Part shown: positions 1 through 64,000 of the stretch, in pieces
Position numbering within the stretch: the stretch's first letter is position 1
How the letters are laid out: every line of letters begins with the position of its first letter
From: Tricharina praecox
Lineage: Eukaryota
NCBI RefSeq assembly: GCF_024521635.1
Contig: NW_026250403.1
Span: forward strand, 1,178,001-1,242,000
DNA length: 64,000 nt
Direction of reading: 5' to 3'
The notes under the pieces: generated by a model
What the model was told of the DNA's origin: nothing
The model's database searches: none
The model's input: only the letters and a program-made list of their open reading frames with translations
Translations under genes and position numbers: made by a program

Positions 1-1459
1 ATCAGTTTGCTGAGGGCAAACTCGGAGCTGCCGATACTGTTCACCGTGCGGACGGTTAGCCAAGGAGGGAAATTCCCGGATGAGATGGCTGTGGAGGCCC
101 TGGAGCTGCTACAGCTAGCTGTGGAGGCTGGGTGCGACTATGTCGATGTCGAGACGAGCTGGCCGGTAGAGGCCGTCGATAAGCTGCGGCAGAACAAGGC
201 GGATACAATCCTCGTGGCGAGTTGGACGGACCCCACCGGGGCCATCAGGTTGGAGGATGCAGTCCTGCAGGAGAAATACATCCAGGCGGAGAAGATTGGA
301 GGTACGTAAAACACTTGTATTCCACCGAGCTTTATACAGTACTAATGAACGATCAGACATAGTGATGCTCAGCATCCTAGCCACAACCGAATACGACTCC
401 CACGAGCTGGCACTATTCCTCCGCGACCACCGACAAAAGCACCACAAGCCACTGATCGCCATGGGATTGGGCACGCACGGGCAACTCTCACGAGTAGTCA
501 GCCCAGTCTCATTCATTACGCACGCGCTCCTTCCGGGCGCCGGCGCCCCGGGGCAGATGAGTCTCGCGCAGATCCAGCAGAGCATGCACCTTCTGGGGCA
601 GCTGCCGGCACGGAATTTTTTCATATTCGGCAACAACATAGCGCACTCGCTTTCACCAACACTTCACAACACGGCCTTCACGGAGCTGGGGCTTCCGCAC
701 CACTACAGCATCCACGAGACCTTCGCCGTGGACGAGGGCGTGCGCGAGATCATGAGCCGCCCGGACTTCGGCGGTGCATCCGTCACCTTCCCGCACAAGC
801 TGCAGATCGGCCAGTTCCTGCAGACCGAGTCAGCCGTTGCGCGTCTCATCGGCGCGGTCAACACCGTGCTGGTGCGCACGGGGAAAGACGGGTCCCGCCA
901 GCTCGTCGGCGACAACACCGACTGGCTGGGGATCAAGTCCTGCATCGAGGTGAACTGGCCGGACGGTGGAACGGTCACCGCGCGCGCCGCAATCGTGATC
1001 GGCGCTGGCGGCGCCTCCCGCGCTGCGTGCTACGCCGTCCAACAACTCGGCGTAAAGACGCTCTACATGATCAACCGCACGCGCGCCAAGGCCGAAGCGC
1101 TGGCGGAGGACTTCCCCGCGCTCACGTTCGTGCACTACAGCAGCTTTGCGGAGTTCCCTGCGGCGGGCGCGGACCCCGCACCGAGTATCATTGTTGGCTG
1201 TGTTCCCGCCGATGACTTCGTCGAGGAGGATATTCCGTCCGCGATGTTTGCCGCGGTCGAGAACGGCGTGCTGGTCGAAATGGCGTATCGCCCCCTGGAA
1301 ACGGCCCTGATGAAACGGGGAAAGAGGTTCAACGGGTGGAAGATCACCCGTGGCGTCGATGTCCTCAAGGAACAGGCTTATCATCAGTTCCACATGTGGA
1401 CCGGACGTAGGGCACCCAAGAGGGTTATGGCGCAGGCGGTGGATGCGAAGGTTGGATAA
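1..1459 (+). CDS. AROM-like protein, 3' part (type I 3-dehydroquinase-like domain + shikimate dehydrogenase domain); 5' end outside window; intron 302-356
   Basis: DHQase-I motifs LPILFTVRT..QGG, DYVDVE, IAMG..GQLSR, APGQ are followed by SDH motifs HSLSP, GASVTFPHK, GAVNT, GDNTDW, GAGGAS, NRT. The intron GTACGT..CTAAT..CAG joins ORFs 7-309 and 257-1459 in frame (EKIG-DIVML). Confidence 0.88.
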
Positions 1460-2997
1460 CTAAGCTTTAGATAGAGGGATCACGTGTGTATTTGTATATA
1501 TGTAGCTCTGCGGCCGGAAATCAAGCTCGTCGTTGAATTCATCACGTTACGTGTGTGGTCGTGGTTGTGGAGTATGTATGTGGCGTAGCGGGGTTGACAG
1601 GCGGGAAGTTCTTAGCGCCCGCTGTACCGGGGGATGCGCAGCCCGGAGTTGAGTAGATCCACCACTAAGAAGCAGCGTTGCTCCGAAGAAGGCCGCCAGG
1701 CCGCACAGCCGTTGCCTACCAATTCACCAGCCTTTTCTTTACACATGTCTATAACGTAGCCTCGTAGCCTCACTATATTCTCCATCTAATTAACCACGAT
1801 CGAGTGTTCTGGATGAATCATGGATGGATGGCTATTGACCGTTTGTTTGAGATGCCGTCGATGCATGCAGCGATGGCATCAACTAGTGTAAAAACAGTGC
1901 TGCCGTCTTCAGCCGTTTTGACGATGTTGCCACCCCAAGGGATGCGTAACCTACGAGCGATGGGAGATGGGAGATGGTCATCGCTACTTAGGCATCAGAT
2001 GCATCGTTTCACTACATGGAACCGTGGATTTGGTTCGTCATTCGTGTGTGCGAGTGATATCTTGTGCCTACATGTAATAGCGTCGTCCTTCCGTGCAGTC
2101 ATTTACGGAACTACATCCAGTAAACGACATGATGTACATACCGACTGGTCATTTCATAATTGCAAGACATCGTCAGCCCGAGGAAACGGATTTTCTCTAC
2201 CTACTCTGCGGTATCGTACCTTATGTACTCTACGCACTTTTCGACTTGATGATAGAGTTAGCTTTCGTTCTCAGGAGCTATGTACCGGTACTCTACAGCC
2301 GGATACCCGCTGCCTATCTTTACAGAGAGCTTGAAGCTAGGTAGACAGTCGAGCTTTCCGTGGAGGACCAATCTCGAGCACGACAAGGAAATGTCCAGGA
2401 AAGACCAAACCGAATGCTGCTAACGTAACTGCCCCGCGTCCCCAGCTTACCCACAGCTTCCGTTTGTACGACCGGCGATCGGCGGCGCCGGGAACAAAGT
2501 TAATCCTTCACGCTCCTTGCCACTTGGATAGCCGTGGGTAGGATTTCATTGACGGAGTGTGTTCTCGCGCTCGGATTGGCCTGCCGGGCGTGGCGTGGCG
2601 GGGTGATGGGTAGTGGGTGGTGGTATCGATTATCCCTAGCGTCTCACTGTCTCCATCTACACACTCTACCCCGCATTACGCACACGCCAAACTCGGATAA
2701 TATTTTTCGCAGCCAGCGTGGGATCCACCACTGAGGTGGGAGCCTCTGCGAGATTCTGCGAGGTTACACCGGGGTTTTGACGGAGAAACATCATCGCGAC
2801 ACTTAGGTGAGGTGCTGACGAAGAAGCCCTTCAAATACCCTGAGTCTGATAACTAGTAGCGTTCTCGGCCTTTTCTGATCGAACTACTTCCTATACGAAC
2901 CGCAGTACTCATACACATACCAAATACCAAGCACTTACGCACGCATTCCCTTCCACACTTCGGACAAAAAAAAGCATCGAACGAACGAACGAACACA

Positions 2998-3996
2998 ATG
3001 GCCCCGAGCACCACGAACACCGTTGGCGGCGATGACATCCTCACCAGCTCGTACGAGCACGGCACATCGATGCTCCCGCTCGGCGTCCTGACCAAACCTT
3101 TGAAGACCTACCTCTTCGGCAACCCGATCTCGCACTCGATGGCGCCGCTTCTGCACAACACACTCTTCGAGGAGCACGGGGTGCCATGGAACTACAGTCT
3201 CTTCGAGTCACTCGACGACGCGGCATTCCTGCAGCTCCTCAAAGCCGACAACTGCATCGGCAGCGCAGTGACGATGCCGCACAAGATCAACTTCATGAGC
3301 CACGTCGACCACCTGACGGAAGAGGGGCGAATCATCGGCTCGATCAACACGGTGTTCATCCGGCTGGACGCGGCGGGGAACAAGCGGTACATCGGCACGA
3401 ACACGGACTGCATCGGCGTGCGCGAGGCGTTCCTGCAAAACATTCCGGGGGTCCTCGAGATGAGCCGCGGGAAGCCCGCGCTCGTCATTGGTGGCGGCGG
3501 CGCCTGCAGATCCTCTGTCTATGCCGTCTGGAAGTGGCTCGGCGCGTCAAAGGTCTACCTCATCAACCGCGTGCGCTCGGAGGTCGACGAGGTCATTGCC
3601 GCGTTCAAGGCCGCGGGGTTCATGGGCGAGCTGCTGTGGATCGGCAGTGTGGAGGAGGCGAAGGCGCTCGAGACCCCCGGGTGCATCGTCGGGACTATTC
3701 CCGACTACCCGCCAAAGGCTGAGGGAGAGCTGGTGTGCCGCGCTATCGCGGAGGAGTTCTTGGGTAGGCCCGAAAAGGGCGCGATGCTCGAGATGTGCTA
3801 CCACCCCAAGCCAGTCACGGCGCTGTACAGGCTAGCGGAGGAGGCAGGGTGGAAGTTGGTTGGTGGTACCGAGGCGATGGTGCACCAGGGCATTGCGCAG
3901 CAGATCCTGTGGAAGGAGAGCCCGCTCGAGGACTTCAGGCTGGAGAGGGCACAGAAGGTCGTGCAGGCGGAGTTGGAGACTAGGTGGACACACTAG
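2998..3996 (+). CDS. Quinate/shikimate 5-dehydrogenase (QutB/Qa-3-like), 332 aa, intronless
   Basis: Motifs FGNPISHSMAP, GSAVTMPHK, GSINTV, GTNTDC, GGGGAC, NR, EMCYHP. Confidence 0.9.
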   Translation: MAPSTTNTVGGDDILTSSYEHGTSMLPLGVLTKPLKTYLFGNPISHSMAPLLHNTLFEEHGVPWNYSLFESLDDAAFLQLLKADNCIGSAVTMPHKINFMSHVDHLTEEGRIIGSINTVFIRLDAAGNKRYIGTNTDCIGVREAFLQNIPGVLEMSRGKPALVIGGGGACRSSVYAVWKWLGASKVYLINRVRSEVDEVIAAFKAAGFMGELLWIGSVEEAKALETPGCIVGTIPDYPPKAEGELVCRAIAEEFLGRPEKGAMLEMCYHPKPVTALYRLAEEAGWKLVGGTEAMVHQGIAQQILWKESPLEDFRLERAQKVVQAELETRWTH

Positions 3997-4822
3997 AGGA
4001 GGGTGGACGGGCGTTATGCGATGGTTTCTTTGTTTATATGTATCATTTCAGGGCTGTCTTCTATAAATATTGAACTGCTGGTTACTCAAACGTCTTGTCC
4101 GACCGCATAAACTTGGGCGACATGAGGCTGTAGTTATTTGATCGTAGCTGTGAAACGCGACTCCTGTCTTGATCCACAACCAGCAGAGATATCTGACGCT
4201 GAGCATAATACTCGGGACACATTGTTCATCCCCCACAAAGTCATGAGTACCAACCCCCACACAGATCCCGCTAGACTTGGTATATCCGCCGTGTCCAAAC
4301 CCAAGTCCCAGTCCCGCTGTGACCCAGTATCGAACCACATTTTCACCCCGCCTTGCAACGGAGGCTTTTGTCGCCGCAATCCCCACCACCCGAGCCGGCG
4401 GCCACGTACGCGGACTCCTCGCACCGTCGAAACCGAGGCGGCGGCAATTGCAAACCAGTGGTCTTCCTGTCTGCCTTGCTGAATGGGTAAACAAAGACCC
4501 GGAAGAGCGAGCTTTGTAGTATCCAACTGTCAACAGACACCGAGCCGCGCCGAACGTAACCCAAACGCGCAGTGAACGTGTGGCTTCGATGATCGTCTGC
4601 GGGGCTGTAACGGTGGGGTCGTCGGACGTCGGCTAAGACCTCCCTGCCGCTGGCAAATTGTTTTCCCGGCGCGCCGTACCGAGGAAGTGGTGGACACAAC
4701 GATCACGAATTTCGTGACGATACAAAACGAAGGGTGATGGCCTGCTGTAAATAGAAGGCATCATCAACGTCCTCTGACATTCCTACCGCAGAAACAATTC
4801 TTCAGCTTCATCATTCATCATC

Positions 4823-5581
4823 ATGCCTGATTTGCACTCCCTCCCCGCCGGCTCCCGCCCCGATAATGCGATCCGCAACAACGGACCCGACGACTTAGCG
4901 CTGGAGCGGTATAAGATCCGCGAGCTGGCCGAGGGCTGGCCGTGCTACCGGTAAGTAACCCGTCTCGCATCCACTCTCGGTAACGGCAACCAACTAACGT
5001 CCCGCAGCGACGCCTGCGAATGGGAGAACTTCAAGTCAATCTTCCACTACCCAGACGCATTCGTGTACACGACGTGGACCGGGCGGACACCTATCGCGGA
5101 CTTCATCGCGGCGTCGCAGGGCGGGATGGACCGTGGCGCATTCATCATGCACCGGATCCACGGGACGACGACGGACATCCAGGGCTCTCGGGCCGTGACG
5201 AAGATGAAGGCGACGATTACGCAGCGGTTCACGCTGGACGGCTGCGAGGTCGACGCTGAGAGCGACTGCAGGTTTTGCTTCCTGTTCGAGAAGCGCGAGG
5301 GCCGCTGGGGCGCCGTCTTCGTTCGCCACTGGTACGAGAAGGATAAGCTCATCCCGGTCGACCCGAGGAAGATCCCAAAGCTCGACGATGAGAAGCTTAA
5401 GGGCTTCCCGAAGGGATATAGGTACCTGGCCTACTGTCAGGAGGCTACAATGGGGAATATCAAGGTCAAGCTGGATATGCCTGGCCACCGGAACGAGGCG
5501 GATTCGGTCACCGGGAAGGCTCACGACAAGCTGTACTGGCAGGCGAAACAGTGGCTGGAGGGCGAGGAGGTTGATATTTAG
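4823..5581 (+). CDS. PEP2-like (pea pathogenicity protein 2-like) SnoaL/NTF2-fold protein; intron 4951-5007
   Basis: ATG 4823 ([43 protein letters not shown]); intron GTAAGT..CTAAC..CAG; then [53 protein letters not shown], a pattern I recall from fungal PEP2-like proteins. Confidence 0.8.
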
Positions 5582-6315
5582 AGCGCCGGATAGCTTGGGT
5601 TTTTCTTTTTGTTGTCGGTGAAAATTGCATGTATGTACTTGTTGGGATACCATCGGATTGAAACCAACGAACGGAACGGAAGACCTCGCGTGATATATAA
5701 CCCCACCACCATCAGTGATAACCCCACCATCAGCGGCGCCAGCATCAGCATGAGCATGAGCATGAGACATACTTCTTATCCATCCCACTTCGAAAAGCCC
5801 ATCCCATCCATAGGCATGGGCATCATCGGCATCACAGCCACGCACTCGCGCTACCACACCATGCCCGGTTCGGACGTTTGTTTGTTTATCTATCAGGCTT
5901 ATCTGTGTGCATATGTATGGAAATCACCCCAGATTGCCGACATATTGCGCGCACATCACCATGTAGAGTATGTAACTACTATTGTTCACTGCACACTGCA
6001 CAGCTGCACGCCGCATGCGGCCTCACCAACCACAGCACTTGTGCTCATGCAATTTCATGCAATGTGACGGCAGAACATTGATTGCGTGCGGAGTGGGCGG
6101 AGTAGAGTGCCGTGTTGTCAGGCAATCTGCGGAGCGGGGGGGAGAGGTCTGCGGGATGCCCCGGGTGGAATACGCACGAAGAGGTATATCTATCGAGCAC
6201 ACACCCATCTCCCGCCGACCCCCCCTCTTCCCCGCAAAATACCACCACACACCCACACCCACAGACACAGACACACACACGCACCCACGCACCCACGCAC
6301 TCACGCACACCCACG

Positions 6316-7473
6316 ATGGCCGCCGACATCCCCACCGAAATGCGGGCGCTCACGGTGCCGTTCCACGCGACGCCGGACAAGCTGGAAGTGTCCACGCTGG
6401 CGGTGCCATCGATATTCGCGGCGACAGACGTGCTGATCCGCGTGCACGCGGCCTCGATCAACCCCATCGACGTCAAGAAGGCCGCGGGAATGACCAAGCT
6501 GCTGGAGACAGTCAGCTTCCCGTTCGTGCTGGGCCAGGACGTTAGCGGCGTGATCGTCCAGCGCGGCGATGACGCAGGTGACTTCAATATCGGCGATGAA
6601 GTGTACTCGCCGCTGCTTAAAGGAGGTGAGCTCGCTCGCACTTACTTCCCCCGTGCGTAAGAGGTGGGCGCTGACGGATTGATTCCCCCCCCTCCAGCCG
6701 CAGCCGCAGACTACGTCGTCACGTCGTCCAAGCACCTATGCCGCAAGCCCGTAACGATCTCCCACAGCCTCGCCGCAGCACTGCCGACGGTAGCCACAAC
6801 AGCGCTGCAAGCGCTCGCTCGGGCGGCCTCCCTACAGCCCTCCGGCGACCTGACAGGAAAAACGGTGTTCATCCCCGGCGCGCTCAGCGGGACAGGGCAC
6901 ATCGCGCTGCAGCTCGCGAAGCGGGTGTTCAACGCAGGGCACGTGATAACGACCGCGTCGCCGGAAAAGATCGCGCGGATCCCCGAGCTGCTGGGCGAGG
7001 GGACGGTGGACCAGGTCATCGACTACACCACTCAGGACGTGCATAAGGAGATCGAACGGGGGTCGGTCGATTTCGTGTTTGATACCATGGGCGATGCGTT
7101 GAGTTATTTCTCGCTGGTCAGGCCGGAGACGGGTGTCGTGATCAGTCTGGCCACTATGCCGAGTGGTGAGCAGGCGCTGAAGGCGTACCCGGAAACGCCC
7201 TGGGCCGCGAAGGTTATGCTCAATCTGGTCGATGCGTGGTATCAGTGGAGGGCGAGGCGCTGGGCGGTGGGGACCTACGAGTTTTTCTTTCCGGATCCGG
7301 ACATCTACGCGAAGGATTTGGAGAAGGTGGCGTGGTGGGTAGGTGAGGGGAAGCTTAGGCCGGTGATTGGAAGGACGGCGAGGCTGGAGGATCTGGAGGG
7401 GGTTATTGCAGGGTGCACTGAGGTGAAAAGCGGGAAGGGCGGTACGGGGAAGTTTGTTATCGAGCTTGTTTAA
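6316..7473 (+). CDS. MDR-family (GroES-like/NAD(P)-binding) oxidoreductase, quinone-reductase/enoyl-reductase-like; intron 6626-6697
   Basis: VLIRVHAASINPID, LGQDVSG, GDEVYS, AAALP..TALQAL, FIPGALSGTG, VIDYTT, VFDTMG, GKFVI. The intron GTGAGC..CTGAC..CAG restores the frame. Confidence 0.88.
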
Positions 7474-7584
7474 TAGTGCGAGTGTTTTGTTATGTGGGGC
7501 ATAGCTGGCGTTTGTTTTCGGGCAGTTGCAATTTTACTCGACTTTATGTCTGATGCCGCATCGAACGAAAAACGAAAACTATTA

Positions 7585-7809
7585 CTTCACTCGGATATCG
7601 TGGTGAATGGTAAAAATGTGGGAGAGTAATCTGTACATACAGTTCAACCAATAGTTATACACAAGACCCAACTGATCCCACGATCCAGAAGCCCCAGCTT
7701 CACTCGGATATCGTGGTGAATAGTGACGACGTGGGGGATCAATCTATACATACAATTCGATTAATACAATACACAGGACGCAACTGATCCCACAATCCAG
7801 AATCCCCAC
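7585..7809. repeat. Imperfect ~113-bp tandem duplication (7585-7697 / 7698-7809)
   Basis: Both copies begin CTTCACTCGGATATCGTGGTGAAT and end AACTGATCCCAC(G/A)ATCCAGAA(G/T)CCCCA. Confidence 0.9.
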
Positions 7810-7816
7810 CTGGCAC

Positions 7817-9800
7817 CTACAGCCTCGACTTCACCCCGCTCACATGGTCCGTAATTGCCAGAGCCCGCCTTCTAAGCTCCTCGCCATGCTCCCCCAAATT
7901 CACATCATAGTTCCTCACCGTTTCGAGCATCCTATCATAAACCCTACCATCCCTCGCCGCCACCACACCGGGAAGCTCCCAATCATCGAACTCAAACGCA
8001 TCAGTAAGCGCCACTACATCAGCAATACTCAGTTTCTCGACTGCGGCCTCCTGGGCCTTCCGAATATCCTTCGCCTCCTGCGGCGTGGTAATGACGCCGG
8101 CCTCGAGAAGCTCGGGCAACGCCAGAACGAGCGTGCTGAGCGTGTGCAGCTCCGTCACGGGAGTCGCCGGCATCGAGGCGACAACAAACACATCGGCGTG
8201 AGCAGCCGCAAGACGGGCGGCCATCCAGCTGTGCGCGGTCCACGGAGCGCTGGGATCATTCGCCACAGTGGTAGCCAGATCCGCCAGGAGGTGAGCTGCG
8301 CGGGCGTGGAGGAGGCGGAGGTGTTTGTTTCCTGCCGAGGTATCAATGTTTTTGTCGAGAGCGAGGCGGATGTACGAGAAGCTTTCCGGAACGACAGCTC
8401 CGGGGTTCTTCTGCAGAAGGAACAGCGTTTTGACGAGCGACCGCGCAATCTGCTGCGAGATCACGTAGTTGTCGCCCTCGTATGTCTGCGACGGCGTGTT
8501 CGTGGCGAAAATGGCGCCGCCGCCAGACATGTGCGAGAAGCCGTGGCCGCCCATGGCTTTCCTGCTCTCCTCGAAGCCTTGGACACAGTCCCAGGTAGAC
8601 TTTACTTTCAGCGCGGAGGAGAGCGCGTGCACTTCTGGCAGCAGCGTGACGTCCTCCCGATCGACGAGGTCGCGGAGCATGCGGTGATAGAGTGTCTGTA
8701 GTTCTCGTCCAGCGAAAATGTAGGCATACGCACGGGCAAGTAGTGGGTATAACCGCATCTTCGTGGACGCGTAATCGAGCACCTGCAGCTCCACCTGTTT
8801 TCCCTGCTCCCCGCCGAATTGACGGCGATTGACACAGTAGCGGATAGCGATCGTCACCGCGCGCGCGAGGTTCCATCCCATAGCCGTGGGTATCCCCGCG
8901 CGCAACGCCACCATAGACCCATACGAGAGCTTATCGTGCTTTGCAGGGTGGTAAGTACCATCGACATCCACCTTTGCGAACCGCTGCAGCATATTTTCGC
9001 GTGGAATACGGATGGAGGTGAGGTGGAGGTAGCCGTTGTCCATGTATCCGAAGCCAGCGTAGGCCTTGGGGCCGATATCGCCGACCGTGACGCCCGGGAG
9101 CGGGAGATGCGTTTTCGGCGATCGGATGGGGACTATGAAGAGGTGGGGACCTTTGCGGCCCGACGGGAGCTCGAGAATCGCCTGAACGAGGGCGTGGTTC
9201 GCGAGCACTCCCATCCCGCCAACCCACCACTTCGTACTCTCCTTCCGGGGCATGAACACCTCGAACTCCTGCGTGGCGGGATCATATTTCGCGATGGTCT
9301 CGAGGCCCTGGACATTGCTCCCGTGCGCGAGCTCAGTCTGCGCGTAACACCCGAGAACTTCGTAGCTGTGGCATCGGGGAACCCAGAATTTCTTCTGAGC
9401 GTCGGTGCCTTGCGCTTCGATCACTGCGATGAATGCAGTCTCATGCAACTGGATGGGCAAAGGCTCATCGTGAAGGTAAATCGCGAACCGTAGTTCTTCC
9501 GACGTCCAACTGTTTTCGTTTCGTAGTTCCAGTAGACGCTTCGATATGGCGAGGGCGAGGAGGAGGTTCTCGGCGTGGTTATTGAAGGGGCTGCAATACT
9601 GTCAGCCCTACTCGACATTACGTCGGCACATGATGGTGTGCACACCGGCCAGTCTTCGATAATAAAGGGTCTTTAGCAAGCACTGGAAGTATCTTTGCGC
9701 GTAACGCCCGTTCTTGGGGAGTACGGAGGAGGGCAGTGATGGAAGCAGTCTCTAAGGCGGAGGACTGCCGAGCGAGCTGCAGATCGGTAGGTGTTGCCAT
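7817..9800 (-). CDS. POX1: Peroxisomal acyl-CoA oxidase; intron 9591-9645; C-terminal PTS1 (SRL)
   Basis: GCYAQTELAHGSNVQGLET, KWWVGG, GDIGPK, MDNG, AVTIAIRY..RRQF, GGHGFS, TYEGDN; ends VKSRL*. Spliced N-terminus MATPTDLQLAR..SKTGR|PFNNH. Confidence 0.93.
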
Positions 9801-10723
9801 TGCTTCGACGTTCGTTGGCCGTACGATGGTTAGAGGATGGGAACAGGACTTATATTAGCTGGGTCCGGATGGCACCTTCCCGCGGCCTTGAACTGAGTGA
9901 CCAGCTCATGGTACATGTAGTAGAGTTGATTGTGCAGGCAAGGTCAAGGGGACTCGGTTGAACGGCACCCCCGCCATGATGGAGAGAGTCCAGTGTAAAC
10001 GAAGTGTGGGGATGGCTGTTGGCGAGGCGAGAGGGCCGGCCCATGCGCGTCGCGGTCCTCGGCACGAGCTGAAGTGGTCAAGCGCAGAGCTTCGCGTTCG
10101 CATGTGAGACCAACGTCAGACTCGAAACAGTATGGAACATAAAAGACGACGATGATATTTCTCTTCTCTGTTGAGTTTGTGCGGTGCTTGTGAAGACAAT
10201 CAAACATAGCCTCTCACTGCAGCGGTAATTCGACTTGGATTCCGTCGCCTCCACGCCGTAGCTGGAGACTGCCATGATCCAATTTAAAGGTCGAACACAA
10301 TGATGATTAAACAAAAATTCGTGGCTAGACATCACAGTGTATCACTCGGTCCAGATTCTACTCTAGTCAAAAGTAACATTCAGTTTCTTTTCCTATTCTA
10401 AAAAATGCCTCTTTTGTACAGATGCTTAATCATGAAACAATAAAACTAGAAAATGCAAATAGAAAATAGAAATTGGGACGCCTATTACAGTTTGAACTGA
10501 CTAACATTTATGGACATTGGATGTACCTTTAGCCCAAAGCTCTGGACAACTCTCGTCTCCGCAGCTGTCACAGTATTCTACTTCACCATAATATCTCCTA
10601 GCCCCAACCCCCGTGTTGAAGCACAACATCTCACCTAACCCACCCTCGAGTTCGTCTCCCACCCCGCCCCCCTTCCACCCAGTAGTCGGGAAATCTTACC
10701 TAACGACACCAGCGACAGGCAAC

Positions 10724-11410
10724 ATGCCGAAAGCTAAACCCAAGAAGTCGAAGAAGGCCTCGGTGTCGAAGCCCTACGACAGCAGCACCGGCATCAGCAG
10801 AGGGCCTCTAACCCGCGCTCGCACTCGTGCAGCTCAGTTGGAGAAGGCCCACAAGAAGACTGGCATAACGATCGCAAGCAATCCCGCCCACCCCGTCCCA
10901 CCCCCTCCTCCCCGTACGACGTTCGAGAACATCCCCCTCGATTTGCACCTGTGCATCGCCGACCACCTCGATTCCTTTACGGACCTCGCCTCGCTGTCCG
11001 TGGTGAGCAGGAAGTTCTACCACCACTTCCAGGACGCCTTCTGGAAGTGTCTGTCCGAAACCGAGTTCGAGGAGCGTCGGGGTCGTTACATCTCGGCCGC
11101 CGAGTGGGCCGCCCAGATGGGGTACCCGAACACTCTGCGGCGCCTCTTGGATATTGCGGGCGAGGAAGCGTTCAAGATGCCGCCAAAGAGGGAGGATGGA
11201 AAGGTCTGTGGCCGCACAATGCTGGAGAGGGCGGTCGAGTCTGGTAATGATCGTTGTGTCGTGTTGATCATCGCCAGGAGCAGGGACTTTGACATTCCGG
11301 ATGAATATTTCACCTGGAGAGGTGCGTTCTATCTTGCCAAGAGCCACAAGATCTTTTCGCTGTTGGCGGAGGAGGCGTCTTCAAGATTGGCGATGCGTGG
11401 GTTTCGGTAA
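10724..11410 (+). CDS. F-box-like plus degenerate ankyrin-repeat protein with basic N-terminus
   Basis: FENIPLDLHLCIADHLDSFTDLASLSVVSRKFY (F-box-like); AAEWAAQMGYPNTLRRLLD and TMLERAVESGNDRCVVLII (ankyrin-like); ATG at 10724. Confidence 0.65.
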   Translation: MPKAKPKKSKKASVSKPYDSSTGISRGPLTRARTRAAQLEKAHKKTGITIASNPAHPVPPPPPRTTFENIPLDLHLCIADHLDSFTDLASLSVVSRKFYHHFQDAFWKCLSETEFEERRGRYISAAEWAAQMGYPNTLRRLLDIAGEEAFKMPPKREDGKVCGRTMLERAVESGNDRCVVLIIARSRDFDIPDEYFTWRGAFYLAKSHKIFSLLAEEASSRLAMRGFR

Positions 11411-11634
11411 TGGTTGGAGCATCGATCTAGGTACTTTGACCAGAAGTGGAAACTTCATGGATTTTCTCACGTGTTTCGGGAATGGGAAGTGTTAAGTGCA
11501 ATAATGCTTGCTACTTGCCTGATTAGATAGCTATAGAATCAATTCAGGGCGCTCAGCCATCTCAGGGAAAGCTCCGCTTTCTCCAGTACCTAGATTCCTA
11601 TACGTATGTCAATCGGCCATTCGAACTTCCTCTC

Positions 11635-11916
11635 TCACTCGTTCTCTCGTACCTTCGACACACGCACCCTGATCCCAAACAAAATCCACTTGAACAGACT
11701 TACGTGACATCCACATGGCAACAAGAACTTATGGCGACTCCCCTGCATGATAACAACCCTTGAGTTCCCGGTCCTAAGCGCACATTCAAAATGTATTGGA
11801 TGTCTATCCGGGCACGTGGACAATACGCACCGACGGTTCAACAAAAAGCAGGGGCGCAAGGGGTCAGGACTCGGGATAGGACTCTTACAAGAGCAGGTAG
11901 TCTGTATCGACAGCAT
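11635..11916 (-). CDS. Possible small Cys/His-rich (RING-H2-like) protein, 93 aa
   Basis: MLSIQTTCSC...CVLSTCPDRHPIHFECA...LPCGCH. The C-x3-H-x2-H-x2-C core resembles RING-H2; there is no other support. Confidence 0.3.
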   Translation of the reverse strand: MLSIQTTCSCKSPIPSPDPLRPCFLLNRRCVLSTCPDRHPIHFECALRTGNSRVVIMQGSRHKFLLPCGCHVSLFKWILFGIRVRVSKVRENE

Positions 11917-12469
11917 GGTTATTTCCGGCAGTAGTGGGTTCTCGCGGGTGGTGGATGAGAAGACGGCAATCTTAAGCAAACAAATGGCGTGGGTATTTAT
12001 ATTGAGAGCTGTCGCCAGTCCAACTTGCAACTTGGAGCAATTCAACCTGAATGTTGGCTTCAGCTTCCGTTATGTCTCAAAGGAAATAGCCGTGAATCTC
12101 AACCAATCGGTAAACACCGCCACAGACGGAATACCTACAGTCATACATGAGCCATCACTCACGCCACCCCGGACAGGAAGGTCGCTGTCTCCACCCGGAC
12201 CACACACCCAAGCGAGAGACGGACAGGACAGGACAGGGAGTGCCCCACTCTCGCTAAATCATAACTAGCCGTCAAGCCAGACCAAGCAACAAATGCGATG
12301 AGCGGAGAGATGAGCTCTCGAAAACGTTTGGTAGTAACTTGGTACCCCAATCCGGGAGAAGAATCGGCCCACACAGGTCCTATCTGATTTATATATACGC
12401 GTGCGTCCGTCTCTCCTTTCTTGCTCTCTATCTCTCCGTTGGACGCGAACGTGTCATTCGAACTCCATC

Positions 12470-14712
12470 ATGTCGAGTAATCCCCCCGCCCGTCTCCCAG
12501 AGCTCACAGCTGTGGAAGAAAGCTCGCTAACGCGTCTTTCACAGAAAAGCACTTCATCTCCTCCGACGCCAGCGCGCTCATCATCGCCTCGCTGTGCGGC
12601 GTGGCAGCCTGCCACCCGGGGCTCGTCATCTCCGAATCCGACAAAAGTCCCCCCTCCGCATCCCTCCCGCAATTCCCCGCGCTGACACAATACACGCAGT
12701 TATCTACCGCCCGCCCACCGTCCAAAAAGTCACCCTTCTCTCCGGTGGCGGTAGCGGCCACGAGCCCGCGCACGCAGGATATGTAGGTGAGGGAATGCTC
12801 GACGCCGCCGTCTGCGGCGAGGTCTTTGCGTCGCCGAACGCACGGCAGATAACGACGGGGTTGGAGGCGGTGGCTTCCGACAAAGGGTTTGTCCCTGCTC
12901 TCCCCTCAACGATGGATCCGGGCGCTGACGTGTGGCGGGTGTTAGGACGCTGGTCATCGTGAAGAACTATACTGGTGACAGGCTTAATTTTGCGTTGGCT
13001 GTGGAGAGGGCGAGGGCCCAGGGGAGGAAGATTGAGACTGTTACCGTCGGGGATGATGTGGCGGTGGGGAGGGAGAAGGGGAGTCTGGTGGGGAGACGTG
13101 GACTTGCCGGGACGGTGTTAGTGCATAAAGTTGCGGGGGCGGCGGCAGAGAAGGGGTACACTTCACATGTGACTGGGGCGGTGGTGGTAGTGATGCTAAT
13201 TGTGGATACAGACGGGATCTCAAAAACGTCACCGAGTTGGCGCTGCATGTCGCCAACAATCTTGCGACGGCGGGCGCGAGTCTGGGACACTGCACTATCC
13301 CCGGGCGTGAAGCCGCCAAAGAAGGGAAGGAAGTCGAAGAGGTCGCTGGCCTTGAGATCGGAACGGGAATCCACAACGAGCCCGGGTACAAGCGTATCAA
13401 TCCTATCCCACCGCACCCCGTTCTCATCGCAGAACTGCTATCCCTCTGCCTGGACACGACCGACACCGACCGTTCCTACCTCTTGCGCAAGCCACAAGAC
13501 AAAGTTGTGCTCCTGGTCAACAATCTGGGTGGGCTGAGTAACCTCGAACTCAACGTTCTCGTAGGGGAGACTCTTTCGCAGCTGAACTCCACTTATGGCA
13601 TCACTCCGGCGAGAGTATTCGCCGGGGCTTATGTAACCAGTCTGGATATGCCGGGGTTCAGCATTACGCTGTTGAATCTCCCGGTGGAGGGGGACATCAC
13701 CCCACAAACGGTGCTCGAACTCCTCGACGCGTATACCTCCGCGGTTGGCTGGAATGGGAGTATCAAGTCCGCAGTCTGGACGGCCCCACCGACGGTTGTC
13801 AAAACACCCACTTCTCCCTCCAAAGCGGCGAAACACAAAAAGAAAGATCTGCCGACTATAACATGTACCCACCCCCGCCCTCCCCCACCCCCACCTCACC
13901 CCACCCCATGCAGCCCTACCTACCCCACATATCCAAATCGGGCCGCTAACACCCCCACAGCGGACCCAACCCTAACGTTCCGGATCCTTGCCTCCATCCA
14001 CTCCCAAGTCAGCTCCGCCGAGCCATCGATGACCCACTTCGACACGCTCGTCGGCGACGGAGACTGCGGCACGACCCTCTTCGCCGGCGCCGAGTCCCTC
14101 CTAACCGCACTGATCAACACCTTCAACCTAGTCGAATGCGCGCTCCAAATCGCCACGACGATCGAGACGTCCATGGGCGGCACCTCGGGTGCGCTCTACG
14201 GGATTTTCTTCTCGGCCTTCGCAACCGGGCTCAAGCTGCAAGCACAAGCCGCGAACCAAGCGCAAGCCGCGGACGAAGACCTCTCCTCGCCGCCCACCTC
14301 GCCCATCGCCACCAGCATGCCCGCCATAAACGCCATAACCTCAGCCACGGTCAGCTTTGCGGCCATCGCCACCGCGAGCAGGCACGCGCTGGACACGCTG
14401 ATGAAATATACCCCCGCCCGCGTCGGCGATCGCACGCTGATGGACGCGCTGATCCCGTTCGTGGAGGCGATCCAGGCGCACCACGATGAGGGCGCGAAGG
14501 AGGCCCTGAGACGCGGACTCGAGGCCGCAGAGAAGGGATATGAAGCGACCCGTAAGATGAAGGCAAAGCTGGGACGGGCTAGTTACGTCAATGCTGTGGC
14601 GTTTGAGGGCGAGGGCGTGCCCGATCCGGGTGCGTTGGGGGTGGTGGCTGTGATTAGAGGGATTTTGGAGGGCGTGGAGAAGGAGGAGCGCGGTGGTGAG
14701 TCGGATGAATGA
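12470..14712 (+). CDS. DAK1: Dihydroxyacetone kinase (DhaK+DhaL fused); introns 12477-12544, 12647-12699, 12887-12945, 13156-13211, probably 13865-13960
   Basis: Spliced N-terminus [83 protein letters not shown]. Confidence 0.93.
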
Positions 14713-15040
14713 TTTTTTGTGGGGAGGGTGGGGAAGGTGGGGGACGAAGAATGGAGAGGTGGAGAGGGTGATTAGGGCATTGCTGATTTCGTCCAACTAT
14801 TCTATACCCGTTTTAATGAATCAAAGTCTTATTGAACCCTACATAAAACTCATTGGAAATCGTTATCGTGACATTAGTTGGGCAAAGGAAAGCAGTGAGC
14901 ATCGCCCATAGCTAGCTAAAAGTACAACACCAATCGCACGCAACAAAGAACCCCCCTTCCCCCATCCATCCATCCTACAGTACAGTACATACTAAACAAA
15001 AACCACCGCCCGATCGATAGTAATACAACCTCATCCCCCA

Positions 15041-18000
15041 TCACTTCTTCGCAACCAACTCCCTCCTCCTCCCGGCAATCTTGATCCCAGCCGTCCGTCT
15101 GACCACCTCGACGAGCGACCACTCCTTCCCCTTCGTCCTCTCGCGCTTCATAAACCTATCAACAGCGGCACTCTCCTTCCTGCTCAGGACGAGGAATCCC
15201 TTCTCGTCCAGAGCCAGGGACGACACCACCTCCTTGGCCAGTATCCGCTCCGGCCGGTCGAGCAGGACTTTATAGCACTTTGTGGCCTGCGACGGGGAGG
15301 TCGAGGATGAGGAAAGCACCAGGTCCAGGTGACGGTACTCCGCCTTTGACCATACCAGCCCCGAGGGCGCGGTGGAAACCGTCGTTATCTCGTCGAGGAG
15401 CGAGTCGATCAGGGTTTCCTCTCGCGCTTGGGGGGGAGGGGGGGAGGGGCGACTGGATGATGCAGTGGCAGTGGCGGCTTGCTTCTCAAGCATTCGGGGT
15501 GTGGTGCCGGCTGCTGTAGCAGTAGAAGTGGAAGTGCGACTGGACGACGCAACAGTCGCGGGCTTCTTAAACTTCAGTGTGGCAGGAGGCGGCGAGGTCT
15601 CGCGCGCCGAGCGTTCATTGAGTGCGGACTCGGTCTCATCGTCTATTGTGATTGCGCCGACCACTTCAGCCTGGCGACGGACATCGGAGCGCTGGCGGTC
15701 CCACTCCTCCAGCAGCGCTTTGGTGGCGTCGCCTACCAACTGCGAAGTGCTGCTGCCGACTTCCGTTGCGTTCTTGCCAGTCGCTTCGGATTCGACTAGT
15801 GCTGTGCGGTCGGCCGCCCGCTGCCGTGCGTCGATGCTGGTTTCGTCCTCGAAGTGGACGGAGCGGCCGCCGGGGGTGCGGGGGAGCCCAGAGGAGGTCT
15901 GTGCCGATGAAGGAGCATGAACAGGGGCGGGAATCACGGGTTTGCTGGGAGTCCACTTGAACGGGGAGAAGATACGCGCGAGGTAACCTGTCGGTGCTGG
16001 GGGTGACACCTGTGGAAGACTCGACGTCGGACTTGGAATACCCGTAGTGTCAACCGTAGTGTCAACCGTCGGGTATGAAATCTCCTCCTGTCCCGGCTCC
16101 ACATAGCTCTGAGGAAGAGTAGGGTAGGGTCGGGAATCGTCTTGCATCTCGTTGGTCTTATCTTCCTCTTCCTGGCTTTCGGGTGTCGGCGGACCATCGA
16201 AGTCGTTGCCGAACTCTTCTTCGATCATCTGCATGGACTCCTCAACCTCTAGTGCGTCGCTCATGATCTCGCTCGCTTCACGGACGAGAGTGAGATTGGG
16301 TGTTTCACGGTTAGTACGACGTTTGGAGGCGGGGGCATCGGGAATGTCGTCTTCGTGCTCGCGCTTATTGCCCTGCGCTGGGGTGACGATGCTCTGCGCC
16401 TTCTGCGGAGAAGGTATAACGACTCTGAGTGGCGGTGATGACGGGTAGAAACTCTCCTTCTGCGTCGTAGTCTCATCCCCCTGCTTTTGCTTGCCCTTGC
16501 CCTTGTCTCTGGATGTTGAGGAATCCGGCAGCCCGTAGAATGACTCCTGGGTAACAGGATCGTCTTCGAACAGCGGGCTCGCTGCCCTATTCGACGACCG
16601 ATGCTCAGCCTGAGGAGTAAATGATCTTCCAGTCGAGATATAAGAAAAATCGGCTTCGATGGGTTGGAGTAGCTCGTCTGAACGTAATGAAGATACTTCG
16701 TCCATATCCACATCTTCCTCTTCCTCTTCACCCCCCTCCTCCTCATCTGCGCCGTCGTGCAAACCAGTGCCCTCCTGTAGTGTTTTGGATGTATGTAAAG
16801 TTGCGGTAGAGATATACGTCATATCGAGATCGGCCTCCGGTGTATTTCCCGACTGCCACACTGAAGCCGTAGACAAATCTGCCAGCGCCTCTTCTTCGGA
16901 CATGTCCACATCCCCATCCTGTTCCTCCACGGTCCCAAACTGCGCTGTCAAGTCCGTACCATCATCTAGGAATCCGGACCGATCCTCTGGTAGGGCCATT
17001 GAACCCCCCTCACTGACGAGAAAACTCTCCCCAGCCGGGTTGGCAATGTTATCTCCAATGGGCCGATTCGAACCGGCCGATGCAACACTTTCGCCACGTC
17101 TAGAAATCCTACTGCCTTGCACCGACGCCACAGGGGTATTCGATTTCGCGGGCGACGGGGATGCCACCGAGTTCGGATCCCTTCCGGACAGAGCGTGCCT
17201 CTCGCCATTCGACATCGCCGAGGCTGACCTGGTGCTTCTCCTGGGTGTGGATGCCGGGGCCTCGATGTAGGATACGGGTGCAAGAGAAGATCTACGGGAG
17301 CGTGTTGACGCAAGGGTGGGAACCAGGGAAGTTCGTGGGGTCCTCGACTTGCGCCGCTTGCCGGGGGATTTGGAGGCGGATGTTTTCACGGCGGTGGTGT
17401 CCGCTGATAGTGATGAAGCCTTGGATAGAGATGTCAGCTTGAATAATATACGGCAGTGCAAATGCAGTTCTTCCATGTACACCGGTAGCCAGCCCTTGGA
17501 TGCATCCAGCTCCATGGTACGCAGTTCGTGGCTGCTGAGTGGGTCGCCTCGGTATCATGAATCAAGGATGCAAGGGGCAGGAATGTTCCAAGATCCAACT
17601 TGATCATACCCAGCTGAAAGCGGTGATACAAGCAGACATACGGTAACTGCCGAGTCGCAAGATGTGGTCATCGGGATTATGAGACACCCGTCCAGCCGTC
17701 CAGCCGTCCTCTGCGCAAGACAAAAAGCAAGAAAGGTCTTACCTCATGTTTCTCCCCATCGTCCTCCTCATCCACCTCCGCAGCTGTCGCTTTCGCCTTC
17801 ACCAGTGACGCCCTCTTCCATCTAGGGGTAGTGGCCGGTTTCGGTGTGACCGCCGCCTTTCTCGGGGATGTTCCAGCCGTCGATTTCACCACGGGAGTCA
17901 ACCGTCGCGGAGCCGTAGGTGTCGCACGCCTCCCCTTCGGTTTCATCGTCTCACTAGGGGACGAATCCAGCCCCTTGACCGGCACTTTTGTGGTGCGCGT

Positions 18001-18381
18001 CCGCGTAATTACACCCACCGAGCGATCGCGACTCTTTCTCTGGCGCGGGCTCGGCACCACCTCGACGTCCATGCCCTCGCCGGCAAAGCCCAGCGTGAAG
18101 CTCGGTGGTGCCATTCTGCCGCGCTCATCGCCGGAGCCGTCGGAGCCGGAGCCGTCGTCGCGCTCGGCTTCGACCATCACCTTGATTCGCCACGGGGAGA
18201 GGTGCGAGTTGGTGGTGGCCGTCATCTTGGTGGGTGAGTGCACCTGTACGGCGGATGTGCTTCGGGGTTGCGGCGTGCGGAGTGGCTTGGACGGGGAGCG
18301 TGACCGGGAGCGGCGCGAGGGTTCGGCGATGAAGGGGCCCGAAGATAGTGAGAGGGGATCGGGGGAGGAGTTGAACGGCAT
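15041..18381 (-). CDS. Large intrinsically disordered S/T/P/E-rich protein (N-terminal SSPDPL and SPWRIKV motifs, small folded C-terminal domain); splicing between 17404 and 17742 unresolved
   Basis: Two long co-oriented ORFs (17677-18381, 15041-17515) with a GTAAGA donor at 17742. The motifs resemble my recollection of fungal 'AT DNA-binding protein' hypotheticals. Confidence 0.65.
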
Positions 18382-19626
18382 TGTGTTTTTGGATAGCGGT
18401 GGTGGTGGTGTGTTGGCACACGACTAAGCTCGGGTTAAGCTCGAAGGCGACGGCTCTTTGACCCTGTCTGCGATAGTAAAGTATTGACGCGAACCAGGCG
18501 CGTTAATATGGTGCGTATTTTACAGTAGAGGCGTATGTCGAGACTCGCGTATGTCGAGTAATTGTAGCGCGCAGTTAAGTCAGAATCATGTGGTGTGTAG
18601 TGGTGAAGGTTAGGTGGTGGTGGTGGGGGCGTCATACCTTGATTTATTTTGCTTTAGTTGTTGACAGCGCGAGCACAGGGGGGAGCAACTGTTGTCAAGG
18701 CAACGAGTCATGATGAACGATTAGAGTGGTGTTGACAGGGTCGCACACATGCAGGAACCACACTGGTCGAATGGCAATCCCTGCCGAGTTATGGACAGCA
18801 TAAGAAATGGTTCTCTTTACATCTCTTGATCTCTTCTTCCCAGTACATGGTCAACAGAATAGTACTCCATATTCTTGCATTCTGAAGCTGGGGCTTCGTT
18901 TGTGTTTGTCACAATAGTAGGCGATTATGATACCTAAGTACCTATCACCAACAACGCATATTTCGATCTCGAGTTTACGCCGGCCCCGACGTTTCAGCTT
19001 GGGCGATACCGTACGTGGTGGATCTTTGCTTCTATGTGTGGATCTTTGCTTTCACATGTGGATCTACACACATATTGAACGGAGGGTACTTTGGACTTCG
19101 TGTATGTAGACGTTGAGAGCTTGGACCGACATCTCACGCTTTTGTGGGTTGTAATTCGTCGATCTACCGAGTGACGGCACGTGAAGGCCTATATGTGGAA
19201 GGCGATGGATGAGTACTATTCTGAATACTAGCATCATCTCCAGCAGAGATAATATTGATTGGATGACGAGGAATTCGATAGCCGGAAAAAGAACCTGGAA
19301 TCGAGGCTGGAGTCAGCCTGGGGGTTCGGATGAGTCACTGAAAATCAAGACTCGAGCAGGTGACTAGTACCCAGCGCCGAATGATATATAAACGATGAGT
19401 CCCACTTGAAATACCAGCTAGTTTAGAATCGCCATGGCCTTGAATGTGAGAGGAGGAGGAGCAGGAGGGCCATGGGCCCTGTGCTTATATTCACCCTCTC
19501 CCCCACCACCTTCCCCACAACCCCCAACTTCCAGCAAGTACATAGAACTATACACTGCAATACCCAACAGATAACCACTTCCATCCAAAACCACACATTA
19601 CATCACATCACATCACCACAGCCGCT

Positions 19627-20295
19627 ATGGACCAGCTCACAAACCTTACTGCCACAGTCACCACAGCGATCCAGGACGCCGCCGCGATCATCCATAACAC
19701 CGTCCCCAGCAGCAGCAGCATCAAGGCGGCGATCAGCAGCACTGCCACCGCGGTGCACTCCGCCGTCGCCGACACCACCGGCGCCATCCACACCGCCATC
19801 GCCGACACCACCATAGCCATCCACACGGCCGTGCATGACGCCACCAGCGGGCTGCACCCCGCATCCCCCAGCACCGCGGCGCCCTCGCCGACCACACGCA
19901 CGCCCGAGCAGCTCCGCGAGCGGGTAGGCACGTACAAGTACACGCACACATTACAGCAACGACTATCAGAGTACCACGTATTCCGGCGGCTGAATGCGGC
20001 GGGGCACGTGCAGGTGATGCTTGAGACGTCGATCGTGCCGCAGAAGAAGCTGTCGGTGCGCGCGGACCTGCGGTTCGGCGAGTTCGTGTTCCTGGTGCGC
20101 AAGCGACAGCTGCCGAAGGTCCCTGCGTCGACGGCCCTTTGGTGTATGGTCGGCGTGGAACATGAACTGCCACATGTTGCGATGACGATGGCGCAGATTC
20201 ATGCGAGACATGCGGACTTTGATGGGTGGTTGTATGTCGTTGTGAGGGAGGAGACGACGTTCGGGATGGCGTCGGGGGATGAGGGCGGTGACTAA
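19627..20295 (+). CDS. Divergent Atg8-family ubiquitin-like protein with ~100-aa N-terminal 11-mer-repeat extension, intronless, 222 aa
   Basis: aa ~102-213 align by eye to Atg8: KKLSVRADLRFGEFVFLVRKR vs [21 protein letters not shown], and MAQIHARHADFDGWLYVVVREETTFG vs [26 protein letters not shown]. Confidence 0.85.
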   Translation: MDQLTNLTATVTTAIQDAAAIIHNTVPSSSSIKAAISSTATAVHSAVADTTGAIHTAIADTTIAIHTAVHDATSGLHPASPSTAAPSPTTRTPEQLRERVGTYKYTHTLQQRLSEYHVFRRLNAAGHVQVMLETSIVPQKKLSVRADLRFGEFVFLVRKRQLPKVPASTALWCMVGVEHELPHVAMTMAQIHARHADFDGWLYVVVREETTFGMASGDEGGD

Positions 20296-23228
20296 CTGGT
20301 GCTACTGATGGAACGGACAGTGAATACCTAGCTCAATGACCGAGTACAGTTGGTTGTGGGTACGTACTTACATCCTACCTGAAGCTGCCACTCACCCATG
20401 AGCCATCAATGAATAATGCACCGTCGTCCATGGAACACTGCGTTCATAGCTCTTTTTTTTACCACTTCTGCTATCCCCCACGTGCAAGTTTTTGCTATTT
20501 AACACCTGCAACCTGTTTACTCGAATTTCGAAGAGCGAGTGAGAGAAAGAGAGAGAGAGAGCGCGCGAGAAACCATCAATTTACCGCCACATACGGTACG
20601 GCCATACTACCTATTCCACATCAGCCCCGTACCTCCCATCATCCATATGCCATTCCCACCAAGCCCACAGGGGGTGATATCCAAGAGGAAGAATTCCATC
20701 GCCCCCGGTCCGTTGCGATCGAATCGCGCGAGTACCTACATCTTGTGCATACATCGTCGGACTGCAAGAAACGAAGCTTCGACCAGCGCAGCTGCGCAGA
20801 TGGCCCGAGAAGACATTTGATCGCCGACGGGTTCGTTTCTTCAACGGCGGTCCCCCGTTCATGTGTCTGGGTCATTCACGATCGCCGGCTACCGGGCTAG
20901 TTGGGCCTTGGTGGTGATCAGTGATGATCCAGGCGGGTTGCCGACGGATGCCGACGGGACATGCGTGCAAGGGCTCAGGTAGTAGCGATTACTAGGCCGC
21001 TGTGTATGTGGAGTGCCGTTCAGCGTTGCGGTGACCGGCGAGCGGCGGTATGGTGGGACCAAAGTGCGATGGCGGGCAGACCCGATGAGGTCGCTTCAAC
21101 GTTGGAATGTTCTCCGTTGCTTTTTTGTATGTTCGTCTAGTCGGTCGGTCGGTCTCTTGTTCAACACATCAGACCTTATCCACCACCGCAGACATTATTA
21201 TCAATATGTTCAGTCTGGAGATCACAGGCTGCTTTTCTTTCTTGTTGCTTTTAGCCAATTGAATCAGTCTCATCAGTCGTCCACACCAGTCAAGGGTCTC
21301 TCACTAGGTACTCGGCGTAAAGCTTGAGCCGTGGATATTTCGCAGTGGACACTGGAGGGGCGCTCACACCCAGCCTGTGCACGACGATAGTTACATATCG
21401 GAGTGAGTGCCCGTGACCCACGACCCACGACCCATGCCACCCGCCCACCCGGTAACACTGATCGTGAGGCTCGGACTGCTCTACAACTAGCACTGTGCTC
21501 AGCCCGGCATCTGACTCTTCTCGAAATTGCCTCCGAGGCACTGTTTGCCAGCGGCATTGTTTCAATATCCTACATATAGGTATGTCGGCGCAGTTTAGAC
21601 TTCAGCGTAGAGGATTCCACAGCCCCACTGTTAGTTGTCGTCGCCGCCCTGTACGTAGTTGTCCGTGGAAGACGGCGCGGCGGCGTCTCCGTTGCAGTGC
21701 AGCGTTCCACATGGCTTCGGGGCATGCGCAGTGCACATGTTCAGCAGAAGCACCGAACCACCGCTTACTCTATGTCGTGCGCATCGCAGACTCGTACGAC
21801 TCGTGCATACCGGCAGTTACATATGTAACTACCCCTGCCACATCTTGCTCGGCGAGTGCGCACTGGAGGTTTGGAGAGAGGGTGACTAAGCTGATCACCA
21901 GCATCCGGCATGGGATGGAAGGATGTTCCTCCGCGCCCGATGCATAGAATCGGAGATATGTGCGACGAACAAACGGATATCTTTCCGCTCCAGTCTCCAG
22001 CAATGTCAGCACCTACCGCTGCAGTGGATGCTTTCGCTGCGGGGGAGGCGACGAATCACACATCGCAGTTGCTGGTGTGAGGGATGGATGGTGGTTTGGT
22101 AATGGTAATGGTAACGGTAGATAATCCTTCGAGAAGCGTATGCAGATACTTTCTTGGTTATGTGCGACATCTACCGTACTTCCCCGTGGTCGTATTGTTT
22201 GCTGCTGCCTGATGAAATTCCGCAAGGTGTGTATGTAGGCAACATCACCTCTCCAGGGTCTGTGCCTTATGTTGCTTCTATATAGCACATCCCGTACACA
22301 CTGTCGACGCCACTAACTACTAGATAACTAGTATTTGTGCATGGATACCGTAGATGGTTCAGGGCTGACGAAATCGCACGGTGGGGTTTCCCCACACTGC
22401 CCGGTCGAGCAACGGCAATCTTCTGCAGACGCCCGTATCGCCGCATCGGAAGGGAAGCCATCAGCACTCCACATTTCGTACATAGGTGGCACATATCAGC
22501 GACAACTCTGAGGACCGGGCGAGCGTGAAACAGCCTCCCAGCCTGCCTACCACGACGAACCGTCCCACTTCCTGCGTAACTACAGATCGTCACCTTCGAC
22601 GTGTGGCCCTCTAGGGGGGACCCCGGAATCTGTTGCTTGTGGCTGTGCAGAATCCCCCGACTTCCTCGCCTCGTGCATGGAATCGAAGCCATAGCCTGCC
22701 ACCCTGCCACCCTGCCACCCCACATCCCTCCCCCGCCTCAGCTCCCCGGCCTCCTAAGACGGAGTGGTCGGCGCCCAGCCGCATGGGCTTTGTGATCCCT
22801 CCTCAATGAGCCGTCTGTCTGATCCCCACCTGCAATATTCCATCACTGTCAGACTCGATTCGACATCCCAACGACAAGCCGAAAAGAAGAAGAAGACGGA
22901 GAAAAGGAAGGACTGACTCGAATTCAGCACAGCGACTTCTGTAACCACTGTAACCAACAAAAATACCCATACAACGACGATCCTGCTAGTACATCCGCAG
23001 CCCAGCCCCTCAAACTGGATCCACTGCACCAGATACATGGACGGTCCGGTCCGCCTCGCCAGCAGGTGCCTCGCCAACTAACCGAATCGTGACCGCGACT
23101 CGCAAAACAGCATACCAAAGCTAAAAATCAATATCTCGGCGGCGACCACCCGACGACGTCGTCTGCAGCAAGACGAACCTGATTTCCCCCGAACCCTTGC
23201 CCCGATTCGGCCTGTGCTTGGCGCCGCT

Positions 23229-26200
23229 ATGATATTCGAGAGTGTGATGCCCGTGGTCGGGGGAGGACGCGCCGGACGACTGCCATCCCCCCCGCGCTCG
23301 ACGGGCAATCAGTTTCTGAGCGCTCCCCGCTCGTCGGGCTCGAGCAACTTCTTCAACGAGTGGGCAAGCCCCTTCAAAGGCTTGCGTGATGCTGTCGAGG
23401 AGGACGATGGCGACGGGAGCACGTCGTCGTCGCCTGCCGTGTCTTCGGTATTCGATGATCCGATGTCGCCCACTACGATGGTTACCTTCGGGGCAAAAGA
23501 AGATGCGGCGGCAGCCTGGGCGATTCCAAGCCCCAGCTTGGCGAGGGTCGATTCGTTGGGCCTGATTGGGCTCGAGGACATCCGTCTGAGGGACGGCTCG
23601 CTGAGTCCTCTGCCGCCGGGATTGATTCTAACTATGGACCTAATTGATCCGTTGGGAATCGTGGGGATGGACCAGAATACTCAGGCTCCCTGGACTAGCT
23701 CGGGGGAAGATACCACGATGTCGGACATCGCTTTCTATTCTTCCTGTCGGTTCATAACCACTCACGTGTATGGTCTCAAGACTGACTGCTTCTAGTGCCT
23801 GACCCTATGGAGTCGAATTCCTTGCCAAATGACGTATTCTCGCACTCGCTGCCAACCGGGAGCTGTGTAGGCCGTAGTAATACGGTTCCTAGCCGCAAAA
23901 GCTTTCCTATGACGCCCGGCGACGTAACAGGACGCAAACGTACCCGAGACCAACGGTCATCGCCCCAGCGGAGGCCATCCTCCTGCGATTGCATCCTACC
24001 GGACCGCCCAACACCTGGCCAGAAGGCTAAAGGCCTGCTTCTGACCGATCTTCCAACCGAGATACTGGTGGAGATATTTCGATATGCCATCCTATGGTCT
24101 CCGCCCCGGCCGCCGCAGTACAAGCACAGACTGGTGCCCCACCGACCTTATTCCCGGCGGGCAACTACTGGGGACGTACACGTGCGGCCGCGCCTAGTCC
24201 AACACGCCGGACCGTCCTCAGCATCCGCATCGATTCTCACCGAGCCAAAACCGAACGAGAATCCTCGGGAAAAGAAATTATTCGGTGTCAACACGTTACT
24301 CAGAATAGAACACACGTGCAAGCACTTCCGGGAGATACTGAAACGGGGCGATCAGTTCACTGACGAAATATTCTGGATGGTGGCCGCACGCAGCTGCTGG
24401 AAATGGCTACCGGAGAAACTTTCGGATGTGCAGGGTCACGATGAGGCATCACAGACCTCGTGGCGCAATCTCGTCGAGGTGTTCGGGAGGTCGGAGAACA
24501 GTCAGTTTGGAACGGGAGAGAAGGGGAAAGGAGGGGTCGATTGCTTCGGCGCAAAGAGGGTTTGTCCGCCGGCGTCAACATGGGAAATGGAGAAAACTCG
24601 GCGGAAGGAGATCGGGAGGAATGGTCGGAGGCCGAGGAGGTTGTTGATTGCTTGTGCTCAACCGGGGCCAGACATGTTTGCCGTTACACCGGACGAGGGT
24701 TCTAGGAGCTGGACCATATCGCTGTCGGCACGTTACGGCGAAGAATATATGGTGCGGCTTGATGAGTACGGGCGCTTCGGTAAAGCTGGCAAGGTTCCCG
24801 AAGGCCTCAAGAGGAGCACCAACGTGGGATTCTTTGCGCCGGGGATCTTTAAACATACAACGAACCGACTCCTACTTGTCAAAGCACGGGTACTTCAAGG
24901 CCTACAGTCGACACAACTTCAGGCTCGCTCTCCCGGAATGACTCAAGCGGCTGTTACATGGGACCTATCCACCATCCCGGAATACGTCGCCGATGAGAAA
25001 GCCCATGTGGCAAGGTGTACCAGTCACGAGGGGGTATTACTGTGCAGCTTCTTCACCCATCGAAACCCGAGTGACCTGGATGAATACCTCGACCCACCCG
25101 AGGACCCTCGGTTGTTTTGTGTCGAGGCACCGATGTATAATTTCGACTCGGCCATGAGCGAGGACACCAATGGCATGAGTTCGAAGATGCGCGGCAAACT
25201 CCCCGAGAAAGCCGCGCCAGCCGGGGAAGGGATGAATTTTCGCTGGCGCCGCGACTTCGAGTACCGCGATCAAACCGCGGCCGGCCGGGCAAGGGCATTG
25301 CATCCGGTCGTGTGCAATATTCAGATCAATGCGAGGCATGCGGTTGCGCTAATTCGGTGGAATGAAACCACGTCTCAGTCGATGCAGCAATTGTTTGATC
25401 GCGAGTTCCATGTGTTAGACGCCATGACGGGAGAAACAGTGAAATTGCTCGAGTTTCCCAATCTTTGTACGTCTTTCTCTTCTTTTTCTCCATCGTTTGA
25501 TATTTCCTATCGCACTCGGCCGCCCATGGCCATTGCATATATAAATCCTTTGCCCCATGCATTGTCCATGAAAAATGAGAACACCTGCTTTATGGACACC
25601 AGTCTTCTAAATTAGATGTTGTAGGGAAAGTCTGGTTTGACTTTCTACTCCCTTCTTCCAGAAAAACACCTGGGACATCTCTGCATTTGTCCCGGCCTGC
25701 CGACCTCTCCCTGCCTTCTTTCGTTCAAATCCCTTACAACCCCTGCTAACACTGCCCAGTCTGGGACTTTCGGCATCACGACATGCACCGCGAATACAAC
25801 CTCATGCGAGTAGACAAACTCAAAAATCTCTACAACCCGCGTCCCAGCTCAGCCATGGGGCCCTCAGGCAACCGCGCAACCCGCGTCCACCAAGACGCCT
25901 TCTTCCTGACCTCGGAGAACATAATCTCCGGCTCACACGACTACTGCAACTGGGTGTGGCCGCTCGAGCGGCCCACACCTCCATGGGGCTCGTACACAGC
26001 GGAACACAACGACGGCGGCCGGATCCCCGAGCCCTTCGACGTACTCGATGACTACTACTGGAACGTCCCCTCATCCACCTCCAACCCGGGCACGAGCAAG
26101 ACGCTCTGGGAGCCCACCAACGAGCGCGCCGGATGGTGGGTGCGCACCCCAAACCAGGTTCTGTGCTTCTGGCACGGCGCCGCGCTCTCCCACGACCAAC

Positions 26201-26709
26201 AATCGTTCGCCGTCTGCCGCCCGGGGAAAATGTTTGTCTGGAACCTGGCCGCCGCCGACTCCAACCGCGAAGTCGTGGGGTTTACATGTCTCACCCCCGC
26301 CGCTAACACAACCACAACTACAGACCATTGCCAGCGCCAGCGCTGGCTCGGCCGCCCAAAAAAGGAAGTCGAGAAGGCCGTGCTCGAGAGTTGGAATCTG
26401 TGCGAGAACGTTGTGCCCGAGCAGGGGTTGTGGCTGCTCTACGAGGGCGAGGGCGACGGTGACGGCGACGGCGGGGGCAGAGGCGGTAACGACGCAGTGT
26501 TTATCGGCCGCGACGAGATCCTGCAGGCGTGTGGGCTCGCTGCGGACGGAGTGCAGTGGGGGTTCCAGCAAGAAGATTTTGGGTGGGACGATGAGAAGAT
26601 GGTGCTCGTGGGGGAGGATGAGCGCGAGGGAAAGATGGGGAAGAAACGGAGGATTAGTAGTGATAGTGATAACAAAGTTTCCTTTATTTCACGACGAGGA
26701 CGACGATAA
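23229..26709 (+). CDS. Large F-box-containing protein; introns 23746-23795 and 25467-25759
   Basis: LLLTDLPTEILVEIFRY ... LLRIEHTCKHFREIL. Three ORFs are joined in frame by GT-AG introns with CTGAC/CTAAC branch sites. Confidence 0.75.
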
Positions 26710-29700
26710 TGACGGTTGACGATGGACGGACTGGACGGACCGGCGCTGAAATCTAGGCCATTTGGGTTTCTTTCTTTTTCCTTCTTTTTCTTTTCTTTCC
26801 TTTTTTCGGTGGGGGAAGGGGCGGTGTTTATGTTATTCACTCTACTCGTATAGACAATTTTTATGCAATAGTTTATGTGAGTGTGTAGGCGGTGGGGCTG
26901 GCGAACATTTATCATGATCATGATCTGTCAATATGCACGCGTACATAATGCTTATGCTTTCGTTTCTTTTTCCTCGTAAGGCAAGGCAAGGCAAGGCTGA
27001 GGAATGCATTGCCAACGGTTATGCATACCGTAGGTACTCTAAGTAGGTGCTAGCTGCATCTAATCCGCTCACGCGATGCGATGTTTTCTACCTATATGCA
27101 TAAGTTATGTAGTCGGCATTAGCTAACCACCGATACCAACGAGTGAGATCGCGTGTGTATATACGAGTCCCCCTCCCGAAGAACTCACTCGCTAGCTGGG
27201 AACGGAGTCGCGAGCGGTAAAATAGTCCTCCGAAGCCACCCCTCGGACCCCTAAGTCCCCGGCCGAGTACCAATGCAAACGCCTGCGAGACAATTTCTAC
27301 TTGGCTGGGGCATCCGGGACCCTGGAACCGACAGGGGGTCAGTCGTGGACGGGTGAGACTCCCGGCACGGACCGGCGACGGTGGGCAGTATGTGAGTAGG
27401 TAGGATCAGAGTATCGAGAATCGAGCCATACACACATAACTACATCCCACACATCCACACATCCATATATCCGCACTTACATGCGTGCGTCGGGACGGAT
27501 GCGTGTGTTTGTATAGATATGTGTAATACCTACCTCCATACTCGGCCAGCTCTCCGATCCGGGCTGGGAGTCCGTGCTGCTGCGCGCTTTGTCGGTGTTC
27601 CGAGTGATCATGGGTGCTACCTATGTCTCAGCGCGCGGCATAAAGAAAGAAATGCCTCGTACGTACATCCCCCCTCTCCCCCCCGCGCGCGCCCGCGCCC
27701 CCTCCCTCCCCTCGGAGGGGCGAAAGCCCGCAAAACCATGTGGGGGCGGGACCCGTTCGCTGGAATTTCGCTCCGCTCAAGTTCGTTGTGGGTTACTCAT
27801 CCGCTACCGCCGAAACACTGAGGGATTACCTACCTGCCTGTGCAGCCACCGGCCAGTGCGTGAGTGAGTGAGTGATGGACCGTGACCGGTGTCGAACAGA
27901 TTAGGTACCTAGTACCTAGGCATCCATCACGCCACCGACCGCCGTGTCCGGCGGTAGAAAACAAAACCCGGAATTTGCTTGCTCCGATCTGCAGTTGCTG
28001 GTAGTTGTCCCCTCGATCTTGGAATCCATCGCCCCCACACGAGCGTAGGTAGCGAAAACGAACGAAAATCACCACCCCTTCCCCCCCGCTTGGAACGTTT
28101 TGTGCTTGTGGGTATTGGTAGGGTAAGGAAGAGTAGAGTAGAGTAGAGTGCACCGTGTATGCGTCGGATCTAGTTCTCGACCGTAGGAGGCAGGAAGGCC
28201 ACGCCCTTCACCTACGAAAAAGTTCTGGCACACGGACGGTTGGCTCACAGAGCTGAAGGAGTGTTCGAGCGTGCGTGCGTGCGTAGCAGATATGATATAT
28301 CAATCCCACGGCATGCTCGATATCTATCGAACCGTCCAGCCAGTTAGGTCAGCTCCTCTCAGATCAAGAGAAACATGCAAACGTTCTCGCCGTCGGTGGC
28401 TATTATTGCTCTGGACTAGTTATAACGTTCGGTGCGGTGGTGCGGCGGTACGAGCGGTCGCTTCCAGACTGGCGGGTCGATATGGAACTATTGCCAACGA
28501 GGGAAGGAAAGGAGCTGACGAAGAAAGATGGGTGGCTAAAGACCGATGAAGAGCAAGGAATAAATCTCGATGCCCAGGCCCCTCCCCCCCAACCACCCTA
28601 TATCGATCCCTCCCCCCCACCATATCCACCACTACCACCACCATTGCAACCACCACCACCACTACTCATCCTACCCCCCCGGCCATTCCATTGGATTATC
28701 CACCCATCAATCTGCTTTTCGTCCGGTGTAGGCAATGGGGCTAGGAAGCGATGTCGATCACAATGCAACATCCCATTGTGAGGGATGATGACTGCTCGTG
28801 TTTCGTGTTTCGTGTTTCGTGGGCGGGATACTCCGCCTGGACAACGACCGACGACCAGCTTCGATTTTGCAGACGGGGAGAGCGAGGGCACTGGCCGTCA
28901 GCCTGCGGCCGCCACGTTTTTTTGGAAAAATGTTCGTCGCCGGCCACCGTTGCTGTGTACTTATGTACGGTTTTGGCCAACTGCATGGCTTTGTGGATGT
29001 GGGTGGACGAGAGCGGAGGGAGGGAGGGAGAAATGTGAGATATCACATCATATTCTCAGCACTATCTTACCTCTTCCCTCCCTCTCTTCCCTCTCTTCCC
29101 CTCCCCCCATGCCACCACCACCATGGATGGCCACACACACACATGTTTTTCCTTAGATGCGAGCGGTACGGAAAGCATTGTCTGCGCTTCAGGCATTGCC
29201 GGCCAAACAGGCAGTGCACAGCAAGTGAGAAGTGTTCGTGGCAACCACCACCTCCACCACCAACACGAGAGAGACACCGTCGAACCAACAGCTGCACTGG
29301 TCCAAATGACCTGCCGCGGCACGGTGTCGATGCTCGTTCTTCGGGGAGGCCGTTCTACAGGCCACCGTCAGCAACATGATACGGTGGCAACAGCAGCAGC
29401 CAGAGCAGAGCAAAAGGTTATCAACCTTCGCTATATATAGCCCTTCATGCATCGTGAGAGCGAGGTAGCAACTCGAGAGTAGTCGATGAGACACCGCCAC
29501 GCCTAGTGAACGGAGCGGAATGAGATGTAAGGCGCTGTTGGAGTGCAACGGGAAAGAGCTGATCGAATTGAAGGTAAGATATTGGTATCCCAAAGCGGGG
29601 ACGTCGAGGAACTCAGAAGCAGGCGCACAAACATGCGTGGCTGCACACACTACAACTCGCAGCACCCAGGCACCCAGGATCAGCAACCATGTTTCAAAAG

Positions 29701-31924
29701 TCAAGCCAAAACAGCTCTCCCGCCGGTCTACCCTGTCTGCATGCCATCACGATCATGTGGAAGTGGCGCTGCCAGCAAGCACTGAATGAGCTGTACATAC
29801 TGATGGTGTACGTGGGGATTAAAACATCTACCTACAAGGACCAGTTTGGAATCATAAATGTGTAGAGTATACGTACTTTAGGTAGGAAGGTACATAAGTA
29901 CCAATCAAATAGGGAGGCGAAATATAGCCCCCATCTTAGCCGTACTCTGCTGTCGGGTAATTCCCACGGCAGAGGGGATTCTTCTGACTACCTGCCACCA
30001 TCGCCGTGAGCAGGTGGCGCACTCGGTGAGCACTGTGCTCCGCTAGGGAATTTCGGTAGATGCTGTACCCGGAGCCCGTGTGTGGCGCTATCTGCACGAG
30101 CACACGTCCTCTCGGTCCGAACGATCTGCCGAAGAAGTGCCTCTGTTCATCAGCGCCAGGCGTGGGTAGTTATGGGCGGCAATGCTGCACCAATTGCCAC
30201 GGACCGTGCCTCAAGGATCACAGCGAGGTGAGATGTGACTGGCCATCGTGCCGGTTGATGATTATTCATACAGTATGGAACCCTAGGGTTATGGCCGACA
30301 TCGTGCTGGGGTAGGGAGGATCCTGACCACCACCACCGGGAGGGATGAGCTTCCAGCAACTACCATTCCTCATAGTGGTAGTAGTACCAGTAGTGCCCCC
30401 GACACCGCAGATGGGATGAGGTCCAAAACCCGTGTCGCATGTGAGTGAGTGCCGTACCGTTGCCAGACTGCGCGGCCCGAGACGACAGAGTCCTGGGATG
30501 CACCATCCTATCCCCATGCGAGGCATTTAGCTTTCTTTTCCGGTGGAGTACGGTACGGTAACTACCAGCTGCCGAAACACACACCTGTAGGTAATCAAGT
30601 GGCGAGTCCTTTTCCTTCCGCGCGTGTGTGGAGCCCTGGATCGCCGTCGTCGACGGACGTCGTCGAAACCGCAGATACACGCTCTCTCGCGCGCAAGATC
30701 CGTGTCTACCGCGAACCCCGGCCGCCCCACCCCACCCGTCTGCTAAACGTCGACGCCCGCATGGCGCGATGGTAGTGGTAGTGGTGGTATGTGGTAGCGG
30801 CGATGGTGGTGGAGGTGCCCAAGAGACGGATCGGATCCACTGCGATTGCCATCTGCCCTCTGCCCTCTGCTCTGTTCGTGTCGGACAATCGGACTGTTCC
30901 AGGACCGCGGCCAGCGTGTATAGGTACCGTAGTACATAGTCCGTCCGCGAACACCCAAACATCAAATGCCGCTTTTCCCTCCCCTCCCCATCTAAAGAAA
31001 ATACTCGCATCCGATGGGTTGTTCATACCCCACGCTGAAGTCGCTGGCCTGTCACAGAGAATTTCTTCGTGAGAGTGTGAGTGTGTGAAACGTGGACGTC
31101 CGGGCAGGAGCCCTCAATGGTGGCCCGAGTCAGCCAGCCAGCCAGGTAGTTAAGGTTCTGTATGCGCTTCTTCTGCTTGCTTGGTTCGCGTCCCTCCCTT
31201 TTCCCTATACGCATGTAGGGGGGGGGAGGGAGAGGGAATATTGATCGGCAGCGAGTGATGGTCGACACCGCCGGTCCGCCGCGGCCTCCCCATCCCATCC
31301 CATGCCATCCCATCCTATCCCAGCGAACAGGAAAGAAGGAAATAAAAGAAAAATCTGGAGAAACTCAGGACCGATCGAGAGAAAAAAACAACAGGGAATA
31401 ATAACAATATTGCCAAAATGGCGAATACTTTAATTATCAGCAGGTCAACATTCATGTCCCTGCATATCCGCTGCAGGAAAAAAAAAGCAGCTCGGGATTC
31501 GAAGTTGAAGAAATCTCGTCCAGTCGTGTTTGCAATTCTTGGCTGGAGTGGTGAGTGCAAGGGAGGGAGGGGGAGAGGGAGATGAAGAGAGGGAAGAGAG
31601 GACGAGAGAGGGAGAGGAAGAGGGAGAGAGAAAGAGAGAGGGGGGGGGGGGGGAGAGATAGAGAGGGAGAGGGCGTTTTAGGCAAACAGGAGCCTCTGAC
31701 GGACGGAATGGCATGCTCTCTGTCTCCACCGAACAGCGGGCATCTGCGAAGTTTCCCTTTTTGCTTCCGTTAGAGAGAGTCAACTAGACGGCCATGTTCC
31801 GAAGTGTCAGGTCTCGCTCGGATGGGCCTTCTACCTGCCGATACAACGAAAGACCAAAGGCCAACGACAAAGGCCAATGCTCCTCCACCACTGTACTCCC
31901 ATTGCACTGCAGTCCACTGCAGTG

Positions 31925-31990
31925 CACTCCACTCCACTCCACTCCACTCCACTCCACTCCACTCCACTCCACTCCACTCCACTCCACTCC
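31925..31990. repeat. (CACTC)n pentanucleotide microsatellite, ~13 units
   Basis: Directly visible. Confidence 0.95.
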
Positions 31991-34007
31991 GAAGCCTATC
32001 ACCACATATCTCACCTACTCTACGGGAAGATACCGAAACACAGAACAAGTACCTACCTCAGGGAGTACAAAGAGAGCGGGTGCAGGTGCCACTACCAGGA
32101 ACCAAGTCTCAAGAAAGAGAGTTGGAAGTTCAAAGCCGTGCGATTCGAAACACTGCAGTGATTGCTTTTTTCTTCTTCTTCTTTCATTTCTTTCTTTCCG
32201 GCAGAAAACTGCAAGATGCGAGATGCCATTTCCAGCCGGCGATGCAGCTTGGGGGCAAGCCGTGCAACGCCGGAGCCGGACGAGCCGGAATGGAACTTCC
32301 CGAGCAGGCCGGCAGTGGGGTAGGTATCCTGAGTGAAGCAATGCGAGGAAGTTTCAAGCAGGCAGTGTGCTAAGTCATCGCGATACGTGAGTAGATCGAT
32401 ATCCTCCGAGAGCGTCGACGAGGTGCTGGCGGAGTGGATCTCACAGAATGGATCTCACGGAGAGAGAGCTTGGGGGGAGGGGAGGGGAGGGGTCTGGAGA
32501 CGAGGGGGACGTCCGGATTCCGACGAGCTGCAGTTGGAAGAATCGGAAGGGGTTTTGCTCATGTCATGTCATGCCTTGCAGGAAGGAAGGAAAGAAGGAA
32601 AGAAAAAAAGCGCCGAGACGTTCGCGGCAACAGCAATAACAACGATAACAGCAACAGACACGGTAGATGGTGAAGTGCAGAAGAGACTCTGCCTACATAC
32701 ATACCTGCTTCCTCATGTATGAAGCATGTATGGTAGTTACCGCTCTCGCGCAGGATTGACTCTAGATATCATACATACGGTAGAGTAGTTGCCTGCTTCT
32801 CTACCGTTCTCGCGAGCTCTCGGTTCTTCTACTGTAAGTTCTCCCTGCTAGTTTAGAGTACAGCAGCGGCAGCAGCGTAACGACTCCACTATCTGCTTAA
32901 AGTAAGTAGAGCACATGGTAACTTAAAGCAGATATTGTGCATCTCTCCTTCAACCTACCGGCAACTATTCGGAGTTGTGACGGGGAAGCAGTTACGACCC
33001 ACGAGATAGTTGGTTGGTTGGTTAGTTACCGTAGTTAGCGGGGTAGTTTAGGCAGTCTCCACCAAGGAACCGGAGTCGTTCGTGATCCCGTTTCGATCGG
33101 AGGGGACCACTATTTACATAAGTTCTACACTAGGTATGGTAAGCACTCTAGTTACCTTGGGACACAGCTGCAGAAGTCAGCGGCCCCATCGAGTTTGCGG
33201 AAAACCCATTGGCATCGTGGGTTCTGTTCGATTAACCATATGTACCTACTCTACTGGGGGTGACAGCCAGAGGCCTAGACTGATGTGCTAGGAAGTAGTT
33301 AGAGTAGGTAGAGTGGTACACAGTTAACTACATACTCTAGATATCCTGAAGAATACGGCAGTTACCATGGTGCAGTGGTGGTGTGGTGGCTCTGCAGCTG
33401 GTGCCCAGTGGCGGGGCCAATCAAACATGTCAATATGTCGGTTCTTGATCACATTTCACGATGCAGCACATTTCTCCATGGTATGTAGTGGTGGTCGTGG
33501 TGGTGGTGGTCCTGCCGATGTCGATTTCCGGTTGAGATGGGATTGCTGGTTTGCGATGGGAAAAGGCCTGCTCACTGCTCAGATGGGCACCAGGCAGTGT
33601 GCGCGGTGTTCCTGGCCGCGGATGCAAGGGAGTTGGTCACTGGTGAGGAGACACGGGCATTTTTCTTTTCTTTTCAGCTGGTGAAGCCTGTACTCTACCT
33701 ACTCCACAGTACAGTATAGGAAGAAGGCACATATGTGAAGACGGAACCACAGTCTCCCATGTCGAGATCTCAAACATACATACGCACACGCACACGCAGT
33801 GGATATTTCCTTAAAGGGCTTGTCCTTCCTACAATGTAGGCACGGCTGTCTGGCTGGATATTCATCGTACGGTACCGTACCGTAGATGGTACTCTAGATA
33901 CTCTAGATGTTGCACTTCCGACTTCCGAGTCCCAACCCAAGCCTCAAGATCCAAGGCGTAGGTATCCATCTTTGCTCGTTAGTAACCAAGTACCTCACCT
34001 AAGGTAC

Positions 34008-34110
34008 TCTACCTCCTCTACCTCCTCTACCCCCTCTACCTCCTCTGCCTCCTCTGCCTCCTCTGCCTCCTCTGCCTCCTCTGCCTCCTCTGCCTCCTCT
34101 ACCTCCTCCA
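34008..34110. repeat. 9-mer tandem repeat CCTCCTCT(G/A)
   Basis: Directly visible. Confidence 0.9.
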
Positions 34111-34316
34111 CCTACGGTACTCTAACCATATACCTAGCTGAAGTCTATCGATCCACCCGAGGCGGGGTCGGGAGGGAGGGGAGGGGCGGTCAGTTAAACT
34201 TCCTTTCCTACACGCACACGATCGCCATTCGCCAACGACCACGGTCCAGTGTCCCCGGGCGCCGGGCGTTGGGCGTCGGGCGGCTGGGATCCCATGGTTC
34301 CATCGGTGGATCCGGA

Positions 34317-34379
34317 GTGCATGCGGCGCGGTACGGTGTGCATGCGGCGCGGTACGGTGTGCATGCGGCGCGGTACGGT
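34317..34379. repeat. 21-bp minisatellite GTGCATGCGGCGCGGTACGGT x3
   Basis: Three perfect copies. Confidence 0.95.
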
Positions 34380-36886
34380 GCGGTGTGGTATCTTAAGGTA
34401 AATAACCCATGCCATGCCATGCCATTGCCCATGGCCCATGGGCAGCCGCAGCTCCCGCTCCTTCCTTCCATCCATGATCTGACAAAGAGAAGGCTCGAGA
34501 AAGAAAAAAAGAAAGGGCGTTGGATGCGATGCCCGCGGAGGCGTTAGGTAAGTGAGGTAAGTGGGAGTTTCCGTGGGCGTCTTGGGGCGTCTTGGGGCGT
34601 GGATGCTCTATCCTACTCTGGGTGAGTACTTGCTCACCTGCTTACTTGCTTGGTTACATACTCACATACATACCCCCCGGGTAGAGCCAAGGACGGCGAC
34701 TGCTGCTGCGTGGGGATCGGTATGGCTAGTACCTAGAGTACCGTAGATGAGGTGAGTGGAGTGGAGTGCCCAGACGTCCTTTAGGCTTCCGTATGTACAT
34801 AAACAGAGCTTATGCTGATTGCCGTGGTGCATTGGTATTGGCATTGGCATTGGCAAAGGCTTGGGGTGGGTGGGTGGAAGCGGTCAAAGTGAACGGTGAA
34901 GCCCCGTATGCATAGAGTGCCTACCTAGATATCTCCAAATTCCGCACCGATCGTGCATCGTGGACGGTTGCAGGAGGCACTGCACGGCGGATACTTACTC
35001 TACAATACCTACAGTGCTGCCTTCCTGATTCATTTCCGAATCCGCACCTGCTGCTGATGCTGCTGCTGCTGCACAGGCAAGACTGCCTTCCTCCGCACAC
35101 ATGGCCATTGCTCTGTGGTTTGCTTTTTGTTTTTGGTCTGGTCTGGCTGGTCCCCGTGTTGGTTGGTATCTAGCCTCTTCCGCTCTTTCTTCTTTGCTTC
35201 TTTGCTTCTTTCCTCTGGCGTCTCTCCACCGTGATGGCTATTGCAGCCGCGCTAACCGGTCCATACTTGATCCCCGCTTAGAGATCCACGCCCCTCCCTG
35301 TGTGCTCTGCTTCGCTCGCCGCTCGCCGCTCGCAGGAAGGTACTCGAGGTACATGGGATGAGTCCGTCGGCTCGGCCCTCCCTTTACTCTGCGCTGCTCT
35401 GCGCCGATCTGGTCTCCCGCGCACCTATGCTGTGCGCTGCTTTTCCCGCCCTTGCTCTTGCAGCTCCTGCTGCTGCTCCTGCTCCTGATCTTCATCCGTC
35501 CTCCCTAACTCGCACACACACCCCTCCCCCCCCCCCCGAGAGAGAGAGAGACTCTCTTTCTCATCGCCCGTGCACCCGCATCGCACCCCCGTCTCCCCGT
35601 CTCACAACCTTCACCCACCTCCACCTCCACCTCCGCTCGCCGCAACCCGAACTGCATAAAAGTCACGTTCGTCTGTGCATCCCGGCCCACCACCGAAACT
35701 CCACATCGCATAAACTCCAAAACACTCAACCAACACCTTCAACAACCATAATAACCCCCAATCACCAATCCCCATTCCTAACCGACCGGCCGCCGCCAGC
35801 AGCAGCAGTAGCAGCATAAATCCCACTGCCACGAGCAGCCGCAGAAAGAACAGAGAAATAACGAAAGAAAGAAAGAGAGAAAGAAAGAGAGAAAGAAAAA
35901 AACACCAACAGCCACCCCCAGCCCAGCTGCAACACCTGCAGAGCTCACTGGTGACTGGACAAACGAACCCCCCTAGTTGTGTCGAGTACCAATCAGCTGG
36001 CTTCCCCCTCCCAAGCCCACATCCATCCTGTCAAGCCGTTCCGAGCGGCCCGACCAGGGGTGTGCTTATCGTAACTAAGGCCGATCGTAGTGGCAGTGGT
36101 GGTTATATGTATGTGTGCAGAGTGTGGTTCGAGATCCAGCTCTGTCAACTATGAACTACGGACTACGGACGAAAGCGAAGTTTGCGCTGCAGCCACATTA
36201 TTCCCACTTGCTTGCATTCGCTTTGCTCTGCTTTGTGTGCGCCTCTGGAGTCTGCATAGAGTATCATTCTACTCCCCCCACCCCGTAGTGTAGGTACACA
36301 GTACACTACAGCCAAAATAATATTATCTGCCGCAAAATCCACTCAGTGCTCACCACTCAACAGTCACCTCTCACCACTCACCATCCATAGCAGCAGTAAC
36401 ATCCTACCACCCCCCATAAAAAAATTAAAATTAAAAAACATCCCTCCCCCCATAGGCCATCGTCCCTAAACGATCATCCCGTGGAGCTCTTCCCTACCCC
36501 CCCCCCCCCCCCCCCGACGCTAAACGCCGCCGTCGCCAGAGCACAGTGGTTACCGTAAATTCATTCGCATTTTCTTCTCGGGCCCATCCAATCCATCCAC
36601 TCCATCAGACAGCCATCAGACAGCCATCAGCCATACAGCTGCCATCCATCAGGCATCCATCCAAACTGCTTCCCGTTGCATGCCGGTTGGATCTTGGACC
36701 TTTGACGCCAATCAATAGCTGCCATACATAACTGCTGCTGCTGTTGGTAACTTGGTAGCAAAGTAAGGAACTATCACACATACTTTCATGGAGTAGCTAC
36801 TTCGCTACTTGACTACCACTACCTACTATTACTTCTACTATCATCACTTTCTACTATTACTCCCTAAGTAACTATCGTCTACCGAG

Positions 36887-36995
36887 AAAGCAAGAAGGAA
36901 AGCAAGAAGGAAAGCAAGAAGGAAAGCAAGAAGGAGAGCAAGAAGGAGAGCAAGAAGGAAAGCAAGAAGGAAAGCAAGAAAGCAAGAAAGCAAGA
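36887..36995. repeat. 12-mer tandem repeat AGCAAGAAGGA(A/G)
   Basis: Directly visible. Confidence 0.9.
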
Positions 36996-38462
36996 ACAAA
37001 AACAGTCTTTACCTTCTCGCTTGAGCACCTAAAGGCCTGTGGACAGTGGCGGACCAAAGCTTGCCGTCTTACGGACCGGAGCACATCTCACGCTCTGGCA
37101 TAGCACCTACATAAGTCCAGTTCTTTTTCTTTTTGGCAACAGAAAGTGGTTATTCTTCTTTGGTCCGCGTGTTGCCCGAATCGAATCGAACAGGGTTGAC
37201 TAAGTACCGTATCGGCCATCGGCCTTTCTGAGGGTGTGGAAGGAGTGGAGAGAGAGGGAGAAGGAGACGGTTGGAAAGACTTGACAGCCACCACCACCAC
37301 CTGCTCGGCGCTCATCCTCCGTTATTCATTCGTACATCACTCACCGCCACGGATACACATCTTGGTACATACACACGCACCCTCTCTTCCTGTCTGTCTG
37401 TCGCCATTCGATTTTGCTCGCTCGATAAGGCGTCAACACCGTGGCTTTCGTTGTGGGTCCCCGGACTTCAGTCCAGGCAAGTTCTGCAGCTATCATATCT
37501 ATCTGTAGTTGCAAAGCATACATACGGAAGGGAGTGGGGCGGGGGCGCGGGGGGGCATATCATATCATACCTATCGAGTTGAAGCGCTGACTTGCTAGAG
37601 TAACTACCACCACCACCGCGCCTGACAGTTTGATCGTCGTCTTCCCCCATTCATCTCGCGGCCTCTCCTCTTCTCCTCACCCCTTCTGCCCACCGTATTA
37701 AAGTTAAGGTATGCATTTCTATTTCATTTCTATTTCATTTTTCCTCTCGTGTGAAGCTTCTTCTTTCTTTCTTGTTCGGGAGAGGCGAGGAACAGTACCT
37801 ACCGAAGTACCTAAGGTGGCGACGGGGTCAGAGCTGTGGATCTACAGAGGCGATGTGCGTGAAATGTCACCGTGTCAGGTCATGCTCAAGATCAACATCG
37901 CCTGCCGGCTGGTCGCTCTCGCTGCTGCCGCTGCTGCTGCTGCTGCTTACGCATGATTGATTCACTTTGTTCCCATTCCCATCCCCCATTCCCATCCCTA
38001 TTCCCATTCCAATTCCAATTTCAATCCGTCCCCCTCCCCACCCCCATTTAGAACTCTCGTTCTGATATCTGCTCCATCTCCATTGCCGTTCCCATCACCA
38101 CCTCCCCATTCATTACACACGCGATTAGACGAGTCCTCGGACGGGCGTCGGTGAAAACTAACCGACCTATAGGGCTGTCAGCCAAAACTGAAGCTTCGGC
38201 TCGATTTACCGGGCTGTGAAGATAAACAAACAAGCAAGCCCCGATAGCTGAAAGCCCGAAACTGATACGCCGGTAAAAATAATAATAAAATAATAATAAT
38301 AATATAAAAAAAAAGGTGATACACACTTCTCTTCCGGGGTTCCAGATAAAAAATGGCTCACGGCCTGTGCCTTCAGGGATCCGGATCTCACGCTCTTCAC
38401 CTCCCCAGTGTTCACTCCAGTCAAAGTGTTCCTCGACATCTACCGTCCGTCCCGACCACCGT

Positions 38463-41149
38463 ATGTTCTCAATAGGCCCGTCGTCTTCCAAACGGGAACA
38501 ACGACAAGATAATCAACAACAGCAACGGCCTCCGTCGCCATCGCCGCCACTGCCACCTCCTCCTTCGAATCCCCAGCCCGATCCCCTACCTACTACGTTG
38601 TTTGGCCGTAAGCGAGCACGATCCACCTTACCGAGACTCTCGCCTTCGCTTTCCTGTCCGCATCTCCCCCTCTTCGCGACGGGGACATCGTCACCACCGG
38701 CCGTCACGTCGGCCGTCGCGTTCGGAGCTACCACACCCACCACCGAATTCCGGGGCAGGTCGCGAGACGAAGACACAACGCCTTCGGGAAGCACATCCTC
38801 CAGGAGACTCTCAATGACGGGATTTCCATGGGATGGTCGGGTTACCGGTTCGTCGGGGAGGATGAGTCCGGCTGCTGAATTGACTGGAAACATCGCTAGG
38901 CGCTCCCGTCCCGCGACACCTCCTGCACAGCTACTCGTTCACGAACCGGTAAACGGATTCAAGGATAGGATCTCGCCGAAATCAAACTTGCGGTTGGAGC
39001 TGCCAGCTCCAGGAATCAGCGGCATGCAACAGCGACGGCACACGATAGACCCGAACGCCTGTAATCGTCACCGAGGTGGATTCGTGGGGCAGCCGCTGTT
39101 GGGATTGGCTTATCCGACAACTCCCGACATCGGCCTAAACAATTCGCCCATCATATGCGGAGCTTGCAAGGAGAGCGTAAACGGACACCACAATGGAGTC
39201 GACGGAATAGGAGGAGGAGGAGGACGAGGAGCAGGAGGACGAGGAGGGATGCATAATGGGGGAGGAGGAATTTTGGGAGGTGCTGCTACTGCTGCTCAAC
39301 ACGCGTTACTGGCCGCCGGACCGCACATGGTGAGGGGTGGACTCGCACTTCTGACCCCTCCTGACGATAATGGGATATTGGATTGGCAGCAGGACGGAAT
39401 ACAACGAACACAAGCCGATCGAGAGGCCACGGTGCGGATGATGACCGGGATGAGAGAGTTCACGCCATCTCAAGCTCGGGAACCTGCAGCGACAGAACAG
39501 GTCAGAGTCGGTCCGCATGAGAGAAGCGAACGCGCAGACACCAATGTCGATAGCGGTTCGTTACCGAATACTTCGCATGCCGTCGACCTGACGGTGAAAA
39601 CGGAGCACGAGGCCTTCGGAGACGATTCGGCGGCGCCCACGGACGGCGATTGGATAGGAAACGCAATGGAAACACTCGGTTCGTTTCAGCCATTCTCCTC
39701 ATCCTACTCTCCCCCCCCCCCCCCCCCCCCCTTTCCAACCCTACTTACTGACCATCTCAAGTTGGATCCGCGTTTCCCGTGTGCATGGCAACCGAAGCTG
39801 TGCGGGTATTATCCTACACTCTGCCGTGTCCACTGCCCGATGCACCCGGCCCCGATGCTCCATCGAGCAGTAGTAACCCGACAAATCCTGACCGCTTGCC
39901 CATCTCGGCGGTTTCGGCTCCAGCAGTTGCTGCCGCCGCTGGACAGCAACTGTCGCCAATGGTTCTCGCTCGGTGCACTACCGGGAACGTTGGGGTTTCG
40001 GTTCCCGTCAAGAGCGTGGATTGGGGCACTACAACCGCGCTGCACCACATGACAGCAGCGATCCAACAGCGTTATCAAAGAGAGGGAACAAGGAGAGTAT
40101 ACATCCACGTCTCGCACGCTATCGATCCCCAGATCCCGCTGTCAAGACTTCCATCCACTCCACCCATCACGGGTTCCCTCACCGGTAACGAAAGCGATGT
40201 TGGCTACTTTACACCGACGGTGTTTAGCAGTATCGTGATCGCACCAAACAGCCTCGCATCGACGCCTGTTCCAGGAACCCCACTACTGACCCACCCGCCA
40301 CCTCCATTGTCCAACCCAATACTCCCTCCGAGCAGTCTTCATCTGACACTACTTGAACGCTATATCCCTCCAGCAACACAGGCGGAAGACACGGCGATGT
40401 TCTCGACGCGCTCCTCGCTCCTGGTCGACCGGCTCTTTGAGCTCTCGTCGCAGGGTGGCAGCCTCCTCTTCATCTACCCGACAAAAACCGGCGCCATGGA
40501 CTTTGACCGCGACTATCTAGGCCCCGTATTGGACCCGCTACTACGCAAGTTTATGGTTCTGTACCATCTCCGCGAAGACCTGCTCTGGGGAGTCCGAAAC
40601 ATGTCGTCGATGCCACACATGGCCGAGTTCGACGTGCTGCGCTCACGCATCGAAGCCTTCTGCGCCGCACTCACGAACGGCGAAGGTGGTCTCCCACGCA
40701 TGCCGACGACGATGGTGTTCAGTGCCAAAGCGAAGGTGTCGTTGAACGAACTCAGTTGGCGGGAGTGGTGGACACAGCAGGAGCAGGTGCGGGTACGCGA
40801 GATCGTCAAGAAGCACGGAAACAGCCAGGCTGCCGCCGCCGCCGCCGCCACCGCCTCGAACAAGGGGAAGGAGACGGAGAATAGCAAGAGTGGGTTCTGG
40901 CAGGGATACGGAGTGCCCGGCGATCTGGCTAGGGAGATTTTGGATGGTGTTCGCGCGCCAACTGTCAGGCCGAGTAGTCGGGGAATGGGAGAGGCGGTGC
41001 TCGCGAGCAGCATGTCGGGCAGTGGCTGTGGTGTTGGCAGTGTTGCACCCGTGGGCGTTGGACGGATCGCGGGCGGCATCAGACGGCTCGAAACTATCAA
41101 GAATAGAGGTGTTGAAGTGGGCATATTTATCCTTCGAAGAGGAAGTTGA
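38463..41149 (+). CDS. Hypothetical protein: disordered N-terminal half, folded C-terminal domain; intron 39679-39761
   Basis: ORFs 38316-40052 and 39779-41149 are joined in frame by GTTCGT..CTGAC..AAG. Protein-like C-terminal segment LLERYIPP..LVDRLFEL..GSLLFIYPTKTGA..YLGPVLDPLLR..WWTQQE. Start ATG uncertain. Confidence 0.75.
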
Positions 41150-42600
41150 TCGATTGGCTCATCTTTGGCCCGAGCATACAAGGGGGGAATGGGATGGGAT
41201 GGGATGGGATGGGATGGGATGGGATGGGGTGGGTTTGTGAAGGGAATTTTTGGGTGTCGTTATTGTTTTTTTGTTTTTTGTTTTTTTTTGATTATCGTTT
41301 TTGTCCTTTCAAAATACGGATGTTTGTGTTTTTTTTTATGTTTTTTTTTTTGCATTTTTATTGTTATATGGGGTATCTGTGTTTTTTTTTCGTCATTTCA
41401 ATTCGTAAATCTGTTGGGAAGTCTTTTTTTCTACTTTTTTTTTTCGTTTGTTTTCTCCCTGATTTCTCCTGATTCTGTACGTGCAACGATAAGAACTGCG
41501 GGTGGTGAGGGGAGGTGGGACGGGGTGGACCGTGGGTTGTGGGTTGTGGGTCTGGGTGTGATATTCTTTCTGTCTTTTTCCTTTTGTGTTTTTTTGGGAT
41601 CTTCGGAAGGTGTAGTCGTTATTTAAGTATTCTATTTTTTTTCTCTTTCTTTCTGCCTCGCCTCCCGCGGTTTATGTATGCGTGTGTTTTGTGTTGCTGT
41701 TTTGTATTTTGTGTTTTGTGTTGCTGTTTTGTGTTTTGTGTTTTGTGTTTTGTGTTTTGTGGTTTTCCGATCTTATTACTTCTTTCAACTTTCAACTTTC
41801 TAAGTTTGTAACTGAGGGGATGGAGGATGGAGATGGGGGGGGTTTGAAAGATATACAGTGGTGGAGTATGAGAATGCAGATGCATACTGATGCGGATTAT
41901 CAGGTCTCGTTGTGAACGTAGGAAGTATGTGAAATGTGAATGGGAAATGGGAAATGGGAAATGGGAAATGGGAAATGGGAAGGGTGAATGGGAAGGGTGA
42001 ATGGGAATGGTGAATGGGGTATGTGAATGGATTGGGTTTGAGGGAGGTCTTTTATAGGCAATACTGAGTGTCTGGTAATCACTAGTAATCACTGGCCGCT
42101 TTCTCCATGCTGAGCGTCCAGTACTACGGTAGAATTTGGCGGGGATATGTACATCCGCAGAATACATATGCAGGTACAGACAGTTTCTTTTTCTTTCTGT
42201 TTCATCATTCTGTAGGTACTATCTAAGTACATGATCTATTCCACCAAGTCGGCCCATGATAGGTTTAGTACCGTACCTACTCTAGGTACTATACACACTC
42301 TGTTTTCCGATCTCACCAGGTGTCTAAGGACGTGGGTTTCTCGTATGTACATATGTAAGTACGTATGTGCATAAGTACGTAGGAACGACAAGGAAACGAC
42401 AAAAGAGTACATAATCGCAAAAATTCCACTCGTACATATTCCAACTCCTCCTTCTCCTACCTACCATACTCCTCCCCTAACCACGGCCTCGCCAATAGGT
42501 ACTTATCTGTGGCTCCACAGGGAGTCCGGCACGGCTAGGCTGCAGACCTCTGCAGTAAAGAGCTCAAATACCTGTCTGCACCTATGCTTCCTGTCCTGGA

Positions 42601-42792
42601 CTGGTGGACTGGTGGACTGGTGGACTGGTGGACTGGTGGACTGGTGGACTGGTGGACTGGTGGACTGGTGGACTGGTGGACTGGTGGACTGGTGGACTGG
42701 TGGACTGGTGGACTGGTGGACTGGTGGACTGGTGGACTGGTGGACTGGTGGACTGGTGGACTGGTGGACTGGTGGACTGGTGGACTGGTGGA
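42601..42792. repeat. (CTGGTGGA)x24 perfect octamer array
   Basis: 192 bp perfect tandem repeat. Confidence 0.97.
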
Positions 42793-45700
42793 GTCCGGCG
42801 AGTGAAAGCCGTTCATGGTGAATCACTCGGTATGTCTCGGAGAGAGAAGGGCCGGGCATATGCATTGGGTGCCGCTTTTTAGCGCTGTCCAGGTATTCAC
42901 TGTGCTGGGGATAAGGGTATTGTGATATATCTGGCATTATACGGTAGATACAGGCTTACCGCTTGTTTGTTGATATGTGCATAAGTAGGAATATCCGTTA
43001 GGTGGTTTATCGAAGAGAGTGAATGGTTGGGTTTTTAAGATAACATTTCCACCGCGAAGCCTCACCCTACCTACCCGATCGTATTTACCACGGAAGAAAA
43101 TGATAGTAGTATTGTACATAGCACATTCTCTCAACCTCATGAGTCCACTCGCTCGCTCGTTCGCAGAATGCCATGCATCACATCATACAATATCACTCGA
43201 TTATTCCGAGTGCGCTCGTATGATTTAGTGCGAGCAGGGCTCGGGAAAACCGATTTTCCACTCGGGATGACCTCTCCCGGCAGAGTTTGTGTCGATACAT
43301 CCTGGTCTAGTATATAGATACAACAGTCATGGATTGTTCCAACTTCCACCATTACGCAGACCCTCAATCAAGATTACGCTCCATAGGTAACTATGAGGAA
43401 GCAGGTGCATGTGTGCGTGAAAAGTTACAATAGACCCCGGCTGTCAATTTCGTTATCGCTCAGAGTCCTGTGCCGCAGGTGAGTGGGACAGAAAGCACAT
43501 GCTAGAGCTCGGCGGCAAGCCCACCTGGTGGAGGAAGGGGAGGTGGTGCGACATCGTGAGCAGTCGTATATGTAGCTTTCTACTTTTCTAAGCCATGGCG
43601 GCAAGTTTCCGACCTACCTACTACAGTGCTAACACTTCTCCGGAGTCTGCATTAGGAATCCTTCCATATACCATGGCACATATAATTCACCATTTCGGAC
43701 TTTTGTGGCATCCTATTTTCTCCAGCCTCCAGGAGTCGCTTTCCACGAGTGCGGCTCGTGTTTGTCTGGAATCATAGGCACAGTAGGTAGCAAGAACCAC
43801 CCTTGTGTCTTTAGATGGGCGTTTCGTCTGTCGCCCACTCAGCTGGAAGATCCGACGTATGTCATGAACGTGTCAGGTATCTTAGCAAGCGCCGTATTGC
43901 TCATGGTGCTATCTACCTTCGGTACTCCACTGCTAGATCTTTCCGCTGTTCGTAGGATCGGGGTGGTATGTATGATGCTGAATTCACGGATCAAATCTGA
44001 AGGACGGATTTCCTACGTAGTTTGCTTGCGTTCCGCGCAGTTCCAAGGCTCTTGAGCTCATAGGGGCGCATCTCTGGTATTCGTGTTCGTGTTTCCGCTT
44101 ACTGGGCTTCTGCTTCTTACGTGTTTTTCTGGGCGAACCGGGAGGACGTGGAGGAGGAGGAGGAGGAAGAGGAGGAGGAGGAAGAAGAAGAGTAGGAATG
44201 GAGCAGATGTATGCAGCGGATATGGGTGTCAGAGGTTCTGCGGGGTTGCTACCTAGCCAGCGGCACGGTACGGCCCAAGGGAGCAATCACGCCAAGCTCA
44301 TGTATCGGTGGCGAGGATGTCATTAAGGGGTGAAAGGGGATGGTACATAAGAGTGAGAGGAAGGCATGTAGAAGCGCCGATCGAAGAGGGCGACTACGGT
44401 ACATATGAGCGTGGGCGAGGGGAAATGGCTTGTACGAGGGTGACGTTCAACTCTCGCATCGGTGCTGGAGGGTTATTTTATCGAAGGCTGGGTTGGTAAA
44501 TACCGAGCGAGGGTAAAGTGGAAGGGCTGGGTGCGGGCGCAGCGGAGCGGGCGCTGGCGGTCACACTCCACGGACCATCACTCAGTTACCTGCTCCGTTC
44601 TTTTCGGGGGGTTTTTGGTTCTTCTTGTTATCTTCATGCCATCAAGAAGTACACGATTTACTTTGTCTATGATTCTCTGTATTCTCCTCGGATTTTAGAA
44701 TCTCGAATCTGGTACTGGTAAGGAAGTACTCGTGTATGTATTTACTCACATACCTGGTTGCCTCGAACGATGAATTTTTTTGGTGGTGACAGTGGCGGTA
44801 ATTATCGAGGGTGGCAATAATCGCCACACCTTGAGGCAACCGCTGCGCCGCCCTGGAAAGTACACACAGACCCTGACCCCTCATGGCCGGATGATAATAT
44901 GTTGTGTCGTGTTGTGCTCACTCTGTTTGTCGGCTGAAAGCTGGGTGAATGGGTACATACACTGGTACATTGGTGCATACCTGTATCATACTATATAGTA
45001 GGTATTAGGGAGGGATTCAATCTACTTGACGATGGCTAGCCCCCAAAGTACACAAGTACCAACATATTTAGGCGTCGAGGCGTTGAGGTGTCGCCGCTTC
45101 TCTGCAGCCTCGTTTACCCATTGCTGCGAGTCTGCGACTTTGGAGGCGGTCAGTGTGTAGAATAGAGTAGCAGCACATGATGGCGCCTGGAGATACCTCG
45201 AGCCGCGATGTACTTACTAGTAGTTCGGTATTGCATTCGCCGGCCGACCGGAATGGTGGGTTGTGACGATGGGGCTGGCTGGCTCCGACTCCGAGCGACA
45301 GACGGACTTCCGGAGATTCCGGAGACGGGGGAGTGGTGCGACGTTTGGTATGTGTGGTACATACACAATTACTTAGGTAAGTACTTTAATGTAAAAAGTA
45401 CCTACTCTAGCAGCCTCCTAGGAGTCCAACAGTTAGCTTCCCCACTGCCGCTTCCGAACCTGGGCCGTGCAGTAAAGGAAGCCGGTAACTTTGTAAATAC
45501 TTCTCCCGTCCCGAACAGGGTGCATGCGGCGGGAGATAGCCGTGCTGAAGTCTGATATCGATATTAAGTGCAACAGAATTATGTAGGTATGTACACAACT
45601 ACATCCGTGAACCACGGCGCTTGGACATCCAACGTCGACCTCGACGCCTACAGAGGCCCGATGGAGGATTCATGTTGACATTTTCCACCGACAGCAGTGG

Positions 45701-47251
45701 GCGGCGTTCGGGGCACGGGGGTACAGATTATCCGGTCATGCCGGCACCGAAGCCCCCCTGCATTGCCCTGGAGATGTTGTGATGAGAGCTAGGAAGTCAA
45801 CATACCTGGTATGATACCGGTATTGATACCCAACCGAAAGGAGAGGATACTGAAACGTGCTGACGGACGGCATAACTAGCACCTACATAGGTAGGAAGTA
45901 GGCATGTGTTATGCTAACCGGTGGGTGGTCAATGGCCACGACATCGCGATCGAGCGGGATCACTAATGCTCTGCTACCTTACTCTACATACCCAAGCGCA
46001 TACCGGTACCTGGTAGTTACCACCTAGTACATGCCGATTGTTGTTGTTGTTCTACAGAAGACCGGACATGCGGGACAGCCAGAATCGCATCATAACCGAG
46101 TACCCAGTTATGATTTATCGTCCTTGCTTTCGGCGCGACAGGCCTTTCTCGATTGGTATGTCCTGGCGAATTTAGAGTAGATGGGTTACAGGTACTCTAA
46201 ATACTGACCGAGTGGTCCCGACGGATAGAGGTCTGAGCGACGAGGTTCGCTTCTAGAAAGAAAGGATGTGCCCCTTTGGCGCGCGCACGACGCCGCACCC
46301 GCCATCTCTGACAGTGCAGCGGTTACCATGTCTTACACTCGTTGACATCTCGACAACCTGACAAATTGACATCCACAGCATCAACAGTTCCACCGGGAAG
46401 TACATACTTTGTAACTACATGTGTCACTGAGTAAATATGTCCATACCAGATTGCGATGGAGATCCAACCGAATCGTGATTCATGCGCCTTCAAACAGCAA
46501 ACTGCTGGCAAAGGCATCGTCGACGAGTACTATACATTCGGTACCTACTACGTAAACCACCAGTTGCCAGCTGGTCAATCAAAATCCAGGGGCGTTGTGA
46601 TGACACCCAAGACTCAAGCGGTGCTATGTACCTACATTATACAGGTTATTGTCGCCCTTAATATCACCAGCCCTTGCAGCAATCTCTATCTGACACTGGG
46701 ACCGACTAAGCGACGAAAAAACCCGCCCACCCCTCCCCTTCGCGCCAAAGAACATTATTTTGCCGGTTAACTCTTGCTAGGAAGCTGTGGTTACCAGACC
46801 GCCGGGTGGACCGGTGGCAGTAAATGGGTAGTATCATAGTATGTACTCGGACCTCCCCGCGCGGTAGAGTGCCTACTATACGGTAGCTGCTTGCTGGCTG
46901 TATGCGGATGCATGGAAGACGTTTGAAGTTTGGAGACCCGGTAACTAACTCGCGGGCTGGATAATCCCAATCCAATCCCGTCCCTTCTCCTTGGTCGAGG
47001 CCGGCTTCTATATAACTTGGCCTTATTGCCCTTCTCTGCTTCTACTTCCTTCTCATCAGCACACTCTCACACACATTCTCTCAGTCTTTCCACCATTCTT
47101 GCTTGAGGCAGTCTCTCTTTGAATCTTTCAATCAAACAGTTCACTCTTTTCGCTGTTTTATCCTTCCACTCTTTGGTCAGGTACCTTTACATACAATCTT
47201 CAGTAAATCCCAACCCTTAACCTCCCACCACCTTCACCTCATTCATTCAAA

Positions 47252-48527
47252 ATGGTTCAATTCGGAACTCTCCTCCCCATCTTGGCTACCCTCCTCGGTG
47301 CCGCCAACGCCCACACCCGTGTCTACTCCCTCTGGGTCAACGGTGTTGACCAGGGTGACGGACGGGGCGTCTACGTCCGCTCGCCTCCCAGCAACAGCCC
47401 CGTGAAGGATGGTAAGTTTTTCCGGAGCATCCTTGGGCGAATGTGCAGCTGATGAATATTGTTTTGCAGTCTCCAGCAGTGATATCATCTGTAACGTCAA
47501 CAACGTTGCCGTGGCCAAGAGCGTCCCCGCCGCCGCCGGTGACGAGGTCACCTTCGAGTGGTACCACGACACCCGTGCCGACGACATCATCGACAGCAGC
47601 CACAAGGGCCCCATAACCGTCTACATCGCGGACGCGGCCACCAACGGAGCCGGCGCCGTATGGACCAAGATCGCCGAGTCTGGACTCGAGGGAGGTGTCT
47701 GGGCCGTCGACACCCTGATCGCCAACGGCGGAAAGCACTCTGTGACTCTCCCGTCCAGCCTGGCTGCCGGTGACTACCTGCTCCGTGCCGAGATCATCGC
47801 TCTCCACGAGTCCGAGACCAACTACCTCACCAACAGCGCCCGTGGTGCCCAGTTCTACCCGTCGTGCTCGCAGGTCACCGTCAGTTCCAGCGGCTCCGTC
47901 ACCCCCCCGGGTACCTTCAACTTCATCGGTGGCTACACCCCCACCGACCCCGGTATCCTGTTCAACCTGTACAGCAACCCGACCACGTACCCGATCCCCG
48001 GCCCGTCTGTCTGGACCGGTGCGGCCGGCTCCGCGGCCACCACCAAGGTCAGCACCACCGCTGCGGCCACCACCAAGGCCTCCACCAAGGCCAGCACCAC
48101 CGCCGTGGCCACCTCGACCTACGTCGCGCCCGCCGAGGAGACCACCTCGACCTACGTCGCTCCCGTGACCACCTCGACCTACGTCGCCCCGGTCGCCACC
48201 TCGACGACCAAGGCCGTCGCCACCACCAAGGCCAGCACCACCACCTACGTCGCCCCGGTCGTCACCCCCACCACCCTGGCGACTCTGACCAAGACCACCA
48301 AGCCCGTGACCACCAAGGCCACCATCACCAAGGCCACCTCCACCAAGGCCTCCACCACTAGCTACGTCTACCAGACCCCCGCTACCACCCCCACCGTCAA
48401 GACCCCCGAGTCCATCAACAAGTGCCTCGACGAGGTCAACGCTTGCATCTCGCAGGCGCAGAGCTCCATCGGAGGTGCCGTCAACTTCCAGCCTTGCGAG
48501 GAGCGTCGCACTTCTTGCTACGCTTAA
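47252..48527 (+). CDS. AA9 lytic polysaccharide monooxygenase (GH61) with Thr-rich linker and 4-Cys C-terminal module; intron 47412-47469
   Basis: Signal peptide [20 protein letters not shown] then His1 (HTRV); [45 protein letters not shown]. Confidence 0.95.
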
Positions 48528-49512
48528 GTAGCTAGCTAGCTGACCAGCCGGTGTTTGTGTTGAGTCTTTGTTTATCGGCATTGCATGTGTGAGAGTGTGA
48601 GAGTGTGTGGTTGTGCATATTGTATAGGCGCGTATATAGATAAAGTGTGGTAGTTAGTAATGGTTGGACTGGTATTCATCCGTGAGTTTGTGTTGCAGAA
48701 AATATTATGGAAGTCTTTCTATAATCTTGTGGTCCCGGTGTGCGATGAGTGGTGATTTCCGGTGAAGGTGATGAATTGCGCGGCCTTGTAAAAGCTGTCA
48801 CAGCCTCGGCTCCGAGTGGGTCTCATATAGATAATGGATGTGCTATGTAACTTTATGCACCACATCTTCCAACCTGTACGAGGGGCATATATTGCTGTTC
48901 GCCCCCAACGGGCCCAACCATTGAGGCCGACGGATATTAATTTATCATCGTGCCGAGCATTGGGCATTGGGCATTGAGTTTTGCTGATCGAGTGGTTGAT
49001 CGGTTCAGCCATCTGAGCCGCTGTCAGCCTTGTGTGTACGAGTACGAGTAGAGTGCAAATTGCACATGTGAAGGATAGATGTCACGAGCAAGTGTCGTAG
49101 GAAACTACTAGTAGCTAGACCCTGCAGGATGTGATTCCTCGTGAAGAGTACGGGAATATGTGCCCACACTTGCAGCAGCCGAAACATCCCCATGCGAATA
49201 CCAAGTCCGAGCCGTCGCTGCCGTCTCGGGGGCGGCGGGGAGTCAGGCGAGAGAGCGAGAGCGAGATGCCGGTGGCATTCATGATGATTCGTAGGGTGAT
49301 TTGTATCAGTTACCAATAGCAGTTAGTCTGTAGAAGCGCGTGGAAACGAACAGTGACTTGCGATGAGTGTCGGTGAGCATGTTCATGTTCATGTTACACG
49401 GGAACCCCGTCACTCACGGAATTCGCCGCAGCCCCTCCACCCACCCCACCATAGTACAAAGCTTCAAACTTCGTCCGATGCAGTCCACCATCACCACCAC
49501 CAACCACACACG

Positions 49513-50709
49513 ATGGCGACAACCGAAGCGATTCCCGACAATGCCGGCCTCCCCGCCGGCCTCCAGAACACGAACCTCACGCTCGAAGGCATGATCGAAG
49601 CAGCGTCGGCCGCGCACTTCGGCCCAGGCGGCAGCATCGGCGCCGCCCTCCCGGACGCGATCGCCTCCGTCAAGTCCACGACGGCGGACGAGTTTATCCG
49701 GCAGCTGAACAAGATGCCATTATTCATGACGGAGCTCGACGAGACGGGCTCGGACGACACATCGTCGAACGCGGCTCTGGACGCCATCCGCGCGCTGCAG
49801 GAGGAGGGCGAGCCGCACGAGATCGCGCTCAACTTCAAGGCGTCGGGCAACGAGCGCTTCAAGTGGAAGAACTTCGCGGATGCCCGCGAGTTCTACACCA
49901 AGGCCATCAACGTCAAGTGCGCGGATCCCGAGATCAACGCCGCCTGCCTCAATAACCGCGCACAGTGCAACCTGGAGCTGCGGAATTACCGCAAGTGCAT
50001 TACCGATTGCCGCGAGGCCCTGAAATTGAACCCGAACGCGGATAAGTCCTGGTTTAGGAGCGCGAAGGCGCTGCTGGCCATCGACCGCATCGACGAGGCC
50101 GAGGCGTGCATCACCAACGCGGTGCTGTTGAATCCGGCGCACGCGCAGATCCAGCAGCTGGCGGAGAAGATCGTGGCGCGGAAGGCGCATCTGGCGAAGC
50201 AGGAGGCGATGCGGGCCGAGCGCGAGCGGAAGAAGAAGTGGGACGAGAACGCGATCAAGGTGGCGCTGCAGGCACGGAATATCCCCACGCGATCTACAAA
50301 GGCGCCGCCGGAAATGCCCGACGGCATCGAGATTGCGTTCTCCGAGTACGGGAAGTTGGATAGTCACCTCAATTTTCCCGTGCTATTGATATACCACCTG
50401 CACCTGCAGACGGACATGATCGCGGGGATGCCGGAGGTCGCAACGGTTGGGGATCAGCTGGTCGAGGTGCTCGCGGAGCCGCAGGCGTGGGACGAGAAGA
50501 GGGAGTACACGACGAAGACGGTCGAGTGCTACATGGAGACCAAGACGGGCGGGCTGATCAAGGTCGGGAAGAAAGTGAGTCTGCTGGAGGTGCTGAGCGG
50601 GGGGAAAGTCGAGGTTGTCGATGGGCTGGTCAAGATCCTCGTAGTGCCGAAGGCGAGGACGGTAGAGTTTGTAGAGAAGTGGAAGAAGACTATGCGGACG
50701 GCGCAATAG
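49513..50709 (+). CDS. CNS1: Hsp70/Hsp90 TPR co-chaperone Cns1/TTC4
   Basis: LNKMPLFMTELD, ALDAIRAL..EGEPHEIALNFKASGNE, TPR NRAQCNLELRNYRKC, C-terminal FPVLLIY..LIKVGKK..VVDGL..VVPK. Confidence 0.9.
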   Translation: MATTEAIPDNAGLPAGLQNTNLTLEGMIEAASAAHFGPGGSIGAALPDAIASVKSTTADEFIRQLNKMPLFMTELDETGSDDTSSNAALDAIRALQEEGEPHEIALNFKASGNERFKWKNFADAREFYTKAINVKCADPEINAACLNNRAQCNLELRNYRKCITDCREALKLNPNADKSWFRSAKALLAIDRIDEAEACITNAVLLNPAHAQIQQLAEKIVARKAHLAKQEAMRAERERKKKWDENAIKVALQARNIPTRSTKAPPEMPDGIEIAFSEYGKLDSHLNFPVLLIYHLHLQTDMIAGMPEVATVGDQLVEVLAEPQAWDEKREYTTKTVECYMETKTGGLIKVGKKVSLLEVLSGGKVEVVDGLVKILVVPKARTVEFVEKWKKTMRTAQ

Positions 50710-51345
50710 AAAGGAAAATTCGTGCATAAGATTTTGGAAAAAAAATTGTACGATACCAATCATAGAATATCACTCTTGTAGATAACCGGCCCCGTTGAGA
50801 AATTTGCCACGATGGTGGTTTTGAGACCCCAAGCTCCTCCTATTTCACTTCAAAAAAAAAGTAGGCTCACGTGTACATGAACCCTAAAAATATTACACGA
50901 ACACTGCACATCACATGACGCTTGAATCGGATAAATGCAAGTCCGTGGCTACCGTATTCCGAACTGATACGATCCACTGACCGTCTTTAGCAACGATCAA
51001 TACGGCGGGGAGCAGTATGCACGTGAAGCAATAGTTCGATTCAATTCAGTACCACGTACGTGAAAGCCATTACAGTCATAAGGAAGAGGAGAAAAAGAAA
51101 AGTAAGAAACCGCCATAGGAAGAAGTATGTACCAGAAACCGGTGACCCTAAGAAATAGACAGATGAAACATGAGCACATTATGGCCACCTAGTGGAGCCC
51201 CCTAACTAAAGAAATGCCACGAATAATGTGGTCAGAACAACAGAAAAAAGAAAGACCGATAGGCATCACGGCCGGAAAACAAGACAGCAACCATAGGGAA
51301 ATCATTTAAGCGCGGGCGACAAGCAAAGCGACGTAAACGGGGCAT

Positions 51346-52490
51346 CTACAACTCGGATGCAACGTGTGCGCTCAATGCGTTGTTGTAGCTGGCATCGAAA
51401 TCGTTTCTGGACGAGCCCTCTCCGCCAGGCTTGTACGAGCTCTGCCCAAACGCATCGCCCGAGAAGTTGGTGCTCGAAGTCGGCACGAAGATGACCTTAG
51501 AGTTGGCCGACTTAGCCATAGCCTGGTAGGCCTCGAGCTGCCGAATCTGCATGGCAGGTGCCGAGCTCAGGATGTCGGCAGCTTGACGCATCAGCTTGGC
51601 AGCCTCGACTTCGGCGCGGGCGGCAATTATCTTGCTCTCTCCGATACGCTTGCTCTGCGCAGCCATCGACAGAGAGTCCTGGAGTTCCCGAGAGAAGATG
51701 ATGTCCTTGATCAACATGCTCTCGACCGCCACACCCCAGCCCTCGGCAACGTCGCCGATTATTTCGCGGATGCTCTGGGCTACCTCCTCACGGCGTTCGA
51801 TGACATCCTGGAGGACGCGAGCTCCAACGACATGGCGCAGAGTCGTTTGCGTTCTCTATCGTGCAATGTCAGCACCTGCGGAACGAACGAACGAATGGGC
51901 AAATAATTGGATCTTACCTCGATCAGCGCCTGGCGCACATTGGAGATTCCGAAAGCGGCCTTGTGTGGGGAGGTGATGTGGTAGTATATGACGGACGTCA
52001 GGTGCACCGTGACATTATCCTTGGTCATGCACACCTGCTGGGGCACCTCGCACAGCTGAATCTTGACATCGATCTGGATCAACTTCTCCGAGAGCGGATT
52101 GATCTTGACGAGACCGGGGTCAACGGCACGGTAGAAACGGCCAAACTTCGTGACTAGGCCAACATTGCCCTGGGAGACGGGCTTGTACGGGTTCGGGCAG
52201 ATGATGCAGCACGGGATCGCTCCAAACAAGCCGATGCAGTTGCCGAGAGTGTTGATGAAGGCGCCGTAAATTCCGTCTCCGGCGTCGTCGTCGCGAATTC
52301 CAAGGTGCTGGGCATATGAGGGTTGCAACTCGCCGTGTCTCACGGGCTGAACCTGGATCAAGGGCGCATTCGTGTGAGTGCTACGGGCACCATCTGGAAC
52401 GACGGATGCAGCAGCGAGAAAACCGGCGTTATCCGTCTGCGAGGTAGAGCGGGATTGGGGAGCCTGCTTGACTGGGTCGGTAGAGGACAT
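51346..52490 (-). CDS. Stomatin-family SPFH/band 7 protein; intron 51856-51917
   Basis: PCCIICPNPYKPVSQGNVGLVTKFGRF, MTKDNV, ERTQTTLRHV, AAQSKRIGESKIIAARAEVEAAKLMRQAADILSS. Confidence 0.93.
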
Positions 52491-52511
52491 TGTGGATTGT
52501 CTTGTGGTGAT

Positions 52512-52570
52512 GGTTGGTGGTTGGTGGTTGGTGGTTGGTGGTTGGTGGTTGGTGGTTGGTGGTTGGTGGT
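52512..52570. repeat. (GGTTGGT)n heptamer repeat in the stomatin 5' leader
   Basis: Directly visible. Confidence 0.9.
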
Positions 52571-53226
52571 GATATGGGTTGTGGATGCAATGTGACGGAA
52601 TAAATCAAAGGCGGGGACCGACTGAGCTTATATAACTGTTCACGTCCGAAGGAGTTGCTTTTATCATTCGAGCAACCATTGAACTGGGTTCCCGCATGCG
52701 ATGGCACACCCCGACAAGACAATGCAAGACAATACAAGACAGACAAGACAATCGACAGCCTGACTCTCGAGTATGCCTCGCTTCGTCCGCCGCGGAACCC
52801 TGTACATAGCCGCAGCTGATCGGCTGAGCGACGAAGGTCTAGCTGAGTTGGTGATAGAGGCCGCCAGACCCTTCTCCTCCCCCTCCCCCACCTTTCCGCC
52901 TTCCTCCTCGCCCTGCGCTGCGCACGTCGCCCGGTGGCACCTTTTCATCTCGGAATACGAAGAGCGAGCGATAAAGTTCTCAATTCGCACGCGCTATCTG
53001 TTCTCCGTGGACTGGACAGTGGAGATCAATGCTAACCAGTACCTAGGCCCTCGCTGCCGGCCAACAACTACGCCAGATAAAGTTCGTGCAAGACGCGGAG
53101 TCGGAGGCCGTGAGGCTGTGCTGGTTGCAACTCGTTGGCTACGGTATCCGGGATCACGGGGGACAATAACTACATCCATACCGCTCCGCTTTCTTCGTTG
53201 CATACACGTGCATGGATAGTAGGAGT

Positions 53227-53298
53227 GAAGAAGAAGAAGAAGAAGAAGAAGAAGAAGAAGAAGAAGAAGAAGAAGAAGAAGAAGAAGAAGAAGAAGAA
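53227..53298. repeat. (GAA)x24 microsatellite
   Basis: Directly visible. Confidence 0.97.
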
Positions 53299-54557
53299 GA
53301 CGACGAAGAGCTGTAGCCTTCGAGAAGCTCGCTGGAACTCAGGATGCAGTAGTGGTGGAGCTTTAGGTTGCAGTGTCTAGTACCTACTCCACTCAGTTAG
53401 AGTACCCATCTGCAACGGCAGTGGCGTATGTAGGGTAGAAGTCTTGGAGAAGTGACGTGACGAACCCCATTCATGGTGCCGAGCCACCCGGAACGAGTCA
53501 GCAGACCCTCTAGAGTAGGTATTCTTCCCTCGGTGACGGTGACGGTGACTGATGCTGTGTGTGACTTCTCGACAGACTTTGGCCACTGGAATTACATTCG
53601 ACCGGCGACTCCATACCGATAGAGATGGGCCAGTCGGAGTTCTTTGGTTTAGGGCAGATTCTACCTTCTGGCGTGTTGACCACCCAAAGCCCTCCACGGA
53701 GATCCAGCACGTCTCAGCACTCGCTTCCCGGTATCCAATGCGTGATATCCCTCATGCATCATTTATCTGACGCACGGCGACGCTGGATTTGGAATCCCCG
53801 GTTGATTCCGCTCGGTCGGGCTACTATGACGTCGTACCTCTCGGGTTCGAGGGCTTACATACGCCTCGGCTTAGTCCCCATCGATACCGTACCGTATCGT
53901 CCAGTGGTCAGACCGAATCGCGTATGACCATCGCCGTTCAAGTATCTTGGCAACGGCATTGGCACGAATATGTAGCGGCATGTACTAACTTAGTGCCCGT
54001 CGGGATTAAGTAAGCTTCGATATTAGCTTGCTTCTCCCTTCGTACTTATGCGCCATGCTTGTTGCTTTGCTCACTGTCGATCATCCAAAGTACTCTATAT
54101 TGTACATACGTTTCCTTCCACCGGTAAGTAAAATCCCTGACGATCAAGCAGTCCATGTGAAAAGATCATGTGCAACTGAGTGGTAATAACCCCTTCGATC
54201 CGTGGAGCAGTTAGAGTAGTCTTGGCAGAATTTCTGCCCTGGAGCGCGCACCTCGGAGCGGTTTCACGGTGCGCGGTAGGCCTGAATCCAATGCTTGAGC
54301 CTTGATCCATCACTCGGTGCATACAAGTCTGCCTTGCGGTGCCGTTGGGTCGGGTCGGAACCAGCCCCGCCGGCTACGAGGTGCATGGCTTGATCGATAT
54401 CCCGGGCAAGTGTTATTCTACTAGAGGTGGTAGGTACAATATAAAGCCAACATTACTACTACTAACCACAATGTGCTCGCACCTGGATACCATCTTAACC
54501 AACCAACAATCTCATAACGCAGCCATTGGTGCTGCTTCCGCTTCCCTTGGTGTAAAT

Positions 54558-54761
54558 CAGTATTCTCCATAGTCCAGTCTAGTCCGCCCAAACCATGGAC
54601 GGGACTGAACTACATACATCCAGTCCGTCCGGAGGTGTCTGTCGGACGGACTAGTCCGCCAGTAAGGTCGGACGGGACGGGCTACTTTTATCCCGTCCCC
54701 AAATGGCACGGACGGGGCTGGATCGTGGCAGTCCGTCCCGTCCAGACTATGGAGAATACTA
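54558..54761. mobile_element. Non-autonomous hAT-type DNA transposon (MITE), 204 bp
   Basis: Perfect 16-bp TIR AGTATTCTCCATAGTC (54559-54574) / GACTATGGAGAATACT (54745-54760); termini CAG...CTA; 8-bp target-site duplication GTGTAAAT at 54550-54557 and 54762-54769; internal GTCCG/CGGAC repeats. Confidence 0.88.
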
Positions 54762-55589
54762 GTGTAAATAGCCGTAAACTTTCATAGCAGTCGACTACAG
54801 ACCGTCCCGGCTCCCGAGTCCAGCCCGGCACCACCTCAGACCGGACTGCATCATGCACCGTAAAAACATACCTACCTAATGTAATCCAGTCCGGTCCAAC
54901 CATAAAATCCGGACAAATCGGACGGATCAGACTAGGTATGTAACTGTGTACGCCACTGCGGTCGTCGACTGTTCCCGGGCCGGCACTCTTCCGCAGGCCA
55001 CGACGCGGGGCAGGCTGCTATGTAGGGGAACTGGTCCGTCCATCAATAGGACTGTCTGTCTGTCTGTCGAGACATAGGAGGTAGGTACGTGGTCGAGGAT
55101 CTCGGTACCTCTCTGGAGTCTGGAGTGTGTACGTACGCACACAGTGGATTGCGTAGGTACTTGAGCGCACGTTAGGAAGTTTACTTTGTGTATGTATACA
55201 CAGTACATAGAGTACGTACCTCATACTATGCCCTCCATAGGCGAGCAATATTGGAAATCCTTAGCCCTAGCTAGGTAAATGGGAGTCTACATGTAAACTG
55301 GCTGTTAGCACAAAGTGCGGCTAATTTGCACTGGTAATTCAAACTTCTGTTTGTAAAACTGCCTTTTCCTCATAGCGTACAGGTTGCAATGTTTATTTGG
55401 GCGACGCCGGGCCAGTAGGCGTTTCAACTTTCGCCTCCACAGCCGGCAGCGTAAGGCATGTCACGTGATACTAGCTACCGAGTGATATCTGCCTACTGCA
55501 CCCTCCGTCACGCCAAAATAAAAATAAAAATAAAAACCATCACCACCCCCGGCGGGTGGCTTGGAAACCCCAAGAGCTGAATACAAAGT

Positions 55590-55677
55590 TCCTTCACCTG
55601 GGTTGAACCCGGCACTTTCCCTGAACTCCCCTCGCCGATTGCATGGCCTCAGTAGTTGACCACTAGACCACGCGGGG
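55590..55677 (-). pseudogene. Degenerate tRNA-like sequence (tRNA pseudogene or tRNA-derived SINE head)
   Basis: Minus strand has A-box TGGTCTAGTGG (55660-55670) and B-box-like GGTTCAACCC (55600-55609) at tRNA-like spacing. Stems are imperfect; an oligo-T tract follows at 55515-55536. Confidence 0.45.
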
Positions 55678-58600
55678 TTTTTCCGTGCTGGAAACATGAA
55701 TTCGATGCTTATAAAGTGGTGGGTGCCCCCACTCGGATAGAAAAGCTCCGGGAGCCACAACTCTGGCTACGTTGAACGAATCGCCAACAACTTGCCGTGT
55801 GCTTCGAATGGATCTAATGCGACGTCTTTCAAGTTTGAACGAACGACAAAGACTGCGCGGTAACGGTGCCGCTGCAAGGAGAGATCCATATCCATAGCAG
55901 TACCAGTGCTGTATCCACAGCGACGTTTGCGAGCTATCCACAGCACTGAGACAAACACGGTATCCACGGCGAGGAACTGCAGGGTGTGGCGGAGCGATGG
56001 AAGAGCTGTCGGCGGGAGGAAACGAATGTGGTTAGTAGTGGGCATCAACGTCGGCGGGCATGGCGGGTCGACTGCTGAGCGAGGAGGGGGACTTAAGCTG
56101 GCACAGTGGCACCCACGGGGTTTCTTCTTCTTCTTCTTCTTCTTCTCCCTCTTGCTCGATCATTGTCTACAGAATAGACGATCAACCCGAACTTCCTCTC
56201 TCTCCTTGTGTGTTCTCCTTCTCTTGGCCCGCTTCCCGGTCTCGACTCTCTAGAGGCATCGGCGAAAGAGCCCTCACAAAAGGGGCACACGGCATCCGCG
56301 GTAGATCCAGCATGGTATTCATTGCACTAACAATGCCATATCCGTGGTGAGGAGCAGCAGAGGAAGACGCTATCCGCGGTAAGTCCCCCGGCGGGTGATT
56401 CGCGGCGAGGCCAGCGGGCTACCTATTCGTCGTCACACAGCTGGCAAGCGTCGTTGTCCTTCGCCGTCCTTCAATGTCTGAAAGCTCCTGGTCTTCTTAT
56501 AGCCGGTGCGTCTTGTCCTCCTATGCCGCCCTACTATCACTATCAGGCTTGTCTAGCCGCGGATACCACAGTATCTGCGCTTCAAATAGCAAATTGTCGT
56601 GCGGGGTAACTATCCCCTGGTTCAGTATTGAACGCTTGAGGGATAGCACGGCGTGGATCCTCAGTTGTTGTGCCGGGGCTGGTGGTTCTGTGGGGGGACT
56701 CCATATAAAGGATGGCCAGCCAAGCACCAGGACTGACGACTCTTCGAGGGCTCTGGCCCATGCCCTACAATCTCGCTCTCGTTGCCAATGTTTTGTAATG
56801 TTTATCGTCAGGGCGTTGTACATACGGATTACATTTGGTACGATGGCGAGGCGAGTGATACGAAGGCGATTGTAATCATTTCTTTCCATGGCTGCTGCAG
56901 AATAAGACTGTTCCCGTGGTCACCCAGCGGTCAGCCGAGAATGATCGACTAAACAAGAGATCCCCATAATGATAATGATTCGCACAAGACCATCTACTTA
57001 CCTACCTAGCATCCGGAGCTCGACGCCCCTTTATTTCTGCTCCTCTCAGCTGGAAACGACGTAGGTAAGGCACGCTCATTCCGATTTCCCGTCTTCCGAT
57101 CACCCCACTAGCACATGTAGCCCTGGAATACTTTCATGATATCGGGACTAATCTTGCCGTCGGCGTGAAATCGCCGCCAACTTCAAGGCCAGCGCCAACG
57201 CCTCTACGTCGAGCATCCCGAGAGCCGCTCTCGGACGGAAGTCCCAGAGTCTGGTCGCAGTTTGACGGTCCGTTGCTTTACGGCATACGCACTGGTCTGC
57301 GTACGGGGAGGTGGGTTTACCAGTAATCCTCCCCCCAGTATGTACATGGCGAGCCGGGCAGGCAGTCACTCCCATCTGCGGTGCTGCCTCTGGCAGCCTC
57401 TGGCAGCCTCAGAGTCCGGTCTCCGGGAAGAAATTACTCACCTCCTCCTTTACTTTCACTCCAGCCGGTAGATTTATTTCGACGATGTGCTCTCAGCTTC
57501 CATCATGGTCGACTTGCTGTCCGACTCTCTAGACTTGGCAGCGTTTGTGGACTCACGTCGACACTCCCTCGCCCGGCCAGCCGTCTCACTCCGCCGCTGG
57601 CTCTTCCCCCTTCTCTTCCTGCCCAACTGCACCTACTTAGGCAATGTAGCTTACTTAGTTGGCATGGTATAGGAGTTATTCATGAAACCAGAACCACCAT
57701 TCACGGCAACGGTAACGAGAGTGATCTACGGGGGACGTCAAGGCGGCCAATGATATTCTTTCGGGCAACCCCGCGTCAGTCCAAGCAGTATGTAACCAAC
57801 CACAGCAAATTCACAATTGAACACGACATTGTAAGGCATAGTGGCAAAGTGAACCAGGCCTACCATTATATAGGAGGTCGGGTCTCGAGAGAAATGCCAA
57901 TTTCGTCGCGCGCAAAATTTATTAGACAATGTCACAGCAGATCCGCGGGCCTAGTGGGATGGTTGGCTTCAAAACACAGGTACCATAGGTAAGCTGGGTC
58001 GGGATTTGCTGGATCTAGTCCTGTCCTATACGGCCCTGTCCTGTCCGGTCCCGCGTCCATGGCTATGGCTGGGCGGCCGTGTGATTGCTGTCTGGATTGC
58101 TGTCTGGATTGCCGAGACTTTCAGGCCGCCCGGATGACAAGCACTGCAGGCAGATTACTCTGGTTACCGACGCACGAACGGGATATTCACATGGTCTGGT
58201 GTTTACGGTGATGTGTATCCGGAGAATAACTAATCGTTAATCCGACGTAATACTCTACTGCAGGGATCGCCCAGTGGAAGTGTAATTGGAATTGAGTGTC
58301 CTGCACAATCGATCCCTCCAGTTGATCCCTCCCTCCCGCAGCTGACTGGAGTCCGCAAATAGCGATTCCATCTTTGGATGCTCAGGTTCAGGCTGCTATG
58401 CTGTGCTATACTGTGCTATTATATGTTGTGCCTCGGAGACGGATTTGTTTTATTGCTTCAGCTTATTGTCCGTGATGGTTGGCGGGGGGGCCTATGGATG
58501 GTTATTGGGTATGGCCGAGAATAATCTTCGAGAATTTTCTAATCGACATTGGTCTGGACGTCGACGACGGGTCGTACTCACTGGGGGCCTTGACGGCGAC

Positions 58601-58811
58601 TGACCATAGCAGCCAGCAAAAGGAGCTGTATATAACATCCTCCTCGGATCCACCAGAGTCCATTCTTCTCTCCTCACCAGCCTCAACCGCATCTTCACAG
58701 CATCCTCCAGCTTCTTCTCCAGCTTCTTCAGCTTCTTCTTCATTCACCTCTTCAGCTACACACATACTTTATAATCACCTAATCCACTCTTCACCCTAAC
58801 CCACCTTCAAA

Positions 58812-59382
58812 ATGCAATTCAAAATCGTCGCCACCCTCTTCCTCGCCTCCGTCGCCTCGGCCGCCGACATCATCGGCTGGACCGGCAGCGGCTGCGGCGG
58901 GACCTCCCTAGCCTGCCGCGGGATCCAAGAGAACATCTGCTGCAGTATGCCCCCCGCGTCCCTCCCATTTCCCAATCACTGACCAACCCGCAGACTTCAA
59001 CATGAACGTGCGCAGCGTGCGGTGGACGCTTCCCGCCTCATCCCGCGGCATCGGCTACGCAGGCAACAGCTGCAGATCGACGTCGTCGACGCCGGTGCAG
59101 GGCGCCAAGTCAGCCGCGTGCTTCAACTACGCGTGGAATCTGCGCTCGGCCAAGTGGATTCTTGGGTCTGGTTCGCGCCGCCGCGCGGTGGTCGCCCGCG
59201 CCGCTGAGGACGACGAGTGCCAGAAGCCGAACGAGTATTCTTACTACTCGGAGAATAAGAAGCAGATGGTCACCAAGAAGATCCCCGCTGAGAATGCGGA
59301 TGAGGTCCTGAAGTGGATCGAGGACGGCGAGTGGGTCAAGATTGAGGGGCTTGAGGAGGTTGCTGAGGGGCAGGATTTGTAG
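58812..59382 (+). CDS. Small secreted cysteine-rich protein, 173 aa; intron 58945-58993
   Basis: AAA-ATG context; signal peptide MQFKIVATLFLASVASA; intron GTATGC..CTGAC..CAG in frame; 6 Cys before an RRR site; TATA box near 58629. Confidence 0.85.
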
Positions 59383-60299
59383 AGTGGGAACTCTGCTCTG
59401 CGAGGCTCGGGCTTTGAGGGAGGAAGTGACATAAGTTGTATGATGGAACGAGGGCGAGGGAGAGGATAGGTGGAAGGCGGGAATGGGAGACTGATGAGAG
59501 AAGGACAAGGGGGAGGGGAGAGTCTGGGTTATGGTGGTGGTATCAGAGTGTTTGCATTTTCAGCGTGGCCACGCTTTGTACTGTTTTGTTTTGTTTTGAT
59601 CTTATTAATCATTTACTGGAAACGACGCCTATTTGTCCTCAATCTACTCCTTCCGTGATCTCAGTGGTGCCTCGATGGGCGAGTGCTGGTAACGGTTGGA
59701 CACCTCTCGGTCTGGACGGACGCCGGGGAGACCTGATGGTGAGTGATATATATGATATGGTGGGAGTGGAACGGAGACTCTAAGCCAAGTAAGGAATGGT
59801 TACTTCCTAGGCGAATTATTAGCGGACTCGGGTGCTCGTTTATATATCTAGCTCCACCTCAATCTCGACAACTAGCGCAAACCCTCATCTGAACGGCCAC
59901 ATTCCGGCGGCCCTTACTCGCCGGAAAAATGTCGTCCGACGCAGTCCTCACACTCCCTCACTCGCCTGGCCAGTACATAACCGGGGGAGCCGCTAACCCG
60001 GGGGGTGTCCCCCAAGCCCCGGATCTGCACCCCGGACCCCTCCATTTCAGCAGCTAGATAACGCGGCGCAGGCGCGTGCAGTTGACCCGAGGTGCAAGCG
60101 GGGGTGGGTGGGTGGGTTGGTGGGTCGCACAGGAGGGAGGGAGGGAGAGACCGGACGGGGACGACCGACCGACCGAAGGCGAGGGGAGAGGAGACGTTTA
60201 TTCGCCCCGTTCCCTTCTCCATCGCGCACACACACACATACACATACACACACTCAGACAGACACACACACACACACACGTGCATGCCCTCGAAAAACA

Positions 60300-60684
60300 A
60301 TGCCAGCAACCCGCCTCTTCACCTTCGTCTCGCGCCGCACCAGTGAGTTATGGTCCGTCCCGCGGTGGTACCGTATGCCTCCCCCATTTTCCTCCCCCCG
60401 CTCCCTTCCCTTCCCTTCCCTCCCCCCTCCCCCGCTTTTCCGCCCCCACCAACTGACGTGTGGAGGCCGCAGACACGATCGTAGCCGCAGCCGCAGTAGC
60501 GTGCACGCAGCAGGCGTACGCGACGCACGCGGCTAGCGCCGAGCAGCGGCAGCTGTGGCACATGGTCGCCGAGAAGGACGGCGTCATCAGCGAGCTCCAG
60601 GCGCGCGTGTGGGAGCTGGAAGCTACGTCGCAGGGGAAGGGCGGCTCTAGGTGGTGGGGGAGGGGTGGTAGTGGGGGGAGGTAG
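60300..60684 (+). CDS. Spliced 94-aa microprotein (putative targeting peptide, hydrophobic segment, coiled coil); intron 60373-60472
   Basis: ATG 60300; GTATGC donor, pyrimidine-rich intron, CTGAC branch and CAG acceptor join MPATRLFTFVSRRTSELWSVPRWY-HTIVAAAAVAC...ISELQARVWELE...SRWWGR in frame. Confidence 0.6.
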
Positions 60685-61569
60685 ATGGGAGGAGTACCTG
60701 GGAGGAGGAGGGATTGATGGGGGTTGGTATCGATGGTGAGTGCCCCCGGCTGTACCTGGAATGCCGCCCCGGACTGGTGGGACTGATTGCGTGAGGAGGG
60801 TAGGTTCAGGTTGACTTTACTTTGCCAATGCCGCCGTTGCCCGGCGCCCGTTGCCCGTCACTCGTCACTCGGCGCCCGTTGCATACGATCATACATACAC
60901 ATACGTCAAGGAGGGAAGATATCAATCGTGGTCCTGGGCTCAACAGTTCGAGGGTTACATACCACGTCGGCGGCGGCGGTGTGTCCGGCTTATGCACATG
61001 TATATATGATAGGACTTTGTGGATGTTGGGCGAATGCAGACGGAAGATCTAATACAAGCTATTACAAGCTACTTGGTTCCATGGAAGTGAAAGCAAATCC
61101 GGTATTCAACCCCCAAGGAGTGGTTTGATACCCACCAGGATTCACTGAGTTCATATTACTCGTCATTTTCAACACGGTTCTCTAATCGTCCGTTCGGCCG
61201 TCTCGGTCCCCCATCCATGAGCCCGACTTTCAGTAGGTAGTCCGTCCTTGCCTCCCAGCGGCGATCCCCCTTCCGAAAGGACGATCGTGGAGGTTCATAA
61301 TCGGACATGTTCAAGATCGACAGGACAGACTGTTGAATTCCCAGCCGGCACACCTGTCGATGGAGGGCACAAGGCGGAAGACTTCATACGCAGACCGCCC
61401 AGTTCACATGGAAGCTATCTTCCGGTTCACGCCATTTAAAAATCTCACGAACCAACAGGTAGTATTATCAAACAAACGGCACACATGTGCGAACCCAGGT
61501 ATTTCATTCACCGAACCTTTTCTCAGCAGACTCCACCTCAATTCAGTACCCCGAATGCTACCAAGCTAT

Positions 61570-62726
61570 CTACCAGATCCCGGGAATCATCGACGCCTTC
61601 TTCCTGTAGGCACTTCCAAACTCCTTCCTGTACCTACTCTCCTTCTTCTTGGCCCACAGCAACATCTGACCCGTCGACACAGCAAAGAAAATGAGCGTGC
61701 TCATATTGCCGCCTCCGAGGACGACTATCGCGAGCCACGCCAGTGACTCGAAAAGATAATTCGGGCAAGTAACGAGATCGAATCCGTAGCCCTTCGGGAT
61801 CTGTCGCTTAGTTGAGCCATCCTCTGGGCGGAGGTTACGGAGGGTGATGTGGGTAGCGTAGTTCGAGATCTCGGCCCAAGCCCAGAGTGCGATTGCAGCG
61901 TAGCGAACGGTGGGGTTGAGGTCGGCGTTGAGCGCGGCGGGCCACCACGATGCGGCGATGGAACCGGGCGCGTAGAGGTAGTACGCCAGGTTCAGACCCG
62001 ACAGCACCCAGTAGTGCGCGGAGTTCTTGAAGATGTTCGTCGCCGGCATCGTCGCAGCGCTGAAGCGGTGCACGCACACGGTCTCGTACTCACGCTTCAG
62101 GAAGTGCAGCGTGCAGAGGGTGCACAGCACCAGCTGCGTGGTCGTCGGCGCGGGGATGAGCGCCGTGGAAGAGGACGCGTTGAACGGGAGGTAGCTAAGC
62201 GGGTTGTACGCCGACGCGGAGTAGATGAGCGGGCGGAGGTAGAGGAACAGCGGATGGATCAGCAGCGGGCCGAGGTACTCGACGATGAAGACGGTGCGCC
62301 AGGCGATCTGGGGGCCTATCCATATCCACATCCTCAATTAGCGCCCACTTACCCACACACACACATTATCACACCAGTCCCGTAGTAAACCTACCGAGAT
62401 CCTTAACAAAGATCTGACTGCCATTGCGGAGTCCCGTTTCCTCGATGGTCACGAGCTTTCCGTCGTCCCGCTTGAGCGAAACGGGCCGTCCATCACTGCC
62501 CTTGGTGATCCGCAGACGGTTCTGGTTCAGCCGCGTGTGCTTCGCGATCTGCTCGTACAGCGCCGTCGTGCTCGCTGTGGACAGATCGAAGTCCAGCGTC
62601 TCCGGAAGATTCTTGAGCGGCCGGCCTGTGGCAGCGTTAATATCGAAACCCTCCCCCACCACCTACTCCTCCGAAACAGAGAGTATAGTTACCTCTAGGC
62701 TTGATGTTGAGCGAGATCATTGCCAT
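61570..62726 (-). CDS. TSC13: Very-long-chain enoyl-CoA reductase (steroid 5-alpha-reductase family); introns 62626-62692 and 62316-62394
   Basis: N-terminal ubiquitin-like region, KDLGPQIAWRTVFIVEYLGP, HFLKREYET..VHRFS..TMP..NIFKNS.HYW, HITLRNLR, IPKGYGF.LVTCPNY. Confidence 0.94.
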
Positions 62727-63639
62727 TGCTGCTGTTGTTGCTGTTATCGTTTTCGTCGTTTTCGTTTTCGTCGTTGGCAAATAAGTATCTCGAAATATGA
62801 ATTGGGAGTTTCTCAATCCGCAGCGTAAGTAGCCTGAACCTGACGGAAAGATGTCAAAGAAATAGATAGATTGCACGTTGCAATCTCTCAACAAAAACGG
62901 CAATTGGGGGCTTGGCACGGGTCGGTACCCCTCCGTCAGTCGTGACTCGTCAGCCGTGACCGCGTCGGCCCAGATATGATACCTTACGCGCGGAATGTGC
63001 CATGTGCAGCGAGTGAGAACCGCAGAGATACCTATCAAAGAGTGACAATGCGGTTACATTCGGACTTACTACATACAGGCCAGGCTGGCACGGAATTCAT
63101 CAAGTACTTTATCCAGTCGAAGCAAAAGCGGAACCAGAAGCAAACAAAAATGGGTACCCACCCTTTGATCCAAGGCGTACCTTCGCAGCCATTATACACG
63201 CCCTCAAAATCCCGGAGGAACATTCCTCCATCCAAAAGTTATGGAAAAGTTATGGGACTCGTGTTCGTATGTTCGTAAGTACCGAACCTACATCATTTTT
63301 GTTCTTACTTACACAGCCACTTTAGCCAGTCTCGGGCACATCGTTCGAATAGCCATCGTTCAAACCGCCGAGTATCGGAACACAGTAAAAATACAACTTT
63401 ATGTATCCACAGATCTCACCATCCATGGCCGAGTATAATGTCCAAGATCAAAGGGTCATAGTACAAGCGCAAGTAGTGACACAGAGGGAGAAAAGCAAAG
63501 CAAAGCGAATCAATAAGCGAATCAAAGGTCGAGATATATAGTCCACACGCACGCACACGCCAAGAATAAGAATATCCAGCAAAGCAAAGCAAAACAAAAA
63601 GCAATGTTCCAATCAATCAATCAGATCAGATCAAGTGAA

Positions 63640-63690
63640 GAAAAGAAAAGAAAAGAAAAGAAAAGAAAAGAAAAGAAAAGAAAAGAAAAG
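63640..63690. repeat. (AAAAG)n microsatellite
   Basis: Directly visible. Confidence 0.92.
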
Positions 63691-63764
63691 CCACAGAGCG
63701 CCGTATTGGTACGAAACGAAAAAGAACTTATCAAATGAAAAAACCAAAAGCACCTATCCGCTAG

Positions 63765-64000
63765 TTATCTCAGTTCCTTTTTGTCCACCTCAAGCTGCTC
63801 CTCCTCGGCTGCCACTGCCACTGGGACGGCCGTAGACGACGCCTTCTTTTCGCTCATGATGCGCTCCATCATCTCGACACGTTCCTTGAGCACACCGAGG
63901 GCCTCCTCAACCTGGAGGTCCTTCATGGCGGCGCCGGCAGTCTTGACGCGGAACGACTTCTCGAAAGCTTTCTGGCGGATATCCTGCTGGCGCATGCTCG
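63765..64000 (-). CDS. C-terminal end of an unidentified protein (coiled-coil-like); 5' end outside window
   Basis: Open frame running off the window edge with GC3-rich codons: ..QQDIRQKAFEKSFRVKT..LKERVEMMERIM..KKELR*. Confidence 0.6.
   Translation of the reverse strand, partial: SMRQQDIRQKAFEKSFRVKTAGAAMKDLQVEEALGVLKERVEMMERIMSEKKASSTAVPVAVAAEEEQLEVDKKELR

Follow-up and report, generated by a model that had tools for sequence, protein, structure and literature searches.

The window (the whole 64-kb stretch of DNA that was analysed) carries an Atg8-like gene of Tricharina praecox (Pezizomycetes) on its plus strand. The ORF list and the translation agree on one open reading frame for 222 aa, which is closed by a TAA stop and contains no intron (Table 1). 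A syntenic ortholog, P0002, is found on two metagenome contigs (L001 and L002); a third metagenome match (L003) is a high-GC bacterial contig and was rejected as spurious. The ortholog is likewise a single ORF and shares the start methionine and the first residues with the frame described here. The earlier note had called the gene intronless and had read a long N-terminal extension on an Atg8-family protein. Both readings hold, and the extension comprises aa 1-100.

The public gene model is only 92 aa long and takes in aa 131-222. Annotation-based surveys of the family will therefore miss or misread the clade to which this protein belongs. Upstream of the ORF, TATATAAA was read as a weak, possible promoter element; it is not conserved in the flank of the ortholog. 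No second Atg8-like stretch was found within the 64-kb window, no Rfam match was obtained across 18500-23500, and a search for repeats near the gene found none.

Table 1. Features of the Atg8-like locus, with positions numbered from the first letter of the window
Feature	Position	Strand	Basis or remark
Possible promoter element TATATAAA, weak	19385..19392	+	upstream of ORF; read from sequence
Atg8-like CDS, complete, intronless	19627..20295	+	ORF list, translation; sense frame alone has coding signature
N-terminal extension, aa 1-100	19627..19926	+	composition, AF2
Tandem repeat of 33 bp (11 codons), 2.3 copies	19756..19830	+	Tandem Repeats Finder score 108, 85% matches
Atg8 domain, aa 101-213	19927..20265	+	Pfam, PDB sequence matches, AF2, Foldseek, dN/dS
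QKKLSVR, aa 139-145	20041..20061	+	replaces canonical K46-K47-K48-Y49-L50-V51-P52 of LIR/AIM docking site; alignment
ALWCM, aa 170-174	20134..20148	+	replaces canonical A75-I76-F77-I78-F79; alignment
Phe212-Gly213, equivalent of canonical Phe115-Gly116 processing/conjugation site	20260..20265	+	invariant in 9/9 clade members
Tail of 9 residues after Gly213, MASGDEGGD	20266..20292	+	translation
Part of spliced minus-strand transcript	20000..20304	-	antisense to last 98 ORF codons
Intron of 67 nt, minus-strand transcript	20305..20371	-	GTAAGT...CAG on minus strand; begins 9 nt past stop codon

Contigs from two sequencing runs (X1 and X2), which are only guessed to be RNA, are identical to the window and cover the ORF. 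Two further runs (X3 and X4) contributed no contigs to the locus. The sole strand-informative joint among the X1 and X2 contigs is the minus-strand intron of an antisense transcript. The joints lie at 20304^20372 in both runs and at 20304^20368 in X1, with plus-strand ends CT..AC; an alternative donor of this intron is placed 4 nt further in. One contig (X2, record 11) links 20000-20304 to 20372-20739, and an unspliced contig spanning 20275-20397 is also present. The antisense transcript holds a 199-aa ORF which crosses the joint and has no Pfam match. Cover is absent at 18800-19438, and contigs start at 19439 and 19448 and end near 20000-20015, boundaries which are not read as transcript ends. 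Four minus-strand ORFs and a plus-strand ORF at 20409-20897 were considered as genes and set aside, with neither a Pfam family nor a coding signature.

Fold, docking site and termini

The protein belongs to a clade of nine sequences in four deep lineages, whose position in the family is treated in the next section. Against Pfam ATG8 (PF02991), aa 138-213 score 41 bits (E 2.3e-10), for a curated cutoff of 27 bits. In a phmmer search against PDB sequences, aa 102-216 align with residues 5-120 of Atg8f (7dht_A, E 1.3e-9), and all 60 matches listed are chains of the Atg8, GABARAP, GATE-16, LGG-1 or LC3 type. A profile of the nine-member clade matches solved Atg8 and GABARAP chains end to end (E 4e-26 to 1e-18). 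By these comparisons, the match to the Atg8 family is far beyond chance. The Atg8 pattern had been assigned to about aa 102-213; Pfam and phmmer bear this out, with the start shifted to about Gly101-Thr102-Tyr103. No match to Atg12 (Pfam APG12, PF04110) was obtained at E values up to 10.

The AF2 model of the domain reaches pLDDT 90-98 over aa 101-210. Two N-terminal α-helices precede a ubiquitin-like β-grasp core of the order β-β-α-β-α-β (helices 103-106, 109-122, 150-161 and 188-195; strands 127-134, 140-145, 169-175 and 202-210). Canonical fungal Atg8 (yeast; Fusarium oxysporum) has the same fold of two N-terminal helices and a β-grasp core, and it also ends in Phe-Gly and a tail. All Foldseek matches listed from the PDB belong to the Atg8/GABARAP/LC3 family (E from 2.5e-9), with target TM-scores (TMt) of 0.75-0.88 against Atg8-family chains not fused to a partner. 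Furthermore, AF2 gives the same fold for a second clade member (P0155), and the Atlas models of P0002 and P0155 match ATG8 clusters; among the matches listed for these two, no Atlas cluster of the clade's own was present. APG12 was seen solely as a co-annotation of Atg8 clusters. The HMMER match and the predicted structure thus agree with the family assignment made in the earlier note. Kept as in canonical Atg8 are the equivalents of His9, Arg14, Phe60, Arg65, Asp100, Asp102, Leu105, Tyr106 and Glu112.

Almost all known Atg8 biology runs via the LIR/AIM docking site. In canonical Atg8 this site comprises Lys46, Lys48, Tyr/Phe49, Leu50 and two hydrophobic pockets. HMMER, MAFFT and BLASTP concur in pairing QKKLSVR with KKKYLVP of canonical fungal Atg8 and ALWCM with AIFIF, as the earlier note had seen for KKLSVR and ALWCM. 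Lys48 is kept, whereas Gln, Leu, Ser and Arg, in that order, occupy positions 46, 49, 50 and 52. Pro30 and Arg28 are also replaced, and Trp172 and Met174 stand in for Phe77 and Phe79. The conserved docking site is therefore absent from this protein. According to a review, all Atg8 orthologues conserve it (PMC7615515).

Replacement at positions 46, 49 and 50 extends to the whole clade. Residues were counted in 149 aligned Atg8-family rows, nine from the clade and 140 others. Position 49 is Tyr or Phe in 139 of the 140 other rows and in none of the clade, where it is Leu in eight members and Lys in one. At position 50, Leu, Val, Ile or Met occupies 138/140 other rows, against Glu, Asn, Ser or Ala in all nine clade members. 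Lys or Arg at position 46 is found in 128/140 other rows versus 0/9. In the clade, the equivalent of position 77 is Tyr, Trp or Phe, and that of position 79 is Leu or Met in 9/9. For the changed docking residues, the earlier interpretation is supported by the alignments.

At the C-terminus, 9/9 clade members retain the equivalents of both Phe115 and Gly116. The tails which follow are 9, 10, 7, 3 and (five times) 1 residue long, and their sequences are unrelated. In the Tricharina praecox protein the codon of Gly213 lies at 20263-20265, so that the glycine followed by nine residues, as first described, is confirmed by codon position and translation. The TFG sits beyond the last strand of the AF2 model, at lower pLDDT. 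This hallmark of the family, a C-terminal Phe/Tyr-Gly and then a tail, is present at the sequence level only.

The N-terminal extension is rich in Ala, Thr, Ser, Ile and His. AF2 places helices at aa 2-25 and 30-74 (pLDDT 75-83) and a disordered linker at 75-100 (pLDDT 50-65). Over 49 codons alignable with P0002 its dN/dS is 0.53. Between lineages of the clade the extension cannot be aligned, and this includes P0155, whose own extension is disordered in AF2. The tandem repeat falls in a stretch of 45 residues missing from P0002. We considered whether 11-mers in the extension form an amphipathic repeat that binds lipid. The register of 11 residues is real, but the best hydrophobic moment within aa 1-100 is only 0.40. 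As a general mechanism this idea was dropped, given that the ortholog is without the repeat and that the extensions of other lineages are unrelated and modelled as disordered.

Readings of the gene and their alternatives

With moderate confidence, we explain the protein as a divergent Atg8 modifier which is conjugated in the canonical manner, has a remodelled docking site and exists beside a canonical ATG8, which we assume the genome to encode at another locus. An Atg4-type protease would remove the tail after Gly213, and Atg7 and Atg3 would conjugate Gly213 to a membrane lipid. Since the Phe-Gly is exposed and kept in all members and the tail residues drift freely, canonical cleavage and conjugation appear most likely. 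The conjugated protein would not read ordinary AIM cargo receptors, given that Lys46, Tyr49 and Leu50 are replaced clade-wide (here also Pro52, Pro30 and Arg28). It would tag membranes and engage partners of another kind, or else modulate the shared machinery of conjugation. The extension, whether disordered or helical, would be an appendage which the protein tolerates much as Atg8 tolerates N-terminal tags. We infer Atg4 cleavage, conjugation to PE and the different partners from conservation.

A bolder version would make the clade a previously undescribed, orthogonal Atg8-type modifier in some fungi. Cleaved and lipidated by Atg4, Atg7 and Atg3 and blind to AIM receptors, it would label membranes for a process that is non-degradative or has a different target, and its extension would offer a new interaction or membrane-sensing surface. 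We put this forward tentatively and consider it doubtful. The undescribed branch of selective autophagy or membrane atg8ylation proposed in the earlier note is speculation.

Alternatively, the protein may be made and not conjugated. Its Atg8 fold would then provide a soluble adaptor, or a decoy or regulator for Atg4, Atg7, Atg3 or other Atg8-binding surfaces, with the Phe-Gly kept for enzyme binding or stability. The C-terminal tail of Atg7 also uses the docking site, as do the AIMs of Atg3 and Atg4. This protein may therefore be a poor substrate for the canonical enzymes, as residues which help them to capture Atg8 are replaced clade-wide. The Leu/Met found at the Phe79 equivalent in all nine members points the same way, as does a long, variable N-terminal extension, which is unusual for a conjugated Atg8. 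However, an invariant, exposed Phe-Gly followed by a drifting tail of variable length is the pattern of a cleaved propeptide, and yeast Atg8 mutants in Tyr49/Leu50 are still lipidated. A protein that escapes conjugation is, in our judgement, rather unlikely, and the conjugated modifier is the reading which we carry forward.

Selection was assessed by NG86 for one species pair only, the ORF and P0002. In the Atg8 domain dN/dS is 0.145 over 118 codons, with near-saturated synonymous change (pS 0.59). Differences by codon position are 21/16/55, third positions accounting for 55 of the 92. Four of the five alternative frames have dN/dS above 1.8; minus frame 2, the frame of the antisense ORF, is open in both species at 2.83. 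Minus frame 1, whose third positions coincide with those of the sense frame, gives 0.32 and contains stops in both species. For three neighbouring genes dN/dS is 0.03, 0.24 and 0.25, and the DNA flanks of the ORF do not align with those of the ortholog. Judged from this pair, the gene is under purifying selection and is a real protein-coding gene.

Instead, the ORF could be a duplicate that is silent or in decay (a processed pseudogene), at a locus whose transcription yields nothing other than a spliced, minus-strand non-coding RNA. In its favour are the joint 20304^20372, which is GT..AG on the minus strand, and the contig that carries 305 nt of the ORF antisense. In addition, public annotation holds a 92-aa fragment only, and no sequencing run listed is on record as RNA. 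Purifying selection, seen in the sense frame only and with an excess of third-position changes, argues that this is not a pseudogene. Both species have an undisrupted frame with conserved start codon and first residues, and three further lineages keep the domain at Pfam scores of 50-60 bits. Nor does the antisense side fit, as its ORF combines a dN/dS of 2.83 with no family, and an unspliced contig is present. No decay was found, and we regard this alternative as very improbable.

The nine clade members fall on one branch of a 146-row tree (SH-aLRT 96). In a tree of 44 rows, the seven clade rows included again form one branch (UFBoot 97 / SH-aLRT 93), recovered in 100% of 200 bootstrap trees. 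Pfam ATG8 scores in the clade are 43-60 bits. All nine members share a 6-residue deletion at canonical positions 35-40, ahead of strand 2, which leaves eight residues between positions 33 and 46; in 135 other rows, this loop has 14 residues in 79, eight in four and six in one. The clade is rare, with four representatives among 1.84 billion sequences, and no further member came from searching the word-indexed collection with a profile. Any function would thus be dispensable for most fungi.

BLASTP identity to Atg8 of Fusarium oxysporum (P0030) is 31%. Together with a length of 222 aa (versus about 117-125) and a separate clade, this places the protein outside the canonical fungal ATG8 orthologs. 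It evolves fast, whereas canonical fungal Atg8 is almost invariant: named asco- and basidiomycete rows (Fusarium, a Yarrowia cluster, Fibroporia, Sporobolomyces) have tip branches of about 0.1 or less. By sequence comparison and tree, the protein is a divergent Atg8-family member in a small, fast-evolving clade apart from near-invariant canonical fungal Atg8. The earlier view of a non-canonical protein is borne out by both trees, and its suggestion of a retroposed copy is not. Four deep lineages make up the clade, the 170 nt after the ORF contain no A-run, and neither tree attaches the clade to canonical fungal Atg8. No fungal Atg8 clade of this sort is described in the full-text literature searched, that is, in main texts outside subscription journals.

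To our knowledge, every sequenced Pezizomycotina genome carries a canonical ATG8. That the protein is the organism's only ATG8, a strongly diverged ortholog in ordinary autophagy, is hardly credible: the 64-kb window holds no canonical ATG8, but the identity of 31%, the long separate branch against canonical rows which differ by some 0.1 changes per site or less, and the loss of residues which nearly all Atg8 partners use, according to a review (PMC7615515), all speak against it.

Relation to known Atg8 systems

Compared with canonical Atg8, this protein combines the 100-aa extension and the deletion at 35-40 with replacement of Lys46, Tyr49, Leu50 and Pro52 and with Trp and Met for Phe77 and Phe79. 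Fungi are the textbook single-Atg8 systems. In animals and plants, Atg8 paralogs are about 115-125 aa long and lack a long extension. Their multi-paralog families (LC3/GABARAP, LGG-1/LGG-2 of C. elegans, plant clades I/II) likewise have extra members beside a core one, and the partners can differ; by the same review, all Atg8 orthologues keep the LIR docking site, which is replaced here (PMC7615515). Mucor circinelloides is likewise a fungus with two Atg8 genes. Its atg8-1 and atg8-2, with cDNAs of 354 and 375 bp, keep to the canonical length and are called redundant by the authors (PMC13300868), whereas the present gene is longer and divergent and falls in a clade of its own.

The divergent Atg8 of the malaria parasite is unrelated to this clade. 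It is the parasite's own Atg8 and not an extra copy. Its non-autophagic role, reported in a preprint, provides a precedent for sequence change accompanied by a non-autophagic membrane function (bioRxiv 10.1101/2021.05.24.445495). Lastly, helix- or LIR-Atg8 fusions engineered for crystallography (PDB 7yo8, 6aag) have the same layout on paper, a peptide or helix and a linker N-terminal of the Atg8 domain; these fusions are artificial, and the natural extension is likened to them by layout alone.

The gene thus presents a naturally selected protein in which the fold and the conjugation end are kept and the docking site is lost. If conjugated, it would offer a ready probe for roles of Atg8 lipidation which do not depend on the docking site, and fungal autophagy machinery would be able to serve more than one modifier. 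Should the orthogonal modifier prove true, the protein would amount to a naturally occurring separation-of-function Atg8. In the unconjugated case, it may regulate the conjugation enzymes as a built-in component.

Fold, putative conjugation end and docking site of the Atg8-like protein

The Atg8-like gene lies in a stop-to-stop frame which starts at 19546, and its first ATG is found at 19627. For the origin by retroposition considered in the earlier note no support was found, and it is no more than possible. Tricharina praecox belongs to the Pezizomycetes (Pyronemataceae), so the earlier note was correct in treating it as an ascomycete. The ORF at window 39785–41146 shares a 90% cluster with a protein recorded from this species, residues 17–605 of which the window encodes with 100% identity. 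The 222-residue product matches the Pfam family ATG8 (PF02991) over aa 138–213, with 41 bits against a curated cutoff of 27 (E 2.3e-10). When PDB sequences are searched with phmmer, Atg8f (7dht_A) residues 5–120 align with aa 102–216 (E 1.3e-9), and all 60 matches listed are Atg8, GABARAP, GATE-16, LGG-1 or LC3-type chains.

The AlphaFold2 model, calculated from a 149-row alignment, has a mean pLDDT of 83.4, which rises to 90–98 in the ten-residue blocks of aa 101–210. Its topology is that of Atg8: helices 103–106 and 109–122, strands 127–134 and 140–145, helix 150–161, strand 169–175, helix 188–195 and strand 202–210. The hits listed by Foldseek against the PDB are Atg8-family chains only (best E 2.5e-9), with target-normalised TM-scores of 0.75–0.88 for chains without a fused partner. 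The Atg8 identity proposed in the earlier note is thus borne out by profile and by predicted fold. The domain of P0155, a second member of the divergent clade described below, is predicted with equal confidence (pLDDT 92–98). Atlas models of P0155 and of P0002, the syntenic ortholog, align with ATG8 clusters, with TM-scores by query and by matched row of 0.47/0.62 and 0.58/0.69, respectively.

Residues are numbered here after the canonical Fusarium oxysporum Atg8 (P0030), a numbering that matches yeast Atg8 up to Gly116. The window protein retains His9, Arg14, Lys48, Val51, Leu55, Gly58, Phe60, Arg65-Lys66-Arg67, Pro85, Asp100, Asp102, Gly103, Leu105, Tyr106, Glu112 and Thr114. Phe115 and Gly116 each occur in all nine clade members; outside the clade, 137 of 140 Atg8-family rows have them. 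The putative conjugation glycine had been placed at Gly213 of the window protein; its codon (20263–20265) is confirmed, with nine residues after it. Across the clade the tails following the glycine count 9, 10, 7, 3 and five times 1 residue, and their sequences are unrelated. Since the TFG motif sits beyond the last strand, where pLDDT is lower, folding alone hardly explains its invariance. A processing or activating enzyme that recognises the Phe-Gly end could be the cause.

The docking site is altered. QKKLSVR (aa 139–145) stands opposite the canonical KKKYLVP and ALWCM (aa 170–174) opposite AIFIF, two changes first noticed from the sequence alone and reproduced by the HMMER, MAFFT and BLASTP alignments. 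Position 49 is Tyr or Phe in 139 of 140 other rows and Leu (eight) or Lys (one) in the clade; position 50 is Leu, Val, Ile or Met in 138 of 140, against Glu, Asn, Ser or Ala in all nine. Lys or Arg occupies position 46 in 128 of 140 other rows and in no clade member. The window lineage additionally carries Pro52 to Arg, Pro30 to Gln and Arg28 to His. The replaced positions belong to the LIR/AIM docking site. This cargo-binding site is described in a review as conserved across all Atg8 orthologues and as the one through which the great majority of known interactions run (PMC7615515). In the window protein Trp172 and Met174 stand in the places of Phe77 and Phe79; within the clade the first is Tyr, Trp or Phe and the second Leu or Met. 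Atg4 recognition depends on Phe77 and Phe79, as do the effects of lipidated Atg8 on membranes.

With moderate confidence we favour a conjugatable Atg8-type tag, whose canonical docking site is disabled and which carries a variable N-terminal appendage. A possible but rather doubtful second reading is that the same protein stays unconjugated and serves as an adaptor or modulates Atg4, Atg7 or Atg3.

The N-terminal extension and coding constraint

Every full-length clade member has 55–125 residues before the domain. In the window protein, AlphaFold2 predicts helices 2–25 and 30–74 (pLDDT 75–83) followed by a disordered linker; the extension of P0155 is predicted to be disordered except for one short helix. 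The extensions do not align across lineages, BLASTP aligning the domain only. A 33-bp tandem repeat produces an 11-residue register visible at about aa 13–77. This repeat falls inside the 45 residues missing from the ortholog, while the first ~20 residues of the extension are common to both proteins. We regard the extension as labile, an appendage of low complexity. An amphipathic lipid-binding repeat, for which periodicity was the sole argument, was set aside as a general explanation.

The public model of the gene (P0003) lacks both N-terminal helices and strand 1, and conservation upstream of its first residue shows that it is truncated. The same may hold for the three 95-aa rows of the clade (P0006/0156/0157) and for one more of its members.

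A scan of metagenome contigs with P0002, the sole close homologue, returned two near-identical loci (L001 and L002), each encoding the ortholog as one ORF of 178 aa. Synteny extends upstream (L002 474–8559 with window 10641–18381). Around the gene, DNA-level alignment is confined to the Atg8-domain part (360 nt, 74.7%), and neither the 5′ nor the 3′ flank aligns past the start-codon context. By the Nei-Gojobori method, dN/dS between window and ortholog is 0.145 over aa 96–213 (118 codons; pS 0.587, pN 0.149) and 0.53 over those 49 codons of the extension that can be aligned.

As a control, the same 354 nt were scored in all six frames. The sense frame gives 0.15, with 21, 16 and 55 differences at codon positions 1, 2 and 3, and four of the five other frames exceed 1.8. 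Minus frame 1 (0.32), whose third positions coincide with those of the sense frame, is broken by stops in window and ortholog alike. Minus frame 2 is open in the two species but scores 2.83. Three neighbour genes of the same genome pair have values of 0.03, 0.24 and 0.25, so the constraint is normal for a working gene. The Atg8 domain bears a coding signature, and a processed pseudogene is rejected on its dN/dS and neighbour-like constraint. A silent or decaying copy is highly improbable for the same reason, as coding constraint is found in the sense frame only.

Downstream of the ortholog, the next gene (L002 11427–14267) corresponds to window 38314–41178, inverted and ~18 kb off, which implies an inversion or insertion of roughly 18–21 kb just after the Atg8-like gene. 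The protein of this displaced gene has no Pfam family, and its copies in the two genomes share 95.8% identity (dN/dS 0.03).

Transcription and surroundings of the gene

Transcript-like contigs come from two runs of two studies, X1 and X2, guessed to be RNA.

Features of the locus and of the rest of the window
Feature	Position	Strand	Remarks
F-box-like protein	10592–11410	+	flanks the locus
Dihydroxyacetone kinase (Dak1/Dak2)	~12500–14712
X1 contigs	19439–19801, 19784–19974, 20015–20304		identical to window
X2 contigs	19448–19818, 19857–20026, 20000–20304		identical to window
Atg8-like CDS	19627–20295	+	single ORF, 222 codons then TAA
33-bp tandem repeat	19756–19830		2.3 copies, in extension
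Public model P0003	20017–20295		92-aa fragment from Met131; conserved CDS reaches back to Met1, 19627
GT..AG intron	20305–20371	-	67 nt; X1 and X2 joints
F-box-like protein	23786–25615	+	flanks the locus
TPR + Cns1/TTC4 Wheel-domain co-chaperone	49363–50706	+	448 aa

In both runs 20304 is joined to 20372, and the skipped stretch has plus-strand ends CT..AC. It reads GTAAGT...CAG on the minus strand and is therefore an intron of minus-strand RNA; this intron is not preserved in the sequence flanking the ortholog. X1 also holds a 63-nt skip (alternative donor) and an unspliced contig (20275–20397). One X2 contig consists of 20372–20739 joined to 20000–20304, so the spliced antisense transcript overlaps the ORF over its final 98 codons. 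A 199-aa ORF spans the joint; as its antisense frame has the dN/dS of 2.83 and no Pfam family, it is taken as non-coding there. The spliced minus-strand transcript lacks a convincing coding frame across window 20000–21166. A role as a natural antisense regulator is possible. Over the first two thirds of the ORF the contigs give no indication of strand. Sense expression is probable. The element TATATAAA at 19385–19392 would fit a sense promoter, but it is not conserved upstream of the ortholog.

At 20987–21200, X1/X2 contig depth rises from ~10–24 to 90–500 and mismatched contigs with loose ends converge, as expected of a sequence with further copies in the transcriptome or genome; no repeat copy within the window and no Rfam match were found. 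A perfect 8-nt microsatellite, (TGGACTGG)n, occupies 42597–42796 with ~25 units. No functional tie of the F-box-like proteins or the kinase to the Atg8-like gene is apparent. The 90% cluster of the co-chaperone includes fragments of 38–53 aa labelled Pseudomonas aeruginosa, one a partial ADP-ribosyltransferase, which probably reflects contaminated records or an artefact of clustering.

A small clade of divergent Atg8-like proteins

A HMMER search over 1.84 billion representative proteins gave 196 matches at E ≤0.001, ordinary Atg8 almost throughout. Only four stand out: P0003 (E 5e-54), P0004 (199 aa, E 3.5e-15), P0005 (173 aa, E 7.4e-12) and P0006 (95 aa, E 3.7e-9), with 90% clusters of 1, 4, 1 and 3 sequences. 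Profile search of a word-indexed collection added no clade member. The clade rows are P0001 (the window protein), P0002, P0004/0153/0155, P0005 and P0006/0156/0157.

The nine clade sequences form one branch (SH-aLRT 96) in a quick tree built from 146 rows, where their stem measures 1.22 changes per column. A careful tree built from 44 rows, for which bootstrap convergence was incomplete, unites the seven that it includes (UFBoot 97, SH-aLRT 93, 100% of 200 bootstrap trees). Both trees support the unity of the clade and not its attachment point, and long-branch attraction is a concern with such divergent rows. The length of the loop between canonical positions 33 and 46 is tree-independent support: the loop has 8 residues in all nine members, and among 135 other rows covering the region 14 in 79, 8 in four and 6 in one. 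Four further Atg8-family proteins (P0010, P0013, P0014, P0017) resemble the window protein in having an N-terminal extension and, ahead of helix 1, a G-T-[FY] motif; they retain the canonical docking residues and fall outside the clade in both trees. The P0013 cluster takes its name from a viral metagenome.

Canonical rows (Fusarium oxysporum, Aspergillus affinis, Cercospora zeina, the Yarrowia lipolytica cluster, Fibroporia radiculosa, Sporobolomyces salmonicolor) are almost invariant, with tip branches of ~0.1 or less for those in the careful tree. That the window gene is the organism's sole, diverged ATG8 is scarcely credible, given 31% identity to this near-invariant protein (Fusarium) and the replaced docking residues.

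Full-text search, with supplements and subscription journals outside its scope, found no description of a fungal Atg8 clade of this kind. The nearest published case found comes from Mucor circinelloides, whose two atg8 genes have canonical length and are called redundant by the authors (PMC13300868). Family, fold and probable chemistry of the favoured conjugatable tag are textbook. What is unusual is a lost docking site together with a kept conjugation end, an extension and fast yet constrained evolution. The phylum is regarded as single-Atg8, and such a combination within it is open to direct testing.

Follow-up and report, generated by a model that had tools for sequence, protein, structure and literature searches.

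Fungi, to our knowledge, carry a single, highly conserved Atg8, and the locus considered here raises the question of what a strongly divergent second gene of the Atg8 fold might be doing, one that keeps the Phe-Gly of the conjugation site, but whose cargo pockets are altered and to which a helical repeat arm has been added. In the window, the whole 64-kb stretch of DNA that was analysed, tblastn with the canonical Atg8 core recovered this gene alone and no second Atg8 gene. A full-text search of the literature, judged by title and the start of the abstract, found no description of an Atg8 with N-terminal 11-residue repeats. The locus is a rare, fast-evolving Atg8 paralogue of a Pezizomycete-type fungus, and its features are the following.

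19627..20295, plus strand: intronless coding sequence, stop included, of the divergent Atg8-family protein P0001, 222 aa (open reading frame list, translation, Pfam ATG8).
19627..19704, plus strand: first 26 codons, with a conserved start and N-terminal helix 1, including the degenerate unit TVTTAIQDAAA (aa 10-20; ortholog identity, AF2).
19717..19848, plus strand: four in-register 11-residue units, SIKAAISSTAT, AVHSAVADTTG, AIHTAIADTTI and AIHTAVHDATS (aa 31-74; register, hydrophobic moment, AF2).
19756..19830, plus strand: 33-nt tandem DNA repeat, the core of recent duplication (Tandem Repeats Finder).
19849..19905, plus strand: flexible linker rich in Pro, Ser, Thr and Ala (aa 75-93; AF2 pLDDT, composition).
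19906..20265, plus strand: complete Atg8 fold (aa 94-213), with two N-terminal helices and a ubiquitin-like core, ending in Phe212-Gly213 (AF2, Foldseek, VIA, conservation).
20266..20292, plus strand: C-terminal tail MASGDEGGD, a presumed Atg4-removable peptide (the tail varies between orthologs, Phe-Gly is invariant).

Whether the repeats belong to the protein depends on where translation starts, and the 93-residue N-terminal extension is almost certainly translated from M1. After residue 1 the next methionine comes only at residue 131, and residues 94-130 form conserved elements of the fold; GC3 is 0.88 in frame vs 0.55 and 0.63 off frame, and no ATG lies within 154 nt upstream of M1. The start reads MDQLTNLTAT here and MEQLTELTAA in the syntenic ortholog P0002, with 14 of the first 26 residues identical, an omega of 0.335 and an ungapped BLOSUM62 score of 65 vs -7.7 ± 9.7 in shuffles. 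A start downstream of the repeats, which the preliminary description had named as fatal to its reading, is contradicted by this conservation and by the lack of an in-frame ATG between M1 and M131.

It is extremely unlikely that M131 is the true start, the one used by the 92-aa database model P0003, and that the upstream frame is 5' UTR with the repeats outside the protein. The NCBI/UniRef protein P0003 is identical to aa 131-222, and a plus-strand mRNA that starts at or before 19448 would contain, ahead of M1, an ATG at 19472 that opens a different frame of 114 codons; yet M131 aligns with Ile32 in β-1 of canonical Atg8, so that this start would cost the protein both N-terminal helices and part of β-1, and the residues lost from the fold, aa 94-130, are conserved with the ortholog (78% identity over the fold, aa 94-213; omega 0.144). 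The ortholog gene model beginning at the homologous M1, the in-frame GC3 and the conserved N-terminal 26 residues argue in the same direction. The database model P0003 looks truncated, and the P0001 locus corrects it. RNA-like contigs, which carry no strand information, are colinear across 19439-20304 and contain the open reading frame and the repeats without a joint. A spliced minus-strand transcript overlaps the gene, which weighs against the lipid-adsorbing reading of the extension that is preferred below.

The repeats had been described as fused to an Atg8-like domain, and they are: both lie in one exon and one frame, the C-terminal Phe-Gly is kept, and Pfam ATG8 (PF02991) matches aa 138-213 over profile positions 33-104 of 104 (41 bits vs a cut-off of 27, E 2.3e-10). 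phmmer against the PDB matches Atg8 structures at E 1e-9, and a whole-protein atlas search returned only Atg8 clusters, at 0.85. AF2 predicts helices at residues 103-106 and 109-122, then a β-β-α-β-α-β core, with pLDDT 88-97 over aa 101-210; Foldseek gives a target TM of about 0.8 to Atg8/GABARAP structures (E 3.5e-9 and below), and VIA a Z of 16.4 (rmsd 1.9, 104 aligned residues of model 101-210). 13 of 13 aligned sequences keep F212 and G213; the 9-residue tail that follows differs between orthologs (MASGDEGGD vs RPATPGARHG). The sequence thus holds what Atg4 cleavage and PE conjugation at Gly213 would presumably require.

When the pocket residues are aligned with the canonical fungal Atg8 core, the equivalents of E17, K48, V51 and F60 are kept. 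I21F, I32M, V63L, I64V and F104W are conservative substitutions, and P30Q, L50S, P52R and Y49L are further changes. The correspondence between LC3B and yeast numbering used for these Atg8 pocket residues (P30, L50, P52, Y49, I21, F104 and others) is the one that we take to hold. The residues of the LIR/AIM docking pockets, HP1 and HP2, have been defined in LC3B numbering (PMC7615515). The AIM pocket, first described as lost, is accordingly altered in its residues, but a clear loss is not borne out by the alignment.

Positions 19654-19857, read in the frame of the gene, encode aa 10-77, from TVTTAIQDAAA to SGLH. The exact 11-residue spacing claimed for SIKAAISSTAT (31-41), AVHSAVADTTG (42-52), AIHTAIADTTI (53-63) and AIHTAVHDATS (64-74) is confirmed by the translation and by the lag-11 identity of aa 1-93, which is 20 vs 9.78 ± 2.78 in 5000 shuffles (fraction reaching 20, 0.0002); at lag 22 it is 16. 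The units are visible in the DNA as well, Tandem Repeats Finder detecting, at 19756-19830, 2.3 copies of a unit with a 33-nt period (matches 85%, score 108). Units 42-52, 53-63 and 64-74 share 6-7 of 11 aa and 22-25 of 33 nt pairwise, and SIKAAISSTAT is much weaker, with 2-4 of 11 aa and 14-18 of 33 nt identical to the others. Upstream, TVTTAIQDAAA (10-20) and IIHNTVPSSS (21-30, one residue short) keep the pattern with a phase slip of one residue, and the former is indeed a related unit. Composition agrees with what had been noticed: Phe, Trp and Tyr are absent from aa 1-93, which end in a Pro/Ser linker (aa 75-93). Over aa 10-74 the hydrophobic fraction is 0.46, the aromatic 0, the charged 0.077 and Thr+Ser 0.32, with Ala at 16 of 65 positions (25%) and a Thr periodicity. 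A motif scan of the window in six frames found 3 occurrences of the repeat unit, all inside this gene.

In this lineage a 33-nt unit has been duplicated in tandem, and the extension has thereby grown into an AF2-predicted helix of ~70 residues, rich in Ala, Thr, Ile, Val and His and free of aromatics; the repeat number is a recent, lineage-specific feature and no defining trait of the family. The syntenic ortholog P0002 shares the left flank at 72% nucleotide identity over about 1.4 kb; between that flank and codon 94 the DNA of the two species is not alignable by blastn, and the ortholog equivalent of the repeat stretch is GEQGAAAAGAAGVAATTV. Because the ortholog is without the His-type units, these are a lineage-specific expansion. 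Word-based family searches gave 1 match in a set of 564 candidates and, in a set of 8000, 12 at E <= 1e-8, of which P0002 and P0004 alone share the extension. A metagenome scan gave 2 loci with identical coding sequence from 150 pattern matches, and a protein atlas feature search with aa 1-92 gave no usable match.

Such turnover is what would be expected if the extension were a neutral or nearly neutral low-complexity expansion, that is, a fast-evolving spacer extended by 33-nt slippage, with an Ala-rich helix prediction and no specific function added, a view that we consider unlikely overall though a serious contender. The absence of the repeats from the ortholog and the unalignable DNA speak for it, as does the recent origin indicated by just 2.3 DNA copies at 85%. 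The extension of the distant clade member P0004 is moreover predicted by AF2 to be disordered (pLDDT 41-45, only a 10-residue helix), and the amphipathicity of the P0001 arm is not above the period-preserving control described below. These points have to be weighed against the purifying selection on the first 26 residues and the fairly high AF2 confidence of the helix (76-88), and against the pattern of divergence, in which the units differ at both synonymous and non-synonymous sites yet retain I/V at positions 2 and 6, a basic residue or His at 3 and Asp at 8. A weakly charged 22-aa window with a hydrophobic moment (muH) of 0.31-0.40 also occurs in the extension of 4 of 4 clade members examined. 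A helical amphipathic extension conserved across the clade was considered and dropped, as that of P0004 is predicted disordered despite its muH windows.

The helices predicted by AF2 span residues 2-25 and 30-74 (pLDDT 76-88; 81-88 for 30-74), with a break at aa 26-29 (VPSS) that coincides with the one-residue phase slip, and the linker at aa 75-92 has no secondary structure (pLDDT 51-67). Arranged on an 11/3 wheel, the residues form one face of A, A, T, I/V, I/V, T and another of H(K), A/H, x, T/S, D. At 98.18 degrees muH is 0.284 vs 0.095 ± 0.048 in free shuffles; under a period-preserving control, in which the same column permutation is applied to all units, 11.8% of 20000 permutations reach this value (mean 0.179 ± 0.083). 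Because of this, and because muH is likewise high at the harmonics of 65.5 degrees (0.202) and 163.6 degrees (0.237), the amphipathicity is not statistically special. The best 22-aa window in the first 26 codons reaches 0.38-0.42. The amphipathic 11/3 helix of the preliminary description is upheld in its periodicity, helix prediction and wheel sorting, but its moment is modest and is reached by the stated share of controls.

Charge bears on which lipid-binding family the arm resembles. Residues 1-74 carry a net charge of -4 and include a single Lys but no Arg; aa 10-74 contain 1 Lys, 0 Arg and 4 Asp, and three of the four units have His at the boundary position, the fourth having Lys. A HeliQuest-type discriminant for 18-aa windows, in the formula that we presume to apply, finds 0 of 58 windows at D > 0.68 when His is neutral, which weighs against lipid adsorption; with protonated His 12 of 58 windows pass and none reaches 1.34. 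In class A apolipoprotein and α-synuclein 11-mers, Lys and Arg stand at the polar-apolar boundary and acidic residues lie centrally on the polar face. A charge layout of this kind does not hold for the arm, whose boundary is largely His, and at E <= 1 Pfam gives no row for either Apolipoprotein or Synuclein. Perilipin-type periodicity fares better, the 11-residue spacing and a Plin4-like composition being present, but none of the 3 rows that Pfam gives at E <= 1 is Perilipin, which speaks against homology.

The reading that we prefer, tentatively, is that the arm is a weak, reversible 11/3 helix that adsorbs to lipid surfaces and may provide a second lipid contact for the Atg8 domain. Its core stripe would consist of I/V flanked by Thr and Ala, with His/Lys lining one edge towards the polar side and Asp the opposite edge, and the helix would give the lipidated ubiquitin-like domain a second contact of low affinity. 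This contact could be made in cis, on the membrane that bears the conjugate, as reported for human ATG8 N-termini, or in trans, on a lipid droplet or another surface of neutral lipid or low charge. Once His is protonated, the net negative charge would be gone, and binding at low pH could become stronger. Support comes from the wheel layout, the AF2 helix, the Plin4-like composition, the windows that pass the discriminant when His is protonated and, as a lead only, the phasin resemblance given below; against it stand the unexceptional moment under the period-preserving control, the net negative charge, the lack of His-type units in the ortholog and the predicted disorder of the P0004 extension.

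Eleven-residue units can also pack against one another, and in hendecad coiled coils hydrophobic residues occupy positions a, d, e and h of each unit. Here a is I/V/I/I and e is I/V/I/V, d is A in 4 of 4 units and h is T/T/T/A; half of these positions are small or polar. A hendecad coiled-coil stalk, in which the units self-associate as a dimer, trimer or tetramer and make the Atg8 domain multivalent for clustering or tethering, is in our judgement rather improbable. Large hydrophobics number only two per 11 residues, Ala and Thr make up half of the would-be core, and the helix is broken at VPSS with its phase slip, although a basic b and an acidic g around a small-residue core would suit interhelical pairing. 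In a phmmer search of 1.84 billion representatives, aa 4-80 match P0065, P0066, P0085 and P0102 among the 150 matches listed (E 4e-5 to 1.4e-4); the three examined in sequence carry the 11-residue motif (for example AIRTALVDTAS and DVHSAIEQTAS), and two of these belong to the Gp58-like tail proteins of phages (Pfam E 2.3e-24 and 1.1e-13), which are generally fibrous oligomers. These phage and bacterial matches are weak, however, and shared composition and periodicity are a likelier cause than homology.

The same motif, x-hydrophobic-[R/H]-[S/T]-A-hydrophobic-x-[D/Q]-T, thus occurs in phage Gp58-like tail and bacterial surface-type repeat proteins that do not bind lipids, and this weighs against the preferred reading of a lipid-adsorbing helix. 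In VIA, aa 1-90 resemble the four-helix-bundle 11-mer antifreeze protein Maxi (4ke2) at Z 8.3, rmsd 5.4 and 24% identity, below the caution line, a likeness that would suit a self-associating stalk. A three-copy prediction of aa 1-78 scored 0.01 vs a mark of 0.32 with an uncertain partner fold, and speaks neither for nor against self-association. Type I antifreeze proteins have Ala above about 60% and Thr at 11-residue spacing; an antifreeze reading was rejected on composition, the arm having far less Ala (25%), and on the weak structural score to 4ke2.

The preliminary description went further than adsorption, proposing a two-ended, receptor-independent lipophagy tether with the helix on a lipid droplet, Gly213-PE on the phagophore or vacuole and His as a pH switch. 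We regard this as very unlikely. It shares all the support counted for the lipid-adsorbing helix and is open to all the points against it; a negative or neutral charge and a Thr/Ala/Val/Ile face would fit droplet monolayers better than anionic bilayers, and a flexible linker of about 18 residues would permit binding in trans, but 45-70 residues are short vs the at least 132 aa reported as needed by Plin4 (PMC5889406), and the AIM-pocket residues are altered and not clearly lost. A tether between lipid droplet and phagophore is physically plausible by its Plin4-like composition, but unsupported. A broader scenario, which we consider quite unlikely, is that in a small fungal clade Atg8 might have become a two-anchor bridge, combining the C-terminal lipid conjugate with an 11/3 helix, gated by His, for adsorption to lipid droplets or other surfaces rich in packing defects. 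Such a bridge could deliver neutral lipid to the vacuole or phagophore without a cargo receptor, the AIM pockets being remodelled, and in this species the helix would have been lengthened by tandem duplication for avidity.

If the arm does bind lipid surfaces, P0001 would be the first case of an Atg8 that brings a second membrane anchor of its own, and a simple natural test of the way in which the length of an amphipathic helix and its His/Asp pattern tune selectivity for organelles. Should the arm be neutral, the locus still documents how tandem slippage of 33 nt creates long helices in coding DNA.

Among known systems, canonical fungal Atg8 (S. cerevisiae PDB 2zpn/3vxw; MoAtg8 PDB 9j5g) has the same fold including the two N-terminal helices (VIA Z 14-16), and P0001 shares with it the C-terminal Phe-Gly, a short tail and the Lys equivalent to K48. 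Identity to it is only about 31%, however, and P0001 differs by the 93-aa N-terminal extension, a β-1/β-2 loop shorter by 6 residues and a 4-residue insertion after helix 3. The phage Gp58-like and bacterial proteins P0065, P0066 and P0085 share the motif x-I/V-[R/H]-[S/T]-A-I/L/V-x-[D/Q]-T-A/T-S/G with the arm, but are 920-1525 aa long, hold dozens of units and have no Atg8 domain, and their weak similarity (E about 1e-4) is probably convergent. The PHA-granule phasin PhaP (PDB 5ip0) has a long Ala-rich helix that superposes on aa 1-74 at Z 8.0 and rmsd 1.3; this is only a lead, the 5ip0 and 4ke2 matches both falling under the Z of roughly 13 that VIA advises for long helices and indicating a common shape only. 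Phasins coat hydrophobic storage granules, and Maxi has an 11-residue Thr/Ala periodicity.

For membrane contact the closest comparison within the family is with human LC3/GABARAP, whose N-termini are reported to act by cis-membrane association (PMC10289813). As described there, the N-terminus is proposed as a membrane contact beside the C-terminal lipid anchor, as in P0001, but it is the short N-terminus native to the fold, whereas P0001 has a separate helix of ~70 residues on a flexible linker. A divergent apicomplexan Atg8 with a non-autophagic role (PMC9973341) offers a precedent for the Atg8 fold in a non-canonical function, though in another lineage and, as far as that account describes it, with no N-terminal repeat extension.

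The arm itself is best compared with Plin4, for which muH is given as 0.257 and the hydrophobic, aromatic and charged fractions as 0.35, 0.002 and 0.15, with Thr, Gly and Val enriched (PMC5889406). According to the same report, a 66-aa stretch of Plin4 is cytosolic, as is a 132-aa construct whose net charge is reversed to negative, and T-to-V changes improve lipid droplet binding (PMC5889406). The P0001 arm differs from Plin4 in its length (44-65 residues vs 968), its charged fraction (0.077 vs 0.15), its higher Ile content and its net negative charge with one Lys, compared with three Lys and two acidic residues per 33-mer in Plin4 (PMC5889406). The two are alike in their 11/33-residue periodicity, in being rich in Thr and free of aromatics to the extent given, in a predicted 3-11 helix and in a muH of 0.284 for the arm vs 0.257 for Plin4 (PMC5889406).

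The 11-residue repeats of P0001, an intronless member of the Atg8 family, form a real, translated and recent tandem-repeat helix on an Atg8 paralogue. They lie within the extension (aa 1-93) that precedes the Atg8 fold (aa 94-213) and are arranged as follows.

Features of the P0001 gene and its repeat region
19627-20295, plus strand: P0001 open reading frame, uninterrupted, 222 residues
19654-19857, plus strand: span flagged by the preliminary description, aa 10-77
aa 10-20: unit TVTTAIQDAAA
aa 21-30: unit IIHNTVPSSS, one residue short of 11
aa 31-41: unit SIKAAISSTAT
aa 42-52: unit AVHSAVADTTG
aa 53-63: unit AIHTAIADTTI
aa 64-74: unit AIHTAVHDATS, followed by GLHPASPSTAAPSPTTRTP

The 11-residue periodicity claimed in the preliminary description is borne out by a 33-nt DNA period at 19756-19830 (2.3 copies, 85% matches, score 108; Tandem Repeats Finder) and by 20 identities at lag 11 across aa 1-93, against 9.78 ± 2.78 in shuffled sequences (n = 5000; fraction 0.0002). 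As to the number of units, three are clear (aa 42-52, 53-63 and 64-74, with pairwise identities of 6-7 of 11 residues and 22-25 of 33 nt), while the remainder are degenerate, SIKAAISSTAT sharing just 2-4 of 11 residues with the last three. Six-frame translation of the whole window finds the motif three times, always inside this gene, and aa 1-93 contain no aromatic residue.

The ATG8 domain (PF02991) is recognised over aa 138-213, scoring 41 bits (E 2.3e-10; cut-off 27). DUF7353 and FIVAR, each far under its cut-off, make up the rest of the Pfam rows at E ≤ 1. An AlphaFold2 model built on an input alignment of 13 sequences (mean pLDDT 82.8) predicts helices at 2-25 and 30-74 (pLDDT averaging 76-88 by block), no structure over 75-92 (51-67) and a complete Atg8 fold (88-97) with both family-specific N-terminal helices; it matches Atg8/GABARAP structures with a target TM of about 0.8 (Foldseek) and Z 16.4, rmsd 1.9 over 104 residues (VIA-align). 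All 13 aligned Atg8-type sequences share F212 and G213, behind which P0001 has a tail of 9 residues. Such an arrangement suits processing by Atg4, which we infer for P0001.

Fungi generally have a canonical ATG8, and it is on this general knowledge that P0001, rare and divergent, is considered a paralogue beside it; no second Atg8 was found within the 64-kb window. A HMMER search of 1.84 billion representatives returned 196 matches at E ≤ 1e-3 and just three at E ≤ 1e-10: P0003, a 92-aa database model (NCBI/UniRef) identical to aa 131-222 of P0001, P0004 (199 aa, 32% identity) and P0005 (173 aa, 38% identity). A word-based search gave a single close relative, the syntenic ortholog P0002 (178 aa, 78% identity over aa 94-213), and a profile of the six clade members recovered 12 proteins at E ≤ 1e-8, among which a comparable extension is confined to P0002 and P0004. 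No Atg8 with N-terminal 11-mer repeats and no second divergent fungal Atg8 was described in the titles and opening lines of abstracts searched.

Compared with canonical fungal Atg8 (31% core identity), P0001 retains K48 as well as several residues of the pocket (yeast numbering), but has P30 changed to Q, Y49 to L, L50 to S and P52 to R, along with a β1-β2 loop shortened by 6 residues. The list of pocket residues is that of PMC7615515. The cargo-binding site is therefore remodelled and not demonstrably lost, which tempers the earlier claim that the AIM pocket had disappeared.

Translation of the extension from M1 is all but certain. The ortholog, found at two metagenome loci that share one coding sequence, lies in a locus whose left flank is syntenic (L002 1-1415 against 17003-18381, 72% nucleotide identity), and its reading frame begins MEQLTELTAALGTALQGAAAAVADAV where that of P0001 begins MDQLTNLTATVTTAIQDAAAIIHNTV, with 14 of 26 residues identical (ungapped score 65 against -7.7 ± 9.7 for shuffled sequences). 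Between the two genes, omega is 0.335 in the N-terminal stretch and 0.144 in the Atg8 domain (120 codons). Within the extension of P0001, GC3 reaches 0.88 in the gene's own frame, compared with 0.55 and 0.63 in the two others. The next methionine after residue 1 is M131, opposite Ile32 of canonical Atg8, and the intervening aa 94-130 are conserved, making up the first two helices and the first strand of the fold; neither the 154 nt before 19627 nor the 287 nt before the ortholog start contain an ATG. The conserved N-terminus, the GC3 and the position of M131 inside the fold argue for an extension that is part of the protein and against a downstream start. The P0003 model (20017-20295) appears to start inside strand β1 and to lack the extension and both N-terminal helices; given the conserved start, GC3, methionine spacing and absence of upstream ATGs, it is most likely truncated.

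A pair of public runs yields contigs, unstranded, that are colinear with 19439-20304 and have no joint inside the reading frame. They behave like RNA because a 63- or 67-nt intron is removed in some. They begin at 19439 and 19448 and include an ATG at 19472 (G at -3 and +4) that opens a 114-codon frame (19472-19816, plus strand, frame +1 relative to the gene) overlapping the gene start. A plus-strand mRNA starting at or before 19448 would include this ATG, and the frame could then act as an inhibitory upstream ORF. At the other end, both runs have contigs in which 20304 is joined to 20372, and in one contig it is joined to 20368; the omitted piece, 20305-20371, reads CT..AC on the plus strand, hence a GT..AG intron on the minus strand (5' site GTAAGT or GTACGT), so a spliced minus-strand transcript overlaps the 3' end of the gene. 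It spans at least 20000 to beyond 20500, possibly overlapping the Atg8-like coding region, shows no convincing minus-strand ORF, and could represent either a natural antisense transcript or the terminal part of a convergent gene.

The neighbourhood also holds a dihydroxyacetone kinase gene (13129-14712, plus strand), whose relatives carry Dak1/Dak2 Pfam domains and whose closest named relatives are from Wilcoxina mikolae (56%) and Pyronema omphalodes (49%), so that the window probably belongs to a Pezizomycete, and an 837-codon open frame (15041-17554, minus strand), rich in Ser, Thr, Pro and Glu and apparently of low complexity, whose 5' part and upstream region form the stretch shared with the ortholog locus (17003-18381). 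A (CACAT)n run of 4.6 copies sits shortly before the start codon (19594-19616; Tandem Repeats Finder), and a (GA)n run lies downstream of the gene (20540-20562).

In the ortholog the first two degenerate units are retained and GEQGAAAAGAAGVAATTV stands in place of the His-type units, and blastn returns no alignment between the two species for the DNA separating the syntenic flank from codon 94. This makes the repeats a lineage-specific expansion within a fast-evolving extension. That this expansion was neutral is our second-ranked reading, and a rather doubtful one. A weakly charged 22-aa window (muH 0.31-0.40) occurs in the extension of each of the four clade members examined. The extension of P0004 is predicted to be disordered (AlphaFold2 pLDDT 41-45, sole helix at 64-73), which leaves a helical arm conserved across the clade doubtful.

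Four of the 150 HMMER matches listed (E 4e-5 to 1.4e-4) match best in the repeat region, and the same motif occurs in three of these four proteins examined (e.g., AIRTALVDTAS, DVHSAIEQTAS and SIRSEVYTSSS), two of them phage Gp58-like tail proteins. With the Apolipoprotein A1/A4/E model this pair reaches 72.7 and 46.6 bits, under its cut-off of 90; against ApoLp-III (cut-off 36.3), P0065 falls just under at 35.3 bits and P0066 exceeds it at 41.3. Such matches show a pattern apparently common to fibrous oligomeric proteins and lipid-binding helices, which keeps a hendecad coiled coil in play; a coiled-coil stalk, which the motif in fibrous phage tail proteins favours, ranks third and is unlikely. 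VIA-align aligns a phasin of PHA granules (5ip0) with aa 1-74 (Z 8.0, rmsd 1.3, 74 residues) and the 11-mer antifreeze protein Maxi (4ke2) with aa 1-90 (Z 8.3, rmsd 5.4, 24% identity), both leads only, below the Z of about 13 advised for long helices. The low rmsd to 5ip0 implies that the modelled arm is a nearly straight helix, not a hairpin.

An 11/3 wheel of the four units that share a register shows A, A, T, I/V, I/V and T on one side and H (K in unit 3), A/H, a variable residue, T/S and D on the other. The hydrophobic moment of aa 31-74 (Fauchere-Pliska scale, 98.18 degrees) is 0.284, against 0.095 ± 0.048 in free shuffles (fraction 0.0002). Power at the harmonics of 360/11 degrees is, however, a property of every sequence with an 11-residue period. 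Under the proper control, in which all units receive the same column permutation (n = 20000), the mean is 0.179 ± 0.083 and 11.8% of permutations reach 0.284; harmonics 2 and 5 give 0.202 and 0.237. The amphipathic pattern is thus coherent, yet not statistically exceptional, and the proposed hydrophobic moment stands only against free shuffling. With the HeliQuest discriminant, none of 58 18-aa windows exceeds 0.68 with neutral His, and 12 of 58 do so with His protonated (0 of 58 above 1.34).

Composition of the repeat region, aa 10-74
Hydrophobic fraction: 0.46
Aromatic fraction: 0
Charged fraction: 0.077
Thr + Ser: 0.32
Net charge: -3
His: 5

Our first-ranked reading, tentatively held, is that the helix may be a weak lipid-surface binder that works alongside the lipidated domain, whether in cis or in trans. 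The two-ended lipophagy tether of the preliminary description would be a special case of lipid-surface binding, and in full a very improbable one. Plin4 is described in PMC5889406 as having a muH of 0.257, hydrophobic, aromatic and charged fractions of 0.35, 0.002 and 0.15, and an enrichment in Thr, Gly and Val. Its droplet binding needs at least 132 aa (66 aa remain cytosolic), is strengthened by Thr-to-Val changes and is lost once the net charge is made negative (PMC5889406). By comparison, the P0001 helix falls physically among the helices that bind droplets weakly, being more hydrophobic than Plin4 but short, acidic and Lys-poor.
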